Of a stretch of DNA of 64,000 bases, positions 1 to 64,000 are shown piece after piece. A model generated the notes under the pieces. It was not told the DNA's origin and ran no database searches. It worked only from the letters and a program-made list of their open reading frames with translations. This DNA is from Flaccisagitta enflata (Eukaryota), in the NCBI GenBank assembly GCA_965153355.1, contig OZ231126.1, positions 12,586,001 to 12,650,000 on the forward strand, in the 5' to 3' direction. The first letter of the stretch is position 1; every line of letters starts with the position of its first letter. The position numbers and the translations under genes are program-made.

Positions 1-284
1 AAAGAAAGAAAAAATAGACGAAAAAGATGAAAGAGAGAAAGAAGTATGGAAAAAGTATGGAAGAAGTATGGAAGAATGAAACAGAGTTCCAGAGAAGACA
101 GGGAGGAACGAATGAGAAAGAGAGAGAGATGGGCGAGAGTCAGAGAGAGATCTCAAAGCAATTACTTCCCTTGCAAAAACAAATAGCAACAACTGGAAAC
201 AAAGACTTTCACACTCAACCAGAGGGGGAACACCACTGGTCACAAGCTCAAAGCAAATTCCACACATGTCCATCTCTCTGGACA

Positions 285-378
<94 letters not shown>

Positions 379-405
379 GTGTATCTGTGGCTATATATAT
401 ATATA

Positions 406-477
<72 letters not shown>

Positions 478-1771
478 CTCTCCTCTTTTTAATCATGGAT
501 TCGTGTCAGCCCTGTCTTACAAGGGTAGTGTATTAACGAAGGAAATGTTTTAACAGTTGATCAAGAATTCGACAGCAGAATTTCCGATGAATCCGATTAG
601 AATGATATGAGTTTTCCTCCTCCCTCTATCTTTCAGCTCTTCTCCTTCTCTTTTCTCTTCTACTTTACGTTTCTTTCCTCCTTTTCCTCCTTTTCAAGTC
701 AACCCCCCCCTCCCCCGCTTCCCCCCTCCCCACCCGTCATCCACATCACTTTAATCTTCTATTTCCCAATTTTCTTCAAAGCTTCGCTACCATCTTAACA
801 TTTATATCACTTTCAATATTCCTCTCTTTTGTTTTTTTTAATTTTCTTCTCTTTCCCTTTTCTTTTTTCATCCCTTATCCAATCTTTTTTTTTCATCCTC
901 TTTTTTTCGTCCGATATGTGTCTTTGTTCCTTTCAAAACTTTTTCTTTTTACTTTTACCTTTTACGGGCAGCCGGGGCTAATCCCAGCCTCGAGGCTCAA
1001 ATCCCAGTGGGGCTCTAATCCCAGCCTTGAGGCTCAAATCCCAGCATAGGCTCAAATCCTGTCTGGAGACTCAAATCCCCAGTCCAGCCTCAGGCTCAAA
1101 TCCCCGACCTGGCTCAATCCCTGGCTGAGGCTCAAATACCCAGGCTCAAATCTGGCTCAAATCCTTGCAGCAAGGCTCAAATTCCAGCCTCAAGCTTCAA
1201 AACTTACTAAGCACAGGACACCGGCCCTCTCACCGTCACACTCACACAGGGGCAACAGGTACCACTGACCATCTAACGCTTTTGCGACTATTTACTTTTA
1301 CGGTCTTTCCTTTCCTCTTGCCTGCTCAATGTTCTCTAGATTTTTACTTTTGGATTTCTCCTGAATACTAATTTTTGATCTTATGTTTTTTTCTTAAAGA
1401 TTTTCCTTTAGCCTGCACATTTCGTTTATTTCTGTATTCTTCCTCCTAAAATGTCTTTTCTCCTAAATTACCGTACCCGTATCCGTATCCGTACCCTCTT
1501 ACTTTCTGCTCTCACCGATTCATATTTTTGCCTCAACCCCAGTCCCCACCTCAATCCGTCAGCTCAGTCCCCCTTCCAAAGTCTTTCCCTCCCCCCTTCG
1601 AAGTTTCCACTGTTCAATCTTCCCGATCCCTCTCCTCCTCCTCCTTCTCCTCCTCCTCCCCCTCCCTCCCGATCACTCAAAAACATTTTCACTCACTCCA
1701 TTTAATCCGTAATCCTTCATTCACGTGCCTTCGGGTCTCAAATCCTTTCAATTCCTCTGTCTGTCTGTCCA

Positions 1772-1876
<105 letters not shown>

Positions 1877-2168
1877 CTCCTGAATCCTTTACTCATTTCT
1901 CTACTCATGGGCATCCAACATTCTCTGCATTGCTGCTTGTTCATCCAACAGCAACACACACTCCTTCCTCCCTTCCTTAATCATCCCACTAATGCAATCT
2001 TTTCTTCCGCCCTTCATGTATCATCCCTATGTTTCTCCTTTGATAAGAAACTATACATCATCTACCTTGCTGATTGTTCATGTTCCACCTCCCTCCTTTC
2101 TTCCCTCCAAACCTTCCTCCTCACTTTCTCCCATTCCTCAACCTCCTTGCCTTCCTTTCCTCCCTCGC

Positions 2169-2467
2169 CAGGCGTGTATAAAGTTGAGCATTCCCGGGGG
2201 GGAATAAAATCAAAGGGTTTGGAGATGGGGAAAAAAATCAAAAGCTAAAAAAAAAGAAATAAGAAAATTTTGGAAGATTTCACACTTTTGGTAGTTCCAA
2301 ATGGTGGTCTCTCATTATCACAACACATTTGCCACTATTTAAACCTAGATATACTGTTTGTCCCAACTTTTCATAGATTTTTGAAAGCGAAACCTTGTCT
2401 ATGGAGAAGAAAATCAAAGGCAGGGGGGGGAATAGAATCAAAAGCCGCTCAATTATATACACCCCTG
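2169..2467. mobile_element. hAT-like MITE
   Basis: Termini caggcgtgtataaagttgagc / gctcaattatatacacccctg; 8-bp flanks tccctcgc / tccctctc. A second, 5'-truncated copy lies at about 18887-19154. Confidence 0.85.
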
Positions 2468-4221
2468 TCCCTCTCCCATCATCTCTCCCTATGTATCTTC
2501 ATTTATCAGTATCTTTGCGTCATCTACCATGTCACTTGTTCATTTTGGAGCTCCATCTCGCCCCTCATACTTGCTTTCCAGTCCCCCTCCCTCCCTTTCC
2601 TCCCCCCCCCCATACCTACCCCTCTTCTTCCCACTATCTCTCCTTCCCTCCCTCCTTTCTTTCCTTCCCTTCTTCCCTTTCCCTCATCTTATCCCCCTCC
2701 ATCCTCCTATTAAGGTGCATCCTAGCCTACTCTGTCGCGTTCCATTCATTCAGCCGTCATTCGTTTCTCCCCTCATCCTTACGTATCATGTCCCCTTCCT
2801 TTCCTCCCTTCCTTCTCCCTTACTTCTCTGTCATGTTTCATTCGTTTAACCTTCAATTCCCCCTCCCCCTCCCTCTCCCTCTCCTTACTCATGTGCATCC
2901 AAACATTTCCACTTGATCCTGTTTAAAGGTCGGCCTCATCGGATCTTCTCAGCTTCATTCTCTTTGATCGATTCCCAGCTTTTAGTCTTCTTTCTTGAGC
3001 GGTTTTCTTCTTTGCATTATCGTCTTTTGTTTCGCGACGCGTGCAACTCTCACGATCGATCACAACGTCGGTCTGTCTGTATACAGATCAATCACTTTGT
3101 CGGTCTGCTGTCCATCTTCTTAGCGCGGTGATTGTAGAGTGAAATGCCTGTCGGTTTGTCGGTTCGTTTGTCATCTGAATCTCATCTTGATTCCGGGGAG
3201 CTGTCTTTCTTGTGATCAGGTTCATTGATCGATTCATTGATCGGTAGGCTAGTTGGTTGTATGATCGATTAAGAGATACTTTCAATTCGTTTGATTTCAA
3301 CCGCAATTTTCCCATCGGAGTGTCACATGCGCGCACTTCCTCTGCCCTTAACTCGCTCTTTAACTTCGTTTGTAATGAACTCTTTCTTTCCACGATCTCT
3401 CAATACGAGAACTTTCGTCTTTGTCACTTGTTCTCTCTTACATCTCATTCCAACACCAAGAGCCTTTGTAGGGTAGAATGCCATGGGTTTTGTGAAAACA
3501 AGTCATCCAAGGATCGCACATGGTCAGCGGTACCCGATGCCCTGCTAAGAGTGATCCAGTAAAGAGGTGGAGTGAGAGCAGGGCAGCGGCCCCAAAGGGC
3601 CGATGTCCTGTAGAACACAGGGGGGATTTCGAGACGTCCGTCCTTCCGTCTGTCCTGAGGGGCTCAAGATGGCTAATTTAGGCCACTGAAGGATATTTGA
3701 GGGCTGAGGCAGATTCGAGGTCTGAAGGGATTTGTAGCAAGAAGGGCTGATTGAAGCCTAGAGGCTAATTTAGAGCCTGGAGGGCCAACTCCGAGGCCTT
3801 GATAGTCAGAGGGGGGATGGATGGACGTCAGGACGGACAGGAAGGATGGACGGAGGAAGACAGACGGACGTCTCAAAAGTCACCAAGTGATTAGGACATC
3901 AATTGGGGCCGCTGTGATGTAAGTGAGCCCTCGATGAGGTGTTGATAATCCTCATTCTTGAACGGAACCGCCTTCATGATTGGCTCCGGGTATCGATTAT
4001 TTTCGCACAATAGCCCCTCTTTTACAGATGTGGATTAAGAGTAAAGGTCTACATCCTGAAACCAACCTGATGCCAGTATGACATTCAAAACTGAAGGCGA
4101 GTGTGAAGATGCACACGAGAAATGAAGAATAATCGACAGAGAAACAAAAAAAAAGGATAATAGAAACAATAAAACCTAAATATCAAAATCGAAAACAGAA
4201 AAACCGAACGAACGAAGAAAC

Positions 4222-6680
4222 ATGGAAATTTCCTCAAAAGCAGAGCGACCATTTTCCTGCGACTATTGCCCCAAAACTTTTAAGGTTAAAAAATGTTTAT
4301 CAGTTCATGTAAAAAATCATATGGGCGTGTATGCGAGGCAAGATTTATCAGAAAAAGCGTTTTGGATCAACATAGATTGGGCCACAACACAACACGATCT
4401 TTCCTTTGTTCCCAATGTGGCTTTGCTGCCACCACCAAAAACAACCTTCTCCGTCATCAATATGTCCACAAGGAAAAAATATTTCAATGTGACTCGTGTG
4501 ATTACAAGTGTAAAAGAAAAGACCGTTTGCGACTTCATTTGGCTGTCCATCTCGGTATAAAACCTTACTCCTGCCAGTTTTGCGCTAAAACGTTTGTAAG
4601 CGTGAGTAACAAAAACGCTCACGAAAAAAGTCACTCTGTAGAAGAAACGAACGGCTTCAATTATCGATGCGATTCATGCTCATTTAAGGCTAACTGCAGT
4701 TTCTCCTTAAAACGTCATTCGATCAAGCATTCATTACAAAATCCGCTCTCATGCCACATTTGTAACGACCTTTATGCTTGCAAAAGACTTTTGTCTACCC
4801 ATTTGAAGGAGGTACACCATATGACAGTTGGGGAAATCCAGGGTCTTGTGCCAGCGGAAAACCACAAAGCAAAAGCCGGGAAATCAGCAAAGTCAAAGGT
4901 TAAAGAGGCACCTTTCCAGCAAACAAATGATCAATCGAAGACAGACAAAAGAAAAAAACTAAAATGTCACATTACATCTAAACCAAAAATTTCCTCACAA
5001 AAAAACCGTGACAATGAATCGGAAGTTCGTGAAGCTTCACCTAGCGATGTATACCGCGAGAGTAATCAATCTAAGAAAAAGGATATTTATAGTAAATATA
5101 AATGCAGCTCATGTCCTTATAGAGCAAAATGCAGCTATTCGCTGAAAAGACACTTGATGAAACACAAATTGCAGAACCCATTATCCTGCCACATTTGCCA
5201 CGATCTGTTCAGAAACAAAGCTCTAATTTCCATGCATTTAAAGGAGGTACACTTACGTGCCAACAGTGCAGCGCAACACACTTCCATAGACCGTGAACAA
5301 CGCGAAGGAATCTCCACAAAAGATGTTGCGATGCCAGAAAACCCCAAAAGGAAAAGTATTGAAATCAGGATTCCCAAAGAAATTGGTACGACAAACGTTG
5401 AAAAACTAGCCAAAGGCAAGACTAAAGCAAAACATCAAACGAGTGCTTTGACAAAGGCAAGAATTACGTCCAAAGCTAATTTCACTGCTGTAAAACGGAA
5501 ATATTCAACGAAAATTGTCGATAAAAGACCAGAATCCCAAGATTCTGATACCTCACAAAAAGCGTCAACCATTCATCAATGCAACATTTGTTATAAACAA
5601 ATAGTAAATCGATATGGTCTATGGGGTCATTTAAAAGAACATGCGGAGAAAAAAGATTTTGACTGTGAACCATTTGGCACTGCATTTATACAAAAAATTG
5701 TAGAAAAAGATTCAGAGGAAAACAATGGTGAAATAGTTACATCAAGAGATAAGGAAGACGCTACTTCAGTGAAAGAGATATCCAGCTATCAATGCCACGT
5801 TTGTTATAGGAAGATATCCGGTCGCGGAAATCTTCATATTCACCTGCTGCAACACTTAAGGGGAAGTGAGTTCAAATGCGATCAATGTAATTATGTAACT
5901 AAAATCAAGTACAACCTTTCCTTGCATATCAAGACGCAACACGGAGAATCTAAGAGTAAAATCGTTGAGTGCCAGGAATGCACGCAGGTGTTTAAAAACA
6001 AACGTATGCTAGATCGCCACTTAAAAAACATTCATGATCATGGTGAAACCCTTAGCTGCCAATTTTGCAAGTATACAACGAAGTACAACAATTATCTAAA
6101 AAGACACGAGCAAATCCACCAAGTGAAGCGATTTGCTTGTAATCAGTGCGACTACACAGCTAGAACAAGACATTATTTAACGGGACACATAAAACGAATT
6201 CACACAGAGGCAAAACCTTTTCAGTGCAGATTTTGCGATTTCAAAACTAACAACCCAGGAGCACACTGGAGGCATGAGAAAAATCATAGCGCGGAGAAAC
6301 CCCTCAAATGTGACTTGTGCGATTACGCTTGCAAGTTCAAATCAGAGTTAAATAAGCACCAAGAGAGGCACTCCAAAGCAAAGCCCTTCTCTTGCCAGAC
6401 GTGCTGCAGGGCATTCAAATCTGAAGGGACTTTGAAACAGCATCAATACACGCACACCGGAGAAAAACCGTTTGGATGTGATCATTGCAAATTCCGATGT
6501 AATCAAACCAGCATACTCAAGAGACATTTACTCACTCACACGGATAAAAAAGACTTTCCGTGTAGATTCTGCACCCATGTTTTTCGGCACAAAAATGCGC
6601 GAAAATTTCATGAAGAGCGAAAGCATGCTGGTCAAGAAGTTCTCGAGAATGATAATGCGACATCTGTGGAAACGCATTGA
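4222..6680 (+). CDS. Multi-C2H2 zinc-finger protein, intronless coding region, one frameshift near 4320-4335
   Basis: ORF 4293-6680 has 18 complete C-x2-C-x12-H-x3/4-H fingers plus one lacking its first Cys, with linkers HTGEKPF, HTEAKPF, HSAEKPL. ATG 4222 opens another frame with one more finger (ERPFSCDYCPKTF..HVKNH). An acceptor-like cccctcttttacag ends at 4027. Confidence 0.9.
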
Positions 6681-6826
6681 ATGGCTTGGAAACAAAAACG
6701 AAATGATTCTTCGTTTCACGCACATGCGCGTTACTTGTTTAATGAAATAGTGGATAGATCCCAAAACGTTCATCTTTAAAACATATCAAATCATGCTGTA
6801 AATTGATTGTAGTTTAGTTCACCAAA

Positions 6827-7442
6827 CACTGTCCTCTCAGCGTGAAATCAGGTGAAAAGTCATCGTACAGTAGGTTTTTTTGTAGTTTGTGATAGTTTGA
6901 GGGTTACTTTAATTAAAATTGACAGTTATAAAATCTTTTCAAGGGCGCTTTTTGAGAAATATGAAAAAAAGTAATTTTAGCCTCATTTTGAATTGAGAAT
7001 TTTTCAACTCATCCAAACCTCTTTTTTGATAGCAAATTTGTAATCTTGATGATATTACCTTTCGTTCGATAGGTCGCACTATATGTTTTTAAGAAGAAAT
7101 AGAAATTTCAATTTCTGAGCCACCGTTATAATTTTGCAACGGTGGCTAAAAAAAATTGAAAATTATCATCCTTTAAGAAAGTATACAATGCGACATATCA
7201 AACGAAAGGTAATGTCATCAGGATTACAAATTTTCTAACAAAATAGCGGTTTGGTTAACTTCGAAAGATCTATATTCAAAATGAGGTTAGAAATTTTCTT
7301 TTTTTCAAATTTCTCAAAACGCGCCCTTGACAAGATTTTATGAGTGTTAATTATAGTTCATACAACCCTCAAACTATGAGAAACTGCAAAAAACCGAACT
7401 GTACTATGAATTTTGACCTGGACTCACGATGAGAGGAGAGTG
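6827..7442. mobile_element. Fully palindromic foldback/MITE
   Basis: Arms are reverse complements around the centre agccaccgtt...aacggtggct (about 7118-7148); clearly homologous to 26662-27291. Confidence 0.85.
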
Positions 7443-7492
7443 CAAAATAAACAAAACAAATTATACATGATTTTTTTTTCATTTCATAGAAA

Positions 7493-7538
<46 letters not shown>

Positions 7539-8210
7539 TTTCGAATGGAACGAAAATTTTGATGAATCCAAATTTTCCCATCCGTGGAAAGATGCGCAGA
7601 GGAATTGCTTTGGAAAAGAGTGAGACAAAGAGAGTCAGAGACAGATAAAAAGAAAGAAAAAGAAACATAGACATGGTCAGATAAAGAGACAGAAACAGAG
7701 AAAAAAGAGGCGCAAAAGAATTGCATTGGATATGGAAAAGAGGAACATTCATATGCAAAATTAGAGATAGATAGATGTTGAGACAAAGACAAGGATTGAT
7801 ATAGAGACAAAGAGAGAACGAGGGAGAAAGATAAATTGATGGAGAGTATAAGAGACAGGGACAGAAGCTCAGCGTCCTACAGGGAACGAGGAACAGAGGT
7901 AATCGCAGAGACAACGGTAAGGAAACCGACACCGGGATAGGTAAGTAGGGAACACATAGCCCACAGGAGTAGTTAGAGAGGGTGAGACGGTCAAGAGCAG
8001 AAAAATGTTTGATACATGGACAAGAATAGACAGAGTCACGGTGATAAACACATTTACAGAAACAGGTGCAATCATGGACAGAGGTAATGAGAGAAACAGG
8101 GATAGAAAAGCGGACAGAAAAAAAGGTTGGCACATGTCTCTCTGTGCCTCTGCGTCTCTGTGTCTCTGTGTCTGTCTCTGTCAGTCTCAGCGTCTTTCTC
8201 TGCCTCTTTT

Positions 8211-8334
<124 letters not shown>

Positions 8335-8937
8335 CTATATTTCTTAATGTGGAGTGGGAACCGTTCAGTTGGGGAACCTGCCTCACATGTTCTATGGAAT
8401 GCTGAATCAACAAAAAAAGAACAAGCGTTCTAATTTAATAATGAAATAATTATAATATGAGAGTGAATCAAAATGCAAAGGATTTTGAATGGACCGATTT
8501 GTTCGACGTTATTATTGAACTGCAATGCATTGCTGAATGTTTAACGCCTCAACCTTATGAACCAGGCAATATCCGTTAATTCGCGGCAGCAGCGCTGCTA
8601 ACAGCAGCAGCGACAGCAACAGCAGCGTTGTACTGCATCATCTAAAGGAACAACAGAAGTCGACTTCGTGGGCACAGAAGCAGTTTCCATTCTTTTTAAT
8701 TCTTTGGACACGCAACTCTATAAGTTATTATTAGCAGATCCGTCGGTCCGTAATGATCGAATTGGAAAGTATAAAACATGTTACCCTACCCACCAGCCGT
8801 AACCTGGTAGCCGTTTATCCGGCCTTGTTTCAAATCGCGCGTCTTTCTTTTCGTTTCTTTCTTCATGGAACTAGGTCGTCTTTTTCATGGGATTTAGTGT
8901 CAAATGTTTGTCTCAAGATTTCGAAGTTGACTTACAA

Positions 8938-8990
<53 letters not shown>

Positions 8991-9236
8991 CAGAAAGACA
9001 GGCAGACAGAGCAAAAGGGAAAAAGAAAGGGGAGAAATAGACAAACTTAAGGATAGACAGGAAAAAAAAAGAAATCAGAAACAGACCCACCTAGAGAGTT
9101 AAGAGAGAGACGAAAAGCGAAGGGCAAGGATAAAGAGACGAGAGTGGGGGGGGGGGGAAGAAAGACACCAGTGGGGGAGCAATGGGCTAGAAAAGGGGGG
9201 GGGGGAGAGTGGTAATGCTTGAAAGAAAAATGCGAT

Positions 9237-9787
9237 TTAGCGACGTCTGAGCAAGACAGCTAAAGCGAAAAAGCCGAAATTCGATGTAAAACCAGCTTGA
9301 AGTATTGGTCCATGGTCCACCTCCCGCAGACTGGAACTGCATTTCCACCTGCTACCTTCACCGTCATGGATTCCCCGACGTGCAACAGATGTCATTGACA
9401 CAAACGTTACAGATATCATTGGCACAGATGTTACAGATGTCATCGACACAAATGTTACAGATGTCATTGTCACAGATGTTACAGTTGTCATTGGCACAGA
9501 TGTTACAGATGTCATCGACACAAACGTTACAGATGTCATTGTTATAGATGTTACAGATATCATGGACACAAACGTTACAGATGTCATTGATACAAACGTT
9601 ACAGACGTCATCGACACAAATGTTACAGATGTCATTGGCACAGATGTCACCGATGTTATCGGAACAGACATCACAGAAGTCGTCGACTTGAACGTACCAA
9701 CAGGTGTCGAAACAAACTTCATGGCATCAGCATGACATGACATTTGTCACGAACACAGACTTTTCAGCATGGCTATTGACGCCACAG
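9237..9787 (-). other. Possible Thr/Ser-rich (mucin-like) coding segment with a 24-bp repeat
   Basis: About 12 units (9385-9680) read TSVTFVSM/TSVTSVPM on the minus strand with many third-position differences. Minus-strand acceptor tctcctttcccag at 9788-9800 and a hydrophobic end (FGFFALAVLL). An in-frame TGA lies between the acceptor and the ORF. Confidence 0.35.
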
Positions 9788-10029
9788 CTGGGAAAGGAGA
9801 TTTCATGCTAGCTCCACTCAAATTTTTCAAGATTTCATGCTGTCTCCACTCAAATTTTTCACCAATTTTGGAATTTTCAAATCAGCATTTTGGTGATCAT
9901 GTCTCCTTGATGAGTAATGATACCTTGCAACGGTCAAGATTCCAGTAATGCAGGGTTGTCGGTTTGGATGGAACATTTTCATTCTCTCTTAGTCTCTTCC
10001 TATCTGACTGTCTGTCTGTCTGTCTGTCT

Positions 10030-10129
<100 letters not shown>

Positions 10130-11097
10130 CCTTTCTCATTCTAGACGCTCATTTGGTAGACCACTCCATCTCGCAATATAAGCAACATAATAGATGACTT
10201 TTCAGCCAACTCCATCTAATGTTCCTGCCGTTTCGTTTTTCTCGTTGTACATGAAATATTTCCCCCTTTTCGTTGATACCATTAAAGAAAATCAATGTTC
10301 AAAAAAGATGATGGACGATAAGGACGTTAAAGCAAAAAGTCCAGTGACGACGATGACGATGACGATGACGACGATATGAACAAAAACGGATGACGCCCCG
10401 CAATGTTAGGAAGGCCCACGACGCTTGTTCTAATGTAATCTAACATGAAACAACATGAATCGAAAAAAAGGAAAATAAAAAAGTGGTGAAGAGAAAAGGA
10501 ATGAAAAGAAAAAAGAAGAACAAGAAGGATAAAAAAAGGCGTAAAATATCAAATTTGGTGGGGGCAGCAAAAGTGAAGAATAACAAGATTGAGAGGGAGA
10601 TGAAAAAATAATAGAATCAATGTTGTGGAAGTTTGAGAGGATGGGAGAAAAAAAACAGAAATGCTAAAATGTTAATAGTGAAATTTGTGACTTCTGGGAA
10701 CAAATTGTACTAAATGCGAATAGTGTAATTAATCAACTTCCCTAATCAGAACATGAGGGTGGATATATGTTAATTACGTATGCCTGTCTTTGTAATAGGT
10801 GAGTTCAGGTGTCTAGGGCCAAAGATACACTTTGTTTTCAGGACAGGTATCATGTATGACAAGTAGAACTGCATGCAAAAACTAAACAAAGCAACCCCCC
10901 CCTAAAAAGTCAAGTGACACTGACGAATAGGGCGGCTGATTTTAGCAATGAGTCTTGGAAAGAAGGGTAATTTTAGAAAAAAGAAAAAAGAAAAAAAAAT
11001 TGAAAAAAAATCTGACACGAAATTAAACCAAAATTGGGCTTTTACGCGCTGCAATCGGAGAGTAATTTGAAAAGCCACAATCGTCTGAGACAAAGGC

Positions 11098-11157
<60 letters not shown>

Positions 11158-11570
11158 ATAAACAAACAACACGAAATAGACTCATGCTGAACCACCCACA
11201 AATGAAGAACTCATTTGTGGTTTCTAGTAGTCTTTTTGTTTTCCTTATCACCTCATCATCTTTCCTATTCGTCTTAAATGTTCGTCTTCGTCTTCGTCTT
11301 CGTCTTCGTCTTCGTCTTCGTCTTCGTCTTCTTTTTCTTGCCATCTCTGCTATTATTTTGTCCCCATTTTTGTTGTTTGTTGTTATTTATTTTGTTTTTT
11401 TGTTGTTAATGAATTTGTGGTTAATAGTTGGGTTGTTGTTGTTGTTGTTGTTGTTTGTTATTATTATTATTGTTTTATTTATTATTGTTATTGTTATTGT
11501 TATTATTATTTATTATTATTATTGTTATTGTTGTTATTGTTATTGTTATTTGTTTTTTTTATTGTTGTTT

Positions 11571-11623
<53 letters not shown>

Positions 11624-13069
11624 CAGTTTCTCCATCCTCTCCCGTTCGCACTTTTGCTTCTCCTCTCCTCCACCATCTTCTTTTTTCCAACATTCTTCCT
11701 TTTTTTGCCCCCTGATTTTTTCATTTTATTAATTTTCCAAACGATTGTTTTCCCATTCCAGTCAGTTAGTCCCTCCGCCTCATAAAACACGTGCTCCGCG
11801 ATACTTCTTCTATTTCTTCTTCTCCTCTTCCTCCTTCTTCTCCTTCTCCCCACTCCTCCATCACCTCCCCTACCATCCCCACCACCCCCACCACCACTCC
11901 ATAAAACGTGTCATTGTCATTGACAAATGTTTTCTTTCTTGTCCATTTTTCATCGATTGCTTACGAATCAATTCTTACTCAACCACTTGCATAAAAATGA
12001 GAGGAGAAGCTGCGTAGACTCAATTCTTGATTAGAAACAACATTACGACGACCTTCATTCAATGACAAACTGACTTCTTACTCCCGTTTTAGTCGCGTAA
12101 ACGTGGCTGTCTAGATTACTTTGGAGGTCCGCTGGTCCGTCTGACTGTCAGCCGGTTGGTCGGATTTTCAGTCATTCTTTTGGTGAGTCAGATCGTCCAC
12201 CACTTGTCGGATTAGGATAAGCTAACGTTCTATCGTTCAGATATCGCTCCATATAATGGGGGAATCTTCAGAGTAAACTGAAAAAAAATCACGTATATTA
12301 ATTTTTATCCGTTTTAAGTTTATTTTGGTTTCTACATTGCTTCCAGCACATATATCCCCTGCTTGTAAGTGCAGCGCCCTACCTACAAAATTGTTTCGTG
12401 ATGTAACATTGAATCGATTGCGATGAACCTCATTTGCATAATGCTGTTGTGGCTATGACGGGATAATTGTCCTTATTTGTGATAAGACTATATTTCAAGA
12501 AAGATCGTAGCATGTCAGAGATGTCAGGTGAGTGCGAATGTTCATGTTCGGAAAGATTTACTCTTAATGCGCCGTGTAAGCCTACTTTTATGACGTGTGA
12601 AGTCGGCACAGCTTAGTTTTCGAGACTTTAATATTAAAAAAAAATAGCAAACCATAATTATAAGGAATTGTTCTTTCTCGCTATTGGAGTCTTGGTAACC
12701 AAGGGGACTAGTGAAACCCTCCGGCCCTGCAACGTGGGATCTCTGCTGCTAAACTGGCGATAACGTCGCCATTTGTGACGAATTTTGGGATCTCCAAGCG
12801 ACTAGAATTTTTCATCTAGCTCCTGGCGAATTATCTGGCGATTTTTTTTCCAAAACCCCTAGCTAATCTAGCTAATTCTAGCGAATTTTAGCGAATTTCA
12901 GCCAATTTTATCCATTTTTGCTAAATACCATCTTGGCCATAAATATAAGCACAGCTTTAAAGTGTCATAACTCTTATAATTTTGATAGCAGAAATTTGAT
13001 TTTTTTTTCAAAATTTGCATCTTCGAAAAATCTATCAAATGAGACCAAGCTGGTTCCTGCATCTTTATT

Positions 13070-13155
<86 letters not shown>

Positions 13156-14039
13156 TGAATGAATTGTAATGCTCATCAAATGTGCGTTCATCACATCAAC
13201 AATGTAACATTGTTATGAGCTGTACATTAGTACAAAATATTTCAAAACAATTACGTTCAGTATTAAGAAACAAAGCCTGCATGTCGTCACCACAAATGTG
13301 GTTCGTTCATAAGTTTCTCTTAAACGACATTTTTGACTGGGATCATTTCACTATTGACTATTCATTTATGTATCAATGAAGTTCAGTTAATAAAGCGTAT
13401 CACTCATCACAGGTGTACATTACAAGATTGAATCAAATAGCTATAATAAATACTAAATAAATAAATTCAGAAAGCCCCATCGTCGTCGCCACTGTTGTGA
13501 CTCGTTCATAGGTTTCTCTTTAACGACTTTATGTGGCTTTGCTGTGTTATTACAGAGCAACAGGTTATGATTCCACGTGCATAGTGCCATGGGCATTCTT
13601 TACATTCCAGAGTTTTTGTATATGAGGCATGATCTTTCGTAGGGTATCGATATTGTTGGGGTACACATCCTGGAAATCGACTTGCTCTATTTTTTTGGAT
13701 TGGGATAGGTCTAAGAATTATTAACGAAAGGCGCAGCGTCTTGGCCGGTGTATCCAGCCTTGTTTTCGGTATGTTTTGATATTCATCAGAAAATTTTCAG
13801 TTGCAAACTGTAACTCTAAAAGAGGCTTTGACTGTCCATTGGTCCGTTGGTCTGTCCGTCCATTGGTCCTTTGGTCCCTCCATATGTCTGTGCGCGCAAC
13901 ATTATTTTGTTTGCTTGATGTAAACCTCACTTAGATTTGGTTCTTACTGTAAATCTTTACGCAACTTGAATCAGGATTCAGTATGATGAGAATTCAAACA
14001 CAAGTTTTTTGTTGCGTCTTTGAGTTGTGTGCGTGTGCA

Positions 14040-14114
<75 letters not shown>

Positions 14115-14322
14115 ATGTGTGTGTGTGTATTCATGTGTATATATCAGTGTTTGTGTGATATTTCATTTGCGTGATATAAACATTGCTTAGATTTTGTTCT
14201 TACAGTGAAACTATACCCAACCTGAATCAGGAAACGGTATGATGAGAATGTAGAAGGTGAAGGTTTGTTGTCAAAATGCATCATGTGTTCATCGAATATG
14301 AAAGCACCTCTGAGTTGTGAGT

Positions 14323-14378
<56 letters not shown>

Positions 14379-14650
14379 GTGTGTGTGCGTGTGTGTGTGT
14401 GTGTGTGTGTTGTGTGTGTGTGTGCGTGCATGGAATGTGTGTGCGTGTGTGTGTGTGTGTGTAGATTTATATGGAAACTTCATGGTCACCCTAATAAGGT
14501 TCCTGCTATTTCAGAGGCCCAAAATTTAGCATGGAATATTTATTTACCAAGCCTCAACTGTGTTAAGATCGGTGAGAGCCATAGTGGAAGTTTGGGGCGC
14601 TTTAGAAGACGTAGTACTTTAGAAGACGTAGTGCATAAGTGTGTATGCAT

Positions 14651-14772
<122 letters not shown>

Positions 14773-16321
14773 TTATTCATTTACTAAAGTAACCCGTAAA
14801 GGGCTCCGTTGGGCTCCGTTCTGCATGTACTCTAACTTTTTTGAAAAGGAAAAGTGACCCGCAAGGCTCCGCTAGGGCTCCGTCATCTGCAGGTCACTCT
14901 TGAGAAAAAAAAAGGATCACTTCTACCAAGAGAACAGGTCACTTCTATTAGAGGGGCTCCGTTCTTATTTCCTATACCCAGTACTATGCATTCTGCGTCG
15001 TGGGACCTACCAACGAACCTTGATATAAAGAAGCGAGGACGCATTTTAAATAGAAGGCTTATTGATAAAAAGCGCATCGAACGCATTTTTGAGTAAAATC
15101 AAAAGAACCAGTTTTTAGTCGCGTGCACGCGACTCTACAATCCTGCTCCGTCGGTCGGTCTGTTGGTTGGTTCCGTCCGTAACACTTTGCTTTGGCGTCG
15201 CTTTTGTCAATTTGGGTGGTCTGGAGTTATTTTGAGTCATTTTTTTGTTGTTTTTGGTCATTTTTGGTCATTTACGTCATTTTGTTCATTTATGTCATTT
15301 ATGCCGCTTTTGGGCATTTAAAGTAGTTTTAAGTCATTTTTACTCATTTTGGGACATTTCAGGTCATTTTTGGTCATTAATATGGTTTTGGTATGTTTCG
15401 TCATTTATGTCATTTTGATCACTGATCATTTAACTCATTTTTGTCCTTTTTAGTTGTTTTTAGTCGCGGACACGCGACTCTACACCTTGCCGTGTCGGTC
15501 GGTCCGTCGGTGCATCCATCCGTCCGTCGTTTTTGCATGGCTGCTCCAGCCCATCCGTCCGCGGCTGGATTGCCGTGTATCCAGCCTTGTTTGTCTTAAT
15601 GGGTCTTCTTTGGACATTATGGGTCACTTTGGGTCATTGTAGGTTATTTTGGGTCATTTTAAGCTCAAGGCAAGAGCCTCCAGGCTGAAAACTTCGTTTT
15701 TGTAATTTTTTTGGATTTTGTCATGTTTTGTCATAGTGGGTTGTTTGGAGTTATTCTTAGTCATTTTGGGGCATTTTGGGTCTTTTGAAGTCATTTTGGG
15801 TCAATAAAAGTCACTTGGCGTCATTTTGAATTGTTTTATCGTTTCTTATTTAGAAACTGGTGTGTTTTAAGGCCTGGGTTAAGAGTGGTGGGTCTCAAGG
15901 CTTAAATTGAAAGTGGTGGGTTTCAAAGCTTAAATTGAAACTGGTGGGTTTAGGGGCTTGGGTTGGGACTAAAGGATTTTGGGGCTTGGGTCGGGGACGG
16001 TGAGTTTAAAGACTTGGATAAAACTTGTGGCGTTTGGGGGTTAGAATTGGGGCTGGTGAGTTCTGGGGCTTGAATTAAGACTGGTGGGTTTCAAGGCTTT
16101 AAGTGGTGGGTCTCAGGGCTTTAGATAATCTGGAGGGGTTTCACGGCTTGGTCTGAGACTGTGGGGTTTAAAGTTTGATTGAAACTGGTGGAGTCAGGTC
16201 AATGAAACTATCTATGTCCCGCACGCGACTGAAAGGTGTTGGCCTTGTTCTCCACACGATGGGGCTCTTTGGTGATATTGCCATCTGTTGGTTAGTAAGA
16301 ATGAGTGATTTATCCACAAGG

Positions 16322-16531
<210 letters not shown>

Positions 16532-16602
16532 AGACAGAGAAGAGAGACAGACAGAGAAAAGAAAGACCTCAACGCCATCTATCGGATGGGGGTGCTTACT
16601 AA

Positions 16603-18050
16603 CTTGGTCGCCACATGTAGTGGAGGCCAAGTATCTGAACGAGCCCATAAAAGTATCCAGAAAGTATCTAGATTTTTCCGCTGGTATCTAGATAAGTATC
16701 CAAATAATGTTTCATTAAAGAAAACAATGCATGGGGTGAAGTGGCGTAAAATGAGTATCTTTTTCAAATATTTTTTGAATATCTCACAATTTTTTTTTTG
16801 TGATGGACAATGTGTGTTCCCTCTATGACTGCAAAAAAAAAAATCGCCGAAAAATTGATCTGCCTTGGGGGTAACGCCCTTGTTTTCAAACTGGGTAAGT
16901 GACCCATTTTAAAATGGGTCTCCTACTTTTTTTCAACAATATCTGCAATTCTTTTTATCTTAAGTGATAATTTCTTGTATATTAGTAAAACAAGGTCATT
17001 AGATCTAAGTCGCATGTGACAGGTCAGCACTTCAAAAAGTCATTGTAAGACAGACAGACAAACAATTTTTTTTCAAAAAGACATTTGAAATAGCTATTTA
17101 CTCCACAAAGTTTCTTTTCGACCATTCCAACATAAAAAGCGCTTTAAACAGCCTTTAAAACCTTTTTGTGACCGACCGACCAACCAACGAACCAAAAAGT
17201 GGCTTATAGAGTCGCGTAGCACGCGACTAAAAAAAGGATAGTTCCCATTTTACCTCATTCTACCCTATGATTATGTTTGGTAAAAAAAACAAAAAAACAG
17301 ACTATTTCCTATAAAAGATTGACTAATGCAGAAGATGTTGTAATGAGTTATTGAGCATGGGAAGCAAAAAGTTTTTTTAGTTTGAAACCTAACTATGAAG
17401 CTTATAACTCAACAACGCTGAGAGAGTTTGAGAGAAGCCTCAAGCATCTCTTAAGTGTAAAATTTAGAATTGATCCAGTCTTTACAATTATCACTAGATT
17501 TGGCATAATAAGGTGAGATTGGTCAAAAAGTTAAGATTTGTTCCAACAGTTTCTTTTAAGCTATTTTCATCTAAAACAAGGCCAAATACATGTTACTATA
17601 TCATTGGACAAGATGGTTTGTGATACTAAAAGCTATTTAGGGCCTTTGCTTGTTAGGCAAACCATGAAGGCAAAATACTATTATTCTAATGTCATTCCTT
17701 TCAACGGCAATGTTATTTTTTATGAAAATTGATTGAACACTGAATGCTTGGCCAATAAGCAGACTCTAGCCGTTGGACAGAGGCAAATCTGTTTGATCAA
17801 TTGCTTAGTCATAGTATCATTCATTTTCCAAGCCTAAATTTTAATTCCATCAGCTAAAAAAGTGGTAAAGTGTTCTAAAATGAGGATTTGAAGCCACTAA
17901 TTTTGGGATCTAGATCTGAGCTGGAGTATCTAGATTTTTTACCCAAAAGTATCCAGATTAGTATCCAGTATCCAGATGACATTTTTAGTATCTAGGCACC
18001 CTCTAAAAGTATCCAGATCTGGAGACTAAGTATCTAGTGTGGCGACCGAG
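16603..18050. mobile_element. Non-autonomous DNA transposon with 8-bp TSD (hAT/P-like)
   Basis: TIR cttggtcgccaca / tgtggcgaccgag; perfect TSD cttactaa (16595-16602, 18051-18058); subterminal agtatc(c/t)ag motifs. Confidence 0.88.
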
Positions 18051-18317
18051 CTTACTAAAGACCTCAACGCCATCAATCGGATGGGGGTGCGTAGCGCCCG
18101 TCACTCAGTTCCAAGTTGTCTGAGGTCGCTACATGCTCGACAAAGATTTTTCTGTAAGAATAAATTTTCTGTAAGAATAAATAATGTTGAAAACAAAAGG
18201 ACAATCGGGTTTGAATCACGGCGGGGGAAATGAGAAATCAAATCTTTACCATCTGGAGGATTCATACGTTGTAAAGCATGGTGGTGGGGATGAGCAATGT
18301 CTGCTAGAATTGATACA

Positions 18318-18356
<39 letters not shown>

Positions 18357-18358
<2 letters not shown>

Positions 18359-20175
18359 GGGTCGCCGAACTAGATACTTAGGATCCAGATCTGGATACTT
18401 TTTAGAGGTGCCTAGATACCTGAAAAGGCATTTAGATCCTGGCTACTAATCTGGATACTTTTGGGAGAAAAATTTAGATACTTGAAATAGTGGCTTAAAG
18501 ATTTTTTTTAAAACATGCTCAGCTACTTTTTTTAGGTAAAGGACTTAAATCTGGGCTAATAAAATGATTTTTTTATCTTGGTTAAGTATATGCATACCTG
18601 ATATAAATGTAAATATGTTTGTGAGTCAGTTGCTTGATTTTTTTGGTGATGATGCAAATTTGACCATAGAACTTGCTTGATTTTTTTGATGATGCAAATT
18701 TAGCCATAGAATTTTTAAAGAGTCATATTGCCTTTGCCCCCTGCTTACCGTCAAGCATCCAATATTTTTTTTGAATCAATTCAAGATGCTCTTACTAAAT
18801 CATGAATGACATAAAATAACTGTGTCCTAGAAAGTATTTTACCTTCATAGTTTTCCTTAAGCCTTCATAGCATTCATAGTTTTCCTAAAGTTGAGCATTC
18901 CCTCCACAGCGGGGAGGGGGAATAAAATCAAAGGGTTTGGAGATGGGGAAGAAAATCAAAAGTTTGAAAAACAAAAAAAAGAAATTTTTTGAAGATCCAA
19001 CACTTTTGGTAGTACCAAAAGGTAAAATACAATTATTACAACACAATTCAACACTATTTAAACATAAAATATACTGTTTTATAGCTTTGAGGGAAGAAAA
19101 TCAAAGGCAGGGGGAGGAATAAAATCAAAAGCCCCTCAACTATATACACCCCTGCTTCATAGCATTTATAGTTTTCCTGAAGAGGCCCCAGATTTCTCAT
19201 AGCATAATAAGCAATGTTTTTAAAGTTGGACACACAACTCTTGAACCTGCTTTATTGGTTTGTCTGTCTGTCCATCTGTTTATTTGTTGGAAACTTTTTT
19301 GAAATGTGAGCAGTTTTTTAAATATGTACAGTAACTCTCCACTGCTTTGTTCTCATTCATCCATTGGTGGGTTGGTTTGTCGTCCTCTTTTATTTTTTTT
19401 CAGTTGTTTTGAGTTAACCCCACCTAAACAAATGCTCCGGTGACCTTTTCTTTCACTGCTCCTGCCCACCCACATGCGACTGGGGTAGCCATGTAACCGG
19501 CCTTATTATTATACTGCCTTAGCCCACCTGTCCGCAATCGTGAAATGGTGATCAGGCCTTGTCAATGAAAATAGCCATTAAAGAATATCTGTATTCTTTT
19601 TAATCTTTCTGGTTCTATTTTTAGTTCTAAGTGTACTAAATCAAGTGGTACCTGTTGGGAGTGGCATTATATATCAAGGTGCACAAATTTTTTTTTTTTT
19701 TTTTTTTTTGCTTTTTGATTAATTTTACTCATGAGCGTCGCCTTGCTTGCTTTTTTTTATAAAATAAAGGCAATGCTGAGGCCAAAATACTTCCTGTACT
19801 TTTTCATTGGGAGATGAAGAGATTAGGGGTTATAAGCAATAATCATATGGCTAAAAAACTAAGACATGCAAGATAATCCCTGCTGTTACAAGCCAACTTG
19901 ACTCCATAAGTTGTCTATGATAATCTTTTCTCAAATCATCTTTGCATTGTAGATTTAAAGAGTTATGAGCTCAAGAGTTGCAGCATCTTCTACATTAATC
20001 AGTCTATTCATATCACTCTAATGTTTTTTTGACAAATATCATTATTCATATTGATTTCTTTTATAAAATATCCTCTAGATACTAATCTAGATACTAGCGG
20101 AAAATCCTAGATACTTTCTGGATACATTTTGGGGTTCTTTTAGATACTTGGCCTCCACTACATTTGGCGACCGAG
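18357..20175. mobile_element. Second copy of the same family, inverted orientation
   Basis: ctgggtcgcc ... tggcgaccgag termini; both ends are reverse complements of the ends of 16603-18050; contains nested MITE and HINE fragments. Confidence 0.82.
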
Positions 20176-20335
20176 CTCTCCTCCTCAGTTCTCAGTCTCA
20201 CATGGCCTTTTTTCCATATTTTTTTCCTTTTGTTCTTTTACTATTTTTGCGTAATATCCTTACCAAAACGATCCGTTCTATCCCGTTTCAGGTGCTGTCT
20301 TTCGATATGCCCTTCAAAATGTGTACGTGACGGTT

Positions 20336-21390
20336 ATGGCCTCTTTGCTGTCTTCTCTGCGACGGTCCTGTTTCGTTGCCTACGTTCTCACGCACGATTG
20401 TCGTGCGAGACGTCCCCTCGCCGCGGACAAATCGTATCGTAAAGGCGTCGCGTTGGCCTCCATTGTCTCCGCTGCTCTCCCGCCGATTGTCGTTAAGGCT
20501 AAGGAACTGGAAGCAACAGATAAGTCCGACGCTCCGTCACCGCCGTCGCCTCCATCACCCCCGTCACTGCCGTCACCCTCGTCGTCCTCTCTCGAAGACT
20601 CCAAGAGGCGGAAAAAGGAAGAGGCGAAGAGAAAGCGGCTCATCGACTTGTTGGACGCGAAAAACTCGAAGGAAGACCATCGTGGGGCACTTCGATTACT
20701 GCTAGAATTCACGGCCGACGAAACGCGGGACCCTAGAGTGAGTAATCCTTAGAAATTGGTAACATACAACACATTCTACATCAAGCACGATCACTATCAC
20801 GATCACTATTCACTTAATTCTGTAAGCGACTATCTTGTTACGGTCCTAGAATTAATTCTATAAATTTAGTTTAGTCAACTTAGCCTAGTAATAAGCGCCC
20901 CTCTTATTTTTGCCTCTCTTGTATGTTTGTGCCGTAAATTCATCGCTGAAAATGAATGGACATTGCAATGCATGGGTTTAAATGAAAACATCATCGTCAT
21001 GCTTCAAAATTGACTGTCGTTGAATGAAATTTTCATGTCCAAGATGAAGACTTATGACGATGCAATGAGCTCAAATTGCATGTACCATTTCAATTTTCCA
21101 CACACAGTTGCTTTGGCGTTACGCCCGTACATTGTACGAAGTCTCGGGTAACTCCTCAGCCTCGTCGACGACGCGTTTGAGCGGCGTGCCTCCGCTAATC
21201 GACGACTCCGAAGAGAAGCAGCTTTTGGAGAAAGCTTTAGTCTCTGCCGATCGATCCATCGAAGCTTCGGAGGAAACTCGCGACGAGGGCGAATTGGCCA
21301 AAGCGCATTTGTGGTACGCCATCGTACTCGAGGCGCTTGGAAGGTGGAAAAGCCTCAGGGAGAAAATAGCAGACTCGTTTGTTATCAAAG
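20336..21390 (+). CDS. RMDN1: Regulator of microtubule dynamics (RMDN1/FAM82-like), exons 1-2
   Basis: Exon 1 20336-20737 (donor gtgagt) and exon 2 21108-21390 (cacacag / gtgagt) join to DPRLLWRYAR...AHLWYAIVL...EKIADSFVIK, the RMDN TPR-like motifs. The Arg/Ser/Leu-rich N-terminus resembles a mitochondrial presequence. Paralogue assignment (RMDN1 vs 2/3) is by recall, not by search. Confidence 0.88.
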
Positions 21391-21948
21391 GTGAGTCACC
21401 TATTTTGATGTTTTTGTGTGTTTTTTGTGTGTTTGTGGTTGTTTGTGTGTGTGTTCTGTAGAGAGAAAGGTAAAGGCATCATGTTGAGCAGTAGACCGAA
21501 GACTGATCTCGAGCAGTTGCAATTCAATTTTTTTTTTCTTTTATCACGACAATGGACAACAGCAAGGTTCAATTCGTGTTGATTCGTGTTGATTCGTCTT
21601 TTTGTGTTTGTTTTTGTGGTTGTGTGTTTGGTTTTGTGTGTGTTTGTTTTTGAGTGTGTTTGTTTTTGAGTGTGTGTGTTGGTTTTTGTTCGTGTGTGTT
21701 TGTTTTTGTTTGTTTTTTGTGTTTTTTTTGTGTGTTTGTTTTGTGTGTTTGTTTTGTGTGTTTGTTTAGTGTGTTTGTTTGTGTTTGTTTTTATGTTTGT
21801 TTGTTTTTGTGTGTGTTTGTTTTTGTGTGATTGGTTTTGTGTCTGTTTTGTGTGTTTGTTTTTGTGTGTGTTAGTTTTTGTGCGTGTTTGTTTTTGTGCT
21901 AGTTGGTTTCTGTGCGTGTTTGTTTTTGTGTATTGTTTTGAGATATTA

Positions 21949-22446
21949 CACTTTTTTTTTTTTCTTATAAGAACGTCATTTTTTGATCAAGCCTTCAATG
22001 TTCTTAAATTTTGAGCAGTTTTAAGGCTTGAACGTTCTTAAATTGTTCTTAATTCAAATACACTTTTTAACCTTCAATTAAGAATGTTCTTAATTAGTTG
22101 TAAGTTTCTCATTAAGGAGAAAATGTAAGAAAATGTCAATGCAACAAAGTAGCAGATTTTAACGTTTTAAATGAATTAAGATCAATGAAAGGAGAAAAAT
22201 ATGCTATTTAAAGAGAGACATGATTTGCTGAACAGAAGAGATACAGAGTCTGTTCATTTACAAAGAACAATTGATAAAAAAAGCCCAGGAAAAAAAATGC
22301 TCTTAGATTTTTAGGATTTTAAGCCTAATGTTCTTAAATTTTTGAAGAAATGAAGCCTTCCAACGTTTTTTAGCATGTTCTTAAATTTTTGAGGATTTGA
22401 AGCCTAACGTTCTTATAAACTTGGTTCTTATAAAAAAAAATAAGTG
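21949..22446. mobile_element. TA-flanked MITE (Tc1/mariner-type target)
   Basis: ta-cact(t)nttataagaac ... gttcttata(a)ntaagtg-ta; internal gttcttaa motifs. Confidence 0.75.
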
Positions 22447-22782
22447 TATCTGGCCCAAATACCACAAGATATAACACCGTGCGCCGCATCCTGTTATCGC
22501 TTGCATGCATCTATCAAGAGCATTTTGTTTGCATTCTTATCTTCTTTAGGACAAAGCAATTATAGCTTCATGTAAAGAATCAGTTATAACTCGATGTCTT
22601 TGTGCTTGCGCTCGCTGCGTATTTAGACGGTTTGATCGCAGCATATTGACTGGCCAGAGACTCTTCTCTCTCTTTCTCTTTTTCTTTTTCCTTTTCCTTT
22701 TCCTTTTCCTTTTTCTTTTCCTTTTCCTTTTCCTCTTTCTCTTTCTCTTTCTCTTTCTCTTTCTCTTTTTCTTTTTCTTTTT

Positions 22783-22814
<32 letters not shown>

Positions 22815-23203
22815 GGGCATACTCGTATTAACGAAATTTGTGCTTAAGTTACACTTTTTTTGCTCTGAAGCACAACATCGTGATTCAGAAGAAAGAGAAA
22901 GAACTGGCCTCATTGAAGTTCGTCCTTCAGTGAAATGGGAATTGTTGAAAACAAGACCAACACCTATAAGTCGAGTGCGAGACTTACAGAATGACTTACT
23001 GTAGCATGACTAAGAATGACTTGGAAATCACTTAAAAAGACTTAAGGGAAAAAAATTGATGAAAAAAGTAAAAATGTGACAGACAGACAGACAGACCGAC
23101 TTACAAAGCGGGGTGTGCAGGCGACTAGAAATTCTATTGATGTGTTACAATAGAAATGAAATGCACATAGTTGCTCTTATTCTTCAACAAAAAATCCTTT
23201 ACT

Positions 23204-23272
<69 letters not shown>

Positions 23273-23529
23273 ATTTTAATGATGGATGAACAAATCGGAG
23301 CTAACATTTAGATCACCCACTATGCGCCAAAAGGAAACAAAATTCACTGTGGGCTCAAAGGTACTAAAATGAATATAAATTAAAAATAAATATTTCTTGA
23401 GAAAAATTTATAAAGAATCAAGTTTTTTTATTATTCTATCAATATTTCAAATATTGAAAAATATGGTAAATGTATAACATTATTAAAATGGAAAAATATA
23501 CATGATTTTCTAGCAAAGACATGAAAATA

Positions 23530-25515
23530 CAGTGGACTACTAACTTATCGGCACCTGATTTAACAGCATTTCTGATTTAACAACCATGATGCCTGAGTCC
23601 CAAAATTTTGTAGGCTTTTATAATGTTTATTTCTCCGGATTTAACAACACCTGATTTAACAGCCAAACCTGATTTACAGGCACTATTTATAGGTCAATTT
23701 TCGCGTTGATGGCAGCTGTACGAATCTCGGCTTTGTAAGGGCCGCTCCTACCGCCTGCAAGCCCCGCTAACCACGTAACAAGACGATGATCTGTTGACGC
23801 CGTAATACTGTATTTGGAGAAGGAAACTTATCATGATTGAGCAACTATTTAGTACATCGATTACATTGTATCCATTCACTTTCTTCTCCTAACCGTTAAA
23901 GCTAGCGGGGGTAGGTTTGATGTATGATAAAAAATAGAAAGAAACTAAAAAGACAAAAACGTCCAACATGTCTTCTCGGCGGTATCCTTATCATCTATCT
24001 CTTCTCTGTATCTAATCGTTTATGTCGAGTATAAGCGCGAAGACGTAGCATATTTCCACACTCCCGCCCCAACCGCGTTCGCGATCTGAGCGGTAATCAA
24101 GGTCGGAATCCATTAAATCTGTAAGTCGTAGCGCAAAGTCGTATTCTCCCGCCGTATGAAATGCGAATTCTGCTCCCGCCGTACTGGCAAATGTTCTCGT
24201 GATCACTGAGTCTTGACATCAATGTGACAGTAATTGCGTCGCTTCGTTTCTCTTTTCCGTATCCACGACGCGGAGGGTGAGTTTGCTGCTGCCGGCTTCG
24301 TAGCCCAGTTGTTTCCACCGGTCAACGTTTCCTGATAGCTTCGTGTCTCTATTGTGTCCGCTATCGTATTTGTTCCAATTTCTGTGATCTGTATCGGGGT
24401 GACTGCCAATCTTTGTCTTGCTCCAGAAGTTCTGTTGTTCATTTGCTGTGCGTCGAAAAGTTTCGTTCATCTTCCTGCGGCCGAAGTTAGTCTATTCTTC
24501 CAATTCACGATCTTTGATTCTGTTCCGGCATCCGTCTCTTGGCGCGTAGATCTCTTGTTAGTCGTAGCTGCGATTCTTGAATTAACGTATTACTGTATGA
24601 ATCTCGGCTTCGTAAGGGCCGCTCCTACCGCCTGCAAGCCTCGCTAACCACGTAACAAGACATGATATCTGTTGACGCCGTAATACTGTATTTGGAGAAG
24701 GAAACTTATCATGATTGAGCAACTATTTAGTACATCGATTACATTGTATCCATTCACTTTCTTCTTCTAACCGTTAAAGCTAGCGGCGGTAGAGAGGTTA
24801 GATGTATGATAAAAAATAGAAAGAAATTAAAAAGACAAAAACGTCCAACATGTCTTCTTGGCAGTATCCTTATCATCTATCGCTTCTCTGTATCTAATTG
24901 TTTATGTGGAGTATGAGCGCGAAGACGTAGCATATTTCCACAGGTATTAATACAGACTTTGGTTCAATTAATGATAGTTTTTTTATCAAAATTATCTATC
25001 ATTCAGCAAACACTTAATATTATATAAATTAGACTATATTTAAACTGAAAAGTTATATAGATGCACAGAATAAAGATTTAAAAAAATACATAATCAGTGG
25101 AACACCAATGGAAATCTGTGATCATTTTTGTTAAGGAAGATTTAAGTCAAAATCAATTTTCCCTATCTAGGTATTTTTTATTATGCATTTTATCATTATT
25201 CTTTTACTTTTTTCCAAACCATGCTAAATAATTTTAATATTTACACAATGATGTTTCATAAATGTATTAAAGCAAGCTCATTGGAGGCTTTAAGCAAGCT
25301 CATTGGAGGCTTTATTTGTAAATCTTTTTCTCTGCCACTTGCACAAATGTTTTACCACTGCAATTCATTAAGCAATTTGCTAATTCTATTTTGCTTGTTT
25401 TTTGTTTTTTTTTGTAAAAAAAAACAAGAAAATTGGTAATTCGATTTAACAACATTCGGATTTAACAACCAAAATACTCTAGTCCCTTCAGGACCGTTAT
25501 ATCGGATTTCCACTG
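23530..25515. mobile_element. pogo/Tigger-like MITE hosting an LTR-like insertion
   Basis: ta-cagtgga ... tccactg-ta termini; repeated gatttaaca subterminal motifs at both ends. Confidence 0.75.
23717..24942 (-). mobile_element. TRIM-like miniature LTR element
   Basis: Direct repeats 23717-24060 and 24594-24942, both TG...CA and highly similar, around a 533-bp interior. Minus-strand polypurine tract ggggcgggag at 24061-24070 abuts an LTR. No clear PBS or TSD. Confidence 0.8.
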
Positions 25516-26327
25516 TAGTTAGGAAATTTTTAGTCCCCTGCACGCAACTTTACGCCCCGCTTTGTCCATCTGTCGGTTGGTTGGTCGATTGGTCAATTGG
25601 TCCCCATTTTATTTTTGTTTCATCAACTTTATTTTTTAAGTCATATAAGGAATTTCAGGGTAATTTAAGTCATTCTAAGTCATTCTAAGTTAAGCTGTAA
25701 GTCTTGCACGCAACTTTTAGGTGTTGCCCTTGTTTTAATTTGCAAGTTTTTTTGACAATTACTTGTTTTAAATAAAAAAAAAATTTTACAAAACTATTTT
25801 TAAAAAAAAATTAAAAGCGTAAATTTTTGAATTTTAAGAATTTTGGAACTAAAAATTTTTGAAGAAAAGATTTTTGAAGTGAAAAAAATAAAACAAAGAA
25901 AATTAAAGCAAAAAATTTAGGCGAAAAATTTGAGCTAAAAATTTTCAAAATTGAATAATTTTAAAAATTGAAATTTTTGAAACAAGAATTTGTAAATAAA
26001 GAATTTAAGCAAAAAAAAATTAAAAATGAAAATTTTAAGAATGAAAGTTTTTTAAAGTAAAAAATTTGCAGTAAAAATTTAATAAGTGAAAATTTGAAAA
26101 GTGAAAATTTAAAAAGTGAATATCTTTAAAGCAAAAATATTTTGAGAGAAAATTTAAATGAAAAAAAAATTTGAAGAAAAAAAATTTGATGGGGTCTAGG
26201 GGGATAGCCCGCAACTAAAAACATATGTAACCAATCATAAAGAAGCAGCACTGCAAGATTTATAAAGCAGAAAAAAATCATAATTAATTTACCTATCAAA
26301 ATCAAGATATAAAGAATTTTGATTCTA

Positions 26328-27538
26328 CAGGGTGTTTCATGCCAAACTAGATATAAGAAAACCATACCATTCTTTTTGTAAAAATGCGAAAATAGTTCTG
26401 AAAAAAGATTTAAAGAGCTTTTGACTTTGATTTTTTGTGTAAAAATTTCATAAGTTTGGGTCAAATATTTTGGCCACAACATCAATTTGAAGTAAAATGA
26501 GAAGAATCTCTTTTAAAATAATTTGGTTTTGAAAAGTCCTCTATAAGGTGCTGTCAATTCCAAACAGCTTGTGCCATAAATGCTGGATAGATCTTAAATT
26601 AAAGAAAATTTGATAAGCTTTCATTTAAGAACAATCTGGCATCTGTAACTCAAGCCATTAACACTGCTGTCTCACATGAGGTTTGAGACAAGAATGATAT
26701 TTCTATGCGTTTTTTTGCATTTTTGCAGAGTTTATGAGTAAATAAACCAAGAACTATCAAAAAGAAAATCTTTCCCAAGGCGCTTTTTGGAAAAAAACTG
26801 AAAAAATAAGATTTTAAGCTTCATTTTGCATAGAATATTTTTCAGGCTGGTTTGACTTATTTGACAGCATAATGTTAATCCTGATAAAATTCCCTTTCAT
26901 TTGATAGGTCACACTATATACTTTTCCGAAGAAATAAAATTTTCATTTTTGAAGCCACCGTTACAAAATTACAACGGTGGCCTAAATTATGAATACTTCA
27001 TTTCTTATCAAAACCATACAGTGCGACCTATCAAATGAAAGGGAATTTTATCAGGATTAACATTATGCTGTCAAAAAATAGGTCAAACCAACCTTAAGAA
27101 TAATCTATGCAACATAATCCCTATGCAACATAATCCTGAAAATCTTGAAGTTTTCCTTTTTTTCAAAAAGCGCCTTGGGAAAGATTTTCTACTTGATGGT
27201 TCTTGGTTTGTATACTCATGAACTATGCAAAAATGCAAAAAACCGCACAGTAATATCATTCTTGTCTCAAACCTTATTTGAGACACCAGTGTTAAGAAAT
27301 GAGAGCACCGCAAAAAAAAATTTTAAAATCAAAATTATGTTAAAAGAGCTTCTCCTTTAAATGCTTACTTTACCTCAGATTTATGTTTGGGCCAAGATAT
27401 TCAACCCAAACTCATAAAATCTTCACTCAAAAAATCAGAACTTGAGTGCTCTTTGAATCTTTTTTCAGAACTATTTTTGCATGTCTAGAAGCAGAATGGC
27501 ATCGTTTTCTTATATCTATTTTGGCATGAAACACCATG
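26328..27538. mobile_element. Palindromic TA-flanked MITE with a TTAA-flanked palindromic element (26662-27291) inserted near its centre
   Basis: Outer ta-cagggtgtttcatgccaaa / tttggcatgaaacaccatg-ta; inner ttaa-cactg...cagtg-ttaa. Confidence 0.85.
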
Positions 27539-27881
27539 TATTTTTTTTTTCATATAGTGCATTTTCTTTCACTTTGGCCCACAGTGTATTTTGATCTCAG
27601 GAAACCCAATGTGCAGCGTCTACGAATCTCGTATCTACATAGACATGTAAGGACATGGAAGAACTGAATGAGAATAGGACAAACCGACAAACACAACAAG
27701 GTGTAAGCAACTAAAAATGATATAAGAACTTTGGACGAAAGGAGACGATTCAAGCAACTGTTTGCATTGTTATCTGCTAAATTAGAATAGAAGGCACTTT
27801 TTCTCATTCTTCGAGACGCGACGCGCGCCACTGTCTCCAGAAATCATAAAAGTTTTAAAAACATACACACACACACTCACT

Positions 27882-27920
<39 letters not shown>

Positions 27921-29503
27921 CACACAACACACAACACACACACACACTCTATCGCACACCCTTGAATAGAAAAGTGAAAAGGTAGAGACACACACAGATA
28001 CATTCACGAGTATACACTTGAGCAGTTTACTTTTTGCTTAAATTGAGAGGGAATGTTTTTGAATATTCTGTTTAGGTGCGCCAAAGCACCCGTATAACTG
28101 GCTGTGTCCATCGCTTGGTTGGTTGGTTGGTTGGTTGGTTGGTTGGTTGGTTGGTCGAGAAACGCATTCATTTGACAATCCACTTGGCGCACCTTATTGG
28201 CCTCTTTGTCCACTATTGTTCAATTTAAAAGTCCACTTTTGTTCCACTTGTCCTACAGTCCTTTTTTTTTAGTTGCGTGCACGCGACTCTACAACCCGCT
28301 TTGTCTGTCTGTTGGTCGGTCCTCATTTTGTATTTTTTTTTTTATGATTTCCATTTCTTTGACCTCACTGCTCCTGCCCAATTGGTCTGGTGACCTCAAA
28401 TATGGCCCCTGCCCACCCACAAGCGACTTCGGTAGCTCCTATCCGGCCTTGTTCTTCTTTTATATTCTTTTTTTTTTTTTTTCATTCTATTCTTTTCTTT
28501 ATTTTTTTCTTTCTCTCTTTCTTTCTTTCATCTTTTTTTTCTTTCTTTTTTCTTTTTTTATTTTTTTCTTTCTTTCTTTTCTTCTTTCCTGCTTTCCCTT
28601 TCCTTCTTTCTTTCTTTCTTTCTTTCTTTCCTTCTTTCTTTCTTTCTTTTTTTCTTTTTTTCTTTCTTTCTTTCTTCCTTTCTTCACTTCTTCTTTTCTT
28701 TTTATTTCTTTCTTTTTTACTTTCATACTTGTTTTTTAGTGTTTAAGTGAAGTGAGGGTCGATGCCCTGTAGGACACAGGGGTGAATTTCCAGACGTCCT
28801 GAGAGGGCAAATATGAGGGCATTTGCTTGCTTGGAGCTGGGGATTTTGGGCCTGAGAGGTTTGATTGTAGGGTTGAGATGGATAACATTTGATCTGAAAG
28901 GGTTGATTTGGGGTCCAAGAGAGCCAATTTGGGGCCTGAAGGGGCTGATTTGGGGCCTCAGAGGGCCGATTTGAGGTCCACGAGGGGCCTGAGTAGCCTA
29001 GAGGGGGATAGACAGATGGACATACGGACGGATGGATGTCTGGAAATTCACCCCTGTGTCCTACATAACATCGGCCCTTTGGGGCTGCCGCCCAAAAGCG
29101 TTAAAAAACTCACATTCCTCCCTTGCTCTCCCCATCTACAACTTCAGGCTTCAATTCCAGCGTGGTGGAACAGCAGTCTTTAGGCTCCAACCCTAGCCAA
29201 GAGGCTCCAATCCAAGTTTGATGGCTTCACTCCAGCCTTGAGGCTTGGATTCCAGCCTCAATGCTCAAATCTTAGTCCAGCATAGCCATAGGTCATCGGC
29301 TCCGTTGGAGCTGCTGCCCCTCTCACCTTCACATCTTACATACATTAACTTAGGGGAAACGGGTACTGCTCTTGCAACTATTTTCTCTTTCTTTCTTTCT
29401 TTCATTCTTTCTGTCTTTCTTTCTATCTTTCTTTCTTCTTTCTTTCTTTCCTCTTGGGGATCAGAGGCTCCACACACACACACTCACACTTTACATAAAC
29501 AAA

Positions 29504-29596
<93 letters not shown>

Positions 29597-29609
29597 CACA
29601 CACACATAC

Positions 29610-29762
<153 letters not shown>

Positions 29763-29786
29763 AGGAGAAGGAGAAAACTCTACATA

Positions 29787-32349
29787 ACACATGCGCCACA
29801 TTTAGGCGGAAAATGTGGGAACATAGTTACCATAGTAAATATTACTCCAGTGGCATGAAATTTGAACTGGAGGTAGCTTTTTAGTTGAATTTTCATTTAG
29901 TGTTATGATTGAATCATAATTCAATTCATAAATGGGGTATTCCAGCCAAGATGTTAAAACTTCAATATCAAAATGTTGCTGATTTTTCCCGCTTTAAAAT
30001 CAATTAGAATAGATCATCTTTGAAAGACCCTGAGTCACAGATAGTGACCAAAATTGACTGACAATCATGCACGTAAGTATTATAAAGTAATTGGATCGCA
30101 TATTGCACAGTTTTTGGCCCCTAAGAAGCGCAATACTGGATAAAATCTAGACAAGGAATACTCAAAACTAGAAATTCAGTTTCTTTTAAATGCTTATGCA
30201 GGATTATTGAAAAGTCGAATTACGTAATTAATTTTGTAAATGTAGGGGAGAAATAAAGTTTTCCATTTTCAGTTTGCGGCAATTTTTGAAAGTTGTGCAG
30301 TTTTTAGGCTGGGATGATACATTTTTTGTCCGCGACGGAATACCATTCGAGGCGGGTGGGTGTCGTCGTTGTCGTCGTCGTCGTCGTTGTCGTCCACACT
30401 TTTAAAAATGGGCTAACTTTTGAACGCCTTGACCGATTTGCTTCATATTTGGAGGGAAGTTGTATTAGGGTAAGCCGCTTTGCAGCCTATGCGTATGTTA
30501 TGATCCGACCCACCCAACCGGCCCAACCAGCCTACCAGCCTAAAAGTGAAAAACGTACATAACTTCGGCATTTTTCAACCAATTTGGTTAAAATTTGGTA
30601 TGTAGTCCCTAAATGGAAGAACTCAACATATGTATTTGAATTGTAAAGATTTTAGCATGCTAACCGGCCAAACCGGCCTACCAACCAACCAGCCTACCAG
30701 CCTAAAAGTGAAAAACGTGCATAACTTCTGCATTTTTCAACCAATTTGGTTAAAACTTGGTATGTAGTCTCTAAATGGAAGGACTCAACATATGCATTTG
30801 ATTTGTAAAGATTTTAGCATGCTAACTGGCCAAACCGCTCCAGTACCACCCAACCAGCCTACCAGCCTAAAATAGAAAAATGAAAAACGTGCATAACTTT
30901 GGCATTTTTCAACCAATTTGGTTAAAACTTGGTATGTAGTTTCTAATGGAAGGACTCAACATATGTATTTGATTTGTAAAGATTTTAGCATGCTAAACGG
31001 CCAAACCGGCCTACCACCCAACTAGCCTACTTCAGCCTAAAAAGTGAAAACGTGTATAACTTTGGCATTTTTCACCGATTTGGTTAAAATTTGGTATGTA
31101 GTCCCTAAATGGTAGAACTCAACATATGTATTTGAATTGTAAAGATTTTATGATGCTAACCGGCCAAACCGGCCTACTACCCAACCAGCCTAAAAGTGAG
31201 AAACGTGCATAACTTTGGCATTTTTCAACCGATTTGGTTAGGACTTGGTATGTAGTCTTTAAATGGAAGGACTCAACATATGTATTTGATTTGTAAAGAT
31301 TATAGCATGCTAACTCACCAAACCGGCCTAATGCCGAACTTGACAACCGGCCATTTGACAATGCCATTTGACAACGCTGCTTGACAACGCCGCTTGACAA
31401 CGCCGCTGACAACGCCGTTTGACAACGCCCTTTGACAATGCCGATGGATAATGCCGTCTGACAACGCCGCTTGACAACGCCGCTTGACAACGCTGCTGAC
31501 AACGTGCTGGACAACGCCGCGATTAACGCCGTTGACAACGCGTTGGACAACGCGTTGGACAACGCGTGACAACGCCGTTTGACAACGCCGTTTGACAACG
31601 CCGCTTGACAACGCCGCATGACAACGCCGATTGACAACGCCGCATGACAACGCCGTTTGACAACGCCGCTTGACAACGCCGCTTGACAACGCCGTTTGAC
31701 AACGCCGCTTGACAACGCCGCTTGTGACACGCCACACGACAACGCTCGCTGACAACGCTGTTTTTGACAACGCCGCTTTTGACAACGCCGCTGGACAACG
31801 CCGCTGTTGACAACGCCGCTTGATTAACGCCGCTTTTGATACCCGTGCTTGGATAACGCGTTTGACAACGCTTCGCTTGGATAACGCTCGCTTGGATAAA
31901 CGCTGTTTGACAACGCCATTTGATAACGCCCGCTTGACAACGCCAGATGACAACGCTGCAATGACAACGCCGCGTGACAACGCCGCATGACAACGCTGCA
32001 TGACAACGCCGCGTATGACAACGCCGTATGACAACGCGTATGACAACGCGCTGCTTGGACAACGCCGTTGCCAACAGTCGGACCCATACTCTTTCAAGAT
32101 TTTTGATACTCAGCAGCTAAGAAGAGCTATTTTTCTTCAAACAAGGCCAACCAGAAGTCTCTGTTACAAATGTTAATTTTGATACATATGAATTTTTGAA
32201 TCTTTTTTTATTTTTTCGCATTTTTGCAAAATTCGATATTTTTCATTGATCCTATTTTTTGGGCCCTATGCAACATGAGAGATGAGTCAAGATGTTACAC
32301 AAGTTGACCCTAACTTTTATGACGCTAGCTTTTGCATTTTACTCTGCTT

Positions 32350-32428
<79 letters not shown>

Positions 32429-32525
32429 GAAAGGGAAAGAGAAAGAGAAAGACAGAGAGAGACACAATCTCCTCTCCCACACATATATTCACACACACAT
32501 AGAGACACAGAGAGAGAGAGAGAGA

Positions 32526-32602
<77 letters not shown>

Positions 32603-32959
32603 GAAGACAAAGGAAGACCAAGAAAGAGACACAGAGAAACAGATTGAATGACAGGCAGGCAGTCAACCAGACATCATGAGATTCACATAGGAGAACATGC
32701 AATGAAAAAAGAGACTCCCATTTACAACTTTTTTCCAGTCGGCGAGAGCCGCCTTTATTGGTATACAAAACACCACTTCTTACATTCAGAGGACATCTTT
32801 ATGTCATTATCTAATATCTATGCCTATGGTGACCTAAATATAGTAAATACACTTTCTCCATTCAGTTGTGGAGGTTTTTTTTTTTTTGCTTTTAATGACA
32901 ATAGCAAGATTCAGTCCTCACTAAGTAGATCATTTTCCGCCTAAATGTGGCGCATGTGT
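29787..32959. mobile_element. 3.2-kb TIR element with TA TSD
   Basis: Perfect 29-bp TIR acacatgcgccacatttaggcggaaaatg. Removing the element restores aaaactc..caTAtgtgtgaaagcatagg, seen uninterrupted at about 63810-63838. Confidence 0.92.
30322..32095 (+). mobile_element. HINE/DINE-1-like element with about 160-bp tandem repeats and a GACAACGC array
   Basis: T-run + gtccgcgacggaat, (gtc)n tract, five about 160-bp units (30540-31330), then the short-unit array (31340-32070); 5' part homologous to 35356-36675. Confidence 0.7.
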
Positions 32960-33034
32960 TATGTGTGAAAGCATAGGCCATCAACCCCTTCGGGGCTACT
33001 GCTCTGCTTCCCTTCAACTAAGCCTAAACTACTA

Positions 33035-33611
33035 TAGTGGTTCGTGGAATACCCTGAAACTGGAGGAAGGTATTTATGTCTTACCTCATTTGGCAAACTT
33101 GGATATCTGAAATATGTTGTTCACTTGGATGCTTTTTTGTTCCTTCTGAAAGCTCCGCTGCTATGGAAACCAAAATTTATAACCACTAAAATATCAATAT
33201 TTTGAGAAATATTGTCAGGGAACACTGCTCCTCGCCTCTGCATAACTTCTCCCACAAGCTTGTAGCATCAATTGCTCGTTTGGCTGGTGCTAGGGGGCAT
33301 CACACCCAGCAAATATAAATGATGCTCCCTAGCAACGGCTAAACGAGCAATATTCTTACAGGACATACTATGGGAAAGTTGTAGCAAATTTAATTTTGAG
33401 CAATGTTTCCTGATAATATTTGTCAAAATATTGATAATCTAATTGTTATAAATGTTCAAAAAAAAAATTTTGGTTTCCATAGCAACCGAAAAACTCAGGG
33501 ACAAAAGCATTAAGTGAACAACTTATATTCCAAATATGAAGTTTGTTAAATGAAATTAAGACACTTTAATACCTTCCTCCAGTTTAGGCTGTTATTCCAC
33601 GAACCTCACTG
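33035..33611. mobile_element. Palindromic TA-flanked MITE
   Basis: ta-tagtggttcgtggaat...aaactggaggaagg / ccttcctccagttt...attccacgaacctcactg-ta; interrupts the 3' end of a HINE-like element. Confidence 0.85.
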
Positions 33612-34046
33612 TAGGCAAGGCATGGGTACCGCTGACCATCTAATGCTTTTGCGACTATTGTAACATGTCCAATGTTTGACCAGTGGGCCCTCCCTCCCAT
33701 ATAAGGTTGAAATATATTTTAAAACACACACTCTAATGGACCCACCACCAACAGAATTTCGCCTATAACAGACACAAATTCATAGCCTCTTCAAGTTAAT
33801 TTCTTTTATTATCTTTATTGGCAATAACAGAAGTCTGCCTATAACAGAAAAAAACTGTTGGTCCCCTGAAATCCGTTAGAGCGGGGTTCAACTGTACTTC
33901 TTAAAATAATGAGTTCACTGAAAAAGACGCTCCCTAAAATAACTGATTTAGCTCTTGGAAACAAACAGAGATTTTAGAAAGCCTTCATTGCCTATTTGGT
34001 ATTTCTATCTTTTTTTTCTTTTTAAATAGGCATTAGTTTAAGTTAA

Positions 34047-34637
34047 CCATAAGTGCAATAAAAATGGCCGATTTTTGAAAGGTCTGTAAAGGATCAAAAA
34101 TTCATCTGAACATAGCCAAATTCATGACACCTTGAAAGCCCTTCAAAAGATCTTTCATTTGAAACTTTTGTGGGACCACTAACACGATGAATATGCAAAT
34201 GAGAGTAAGATTAGCAAAACCACTTAATTTTGAAACTGCCCATGGTATTTTTACAAAGTTCCATAAAAAATCACAGAAGTCGTTGCCCGATATTGATAAA
34301 AATTGAATGGATATTGGGGCAAATACAGGTCAACTAGCACCTAAAATTTCATCGAAATCGATAAAGATCTTCTATCATTTTTACTCATCTAAAATATTTC
34401 AGAAAATCTGAGTGACAAATTTGGCCCTTTTTTCATGAGGTGGCAATATAGTTGTTAGCCCTAAATCTGTCATATTTTCTAAAAGAATTGAGAAAAAATT
34501 TGCTGCATGGACTCAAATGAAAGATAATTTTGATATGTTTCTGCAATGCATGAATTTTAGGATAGTCCCAAGAATCTTTTGACCAAAACCTGTGCTCAAA
34601 GCTGTTGAAAAATCGGCCATTTTTATTGCACTTATGG
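34047..34637. mobile_element. piggyBac-type MITE
   Basis: TTAA on both sides; perfect TIR ccataagtgcaataaaaatggccgattttt. Confidence 0.9.
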
Positions 34638-34966
34638 TTAAAAAAACATTTTTTCCTTTTTCTGGGTCCCTCTATTGTGCTGCCAATGCTGAAAAACACA
34701 ATAATAAATGAGGGAAAAAAGAGCTTCCTATGAGGCTAAGCCCATTCTGGTAAAAAAGCATAATTCAGTGTCATTTTTTAGAAAATCCATTTTTGGTTAC
34801 AACCCGAGTCTCGAGCATGATGGACCAACAAACCAATGGACCAATGGACCAACAGACCAACAGACCAGAGAATGAATAGAGCCAATTCATTTTGAAATAG
34901 GAGGAAATAGAATTTCTTTTTCTTCCATATCAGGTTTCCTCAATAACGTTCATCAGAAAGAAAAAA

Positions 34967-35057
<91 letters not shown>

Positions 35058-35355
35058 AGCCGATCGAGATAGAGAAGGGAGATCAGGCGGAAATCCCTCA
35101 CTGAATTAGACGCCGTCGCAGCTACTGGACAAAGAAGATAAAGCAGGCCAACGATTTCAAAATATATCTTTTTTGTCTAGCAAGTGCTATGCATGCTGCT
35201 CATAGAATTTTGATGACGACATGGTTGCGATAACAGGATGCGCCGCATGGTGCTTTATCTTGTAGTATCTGGGCTGACTAATATATGATTGTTTTTGTGT
35301 GTGTTTTTGTGTGTTTGTTTTTGTTTGTTATTTTGTGTTTGTTATTGTTTGTGTT

Positions 35356-36675
35356 TTTTGTCCGCGACGGAATATCATTCCGACGCGGACTATAATTTAA
35401 GGCGGGTGGGTGTCGTCGTCGTCGTCGTCGTCGTTGTCGTCGTGTTCATTTTGAAAAATGGATAACTTTTTTATGCTTTGACCGATTTGGTTCATATTTG
35501 GTGGGAAGTTGTACTAGGGTAAGGCGCTTTACATCCTATCCGATTTTTGTGATCCGACCAACCCAACCGGCCCAACCAGCCTACCGGCCTAAAAGTGAAA
35601 AACGTGCATAACTTTGGCATTTTTCAACCAATTTAGCTGAAATTTGGTATGGAGTCTCTAAATGGAAGGCCTCAACATACATGTATATGATTTATAAGCA
35701 TTTGAGCATGCTAACCGGCCAAAACTGACCTACCACTCAACCAGCCAACCAGCCTAAAAGTGAAAAACTTGCATAACTTGTCATTTTTTCAACTGATTTG
35801 GTAAAAACTTGGTATGGAGTCTCTAAATGGAAGAACTCAACATGCACACTATTTATCCTGTCAAACCAGCCTACCACCCAACCAGCCTACCAGCCTAAAA
35901 GTGAAAAATGTGTATAACTTTGGCATTTTTCAACCAATTTGCTGAAATTCTGTATGGAGTCTCTAATGGAAGGCCTCAACATACGTATATGATTTATATG
36001 CATTTGAGCATGCTAACCGGCTAAACCGACCTACCACCCAACCAGCCTACCTACCAAAAAGTGAAAACTTGCATAATTTTGTCATTTTTCAACCAATTTG
36101 GTTGAAATTTGATGTGGAGTCTCTAAATGGAAGAACTCAACACATGCACACTATTTATCCTGTCAAACCAGCTCACACTCAACCAGCCTACGAGCCTAAA
36201 AGTGAAAAAATGTGCATATCTGGCGTTTCAACCAATTTGCTGAAATTTGGTATGAGGCTCTAAATGGAAGGACTCAGCACATGTATGTGATTTATTTATG
36301 CTTGAGCATGTTAGAACCAGCCAAACCCCACTCCCCACCTACCTCCCAACCAGCTTATCTGCCTAAAAGTTAAAAACTTGAATAAATTGGACATTTTTCA
36401 ACCAATTTGGTTGAAACTTGGTATGGAGTCTCTAAATGAAAGAACTCAACATATGCACACTATTTATCCAAACCAGTTTACCACCCAACCAATTCCTACT
36501 AGTGCTTCAAAAGTAGTGAAAAACGTGCATAACTTGCCATTTTTCAACGGATTTGCATGAAACTTTGCCGGAGGCTCCTAATGTAAAGAATTCCTTGCAG
36601 TTTTAGCGAATCCTACGGGTTAGGTAATTTTGGTCATAGCGATCTTATGGAATTGGTGATCTATAACCCCTTCCG
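35356..36675 (+). mobile_element. HINE/DINE-1-like element with alternating tandem repeats
   Basis: 5' hairpin gtccgcgacggaat-atc-attccgacgcggac after a T-run, a (gtc)n tract, then six units of about 140-165 bp. Confidence 0.72.
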
Positions 36676-37720
36676 TTGTGTGTGTTTGTTTTGTGTGTGT
36701 TTGTTTTGTGTGTGTTTGTTTTGTGTGTGTTTGTTTTGTGTGTGTTTGTTTTGTGTGTGTTTGTTTTGTGTGTGTTTGTTTTGTGTGTGTTTGTTTTGTG
36801 TGTGTTTGTTTAGTGTGTTTGTTTAGTGTGTTTGTTTTTGTGTGTTTGCTTTTGTGTTTGTTTGTTTTTGGGTTTGTTTTTGTGTGTTTGGTTTTGTCTG
36901 TTTTTGTGTTTGTTTTTGTGTGCGTTTGTTTTTGTGTGCGTTTGTTTTTGTGCATGTTGGTTTTTGTGGGTGTTTGTTTTTGTTTATTGTTTTTGTGTGT
37001 TATTGTGTTGTTTTTGTGTGTTTGTTTGTGTTTGTTATTGTGTGTGTTTGTTATTGTGTGTGTTTGTTATTGTGCGTTTGTTATTGTGTGTGTTTGTTAT
37101 TGTGTGTGTTTGTTATTGTGTGTGTTTGTTATTGTGTGTGTTTGTTATTGTGTGTGTTTGTTATTGTGTGTGTTTGTTTTAGTGTGTGTATTTTGTGTGT
37201 TTGTTTTTGTGTGTTTGCTTGTTTTTGTGTGTGTCTGCTTGTTAATGTGTGTGTCTGCTTGTTGTTGTGTTTGTTTGCTTGTAACTGTGTGTTTGATATT
37301 GTGTGTTTGATATTGTGTGTTTGATATTGTGTGTGTTTGATATTGTGTGTGATTGTTATTTTTTGTGATTGTTATTTTTTGTGATTGTTATTGTGTGTGA
37401 TTATTGTGTGTTTGTTATTGTGTGTGATTGTTATTGTGCTTGAGTTTTTATTTGAATTTGTTATTGTGTGTGATTGTAATTATGTGTGTTGGTTTTTATC
37501 TTGTTTTTGTGTGTTTTTGTGTGTTTTTGTTTGTTTGTTTTTGTGTGTTTTTGTTTGTTTGTTTTTGTGTGTGCTTGTTTCTGTGTGTGCTTGTTTTTGT
37601 GTGTGCTTGTTTTTGTGTGTGCTTGTTTTTGTATGCATTTGTGTTTGTGCGTATTTGTTTGTTTTTGTGTGTATTTGTGTGTATGTTTCTGTGGTGTTTG
37701 TGTTTGTGTGTGTTTTTATT
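36676..37720. repeat. (tgtgtgtttgttt)-type low-complexity satellite (also 21600-21940, 35290-35355)
   Basis: 15-bp unit gtgtgtgtttgtttt and variants. Confidence 0.9.
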
Positions 37721-37878
37721 GAGTGTCTATGGGCGGTTGTACGCCCCCACCCACCCGTCCGCAACGTTGTTACTCTGGATTACTTGTTTGCCTCCTTATC
37801 AACAAACCATTTTGACTCACCATTCATGTCATTTTGTAACGGGTCTTCAATTCAACTTTCACTCTCTCTCTCCACCAG

Positions 37879-38768
37879 ATCATTATCTGCGGTCTCTGCA
37901 GTCCCAGCCTCAGAGCGCGGTGGTTCTCCATTGTCTTGGTTCCTGGTGCTTTACCATCGCCAGCATCAATTGGTTCGAACGGAGATTAGCCCAGGTCAGG
38001 CAACGTGATTGTAATACTAATGGTAGTTAAGGCAACTGGAACGTGATGTAGACAACCTGACTTTAACAGTAATTTAGGAAACTTGACAGCGATTTGTGCA
38101 ACTTGACAGTAATTAAGGCAACTCGACTTTGTCAGTATAGTAATTTATGCTATCGGCGGGATTAAGGAAATCAAGCTGATAGGCAGGGTCCGCTGTAAAA
38201 CCGTTCATTTGTCTGGTTTCATAATACGTAATAATCTCAGCTTGTTATCCTTTGAATAGTAAATTGGTTCTAAGATCAATTTGGGACAGTCTACTGATTG
38301 TACAGTCATGCTTGGATAAATTGCAACTGGATTCTCAAGCCTACTACTCAGTCAAAAATCAGAAAAACCTAGCAAAATCATAGATGTAATTGAAGAGATT
38401 GAGACCAAGTAGTTTGTTGATGCAATTAGATGGAAAGCTGTTTTAAAGAGAAGGACTAATTGTAAGTTCTCCTATTATTTTATTCTGCGTGATTTCCTTT
38501 CCCTCTTCACCCTTCACAGATCTTATTTCTCGATCCTCCATCATCCACTTACGAGGAAGCACTTGGTTACTTCCGCGCCGCGGAGGAAGTCAGTCCCAAC
38601 TTCTACTCTCAAAACTTGCTCTTCATCGCCAAATGTTACGCGCAGCTGAAAAACGACGCCAAAGCGAATGAATATTTAGAAAAGGTCGTCAACTTCGCGC
38701 CGATTCGCTCCGAAGAAGACGCCGACGCCGTTAAGGAAGCCAGAAGGATGCTTTTGACGGACGATTGA
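37879..38768 (+). CDS. RMDN1: RMDN1-like, exons 3-4
   Basis: Exon 3 37879-37994 (phase 1 matches exon 2; HCLGSWCFTIASINWFERRLAQ). Exon 4 38520-38768 (ILFLDPPSSTYEEALGYFRAAEEVSPNFYSQNLLFIAKCY...stop). Spliced CDS is 1050 nt (349 aa), all introns GT-AG. Confidence 0.9.
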
Positions 38769-39003
38769 AGTCGAAGACGAGCTTTTAAACATTTGATCTC
38801 GAGGCCTTGAGGACTGAGCTGTCTCTCTTGAATCATCAGATCGGACAATCATCTGCCGTTGATGGAGAGAACCAAAAACAAACTGCTCCATAAAAACGAA
38901 CACCAAAAGACAAAACGGTCACAAAAGATATATATATCCCCGGAAGATGTACTTAACTTAAGCTCCCCCGGAATACCTTCGATTCCCATTCAAAAGTACT
39001 ATC

Positions 39004-42000
39004 ATGCCTTCCTTTCCCTCGGAGCCCCCTTTCATCACGGCTTTGCGCGGCGTTTCCGCCGACGTGGCTTCTTCCGTCACTTTCACCCAACGCCTCGTCC
39101 ACTTCCTTCGATTGCCGCCCATTTTTGATCGTTTGGCGTCTGTCGCCAATCAAGATGGCGTTGAGAATGATCATAGAACGACCGCGGTTGAGTTTTTGCG
39201 TCAGGACAATGACCCGGAAAGAGGAGGAGGAGGAGCTGGTGGTGGAGTTGAGGAAAAGCGCGGAACGCGCCTGTTGGCGACTTTTCTCACTTTTGTCTTC
39301 GAAGATGAGATGCAGCGAGTCAGCTTAAAGAATATCCAGGATCTCGTCGGATTTTGCTTGTCGGTGGTTGACGCCAGCATGTGCGGACTGGGCTACTCGC
39401 AGCGTCGTCGTCGTTGTTGTCGATGATGTGGTAGAGTCGATGACGTCGGCTTGCTTCCGTCTGCTTTATCTCATGCAACTCGATGTCGATGATGATGGTC
39501 GTGAGCAGGGAGGAGAAATGGAGCACCGATACCGGATGTTTTGCGCGTCCTTTAAGGCAGCGGAACAGCTGGTCAAGCTTCATACGGCTCAAGTAGGTTA
39601 TGTTTACCTCAATTTTGACTACTTAAACCTCTCCTTCTTCCTTTCATTCCTGCTTTTTCTTTTCCTCCTTTCATTCCTGCTTTTTCCCTCCCTTTCTTTT
39701 TGTTTTCCTTCTTTTGTCTTTTCCTTCTTTTTCTTTTCTGCCTTTCTATTCCTACATTCTTTTCCTTCTTTCTTTCCTTCTCTCTTTCCTTCTCTCTTTC
39801 CTTCTCTCCTTCCTTCTTTCTTGCTTTCAGTTTTTCCTTTCTCTATTCCTTTCTTTTTTAGTCGCGTGCACGCGACTCTACAACCCGCTTTGTCGGTTGG
39901 TCGGTCGGTCAGTCACACTTTACTTTTTTATGATTTTATTTCATTGACCTCATCACCTCTGCTCAAAATGATCTGGTGACCTCAACATGGCCCCTGCCCA
40001 CCCGCACGCGATTTCGGTAGCCGTGTATCCGGCCTTGTTCTTTCTTTTCCTGCCCTCCTCTCCTCCTTCTTTCTCTTTTCCTTCCCTCATCCTTTCTTTC
40101 TTTCCTTCTTCCCTTCCTTCTTCCCCTCCCTCTTTCCTTCCCTCTTTCCTTCCCTCATTCGTTCCTTTTCTCTTTCTTCCCTTAATCCCTTCCTCCTTCA
40201 TTTTTTGTTCCATACCGCTAAATAGTAATCTATACCACTAAATAGTAATCCTCTTTCTTTTCTTCAGTCCTTTTTTCGGGACCCACCATCTTCCTTTGCT
40301 CTTCTTTATGCCTTTTCCCGTGTCAAATGATTTTTCCCAGGCTGACACTGCATTTTCTTATCTCATCTCTTCAGTTGTGTTATTTGTTGATGACTAGCGA
40401 GGATTTCCTTCGTATTTTGATCTCCGACTCGTCCATCGTCTCCGTCGCCGCCATAAACCTGTTCTCCATTTGTGTCGCCAATGAATCATTTCAGGTTAGA
40501 GTACACAACCAAACGGATTGTTTAGTACCGCACATTGAAAGACGTTAATGGAGCCTTGTGTTGGTTACATGGCCTGCCATTTATCTTGATCTTGTTAAGC
40601 CTTAGGAAAACTCAGAACTATTTTTATAAACATTATTTGAAAATGTCTAGTTTAAGGAAAACTATAAAGTTTTATATATATTTAAATTTAGATATGTTTA
40701 CCCTTCGGAAAACTTGAAATGACCATCTGTTTCCCCTTATGCATATCTTGATTCTGCTTTTGATTGTTTTTTTAGCTGTCGTCTCTCTCTGAAACTACGT
40801 TGTCCGCTTTCTTGGATGAATTGTCCTTCAAAGTGTCTTCTTCCGATGACGCGATGGAGGCTGAGGCTGCTATTCAAGCTTTGTTGCGGGTGACGATGAA
40901 AGGAGAAGAATTCGTCGAGCTTATACATCGCAAATACGAGTAAGGGTTCTTCAAAGGCCATCTCTCGTTCCTTACACTTTCTCTTTTTTTCGCTTCTTCC
41001 TCTCGAATTATTCTTTTAGCTCTTTCTTATTTCATATATACGCTGTCAAGTTCTTTTTTTGATATATTTCATCCATTTCACTCATTGTAATTTTCATGAC
41101 CAAATTCTCTCATTTTGTTACAATTCTCACGCATATAATCGAACTTCTTCACTTCCCGTGTACATTCTCATATCCAGGGGTCTCGGGACTCTCGTGACTC
41201 GTTGGATTAACCACGGATTCGACCCGTCCATCCGTCGTCTTCTCGCTCTCCTCCATCCATCCGCACCCTCCTCCTCCTCTTCGGTGACACAATCCCGCTC
41301 CGCCGCCGCCGCCGCCGCCGTCGTCATTCAAAAGACGTGGCGCGCTCATCAAACTCGTCGACGCGTGGAAAAACTCGCTCGCGTTGTCAAGCGCGTCCAA
41401 CGCTCTTTCCGCCGACGCCGCGCCGAGGAGGAAAAAAGACGCCACGACGCCGATTTGGCGAAACAACGCGCCGCCGACGCCGAAACGGAACGCCGGAAGC
41501 AAATGCGTCAATCGCGCGAAAGGACGCTACAATCGGTGGAGGCGCTTCCGGGCCGAGATGTCGACGAGTTTCTGCAGCGTCGAGAAACCGAAGCGGCGAC
41601 GAGGATTCAGGCTTTGTGGAAGGGATGGAAAACGAGGCGAGTGTTGGATGGCGGAAGTGGCAAAGAAGGAGGAGGAGGAGGCAGAGAAGCGATGAAACGC
41701 GACGCGGCGGCGAGAGTGTTGCAAAGCCACTGGAGAAGCTGGATGAGGGATTCTCGAGCGAAGCGGAAAGCTGCAAAGACGTTGTTAGCATCGGCGATGG
41801 GATCAAGAGGAGGAGGAGAAGAAGAGGCAGATGGCGGTGATGTTGAAGCGGCGGAATCCCGCGCGAGCCGACTGGCGGAAGTGGAGAAGAGGAAAGAACG
41901 ACGATTGAAAGAGATTCGAGAAAGATGCCGTCGAGGGGAAGAGCCGTTGACGAGGGAGGAGATTTGCGATTTGGATGATCGCGTCCGACGGATGGTGGCC

Positions 42001-42741
42001 GAGAAGGAGGAAAGAAAAGATCGAATCGCGAGAAGTTTGATCAGATGCGAGGTGAGTCCGAGTTTGATATTGGGCGTAGTTCTACTGACGAAAACAAACG
42101 CGTTCCTCCCTCCTCCTTGTTATTCGCGATATCAGCGTGAACTCATATGCATGAATTTCAACTGTTCCACGAGTGAGCGAGCTAAGTGAGTGAGCGAGCT
42201 AAGTGAGTGAGCGAGCTAAGTGAGTGAGCGAGTGAGTGAGCTTAGCGAGGAGCGAGCTAGCCAGTGAATGGAGCGAGCCAGCTGAAGCGGAGCGCTGTAT
42301 CACCTATGAAAGGTTTTCTTCTAATGAATCTCAATATCTCTTCCTTATTCCCCCCCCCCTCATTCTCAACAGGCGGCATTAGCGGGATTAGACATGGATT
42401 TGGACTTGATCTTGTATCCTTCATCCTTGGAAGAGTTGGTCGACGGCGTTGAATCGACCTTTCAACCGCATCTCCGCCAATTAGCCACGCCTTCGCCTTC
42501 CGCCGCCATTCGAAATCTCGCCGCCAAAGAACATTCCAAAGCCTTGAAACTGGCTCGTGAACCGTGGACCAAACTGCTCCAAGATGATGAGGAAGATGAA
42601 GAAGAGGGGGAAGAGGATGAGGATGACGACGATTTCTACTCTCAAAGGAAACTGGATGTGCTGACTGAGAAGAAATTGAGGGAGAGTCCTCATTGGAAGC
42701 ATTTGGCGTGGACATTGGATCATAATGAAGCCACTTTGTGA
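39004..42741 (+). CDS. IQCB1: IQ calmodulin-binding motif protein 1 (NPHP5), 5 exons, one +1 frame break in exon 1
   Basis: Exons 39004-39592, 40375-40494, 40776-40939, 41178-42051, 42373-42741 with GT-AG introns and matching phases. Motifs SEDFLRIL, FLDELSFKV, YEGLGTLV, three IQ motifs (IQKTWRAHQTRR, IQALWKGWKTRR, LQSHWRSW), MRQSRE and C-terminal EHSKALKLAREPWTKL are colinear with IQCB1 as I recall it. Confidence 0.88.
39855..40039 (+). mobile_element. Short HINE-like element (family A) in IQCB1 intron 1
   Basis: T-run, palindrome agtcgcgtgcacgcgact, (ggtc)n, 3' cacgcga..ggtagccgtgtatccggccttgtt. Related copies or fragments at about 8700-8830, 12088, 15111, 15456-15591, 17170-17235 (reverse), 19210-19505, 25528-25733, 28262-28452, 47985-48030 (reverse). 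Confidence 0.8.
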
Positions 42742-43012
42742 TCTGCATCTTGTGGGTATAAATTCCCTAAATTTTGTTGAAGCCATTACTAGAATGATTA
42801 GATAGTCAAGCACTCATGTGATATATATATTATTGATTTCTTACTCTGCAATGCCACGGAGTAAGTTGCCTTATCTGCCCATCACTCAAACTCTTAGTCA
42901 AGGATTCACCTCTCACCGCATCATTTTATTACTCATTTCCAAATCCAGCTTTCAGGTTTCAAATAAAAAATATTTCTCTAGCCCACAAAAACCCTTAAAA
43001 ATCGTAAAAAAA

Positions 43013-43718
43013 ATGTTGAAGGTTGAGGTTTGCGCGTTTTCCGGGTTAAAGATCTACCCTGGACACGGAAAGCGTGTCACAAGAGCGGACGGCAAGACTC
43101 AGATCTTCCTCAACTCTAAATGCGAGAGGAATCATGCGCTCAAACGGGAGAGGAATCATGCGCTCAAACGTAATCCCAGAAAGGTAAGGGGGGGGGGGTG
43201 GTTAGGGCGAAGTTTGGGGATCAAATATATGTTGAAAGGGGTATGGTGAAGGGGGGGGGGAAGAGAAAATGCATCAGATAGTGACTGACAAGTATTCTTT
43301 CATACAGTTAAAACATGATCAACCCTGGATGTTTGATTAATTTTCATGGTTAACGCTGTTTATAAAGTTGTTGAGGAGTAGTTGGGGCAAATTTGGGAGA
43401 TAGAATGTATATAGAATGGGGTGTGAGGGGGGGGAATGATAGAGGATTTCACGAGACTGACAAAAAATCGCTCACACAATACAAATATCTATGGTTGATC
43501 ACGCTCAAGTACTGATTACCGCGCTGTTGATATAATATTTGCTATCAGATCAACTGGACGGTGTTGTACCGCCGAAAGCACCGCAAAGGCATGGTCGAAG
43601 AGGCTGCCAAGAAGAGGACGAGGAGAACGCAGAAGTTCATGAGAGCCGTCACTGGCGCCACCCTGGCTGACATTATGGCCAAGAGAAATCAAAAACCCGA
43701 AGTCAGACAGGCTCAAAG
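43013..43718 (+). CDS. RPL24: 60S ribosomal protein L24 (eL24), exons 1-2; terminal exon not found in window
   Basis: Exon 1 43013-43183 ([21 protein letters not shown]...FLNSKCE...KRNPRK, donor gtaagg). Exon 2 43549-43718 ([14 protein letters not shown]...[36 protein letters not shown], donor gtaaga). Confidence 0.95.
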
Positions 43719-44370
43719 GTAAGAAACAGTCACTGGCGCCACCCTGGCTGACATAATGGCCAAGAGAAATCAAAAACCCGAAGGAAGACAGGCTCAAAGG
43801 TAAGAGACAGTCACTGGCGCCACCCTGGCTGACATTATGGCCAAGAGAAATCAAAAACCCGAAGTCAGACAGGCTCAAAGGTAAGAGACATTCACTGGCG
43901 CCCCCTTGGCTGACATTATGGCCAAGAGAAATCAAAAACCCGAAGTCAGACAGGCGCAAAGGTAAGAGACAGCCACTGGCGCCACCCTGGCTGACATTAT
44001 GGCCAAGAGAAATCAAAAACCCGAAGTCAGACAGGCTCAAAGGTAAGAGACAGTCACTGGCGCCACCTTGGCTGACATTATGGCCAAGAGAAATCAAAAA
44101 CCCAAAGTCAGACAGGCTCAAAGGTAAGAGACAGTCACTTGCGCCACCTTGGCTGACATTATGGCCAAGAGAAATCAAAAACCCGAAGTCAGACAGGCTC
44201 AAAGGTAAGAGACAATCACTGGCGCCACCTTGGCTGACATTATGGCCAAGAGAAATCAAAAACCCGAAGTCAGACAGGCTCAAAGGTAAGAGACAGTCAC
44301 TGGCGCCACCTTTGCTGACATTATGGCCAAGTGAAATCAAAAACCCGAAGTCAGACAGGCTCAAAGGTAA
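43648..44370 (+). repeat. 81-bp tandem array derived from the RPL24 exon 2 3' end plus splice donor (9 copies including the genic one)
   Basis: caaag|gtaa donors at 43719, 43800, 43881, 43962, 44043, 44124, 44205, 44286, 44367 (exact 81-bp period); copies differ by a few substitutions. Confidence 0.97.
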
Positions 44371-45588
44371 AATGTTGAATTTGGAGAAGTTTCTCACATG
44401 TATGGTAAAATAGTTCAATCCGATGCTTCAGAGAATGGAGACTGCTTGATGCATGGAGACGTGGAGACTGGTTGATGCTTTGAGAAATGAAGAGACTGGT
44501 TGATGCTTAAGGAAATGGTAACCATCTCTCTCCTCTTTAACCACCTCACCTGGCAAAGAATCGCATTTTGCCACGTTAGGTATCGACAAACAAAATCTTA
44601 ATTGTCCTTAATGCGTAAACAACAAATTGTGTATATTGTCCTTTGTAAAATACCGCGTAGAACACGATCTTCAACTATCAAAATACCTATGCGCTGATGT
44701 AGCCAAGGGATGATCGGTCCGTTGGTCGCTGCGTCACGACCGCGCCAACCCACTCGATGCCACGCCACGCGCTACGCCAACAACGACGCTCGATGCAAAG
44801 TCAACAAAACGCTTCTCGTCATCAAAGTATCTTGAGCTTTCGTTGTCGCCATCATCATATCTTCTACAATTGAAAGGGGTATAAAAACGCTGAAATAGAT
44901 AGGAAAAGGGAGAGGGGAGAAGAGAAGAAAAGGGTTAACCTATCAATCTGAATAACTCAATAACTCACATACTGAACAACTAAATAACTAAATTAAACAT
45001 CACCAACCGACCAACTGACCAACCAACCAAGCTGACCAACTGACCAACCAACCGAGTCCAACCACAACTCACCAGGTAAGGAAACGCACCCCAAGATTGA
45101 CCATGAATGAAGAGCGAATTACATTATCACTGATCTAAAGAAAGAAAAATCAGCAATAATATAAATCCACAAAATGGGCAACAAACAGGGCGAATCAAAG
45201 AAATATGCAGCTACAAATAATCACAAAACTAGTACAATTCAGTGCGATATTCCACAGTCCGCCCGTTTGAAGCCCACTTCAAACCAGTCAAACTCAGTAC
45301 ATTGTCCCACCTCAAGAAAAAACAACAACTCCCACCTGTAAATGACGGAAAAAACGGACGGACGGACGGACAGCGGGAACAGCCCGCTAACGCCGAAAAG
45401 ACGGCGGCGGGCCCCCGCGCCGTCCATCACCACCCCGATCGGAAGAGCGGGAAGGCCTCCATGCAGCAGGGGAAGAAGTCGCCAACGGCTCCTCAACCCG
45501 CTCACCACTGCGCGACCGGTCCCCCGCATGCCGCATACCAGAAGCAAACGCCAACGCAATCTGCATCTCTTGCTTGGATAAGGTAGAA

Positions 45589-48500
45589 CGGTCTTACGCA
45601 CGTGTCCTGAAAAGTCGATAAAATATTGGCAGAGATACACTATTCTTAAAATTGGTACCAATGTGTCCGGAATAACTCCCTCTAGCACACTGAACACTTT
45701 TTTGGCCCAAAAAATGTGTGGCTGCATATTACAAAACTCAAATGGCTGTTTTATTATTTTTGCCTTTGACCCTGAAAACCACTGTAAAAAGTATTCAACA
45801 TCTCAAATTCAGTATTTGCTGTGTAGCTTCGCATTCCACCCATCACAGAAAATGACAACCTGGAAAAAATTCTAGGCACCTATAATGGCCCAAAATTGAT
45901 TTTTCGACACTACCAAACACAGAAAAAAAGGGCTTTCCCATGCTTAAACTAGTCCGATTGTCATAAAATTTGAACTGAAGCTTCTCAACTTCCACTGCTA
46001 GTACCCTTTAAAATTTTATGACAATCGGAGCAAGTTAAGATGCCTAAATTGGACCTCAAAGTCCAAAAAATGAAATTTCAAAATCGAAAAAAATTGACTT
46101 TTAGGCTGTAACAATGTCAATGTATGGCAAAAATGAATAAACCATGACCCAAAAACTGATCGCCAGGTTGATGGTGAACTCAAACACAAAGATCAGCTCT
46201 TGTTTTGCATTCCTGGCGCCCCTCCCAAAAAAATGAACAAAGTGTTGTCACTCAAAAACTGGCCTTTTTGGCTATTTTTTGAGGTTTTGACCCTAAAATC
46301 ACATCATAAAGGGTCCAAATAACTTGAAATTGACATTGAAATTGAACATTTACATGTAACTGCATCCTATTCATCATTCTCAGAAAAAAGGTTACAATTT
46401 TAAAAATTTTGGGTACCTATAATGGCCCAAAATTGATTTTTTGACACTTCAGCCAAACACAGGGAAAAGTGATTCTTTCATGCTTAAACTAGAATCATTG
46501 TCATACTTGAACTAGCTTCACAATCTTCATTTCAAAGTACATAAAATTTCATGACAAGCAGTTAAGATGCCTAAACACTCAAAGTCCAAAATGATGCCTG
46601 AAATTAAAAATAATTGACATTAGTTAAATAATGACATGCAGGCAAAATAAACATGATTTTAAAATGACTGAGTTGATGGTGAATTAAAACACAACACGCT
46701 TGTTTGTGCTTTTGGTGCCTGTGGCCGAACAGTGTTGTCAATTGTAACTGTCTTTTGCTATTTTGTTTTGACCCCAAAATCACATCATAAAGGGTCCAAA
46801 TAACTTGAAATTGACATTGAAATTGAACATTTACATGTAACTGCATCCTATTCATCATTCTGAGAAAAAAAAATGACAATTTTGAATATTTTAGGTACCT
46901 ATAATGGCCCAAAATTGATTTTTTGACACTACCAAACACAGAAAAAAAAGGGCTTTCCCATGGTTAAACTAGTCCAATTGTCATTAAATTTGAACTGTAG
47001 CTTCTCAACTTCCACTGCTAGTCCCCCATGAAATTTATGACAATCGGAGCATGTTAAGACGCCTATATTGGAGGTCAAAGTCCAAAAATGAAATTTGAAA
47101 ATAAAAAATAATCGACTTAGGTTGTAACAATGTCAATGTATGGTGAAAATGACTAAACCATGACCACTAAAACTGATCTTGAGGTTTATGGTGAAATAAA
47201 AAAAAATATCAGCCCTTGTTTTGCATTCCTGCCCCCCCCCCAAAAAAAAACAACAACAAGCTGTTGTCACTCAAAAACTGATATTTTTGGATATTTTTTG
47301 AGGTTTTGACACTGAAAACCACACCAAAAAGGGTCCAAATAACTTTAATTTGAGCATTTACATCTAACTGCATCTTATTCATCATTCTCAGAAAAGAAAA
47401 CGACAATTTTGAAAATTTTAGGTACCTATAATGGCCCAAAATTGTTTTTTTGACACTACCAAACTCAGAAAAAAAGGGCTTTCCCATGCTTAAACTAGTC
47501 AGATTGTTAAAAGATTTGAGATATATCTTCTAAACCGCCACTGCTGATACCACAGAAAGTTTTATATGACAATCAGACCTATAATTGTAGTAGATGATGT
47601 AATTCATAGTATTTAACAGAGACACTTAAAAAAGACATCATTTACCGGAGCCAGAGGTGCAATGGGGACGCGTAGTCAAAGCCCTCATTAGACAAATATA
47701 TCAATAGTCAGATTTACTCAACTTTTTGTTTGAAAGTACTTTTTAGTGGAATCATTCATATTGGTTGTGAAATATCAAATATGTGTGGACACGCCACAGC
47801 TTTAGTAAGTCAGTCAGTCCTTCAGTCAGCCAGTCTCATAGTGGTATATCATTTTCATCGTTTAAGAGCTTTTCAAGCATCAATACCTCTTTTTTAATGC
47901 CAAAGTGGAGGTCTACTCTATTTCACCAGTATGGTTACCATTTATGAATCCTGGTGAATCATTCAGCCATTTTCAACTTCAAAGGCTGGATACACGGCTT
48001 CAGGGCTACCCGTCGCATACCGGTGGGCAGGGGCCGTGATGCAAAAGGCATCAAAATTTTCAGAGGAGTCATTCTTTTTTCTGTGAATGATGAACAGGAT
48101 GTAGTTACATGATAATGTCGAATTTGAAAGTATTTGGACTCTTTTTGGTGTGGTTTTCAGGGTCAAAACCATAGAAAATAGCCTAAAATCCCAGTTTTCG
48201 TGTGACAACAACTTGTTTGTTTGTTTTTTTTTTTGGGCAGGAATGCAAAACAAGGGCTGATATTTTTTTTAGTTTACCATCAACCTCAAGATCAGTTTTT
48301 GGGTCATGGTTTAGTCATTTTCGCCATACATTGACATTGTTACAACCTAAAAGTCGATTATTTTTGATTTTCAAATTTCATTTTTAGACTTTGACCTCCA
48401 ACATAGGCGTCTATAACCCACTTTTCGGTCGGTCCGTCGGTCCGTCGGTCGGTCGGTCGGTCGGTCGGTCGGTCGGTCCGTCGCTGTAAGGTTTTGTGCT

Positions 48501-50597
48501 ATTGCGTTTTTTTTGCCTCTGAATAGTATAAAAGTAACTTGGACAAGTAAACAATACGTCCCGTGTAGCGCCCCAAACTTGGACTGAGAAACTCACCAAT
48601 CTTACCACAGTTGAGGCTTGCTAAAAAAACATTCCATGCAAAATTTTGGGCCTCTGAGATAGCAGGAACCTTTGACAGGGTGAGGTTGAAGTTTGTACTG
48701 AATTAGTATTGAATCAATATTTCTATTATGCAATTTTGTCTCTGCCATAATTTCTATGAAACTTCATGGTCACCCTGACAAGTTGTTCCTGTTCCAGAGG
48801 CCTGAAATTTTGCATAGGATGTTTTTTTACCAAGCCTCAACCATGGTAAGATTGGTGAGAGTCAGCGTCGAAGTTTGGGTGGGCGGTCTATGGATCGAGT
48901 AAACAACTATTTCCCAAATGTCTTTGAAAAAAATTTTTTTTGAGTTTACCATCAACCTCAAGATCAGTTTTTGGGTCATATTTTAGTCATTTTCGCCATA
49001 CATTGACATTGTTACAACCTATAAGTCGATTATTTTTGATTTTCAAATTTCATTTTTGGACTTTGACCTCCAATATAGGCGTTTTTATTTGCTCCGATTG
49101 TCATAAAATTTTATGGGGTACTAGCAGTGGAAGTTGAGAAGCTCTAGTTCAAATTTTGTGACAATCGGACTAGTTTAAGCATGGGAAAGCCCTTTTTTTC
49201 GGTGTTTGGTAGTGTCAAAAAATCAATTTTGGGCCATTATAGGTACCTAAAATTTTTAAAATTGTCATTTTTTTCTTAAAATGATGAATAGGATGCTACT
49301 CATACAAATACCCAATTTCAAAGGAGTCAGACTTTTTTGATGTGATTTGAGGTCAAAACCTCAAAAAATAGCCAAAAATGCCAGTTTTTGAGTGACAACA
49401 CTTTGTTCATTTTTTTGAGGGGCGCCAGGAATGCAAAACAAGAGCTGATATTTGTGTTTTAGTTCACCATCAACCTGAAGATCAGTTTTTTGGTCATGGT
49501 TTAGTCATTTTTGCCATACATTGACATTGTTACAACCTAAAGTCAATTATTTTTGAATTTCAAGTTTCATTTTTGTACTTTGAGGTCCAATTTAGGCATC
49601 TTAACTTGCTCCGATTGTCATGAAATTTTAATGTGGCACTGGCAGTGGAAGTTGTGAAGCTACAGTTCAAATTTTATGACAATCGGACTAGTTTAAGCAT
49701 GAGAAAGTCCTTTTTCCTGTGTTTGGTAGTGTCAAAAAATCAATTTTGGGCCATTATGGGTACCCAAAATTTCAAGAGTGTCATTTTTTTTTCTGAGAAT
49801 GATCAATAGGATTCGGTTACACGTGAATGCCCAATTTTAAGTTATTTGGACCCTTTATGATGTGATTTTAGGGTCAAAACCTCAAAATATAGCCAAAAAT
49901 GCCAGTTTTCGAGTGACAACACCTTGTTTTTTTTTTTTTGGGGGAGGGCCAGGAATGCAAAACAAGGGCTGATATTTTTTTTTAGTTCACCATCAACCTG
50001 AAGATCAGTTTTTGGGTCATGGTTTAGTCATTTTTGCCATACATTGACATTGTTACAGCCTAAAAGTCGATTTTTTCGATTTTGAAATTTCATTTGACTT
50101 TGAGGAATTCAATTTAGGCATCTTAACTTGCTCTCCGATTGTCATAAAATTTTATGGGGTACTAGCAGTGGAAGTTGAGAAGCTTTAGTTCAAATTTTAT
50201 GACAATCGGACTAGTTTAAGCATGGGAAAGCCCTTTTTTTCTGTGTTTGGTAGTGTCGAAAAATCAATTTTGGGCTATTATAGGTGCCTAGAATTTTCAA
50301 AATTGTCATTTTTTTTTCTGAGAGTGATGAATTGGATGCAGGTACACGTAAATACCCAATTTGAAGATATTTGGATACTTTTTGATGTGGTTTTCAGGGT
50401 CAAAACCTTAAAAAATAGCCTAAAATGGCCATTTTTTGAGGTTTTTTTTGTAACTATTTTTTTTGGCCCATTTTTTGGGCCAAAAAAGTGTTCAGTGTGC
50501 TAGAGGGAGTTATTCCGGACACATTGGTACCATTTTTAAGAATAGTGTATCTCTGCCAATTTTTTATCGACTTTTCAGGACCCGTGCGTAAGACCGG
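45589..50597. mobile_element. 5-kb foldback element with modular arms
   Basis: About 120-bp near-perfect terminal inverted repeats (cggtcttacgcacg.gtcctgaaaagtcgataaaa...), TTAA on the right. About 480-540-bp units run forward in the left arm and reverse in the right arm. Confidence 0.88.
48565..48890. mobile_element. Palindromic MITE nested in the foldback centre
   Basis: ctcaccaatcttacca..gttgaggcttg / caagcctcaaccatggtaagattggtgag; a half copy lies at about 14475-14601. Confidence 0.75.
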
Positions 50598-50730
50598 TTA
50601 ACTCTCACTCTCTGTCTTCGTCGCTCTGTCTCTTTGTCTCTTTCAATCTCTCTGTCTGCCTGTCTTTCTTTCTCTCTGTCTCTCTGTCTCTCTGTCTCTC
50701 TGTCAAGCTGTCTCTCTCTGTCTCTCTCTA

Positions 50731-50818
<88 letters not shown>

Positions 50819-51689
50819 AAATAGTACCCAGATGTTGTGTTCTCAGTTTTAGTGTGGATGAATATATGTAATATTTTGGGTGAGAAGCTGAAGAGCAGGT
50901 GGCATGTTGGTGACGTTTATGATAACAAATTATTATCACCCAAAGTTGAGGCTTCTTTTCCTTCCCAAATTTTTATGGATGCCTCAATTCTATCTTGTCA
51001 TCTGAGTTGATTTGGGGTGACATTCGATCTTTTACTAGCTCTGACAGCTTTATATAGATCCTTTATCTCTCTCTGATATATCGCCTCCCATTCACACAAC
51101 ATTCTTTTTTCTTTCAAGATGCGATTATGTATGATATGGTATGAAGATGATATGATTTTTAAGGTGCCTGGAGGGCCTCTCATCTTAAAAAATGAAGGAA
51201 GCATATAGGAACGCAGCAAAACACGGAAACATTACAAAAAATAAATACAAGAAATAACAGTAAGAAAAAAGTCATGCAAATAGATAGTCGACTCGTTGTT
51301 CTAATTGAGCGATCACTCAATTTTGAATCATATACTTTTAACTTTTTATTTCAGTGTTTCTGTAAACAACCCATCCAATTGGGCATTGTTAACAGGTTAT
51401 GGCCAAGCAACTTGTGTGATTAGAAGAATACATAAAATATGAACAACGGTAAAGTGCAGTTTTTGCAGTCTGATCTAAAGACAAATAAGAAAAATAAGGC
51501 CAAGAAGGCCAGAAGGTGCGCCGTGTGGATTACGTTGATTCAACCTGAAAAAATCTCAAATTCCGTCATGCTTCAGACGCTCCATCAATTAGACATGGCA
51601 AACTGAATTGAAAATTTAAACCTTGCAGTCTTAGCATGACGGAACCCTTAGGCGCGGTGAGACCTATGTTTGAGCTGAAGATAAGAAAG

Positions 51690-52650
51690 GGGCTGGGATT
51701 AGGTTATTGAGGCTAGGATTAAATTTCTGAGGCAGGGACTAGGTTGCTACCTGGATAAGGTCTCTGAGGCTGGCATTAGGTTGCTTAAGCCGGGATTAGG
51801 TCAGTGAGGCTGGGAAATGGTCAGTGAGGCTAAGATAAGTTGACTTGTTGAAAGCAGGATTAGGTTGCTGAGACTGGCATTAAGTTGCTGAGACTGGGAT
51901 TAGGTTTCTAAGGCTGGCATTAAGTTGGATTAGGTTGCTGAAACAGGAATTAGGTCGCAAACGCAGGTATTAGGTTGCTAAGGTCACTATTAGGATGTTG
52001 AGGCTATAAGGTTGCTATAAGGTTGCTAGGGCTATTATTAGGTTGCTGATGCTGGTATTAGGTCGTTGATGTTAGGATAAGGTCTCTGAGGCTGGCATTA
52101 TGTTGCTTAGGCCAGTATTAGGTCGCTGAGGCCATCATTAGGTCGCATAGGCTTAGATTAAGTTGCTGATGCCCCAATTACACTGCTGAGGCCCAGATCA
52201 GGTTGCTGAGGCTAAGAGTAGGTTGCTGGGACCCAGATTAGGTTGCTGAGGCTAAGAGTAGGTTGCTGAGACCCAGATTAGGTTGCTAAGTCCCAGATTA
52301 CGTCGCTTAGGCCCACAAGACCCCAAATAAGGCCTCTCAGACCCCAAATTAGGCCACTCAGACCCCAAACTAGACCTCACAGGCCTTTCAGACCCCAAAT
52401 CAGCCCACTCAGACCCAAAACTAGACCTCTCAGACTTCAAATTAGGCTTCTCAGACATATCAAGACTCTCAGACCCCAAACCAGGCCGCTCAGATCCCAA
52501 ATCAGTCCACTCTAACCAAAAATCAAGCCAGTCAGACCCAAAATTAGGCCTCTGAAACCTCATGTCAAGCCTTTGGACTCAATATTACCTCTCAGACCCA
52601 AAATCGAGCCTTTCAGACCCTAAATCATGCCTCTCAGATCCTACATTAGA
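51690..52650. repeat. Two abutting minisatellites (20-bp ttaggttgctgaggctggga; about 21-bp tcagaccccaaattaggcc)
   Basis: Visible periodicity; switch point at about 52310. Confidence 0.85.
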
Positions 52651-52887
52651 CCTTAAGACTCAAAACCCTCCCTCTCAGCCCTCAAAACCAGCTTCTCATC
52701 ATCTCATTCCCAAATATGCAAACTTAGGGGCCCCTTACAGAACCTACTATGGAAAAATTGTAACAAATTTGACTGAGCAATGTTCCAAAATCCTCTGTTT
52801 GAAATATTCACATTTTAGCAAAAATACAGATGTGTTCCTATGGCAGCCGCCCAAAATGGAAAATGAAACATCCTTCTGTTTGTTTTT

Positions 52888-54170
52888 AGGCAGTGGCCCC
52901 GAAGGGGACAAAGTCCTGAAGAACACAGGGAGAATCTGTCCGTCTGTACGTACATCCGTACATCCATCCCCCCTATCTTCATTGTTTTTTCAAGCCCTAT
53001 TCTGACCAAAATTCTGCTAAATAGCCCAAATCCAAGCAACATGGCCCAAATCTAAGCAAAATAGCCCAAATCCAAGCATAATGGCCCAAATTCAAGCAAA
53101 GTGGCCCAAATCTAGCCAGAAAACCCCAATTCTGGTCCGAGGTCCATCATTTCTGACCCAAATTCTGCTAAATAGCCCAAATCCAAGCAATATGACCTAA
53201 ATCTAAGCAAACGTCCCAAATCCAAGCATAATTGCCCAAATTCAAGCAAAAAGGCCCAAATCTAGCCAGAAAACCCCAATACTAGGTCCATCATATTGGC
53301 CCCTTAGATCTATGTTGTGGCCTCCAATATCTAGGTTCTGACCAGATTTAGCTTGAATTTGAGCCATTATGCTTGGATTTAGGCCATTTTTGGGCTTTTT
53401 GGCAGAATGGATGGACAGACGGATGGATGGATGGGCAGATTTTCCCTGTGTTTTATAGGACTTTGTCCCCTTCAGGGCCGCTGCCCTGCTCCCCTTCAAC
53501 ATAAATCAAACACTACTCAAGTAGGGCAAGGGTACCGCTGACCATTTACTGCCTTTGGGCTGCTATTTCTTTTTGGGTAGCGGCCCCGAAGGGGACAAAG
53601 TCCTGTAGAATACAGGGGGAATCTGTCCATTTGTCCATCTGTACATTTGCCAATCCCCCCCCCTCATCCTCAGGGCTCCTTCTTTGGGGCCTCTTCTTAC
53701 CTAAATTCTGCCAAATAGCCAAAATCTAAGCAATATAGCCGAAATCAAAACAAAATGGCCCAAATAAAAACACAATGGCCCAAATACAAGCAAAATGGCC
53801 AAAATCTAAACCATAAAATCCCAATTCAGGCCTGAGGTCCATCAATTTGGCCCTTTAGACCTTTATTGTAGCCTCCAATACCTACCAATACCGACCAGAC
53901 TTGGGCCATTTTACTTGGATTTGGCCCATTTTGCTTGGATTTGGCCCATTTTGCTTAGATTTGGCCCATTTTGCTTGGATTTGGGCCATATTGCTTGGAT
54001 TTGGGCTATTTGGATGGACAGACAGACAGATTCTCCCCCCCCCCCGTGTTCCACAGGACTATGTCCCCTTCAAGGCCGCTGCCCTGCTCCCCCTCAACCT
54101 AAATCATATGCTAAGTACTCAAGCAGGGCATGGGAACCGCTCACCATTTTCTGCCTTTGGGCTGCTATTT
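52888..54170 (+). mobile_element. Two tandem HINE-like family B elements (52888-53567, 53575-54170)
   Basis: gggcagcggccccgaaggggacaaagtcctgtagaa type start, its inverted copy near the end, tail agggcaagggtaccgctgaccat; interior 20-bp ggcccaaatccaagcaaaat repeats in inverted arms. Confidence 0.8.
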
Positions 54171-54792
54171 CAAGTCACTTAGTGCTCTAGTTTTTTTCAC
54201 CGTTATGCTTGGCTGAATCATCTCACGTCTAAATGTATTTCCCACATTCTCCAATGATCTGGTAAACTAAGCAAAATGACACAGAATGTAATTGGAGAAG
54301 TAAAATTTTGAAAAAGGTAAAAAATGATTTCATTCATTTTTTGAATGCTCTGCGCCTAAGGGTTTAGGATTCTCACTGCAATGAGATTTGAACTTTAAAA
54401 TCAATTCGCGGAGATCTATATAATGAGCTATTGATCATGGTGGTAAAATAAAAGCAACATATTCTGACTCAACGTAGTGTGGATGGTCAAACCTTTTGCG
54501 CCAACGACCAACCCTTCTGATCAACAGACGAACACAGCATAGAGGTGCGTTGGCGCTCCTTGAAATGAATCCGGTGGGCAAAGTAACGTAGTGGAATGAA
54601 GAATTCTCGTAATGATTGTGTAACTTGGCCTTGGCTGTTTTTTTTTTTTCAATGACTTAAGTGTTTCTCAATATGTAAAAGCAGTCTGGATCAAGTGCAG
54701 CTTATTTCTTCCAAATGAGGCAATTTTGAGTGGTGGGATTTTAAGAGAACAAATTTTTCCGCGCGCGCTTTTCAATTTTATCAAATTTCACT

Positions 54793-54926
<134 letters not shown>

Positions 54927-55064
54927 GAGAGAGAGAGACTGGGAAGAAAGGATCTTCTTGAATATTGTCAAAACTGTTTGATGATACAAAGAGATAAAAG
55001 GTAATACGCATTAATGGTCGCCACCTGAGTAGCCCCAGGCTAGGCTGTCTGCCACTGATTCTCT

Positions 55065-55150
<86 letters not shown>

Positions 55151-55444
55151 CCATTTTATGTCGTTATGTCTAATACATTTTTTGAGTTTGTGTCAGGAAG
55201 CAAGATAGATAATTTATTAATTTGGAGATGAAAGAAAATATGTTAAGTGCCTAAACTTATTTTGCTGTCTTTTCATCGGAAGATATTAATGATCATTTGA
55301 GCCTTATTGAGGTAGGGAAATGTTGCGGGATAAAGACGGACAAAGAAAATTAGAGAATAAGAAGAAAAAAAGATGACAGTTGAAGAAGAGGAGAGAGTAA
55401 AGGTGATTACATCTATAGGATGAATAGGTGAAGATGAAAATAAA

Positions 55445-55677
55445 GAAGAAGAAGAAGAAGAAGAAGAAGAAGAAGAAGAAGAAGAAGAAGAGGGAGAAGA
55501 AGAAGAAGAAGAAGAAGAAGAAGAAGAAGAAGAAGAAGAAGAAGAAAAAGAAGAAGAAGAAGAAGAAGAAGAAGAAAAAAAACAAGAAGAAAAAGTAGAA
55601 AAACAAGAAGATCAAGATGAAATTGAAAAAGAAAAAATAAAAGGAGAAGAAGAGGAAGAAGAAAAAAGGAAGAAGGA

Positions 55678-55712
<35 letters not shown>

Positions 55713-55801
55713 AGAAGAAGAAGAAGAAGAAGAAGAAGAAGAAGAAGAAGAAGAAGAAAGAAGAAGAAGAAGAAGAAGAAGAAGAAGAAGAAGAAGAAGA
55801 A

Positions 55802-55833
<32 letters not shown>

Positions 55834-55856
55834 AGAAGCAAAAGGAAGAAGAAGAG
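55445..55856. repeat. (GAA)n tract
   Basis: Direct reading. Confidence 0.95.
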
Positions 55857-56175
55857 ACATGAGAGTTCAAAGGGAAATGAACAAGAGAAAGACATCTGGG
55901 AATGTATGTTAAATAAGCCTTTCGGCACGGATATCCATCCAAATTACTGTAATCCTACAATGTCAGGACACAGGAGTCGGGATTAAAGATTGAGGAGGAA
56001 GGAGCAAGGAGGAAGGGGAGATGGAGGAGAAGGAGAAGGAGGAGGAGAATGTTTAGAGAATTTCAGAGAAGGGATAATGGGAGGATAATGGTAAAGTTAG
56101 AGTAAGGATAGAGGGCTCTGTATTCATACTCGCTTCCGCTTTTTGTCTTTTTTACTGTCTCTCCCTGGGTTTTTT

Positions 56176-56720
56176 GGGCAGCGGCCCCGAAGGGGACGAA
56201 GTCCTGTAGAACACAAGGGGACTTTCGTTCGTTCGTTAGTTAGTTCGTCCCCCCCCCATCAGGCCTCTCAGGCCTCAAATTGGGCCTCTCAGGCCTCAAA
56301 TCCTGCCTCTCAGGCTTAAAATCTGGCCTCTCAGGCCTCAAATCTGGTCTGTTAGGCCTCAAACCCTGCCTCTCAGGCCTAAGACCTGGCGTCGCAGGCC
56401 TCAAATCAGGCCTCTTAGGCCCCATATTAGGCCACTCAGACCTTATATCTGGCCTCTCAAATCCGGTCTCTCAGGCCTCAAATCTGGCCTCTCAGGCCTC
56501 AAATCTGAAATTTGAAAAGCCTTCAGATTCTTGAAAGCTTTCAATCAGCTGACTTTAGCATCTCAACATTTTCAGGCAGGACAAACGTATGTCCCCCTGT
56601 GTCCTACAGAACTTCGTCCCCTTCGGGGTCGCTGCCCTGCTTCCCCTCACACAAATTTGCAATCATGCAAAGCAGGGCAAGGGGTATCGCTGACCACATA
56701 TTGCCCTTGGGCGACCTGTT
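56176..56720 (+). mobile_element. HINE-like family B element with a 21-bp array
   Basis: Same termini as the other family B copies; interior ggcctctcaggcctcaaatct repeats. Confidence 0.8.
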
Positions 56721-56744
56721 TTACTTTCTTTCTTTCCTACCTTT

Positions 56745-57440
56745 CATCCTCCTTAACTTCCTTCCTTCCTTCCTTCCTTCCTTCCTTCCTTCCTTCCTTC
56801 CTTCCTTCCAACCTTCCTTCCTGCCTTCCTTTTTACCTTCCCTCCTTCCTTCCTTCCTTCCTTCCTTCCTACCTTCCATCCTTCCTTCCTTCCTTCATTC
56901 CATCCTAACTTCCTTCTTTCCTTTCTTCCTTCCTTCCTTCCTTCTTTCCTTCCTTCCTTCCTTCTTTCCTTCCTTCCTTCCTTCCTCCCTTGCTTGCTTG
57001 ATTGCTTGCTTGCTTCCTTTCTCCCTTCCTTTCTCACTTCCTTCCTTCCATCCTTCTTTTCTTCCTTCCTTCCATCCTTCCTTCCTTCCTTTCTTCCTTC
57101 CTTCCTTCCTTCCTTCCTTCCTTCCTTCCTCCCTTCCTTCCTTCCTTCCTTCCTTCCTATCTTCCTTCTTTACTTCCTTGCTTGCTTGCTTGCTTGCTTC
57201 CTACTTCCTTCCTTCCTTCCTTACTTCCAACCTTTCTTCCTGCCCTCCTTTTTACCTTCCCTCCTTCTTTCCTTCCTTCCTACCTTCCATCCTTCCTTCC
57301 CTCCTTCATTCCATCCTAACTTCCTTCCTTCCTTTCTTCCTTCCTTCCTTCCTTCCTGCCTTCCTTCCTTCTTTCCTTCCTTCCTTCCTTCCTTACTCTC
57401 TTCTTACCTTCCTACCTTCCTACCTTCCTTCCTTTCTTCT
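56745..57440. repeat. (CCTT)n tract
   Basis: Direct reading. Confidence 0.95.
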
Positions 57441-57569
57441 GTCTTTCTTTTCATGTACCTGGTTCAGTTCCCAATTTTTTTCCTATGTCTGTTTTTCTGT
57501 CTCTCTCTGTGTCATATCCTGATTATCAGATCAGTTGACAAGTCAGGATGGGGGACTGTCTCATCTCTC

Positions 57570-57621
<52 letters not shown>

Positions 57622-58970
57622 AGTTACTGAGAGACATAGAGACTCATCCCTCATTGCGGAGATTTAAACCTACTTTTGGCACGCAAAATCCCGACATTGA
57701 CAAAATCCAGAGAAACGGATGAGAATATAATTTGCATAAAGACGACGACGATGATGGCATAGAGAGAGAGACAGACAGAGAGAAAGAAGCAAGCTGTGTG
57801 GTTTTCTATTTGTTTTTACGGCTGCGAGACCACCGGTCATCGATTCTTGATTTCTTCCTTTCAAAGATTTGCTCCGTCGGTTTTCAGATTAATCTTAAGT
57901 CCATCTCACGTTGGTTTGAACCGTTTGGAAAGTAATTGAAAATTCACCTTGTGGCTATTATATGTATATCAATCATTTCAATATCAAACACTTTCATCTT
58001 TGCATAATAACTTAATGAAATTGGCTCTGTTAGCTATGAAGCCATTGACACCATTATATCAAATGAAGTTTATCCCTGTTATCATTATTGGCGCGGTATT
58101 TGCTGATGCATTTGCTTATGTAAACTTATAACGTACTATCTCTGATCCCACAGTGCAATCTTAAGACCATCTTTTGAGTCATTTGTGCCGTTGGATAATC
58201 ATCGAATGACTCTGATTTCGACGCCGATTCCATCACCACCACCTCTCTCTCCTCATCCTCTTTCTCATCTTCCGCCACTGCCACCGCCACTGCCTCCTCC
58301 TCTTCATCCTCCTCTTCCTCCTCCTCTTCCTCGTCCCCTTTCTGACTTTCCACTTCTGACATCTTAGATCTAATTTTTGACATGTTCCAAAAATGATGAC
58401 ATCTTCAGGATATTTCTTGAGAATAACGGCAGAGGTATAAATCTCGTTTTGTTTTCCTTGTAACTTCCTTGATATTCTGTCTGTCTTTCTGTCTGCTGCT
58501 TGTCTTTTTGATTGTGTATCTGTCTGTATGTATGTCTGTTTCTCTTTCTGTCTGTTTTTTTGCTCGTTGGCCAGTATCTTTCTAATTTTCAGTTTCTCTT
58601 TACATCATCTGTACATTGAGTCACTTTTTGAAACCGTTCATTTCCAAATAAATGTATACACAGTAGATCTCATCTAGACAGATTTTTTTTAGTTTGTGGA
58701 AGATGCACCTGCAGCTACAAAAATAAAGAAAAAAAAGAAAAAAAAATCGGGACTGGAACAAATCGCCGAAATCTATCTACTATCTTGCTAATAAACATAT
58801 CAGCATCTGAAAAAAAACTATAATTACCAGATTGGTCTCATTTTGAATATTTGTTAAACTTTTTTGAAATGCAACCAACCTGGAGTTCGTAGCTCAATTT
58901 GTCTAGGAGCATCACTCTTTTAAAGTTGATGCTTCGTTTCAGATGCTGATATACTCAAAGCAAGAATGTA

Positions 58971-60292
58971 CTATCTTGCTAAAAAAAATCCTCTGGCACG
59001 TTTATATGTATATCTCAGGTTAGAATCAGCCAATCATAAAAAAATTGGTAAGATAATTAAATCCCTTCAAATTTGCAAGAGTTCTATGCAAACTGCATCC
59101 CTCTACAGTGGGGTTCATGGAATGACGGCCTACACTGGAGGCAGCGATTAAGCATTTAAAATTAATCTATTATATCATGATGCATAGTTTGTTTGAAAGA
59201 TCTTGATGTCTTGTTGTCCCTGAGTTTAGAATAAAACAAAAAAATAAAGTTACGTTTATCACTGAAAGCAAGTGGAAAACCCCCAAGATTCGAACCCGTG
59301 ACCGACAGAAGAAAATTTCTTCCACGGATGGGCACGCTAATCATTATGCTAGCGAGCCAGGCCGATGCACTGTGAATTCTTTTAGGTTTAAACTCTTACG
59401 TTTTTCCTTGACTTAATCGACTGAGTTTCTGAAAATGATTTTTGAACGATTCAATACCGAATCATTTTGATCACCCACAAGAGGCAGAAACAAAACCAAT
59501 CTCCACATTCATACTCTCGACCAGTTGAAACAAAGCAGAAATAACAAAACCAAGATTAATTCTCGCAGCAGTTCAGCCCGGTGTGCTGGCGTAATGGTTA
59601 GCGTGCGCGACTACAGATGAAATTTTCTTCTGTCAGTCACGGGTTCAAACCCAGGGGGTTTTCGAATTGTTTTCATTGATGAACGGAATTATCTTTTTAG
59701 GTTTTTTACAAAACTCAGGGACAACTAGACATCAAGAGCTTCACAACAAACTATACATCATGGTATGGGAGACAATTTATGAATACTAAATTGCTGCCTC
59801 CAGTTTAGGCTGTCATTCCACGAACCCCACTGTAGCTCAATGCGTTTAAAAGTTATTCAACTTTGATTGAAATACTTCAATTTTGCTTGTGCCATTTCTA
59901 CACAAATTTTAAATGAAATCTCTTCACTGTTTTTCAAATTTCTGTAAACACATTGAGCTAGACAGATGCGGTTTGCGCAGATAGCTTGCAAATTTGAAGG
60001 TCTTCATTTTAGTCACCAATTTTTTCTATTACTTGATGTATCTTTTGGTTGCTATGAGTATAAATGTAGCGGAAAAAAAGATAAAAAAAAATGGTGAGAA
60101 AGATCTGGAGACCCATCACTCCAGAATTACATCTTGAGGCTCTACAAATCACTTCCCCATCAAATGGCGGCCCTCATTTAGTCAAAAGGAGCTCAAACTA
60201 ATTATTCATGGATTTGTAACTGAATTATAACTGTTTTTATGCCAATAAATATGTTTTTATTAAAGGGTGGAAGATTTTTTTTAGCAAGATAG
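58971..60292. mobile_element. TA-flanked palindromic element; short sibling at 58780-58968
   Basis: ta-ctatcttgctaaaaaaaaatc / gattttttttagcaagatag-ta; inner inverted arms ccttcaaatttgcaag / cttgcaaatttgaagg. Confidence 0.8.
59106..59832. mobile_element. TA-flanked palindromic MITE whose arms contain tRNA-like A/B-box modules
   Basis: ta-cagtggggttc / gaaccccactg-ta with about 260-bp inverted arms. + strand A box tggcgtaatgg (59587) and B box ggttcaaaccc (59642); mirror copies at 59341-59351 and 59286-59296. Confidence 0.85.
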
Positions 60293-60350
60293 TATCTATC
60301 TAACTTCTGACTCTGTCTGTTCGATTATTTCTGCTTGTCCAACTGGCTGT

Positions 60351-60443
<93 letters not shown>

Positions 60444-60706
60444 TCTCATATATCTGTGTGTCCCCTCCTCCTACAAAGTAATTCATTAGTCCGTAATTCG
60501 GTTTACATTTCTTCTTCAATGTAACTCACTAATCGCGAATGTAAACAAACTAAATTACAGATGATCCGATTTAAGAGTGAGAAAAAATGTAAGTTGATTG
60601 AAAGACCGATGAGAACATGCATATTGTACCAACGTGTGTGGCTTCTTCCCAGTAGAACGGTTTTACTTATTATATCAGAGAAAAACAAAGGTATCAGCAA
60701 GCCGCT

Positions 60707-61270
60707 TTTTTAGGTGCGCCATAGCACCTCTATAACTAGCTCTGTCTGTCGGTTGGTTGGTTGGTCGGTCGGTTGGTCGGTCACGCTCGAGTTGAGAATC
60801 TCGAAAAGAAGCAAAAATCACTGGAAATGGTTCAGAAATATGCTAGGATGATTCCCAGATGCGCCATAGCACCTCTATAAGAGGCTCTGTCCGTCCGTCC
60901 ATCCGTCGGTAACGCCCTAATGAAAAATCTCTGAAAATGTTTGAAAACAATTGAAAACTCATTTCGTTCATCATTGATGATACTCGTCATTTCATTCACT
61001 AAATTATTCAGCTATGGTTAGGTCTGATCGAGCTGGGGATAGGTCGGATAGGTCTGGTGACAGGCCGGATAGGTGTGGGGATAGGTCTGATAAAGCTCGG
61101 GATAAGTCTGATAGAGCTCGGGATAGGCCTGACAGAGCTCGGGATAGGTCTGATAGAACTAGGGATAGGTCTGATGGAGCTAGGGATAGGTCTGATAAAG
61201 CTAGGGTTCGGTCTAAGAATAGATAATGTCCGGCGCACCGTCTCGTCCCGTGTATCCGGCCTTGTTTTTT
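60707..61270 (+). mobile_element. HINE-like element with a 21-bp array
   Basis: T-run + aggtgcgccatagcacct hairpin, (ggtt/ggtc)n, gggataggtctgatagagctc repeats at 61030-61210, 3' ggcgcacc...gtgtatccggccttgtt. Short relative at about 28070-28210. Confidence 0.75.
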
Positions 61271-62149
61271 TTTTTGCGTCAACGCTCCTGAGCTACCACG
61301 CTACATCTGACTTTATTCATTGTGGGATTTTTAATAATGTTCTTCTTGTGTGTGAAGTTGTCACTTTTTTTTGTCAAAGTAACGGGCTCACTTCCTCCTA
61401 AAATCATAACTTAAGTTGGCCTGCATGAAGCGAAATTGTATGAATTGCATACAGACGAACAATGTTTGTACATATCTAGTGTACAAGGGTGCTAGTTCAA
61501 TCTTGATTTTTTTTTCAGAGCCATCACGTGATCACGTCCGAACGACGCGACGTGGGGGGGGGGAGAGGGGAGTTCCGGTTGAGTGTGATAAAATATTGTG
61601 AGATGTCGTAGAGAGATTTACTTCTGGGCTTACATGACGAGAAAGAGGGGTGGGGTGAAGGAAGGAGAACAACGATAGTGGTGATATGGTAACATGACAA
61701 GGAAGGGAAAAAAGAATGAATGAAAATTAAAATCGTAAGTTCATGGTGTTGAAAGGACAGAAGAAAGGAAAAAAAACGAGAAAGATTTGACTGAGGATTT
61801 CACGACGGATTTGATAGATAAATTAAGATGATGGAAGCAACATGCAAATTAAGACCAAGAAGCAACATGCAAATTAGGACCAAGAAGCAACACGCAGATC
61901 GAATCTTAAAGAAGATTAAACACGGACAACCACCTCAATAATCTTGACGACACAGACAATGACAATGACGACGACGATAATAACAATGACAATGACGACG
62001 ACGGCGATGACGACGACGACGGCGACGACAGAGCAAAAGATAAGACGCCGATGGAAAATAAGATCCTTTTGTACTCCGTTCTTTGAACTCGCTTTTGGGG
62101 TTCATCACCACCGCCTAAACCACCCCTGAGAAATCATCCGGGGTAGGAC

Positions 62150-62935
<786 letters not shown>

Positions 62936-63471
62936 CGAATCACAAATTCTATGAAAAGTCTTAAGCTGCAGTTTTCATCTTCCTTTTCTATTTGGCCTCC
63001 ATTGAAATCTTGGATGTCAAACAGAATCTTTGGTGTATAACAACTGGTAAGAGACTCGAAGGGACGAGAAGAAGAAGATAGGAGGAGGGCACTCAAGGCC
63101 GAATCCCCCTTTGAAAATGAGGGCAGTAAAAACCCTAACCACTCAAGGCAGAATTGGACTTGAGTGGTTTCCAAACCTAACTGCCCCCTCTAACTAGAGT
63201 GGTTTTTAGATTAACTTCAAAAACAAAGTTTTCTTGGGCGTAATTTTGATCTAATTTGTATCACACTTGGTTTTTTTTATGTTATCTTTTCATGCAATCT
63301 AAATTTGTGAATTTTTGAAAATTTTAAGATGAAATTTTCTCAAAAATGATATTATTCATTTTTTTCAAATAATCATTATTTTTTGTTAAAGTGTGAAAAT
63401 ATTAAAACAGGAAATGGCGGATGTAGATTTTTTTTTCATTCGTAGATTATTATTTATGATAGATTGTTTTT

Positions 63472-63945
63472 GGGCAGCGGCCCCGAAGGGGTCGATGACC
63501 TATGCTTTCACACATATGGGGAGTTTTCTCCCTTCTCCTTCATGTCCGTACCCGCCCTCCCCCAGCCTCCAGGCCCATATCTCAGCCTGGAGGCCCATAT
63601 CCCAGCCTCCAGGCCCAAATCCCAGTCTTGAGGCCCAAATCCCACCCTCAAGGCCTACATCCCAACCCCAAGGCCCAGATTCTACTCTCTAGGGATTTGG
63701 GCCTCAAGACTGGGATTTGGGCCTGGAGGCTGGGATATGGGCCTCCAGGCTGAGATATGGGCCTGGAGGCTGGGGGAGGGGGGGTGCGGACATGAAGGAG
63801 GAGAAGGAGAAAACTCCCCATATGTGTGAAAGCATAGGTCATCGACCCCTTCGGGGCCGCTGCCCTGCTCCCCCCTCAACTTCAACCACAACCTACTTAA
63901 GCAGGGCACGGGTACCACTGACCATCTAACGCTTTTGCGACTATT
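63472..63945 (+). mobile_element. Near-intact HINE-like family B element
   Basis: Near-perfect about 55-bp inverted repeat gggcagcggccccgaaggggtcgatgacctatgctttcacacatatggggagtttt, inverted 21-bp arrays, 3' tail gcagggcacgggtaccactgaccatctaacgcttttgcgactatt (same tail at about 1250-1292 and 33615-33659). Confidence 0.82.
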
Positions 63946-64000
63946 ATTCTTATCAGCGGCGTAGGGGAGCTGGATTTCTTGGGACTTCAACCACTAAACT

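What the first reader, a model, noticed from the sequence alone, without database searches (positions are those of the whole stretch)
38520..43183. Candidate eukaryotic operon RMDN1-IQCB1-RPL24
Seen: three functionally unrelated genes lie on one strand with 235 bp (38769-39003) and 271 bp (42742-43012) between stop and ATG. The spacers carry no transposons, in a region where one intron reaches 16.5 kb. Each ATG has an acceptor-like site just upstream: tttcag at 20291; branch-like tacttaac at about 38950 with AG at 38996, 7 nt before the IQCB1 ATG; tttcag at 42955 and tctctag at 42981. Only variant poly(A) hexamers closely follow the stops (cataaa 38889, tataaa 42757). Established: this layout typifies polycistronic units resolved by spliced-leader trans-splicing in nematodes, tunicates, flatworms and chaetognaths. 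Inference: these genes are co-transcribed.
Basis: partly seen in the sequence, partly recalled or inferred. Interest (0 to 1): 0.8.

Follow-up and report, generated by a model that had tools for sequence, protein, structure and literature searches.

The report
Arrow-worm leader-spliced gene cluster
Three unrelated genes sit head to tail only about 0.2 kb apart in what is almost certainly an arrow-worm (chaetognath) genome, an animal group already known to splice a common leader onto its mRNAs and to run genes as operons, so this is a likely but unproven further example of a known arrangement.

Summary
The layout is real. An RMDN1-like gene ends at 38768, an IQCB1-like gene runs 39004-42741, and RPL24 starts at 43013. 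All lie on the + strand, with 235- and 271-nt spacers free of within-window repeats.

New evidence concerns RPL24. Metatranscriptome relatives, identical to the window copy except for a 24-bp duplication, carry translated 5' ends. These begin with the published chaetognath spliced leaders SL2.0 (LSSFNLFK, 2 proteins) or SL1 (7 proteins). In the closest one, the sequence after the leader is collinear with the window from 42949, directly after AG 42947-48.

Chaetognath operons are in print (2008; 2025: 18% of genes, rule <250 bp). This cluster meets that operational rule.

Co-transcription itself could not be tested. A (TA)5 TATA-like tract in each spacer, and the expected very high expression of RPL24, keep independent or internal promoters open.

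Verdict: a new member of a known kind. Operon about 0.5, separate promoters about 0.35.

The parts
20286..20291 (+). Candidate trans-splice acceptor (tttcag) 44 nt before the RMDN1-like ATG; unverified
   Evidence: It is the last AG before the ATG and has 75% pyrimidines upstream. The 44-nt leader would hold a 7-codon uORF.
20336..20737 (+). RMDN1-like exon 1 (ATG 20336, donor GTGAGT at 20738)
   Evidence: No Pfam hit of its own.
21108..21390 (+). RMDN1-like exon 2; ends in phase 1
   Evidence: (RMD1-3 profile 65-115, E 0.0041).
38520..38768 (+). RMDN1-like last exon with stop TGA 38766-68
   Evidence: RMD1-3 profile 155-219, E 2.2e-6, 27.5 bits against a cut-off of 26.7.
38769..39003 (+). Spacer 1 (235 nt). 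It holds CATAAA at 38889-94, a palindromic (TA)5 tract at 38927-38938, tacttaac at 38949-56 and AG at 38995-96
38995..38996 (+). Candidate trans-splice acceptor AG for the IQCB1-like gene, 7 nt before its ATG; unverified, in AAG context
   Evidence: passes only the loose acceptor test.
39004..39592 (+). IQCB1-like exon 1. The start Met is conserved in relatives. The reading frame slips by one base between about 39381 and 39405
40375..40494 (+). IQCB1-like exon 2
40776..40939 (+). IQCB1-like exon 3
41178..42051 (+). IQCB1-like exon 4 with IQ motifs
42373..42741 (+). IQCB1-like last exon with stop TGA 42739-41
   Evidence: 6 relatives.
42742..42948 (+). Spacer 2 up to the leader acceptor (207 nt). 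It holds TATAAA at 42757-62 and a (TA)5 tract at 42820-42831
42947..42948 (+). Spliced-leader acceptor AG of RPL24, placed by orthology
   Evidence: The leader peptide LSSFNLFK is followed by 5' UTR that is collinear with the window from 42949.
42949..43012 (+). RPL24 mature 5' UTR (64 nt).
43013..43183 (+). RPL24 exon 1. It includes a perfect 24-bp tandem duplication at 43124-43170
43549..43718 (+). RPL24 exon 2
43648..44370 (+). 81-bp x 8.9 tandem array that copies the end of exon 2 with its donor site

Best explanation
The window comes from a chaetognath-like (arrow-worm) genome. An RMDN1-like gene, an IQCB1-like gene and RPL24 lie head to tail on one strand. RPL24 pre-mRNA receives the chaetognath spliced leader at AG 42947-48, which leaves a 64-nt 5' UTR. 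The cluster most likely behaves as a chaetognath-type operon. RNA polymerase II would start upstream of RMDN1 and read through all three genes. Each upstream mRNA would be cut and polyadenylated inside the short spacer. Each downstream mRNA would get its cap and 5' end by leader trans-splicing at the AG just before its ATG (38996 for IQCB1, 42948 for RPL24).

Shown: the layout, the gene identities, the chaetognath leader on orthologous RPL24 mRNAs, and the position of that junction.

Inferred: leader splicing of IQCB1 and RMDN1, the poly(A) sites, and above all co-transcription. This reading includes the case where an internal promoter adds to RPL24 output.
For: 1. Leaders on RPL24 relatives. 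Ten RPL24 relatives carry 11 or more translated residues before the start Met. Two begin with LSSFNLFK and seven begin with MG-EAK(H/N)SFICLIK. The last 24 nt of published SL2.0 translate to LSSFNLFK (sequence from PMC2481426 Table 3). Published SL1 gives SFICLIK.
2. Leader signature. P0005 and P0021 share the leader and then diverge completely.
3. Junction position. After the leader, 19 of P0005's 21 UTR residues can be read from window 42949-43012 if two one-base frame slips are allowed. None of the 8 leader residues matches upstream in register (my reading). The 24-nt leader part is absent from the window at up to 3 mismatches. The junction falls directly after an AG.
4. Coding identity. 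The window's RPL24 exons equal P0005 apart from the 8-residue duplication.
5. Published background. An RPS14-PCNA operon has 3 nt between poly(A) site and acceptor (PMC2481426, passages). In P. gotoi 10,197 of 21,072 genes are trans-spliced and 18% lie in operons. Operons there are called as same-strand genes under 250 bp apart with at least one leader-bearing gene, and the longest includes ribosomal protein genes (PMC12460157, passages).
6. Distances here. Stop to acceptor is 228 and 207 nt.
7. Genome context. The surrounding genome is sparse and repeat-rich. No Pfam-recognisable gene lies in 44.4-64 kb, about 13.6 kb separates the upstream zinc-finger ORF from RMDN1, and a repeat-filled 17-kb stretch sits inside RMDN1. 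Yet both spacers are repeat-free.
Against: - No RNA from this organism could be laid. There is therefore no leader-bearing read, poly(A) site or spacer-spanning read from the window itself.
- Leader splicing alone does not show an operon. About half of chaetognath genes are trans-spliced, but only 18% are operonic.
- Both spacers hold a TATA-like (TA)5 tract, 58-69 and 117-128 nt upstream of the acceptors. These are the only exact copies outside two long (TA)n microsatellites.
- Distances of 207-228 nt sit near the upper limit of the 250-bp rule and far from the 3 nt of the published Spadella operon.
- From established knowledge, RPL24 is expected to be expressed far more strongly than a ciliary IQCB1 or RMDN1. 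That is awkward for the third cistron behind an 18-kb first gene.
- The IQCB1 acceptor is a weak AAG, and such sites are common by chance.
- The IQCB1 exon 1 frame slip, the missing RMDN1 middle exon and the missing RPL24 last exon mean none of the three gene models is clean.
Confidence: 0.5

Rival explanations
1. The three genes are separate transcription units that merely lie close together. Each downstream gene has its own core promoter in the spacer, with the (TA)5 tract as its TATA box. It makes a short outron of about 30-90 nt, which is replaced by the spliced leader.
For: - The (TA)5 tracts at 38927-38938 and 42820-42831 fit the TATA consensus. They are the only exact copies outside microsatellites.
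- Most trans-spliced chaetognath genes are not operonic.
- From established knowledge, RPL24 needs far higher output than its neighbours.
- The variant poly(A) hexamers CATAAA (38889) and TATAAA (42757) lie upstream of the (TA)5 tracts. That leaves room for a 3' end followed by a promoter.
Against: - Two consecutive tiny, repeat-free same-strand spacers in a genome where other distances are 10 kb or more are hard to explain without a constraint that ties the genes together.
- The published chaetognath excess of same-strand neighbours under 250 bp is read as operons.
- The TA tracts could be simple slippage products in AT-rich DNA (spacer GC 0.34-0.42).
Confidence: 0.35
2. Hybrid operon, a variant of the best explanation and counted within its 0.5. 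A polycistronic transcript exists, but RPL24 draws most of its mRNA from an internal promoter in spacer 2 or in the end of IQCB1.
For: - It reconciles the tight spacing with the expected expression gap.
- A TATA-like tract lies in spacer 2.
- Hybrid operons with internal promoters are known in C. elegans (recalled, not from a call).
Against: No data bear on it here. It needs both mechanisms at once.
Confidence: 0.2
3. The RPL24 piece is not the working gene. It would be a truncated or rearranged copy, or an assembly artefact, placed next to IQCB1, so the apparent third cistron is spurious.
For: - The last RPL24 exon is absent from the 20 kb downstream.
- A perfect 24-bp in-frame duplication appears in none of the 34 relatives that show the site.
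- An 81-bp x 8.9 array copies the end of exon 2 with its donor.
Against: - Exons 1 and 2 are otherwise identical in protein to expressed relatives.
- The 5' UTR and acceptor are collinear with an expressed orthologue.
- Stretches of many kb within genes occur elsewhere in the window, so a last exon more than 20 kb away is possible.
Confidence: 0.1

Closest known systems
Chaetognath operons resolved by spliced-leader trans-splicing (Spadella cephaloptera RPS14-PCNA, Marletaz et al. 2008, PMC2481426; Paraspadella gotoi genome, 2025, PMC12460157)
   Same: The same leader family: the SL2.0 and SL1 peptides are on orthologous RPL24 mRNAs. The genes are unrelated, lie on one strand and are under 250 bp apart. 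A ribosomal protein gene is a member. No leader is dedicated to downstream genes.
   Different: The distances of 207-228 nt from stop to acceptor are much longer than the 3 nt in Spadella. The first cistron spans 18 kb in a repeat-rich genome. Co-transcription and leader use on two of the three genes are not shown here.
Caenorhabditis elegans SL2-type operons
   Same: Possible intercistronic gaps of about 80-170 nt, if the variant poly(A) hexamers are used. A downstream gene gets a leader just before its ATG.
   Different: Nematodes use a specialised SL2 and a U-rich Ur element. Chaetognaths have no operon-specific leader (PMC12460157 and PMC2481426 passages). No Ur-like element was identified here, only a (TA)5 tract.
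Ciona and Oikopleura operons with little or no intercistronic DNA
   Same: Polycistronic units of unrelated genes resolved by a single leader type.
   Different: Those have almost no gap between the poly(A) site and the acceptor. Here up to 207-228 nt lie between stop codon and acceptor, and the poly(A) sites are unknown.
Calanoid copepod spliced leader (CopepodSL, PMC4664967)
   Same: A marine zooplankton group with leader trans-splicing. It was considered because the relatives come from marine metatranscriptomes.
   Different: The 46-nt CopepodSL (Table 1) does not give the observed leader peptides. Operons have not been reported in copepods (PMC7986045 passage). Rejected.

Membership tests
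Chaetognath SL-resolved operon | The organism adds a chaetognath spliced leader to its mRNAs | tested here: met
   Of 10 RPL24 relatives with 11 or more residues of 5' extension, 9 start with the translation of published SL2.0 (2) or SL1 (7) (leaders from PMC2481426 Table 3). The window RPL24 equals these relatives in protein, and its 5' UTR is collinear with P0005. This rests on orthology, not on reads of this organism.
Chaetognath SL-resolved operon | Two or more genes on one strand separated by less than 250 bp (operational rule of PMC12460157) | tested here: met
   Stop to acceptor is 228 and 207 nt. Stop to ATG is 235 and 271 nt. The rule counts gene models with UTRs, so the true gaps are shorter still.
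Chaetognath SL-resolved operon | The downstream gene's mRNA starts with the leader at an acceptor just before its ATG | tested here: inconclusive
   Met for RPL24 by orthology (AG 42947-48). Unknown for IQCB1. Its relatives P0017, P0018 and P0041 start at Met, and the leader would bring an in-frame stop, so proteins cannot show it.
Chaetognath SL-resolved operon | One polycistronic primary transcript with no independent start in the spacers | not testable with these tools
Chaetognath SL-resolved operon | Poly(A) site of the upstream gene close to the downstream acceptor | not tested
   Only the variant hexamers CATAAA 38889 and TATAAA 42757 are present. No canonical signal lies within 30 nt upstream of either acceptor. 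Reads are needed.
eL24 / Ribosomal_L24e (PF01246) | Match to the family profile above its gathering score | tested here: met
   Exon 1 scores E 8e-18, 64.9 bits against a cut-off of 27. Exon 2 is identical to relatives. The last exon was not found in the window.
IQCB1 / NPHP5 | IQ motifs in the middle of a protein of about 600 aa with a conserved N-terminal region and C-terminus | tested here: met
   IQ scores E 3.5e-11. Five exons are collinear with the 649-aa relative P0017 at 47-58% identity. The Atlas names the nearest clusters to P0017 IQCB1 (0.97, 22 of 30 hits; a lead, not an alignment). Exon 1 has a one-base frame slip.
RMDN1 (RMD1-3, PF21033) | Match to the family profile along the protein | tested here: inconclusive
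   The last exon scores 27.5 bits against a cut-off of 26.7 (profile 155-219). Exon 2 scores 16.8 bits (profile 65-115). Profile 116-154 was not found, and the exon phases do not join. No relatives were found.

The most novel reading that the evidence does not exclude
The two spacers of about 0.2 kb, each with a (TA)5 tract between a variant poly(A) hexamer and the acceptor, might define a long-spacer class of chaetognath operon. The TA tract would be an intercistronic processing signal, the counterpart of the nematode Ur element. A very highly expressed ribosomal protein gene would then be made as the third cistron of a primary transcript longer than 23 kb in a repeat-bloated genome. That would require very large post-transcriptional differences between cistrons.
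Probability: 0.12. Interest if true: 0.55.

Novelty: new member of a known kind. Interest (0 to 1): 0.35.

Why it matters
Operons and leader trans-splicing in arrow worms have been in print since 2008 and were mapped genome-wide in one compact species in 2025. The kind is therefore known. If confirmed, this locus would show that such units persist in a much more repeat-rich chaetognath genome. It would also show that they can have spacers of about 200 nt rather than a few nt, and that they can couple a ribosomal protein gene to a ciliary gene and a microtubule-regulator gene. The practical gain is for annotation. The leader junction, not the nearest acceptor-like motif, defines the 5' end of RPL24. 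Translated 5' ends in metatranscriptome protein catalogues can reveal both the clade and the trans-splice site when no reads are available.

Tried and rejected
- Read mapping. No read evidence of any kind was obtained.
- Run search. It listed five marine metatranscriptome runs holding 5-12% of the sampled words, plus one raw poly(A) RNA run of the organism. None was laid, so none counts as evidence.
- No whole genome is held for the window. A genome-wide distribution of intergenic distances was therefore impossible.
- Metagenome scan with an RPL24 alignment. It gave 49 loci, the best at 66% identity and none chaetognath-like. The transcripts behind P0003-P0005 were not in that collection, so their DNA could not be read.
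- RMDN1 exon 2 against the protein collection: 499 candidates, none significant.
- Search for the missing RMDN1 exon. A regex found nothing. Pfam on 71 of the 73 listed + strand ORFs of 36 aa or more in 21.4-38.5 kb gave no RMD1-3 hit. The two left out, 37385-38005 and 37428-38027, are low-complexity; the first had been scanned without a hit.
- IQCB1 last exon against 1.84 billion representatives, followed by a cluster look-up. It found 6 relatives, mostly last-exon ORFs from genomic contigs. No contig length linked them to an RPL24 protein, so this gives no evidence for a dicistronic contig.
- Copepod origin was considered because of the marine plankton signal. It was rejected because CopepodSL does not give the observed leader peptides.
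- Rfam on the whole window: 0 matches, so no SL RNA gene here.
- The bacterial-type promoter and terminator scan is irrelevant to a eukaryote.
- Supplements of PMC12460157. Three PDFs searched for RPL24, IQCB1, RMDN1 and the leader string gave nothing. The xlsx tables that may list operons were too large to read.
- Earlier findings of this scan: none for this genome or for look-alike stretches. Word hits were from other genomes and were not used.
- A 22-nt GT..AG 'mini-intron' at 39381-39402 would mend the IQCB1 frame, but it is too short to credit in an animal.


Full report
**1. What is in the sequence**

The + strand carries three genes head to tail.

- The last exon of an RMDN1-like gene runs 38520-38768 and ends in TGA. 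It matches Pfam RMD1-3 just above the gathering score (27.5 bits against 26.7, E 2.2e-6). An upstream exon at 21108-21390 matches an earlier part of the same profile (E 0.0041).
- An IQ-motif gene starts at ATG 39004 and ends at TGA 42739-41. Its five exons are 39004-39592, 40375-40494, 40776-40939, 41178-42051 and 42373-42741. They are collinear with two unnamed relatives of 649 and 549 aa (47-58% and 41-54% identity per exon).
- The IQ motif scores E 3.5e-11. The ESM Atlas places the 649-aa relative among IQCB1 clusters (0.97; 22 of 30 hits).
- RPL24 starts at ATG 43013. Exon 1 runs to 43183 and exon 2 is 43549-43718. Ribosomal_L24e scores E 8e-18.

**2. Is it more than chance?**

The acceptor-like motifs alone are not.

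- On the + strand, a YAG preceded by at least 70% pyrimidines occurs 2.6 times per kb. A random 70-nt interval holds one with probability 0.15.
- With the looser criteria that the IQCB1 site needs, the probability is 0.37.

What is unusual is the spacing.

- In the rest of the window, recognisable genes are far apart. A C2H2 zinc-finger ORF ends at 6677, which is 13.6 kb before RMDN1. No Pfam match at E 0.001 or better, beyond a low-complexity PT repeat, lies in 44.4-64 kb.
- RMDN1 itself spans 18 kb.
- Repeats fill the introns. IQCB1 intron 1 has 39 non-self BLASTN hits in the window, while both spacers have none.

**3. Which organism, and is there a spliced leader?**

No genome is held for the window. 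The answer came from proteins.

- A search with RPL24 exon 1 found 15 relatives among 27 candidates, and cluster look-ups added more. They come from marine metatranscriptome catalogues and carry no organism names.
- The nearest relatives equal the window's exons 1 and 2 residue for residue, except for an 8-residue duplication present only in the window.
- Twenty-eight relatives cover the start codon. Thirteen of them have residues before the start Met, that is, translated 5' UTR.
- Ten of those have 11 or more such residues. Two begin LSSFNLFK (P0005, P0021). Seven begin MG-EAK(H/N)SFICLIK. One (P0013, LGFDINSFK) is unclassified.
- P0005 and P0021 share the first eight residues and are then unrelated up to the start codon. 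That is the signature of a leader joined to different 5' UTRs.

I compared these peptides with published leaders.

- The calanoid CopepodSL (PMC4664967, Table 1, read as passages) does not fit.
- The chaetognath leaders do (Marletaz et al. 2008, PMC2481426, Table 3, read as passages).
- The last 24 nt of SL2.0 translate to exactly LSSFNLFK.
- The last 21 nt of SL1 translate to SFICLIK. The full EAK(H/N)SFICLIK corresponds to SL1 with one extra base in its A run (my reading).
- The leading MG is probably a cDNA adapter remnant. That is recalled knowledge, not tested here.

The relatives are therefore chaetognaths, and the window is from a chaetognath or something very close to one.

**4. Where the leader joins**

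- After the leader, P0005 reads [21 protein letters not shown] and then the start Met.
- tblastn places this on window 42946-43011 in one frame and on 42965-43186 in another.
- Reading the three-frame translation, 19 of these 21 residues are encoded by 42949-43012 if two one-base frame slips are allowed. Such slips are expected between UTRs of sister species.
- None of the eight leader residues matches in register upstream. The 24-nt leader part is absent from the whole window at up to 3 mismatches.
- Collinearity starts at 42949, directly after the AG at 42947-48 (tccAG|ctttcagg).

**5. Does that make an operon?**

Chaetognath operons are established.

- The 2008 paper mapped an RPS14-PCNA pair with 3 nt between poly(A) site and acceptor (passages).
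- The 2025 P. gotoi genome paper (PMC12460157, passages) reports 10,197 of 21,072 genes trans-spliced and 18% of genes in operons. It finds no operon-specific leader. It calls an operon when same-strand genes are under 250 bp apart and at least one has a leader. Its longest operon includes ribosomal protein genes.
- Here the distance from stop codon to acceptor is 228 nt (RMDN1 to IQCB1, if 38996 is used) and 207 nt (IQCB1 to RPL24). The cluster therefore meets that operational rule.

Several points argue the other way, and I cannot remove them.

- (a) Leader splicing is much commoner than operon membership.
- (b) Each spacer contains GATATATATAT (38927-38938 and 42820-42831). With up to one mismatch the motif has 78 matches, nearly all inside two long (TA)n microsatellites at 390-409 and 8249-8332. 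The only exact copies elsewhere are these two, against 0.46 expected per window in shuffles. They fit a TATA box and lie 58-69 and 117-128 nt before the acceptors. Each downstream gene could therefore have its own promoter and a short outron.
- (c) The variant poly(A) hexamers (CATAAA 38889, TATAAA 42757) lie upstream of these tracts. No canonical signal lies within 30 nt of either acceptor.
- (d) From general knowledge, RPL24 should be far more abundant than IQCB1 or RMDN1 mRNA. That is awkward for a third cistron behind an 18-kb gene, unless an internal promoter helps.
- (e) The IQCB1 acceptor is a weak AAG.

**6. The decisive test could not be run**

- The run search offered a raw poly(A) RNA run of the organism and marine metatranscriptome contigs.
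- The metagenome scan did not contain the chaetognath transcripts. Their DNA, and any dicistronic contig, could therefore not be read.
- Proteins cannot show a leader on IQCB1. With the window's 7-nt UTR, the leader brings an in-frame stop, and the relatives start at Met.

**7. State of the gene models**

None of the three is clean.

- IQCB1 exon 1 changes frame by one base between about 39381 and 39405, and relatives match both sides.
- RMDN1 exon 2 ends in phase 1 and the last exon starts in phase 0. Profile positions 116-154 are missing. An exon of about 40 codons must therefore lie in the 17 kb between them, or the gene is broken. It was not found.
- RPL24 has three oddities. The last exon is not in the 20 kb that follow. 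A perfect 24-bp in-frame duplication is seen in none of the 34 relatives that show the site, a 35th not matching the test pattern. An 81-bp x 8.9 array copies the end of exon 2 with its donor.
- These may be assembly errors, alleles of a very polymorphic species, or real defects. Reads would tell.

**8. Upstream end**

- The last AG before the RMDN1 ATG (20336) is the tttcag ending at 20291. The 44-nt leader it would leave holds a 7-codon uORF.
- The TATAAAA and the repeated TAGATAC motifs at 20050-20175 look like a promoter. They are in fact one arm of a 126-nt inverted repeat, whose partner lies at 16603-16728 (84% complementary). They therefore probably belong to a mobile element.
- The promoter of the putative operon is thus not located.

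**9. Verdict**

The organism trans-splices and belongs to an operon-bearing phylum.
- The cluster is a plausible chaetognath operon by the published operational rule, with the RPL24 acceptor corrected to 42948.
- I put co-transcription at about 0.5, including a hybrid form. I put fully separate promoters at about 0.35 and a spurious RPL24 copy at about 0.1.
- It is a new member of a known kind, of moderate interest.

Noticed in passing
window 43124-43170: A perfect 24-bp tandem duplication in RPL24 exon 1 adds eight residues (ERNHALKR twice). It is present in none of the 34 relatives that show the site; a 35th did not match the test pattern. It could be an allele, a recent mutation or an assembly artefact.
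   Followed up: partly
window 43648-44370: An 81-bp unit is repeated 8.9 times at 95% identity. It consists of the last 71 nt of RPL24 exon 2 plus its GTAAGA donor and a few intron bases. Every copy keeps a donor site, but reading through would meet an in-frame TAA.
   Followed up: partly
window 43719-64000: The last RPL24 exon (EQAVRAAKEKK... in relatives) is not found anywhere in the window by tblastn at E 10. The intron is either longer than 20 kb or the locus is incomplete.
   Followed up: partly
window 39381-39405: The IQCB1-like exon 1 changes reading frame by one base inside a cgt/gtt-rich stretch, and relatives match on both sides. A GT..AG segment of 22 nt (39381-39402) would restore the frame but is too short for an animal intron.
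   Followed up: partly
window 21391-38519: The RMDN1-like exons on either side do not join in frame, and Pfam profile positions 116-154 are missing. A small exon should lie in this 17-kb repeat-rich stretch but was not found.
   Followed up: partly
window 38927-38938 and 42820-42831: A (TA)5 tract (GATATATATAT) occurs in each of the two spacers. Outside two long (TA)n microsatellites there is no other exact copy in the window. It could be a TATA box, a processing element or slippage; this is unresolved.
   Followed up: partly
window 16603-16728 and 20050-20175; also 17925-18050 and 18357-18482: Two pairs of 126-nt inverted repeats (84% and 83% complementary) indicate MITE or DNA-transposon ends. 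The outer pair ends 116 nt before the candidate RMDN1 acceptor and carries the TATAAAA and the TAGATAC repeats.
   Followed up: partly
window 39847-40198, 28259-28594, 19458-19510: A repeat family is shared between IQCB1 intron 1, the large RMDN1 intron and the region upstream of RMDN1 (73-81% identity). It is flanked by CT-rich low-complexity DNA.
   Followed up: no
window 4290-6677 (+) and 1-390 (-): There is a 796-codon open frame full of C2H2 zinc fingers (zf-H2C2_2, E 2.9e-48). An Atrophin-1-like fragment lies on the other strand at the window edge.
   Followed up: no
window 45800-47500: Several copies of a roughly 0.5-kb repeat (ggtacctataatggcccaaaattgatttt...) lie in tandem-like order downstream of RPL24.
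   Followed up: no
protein P0013 (RPL24 relative): Its translated 5' end, LGFDINSFK, ends like the chaetognath leaders (..FK) but matches none of the forms in Table 3 of PMC2481426. It may be a further leader variant.
   Followed up: no
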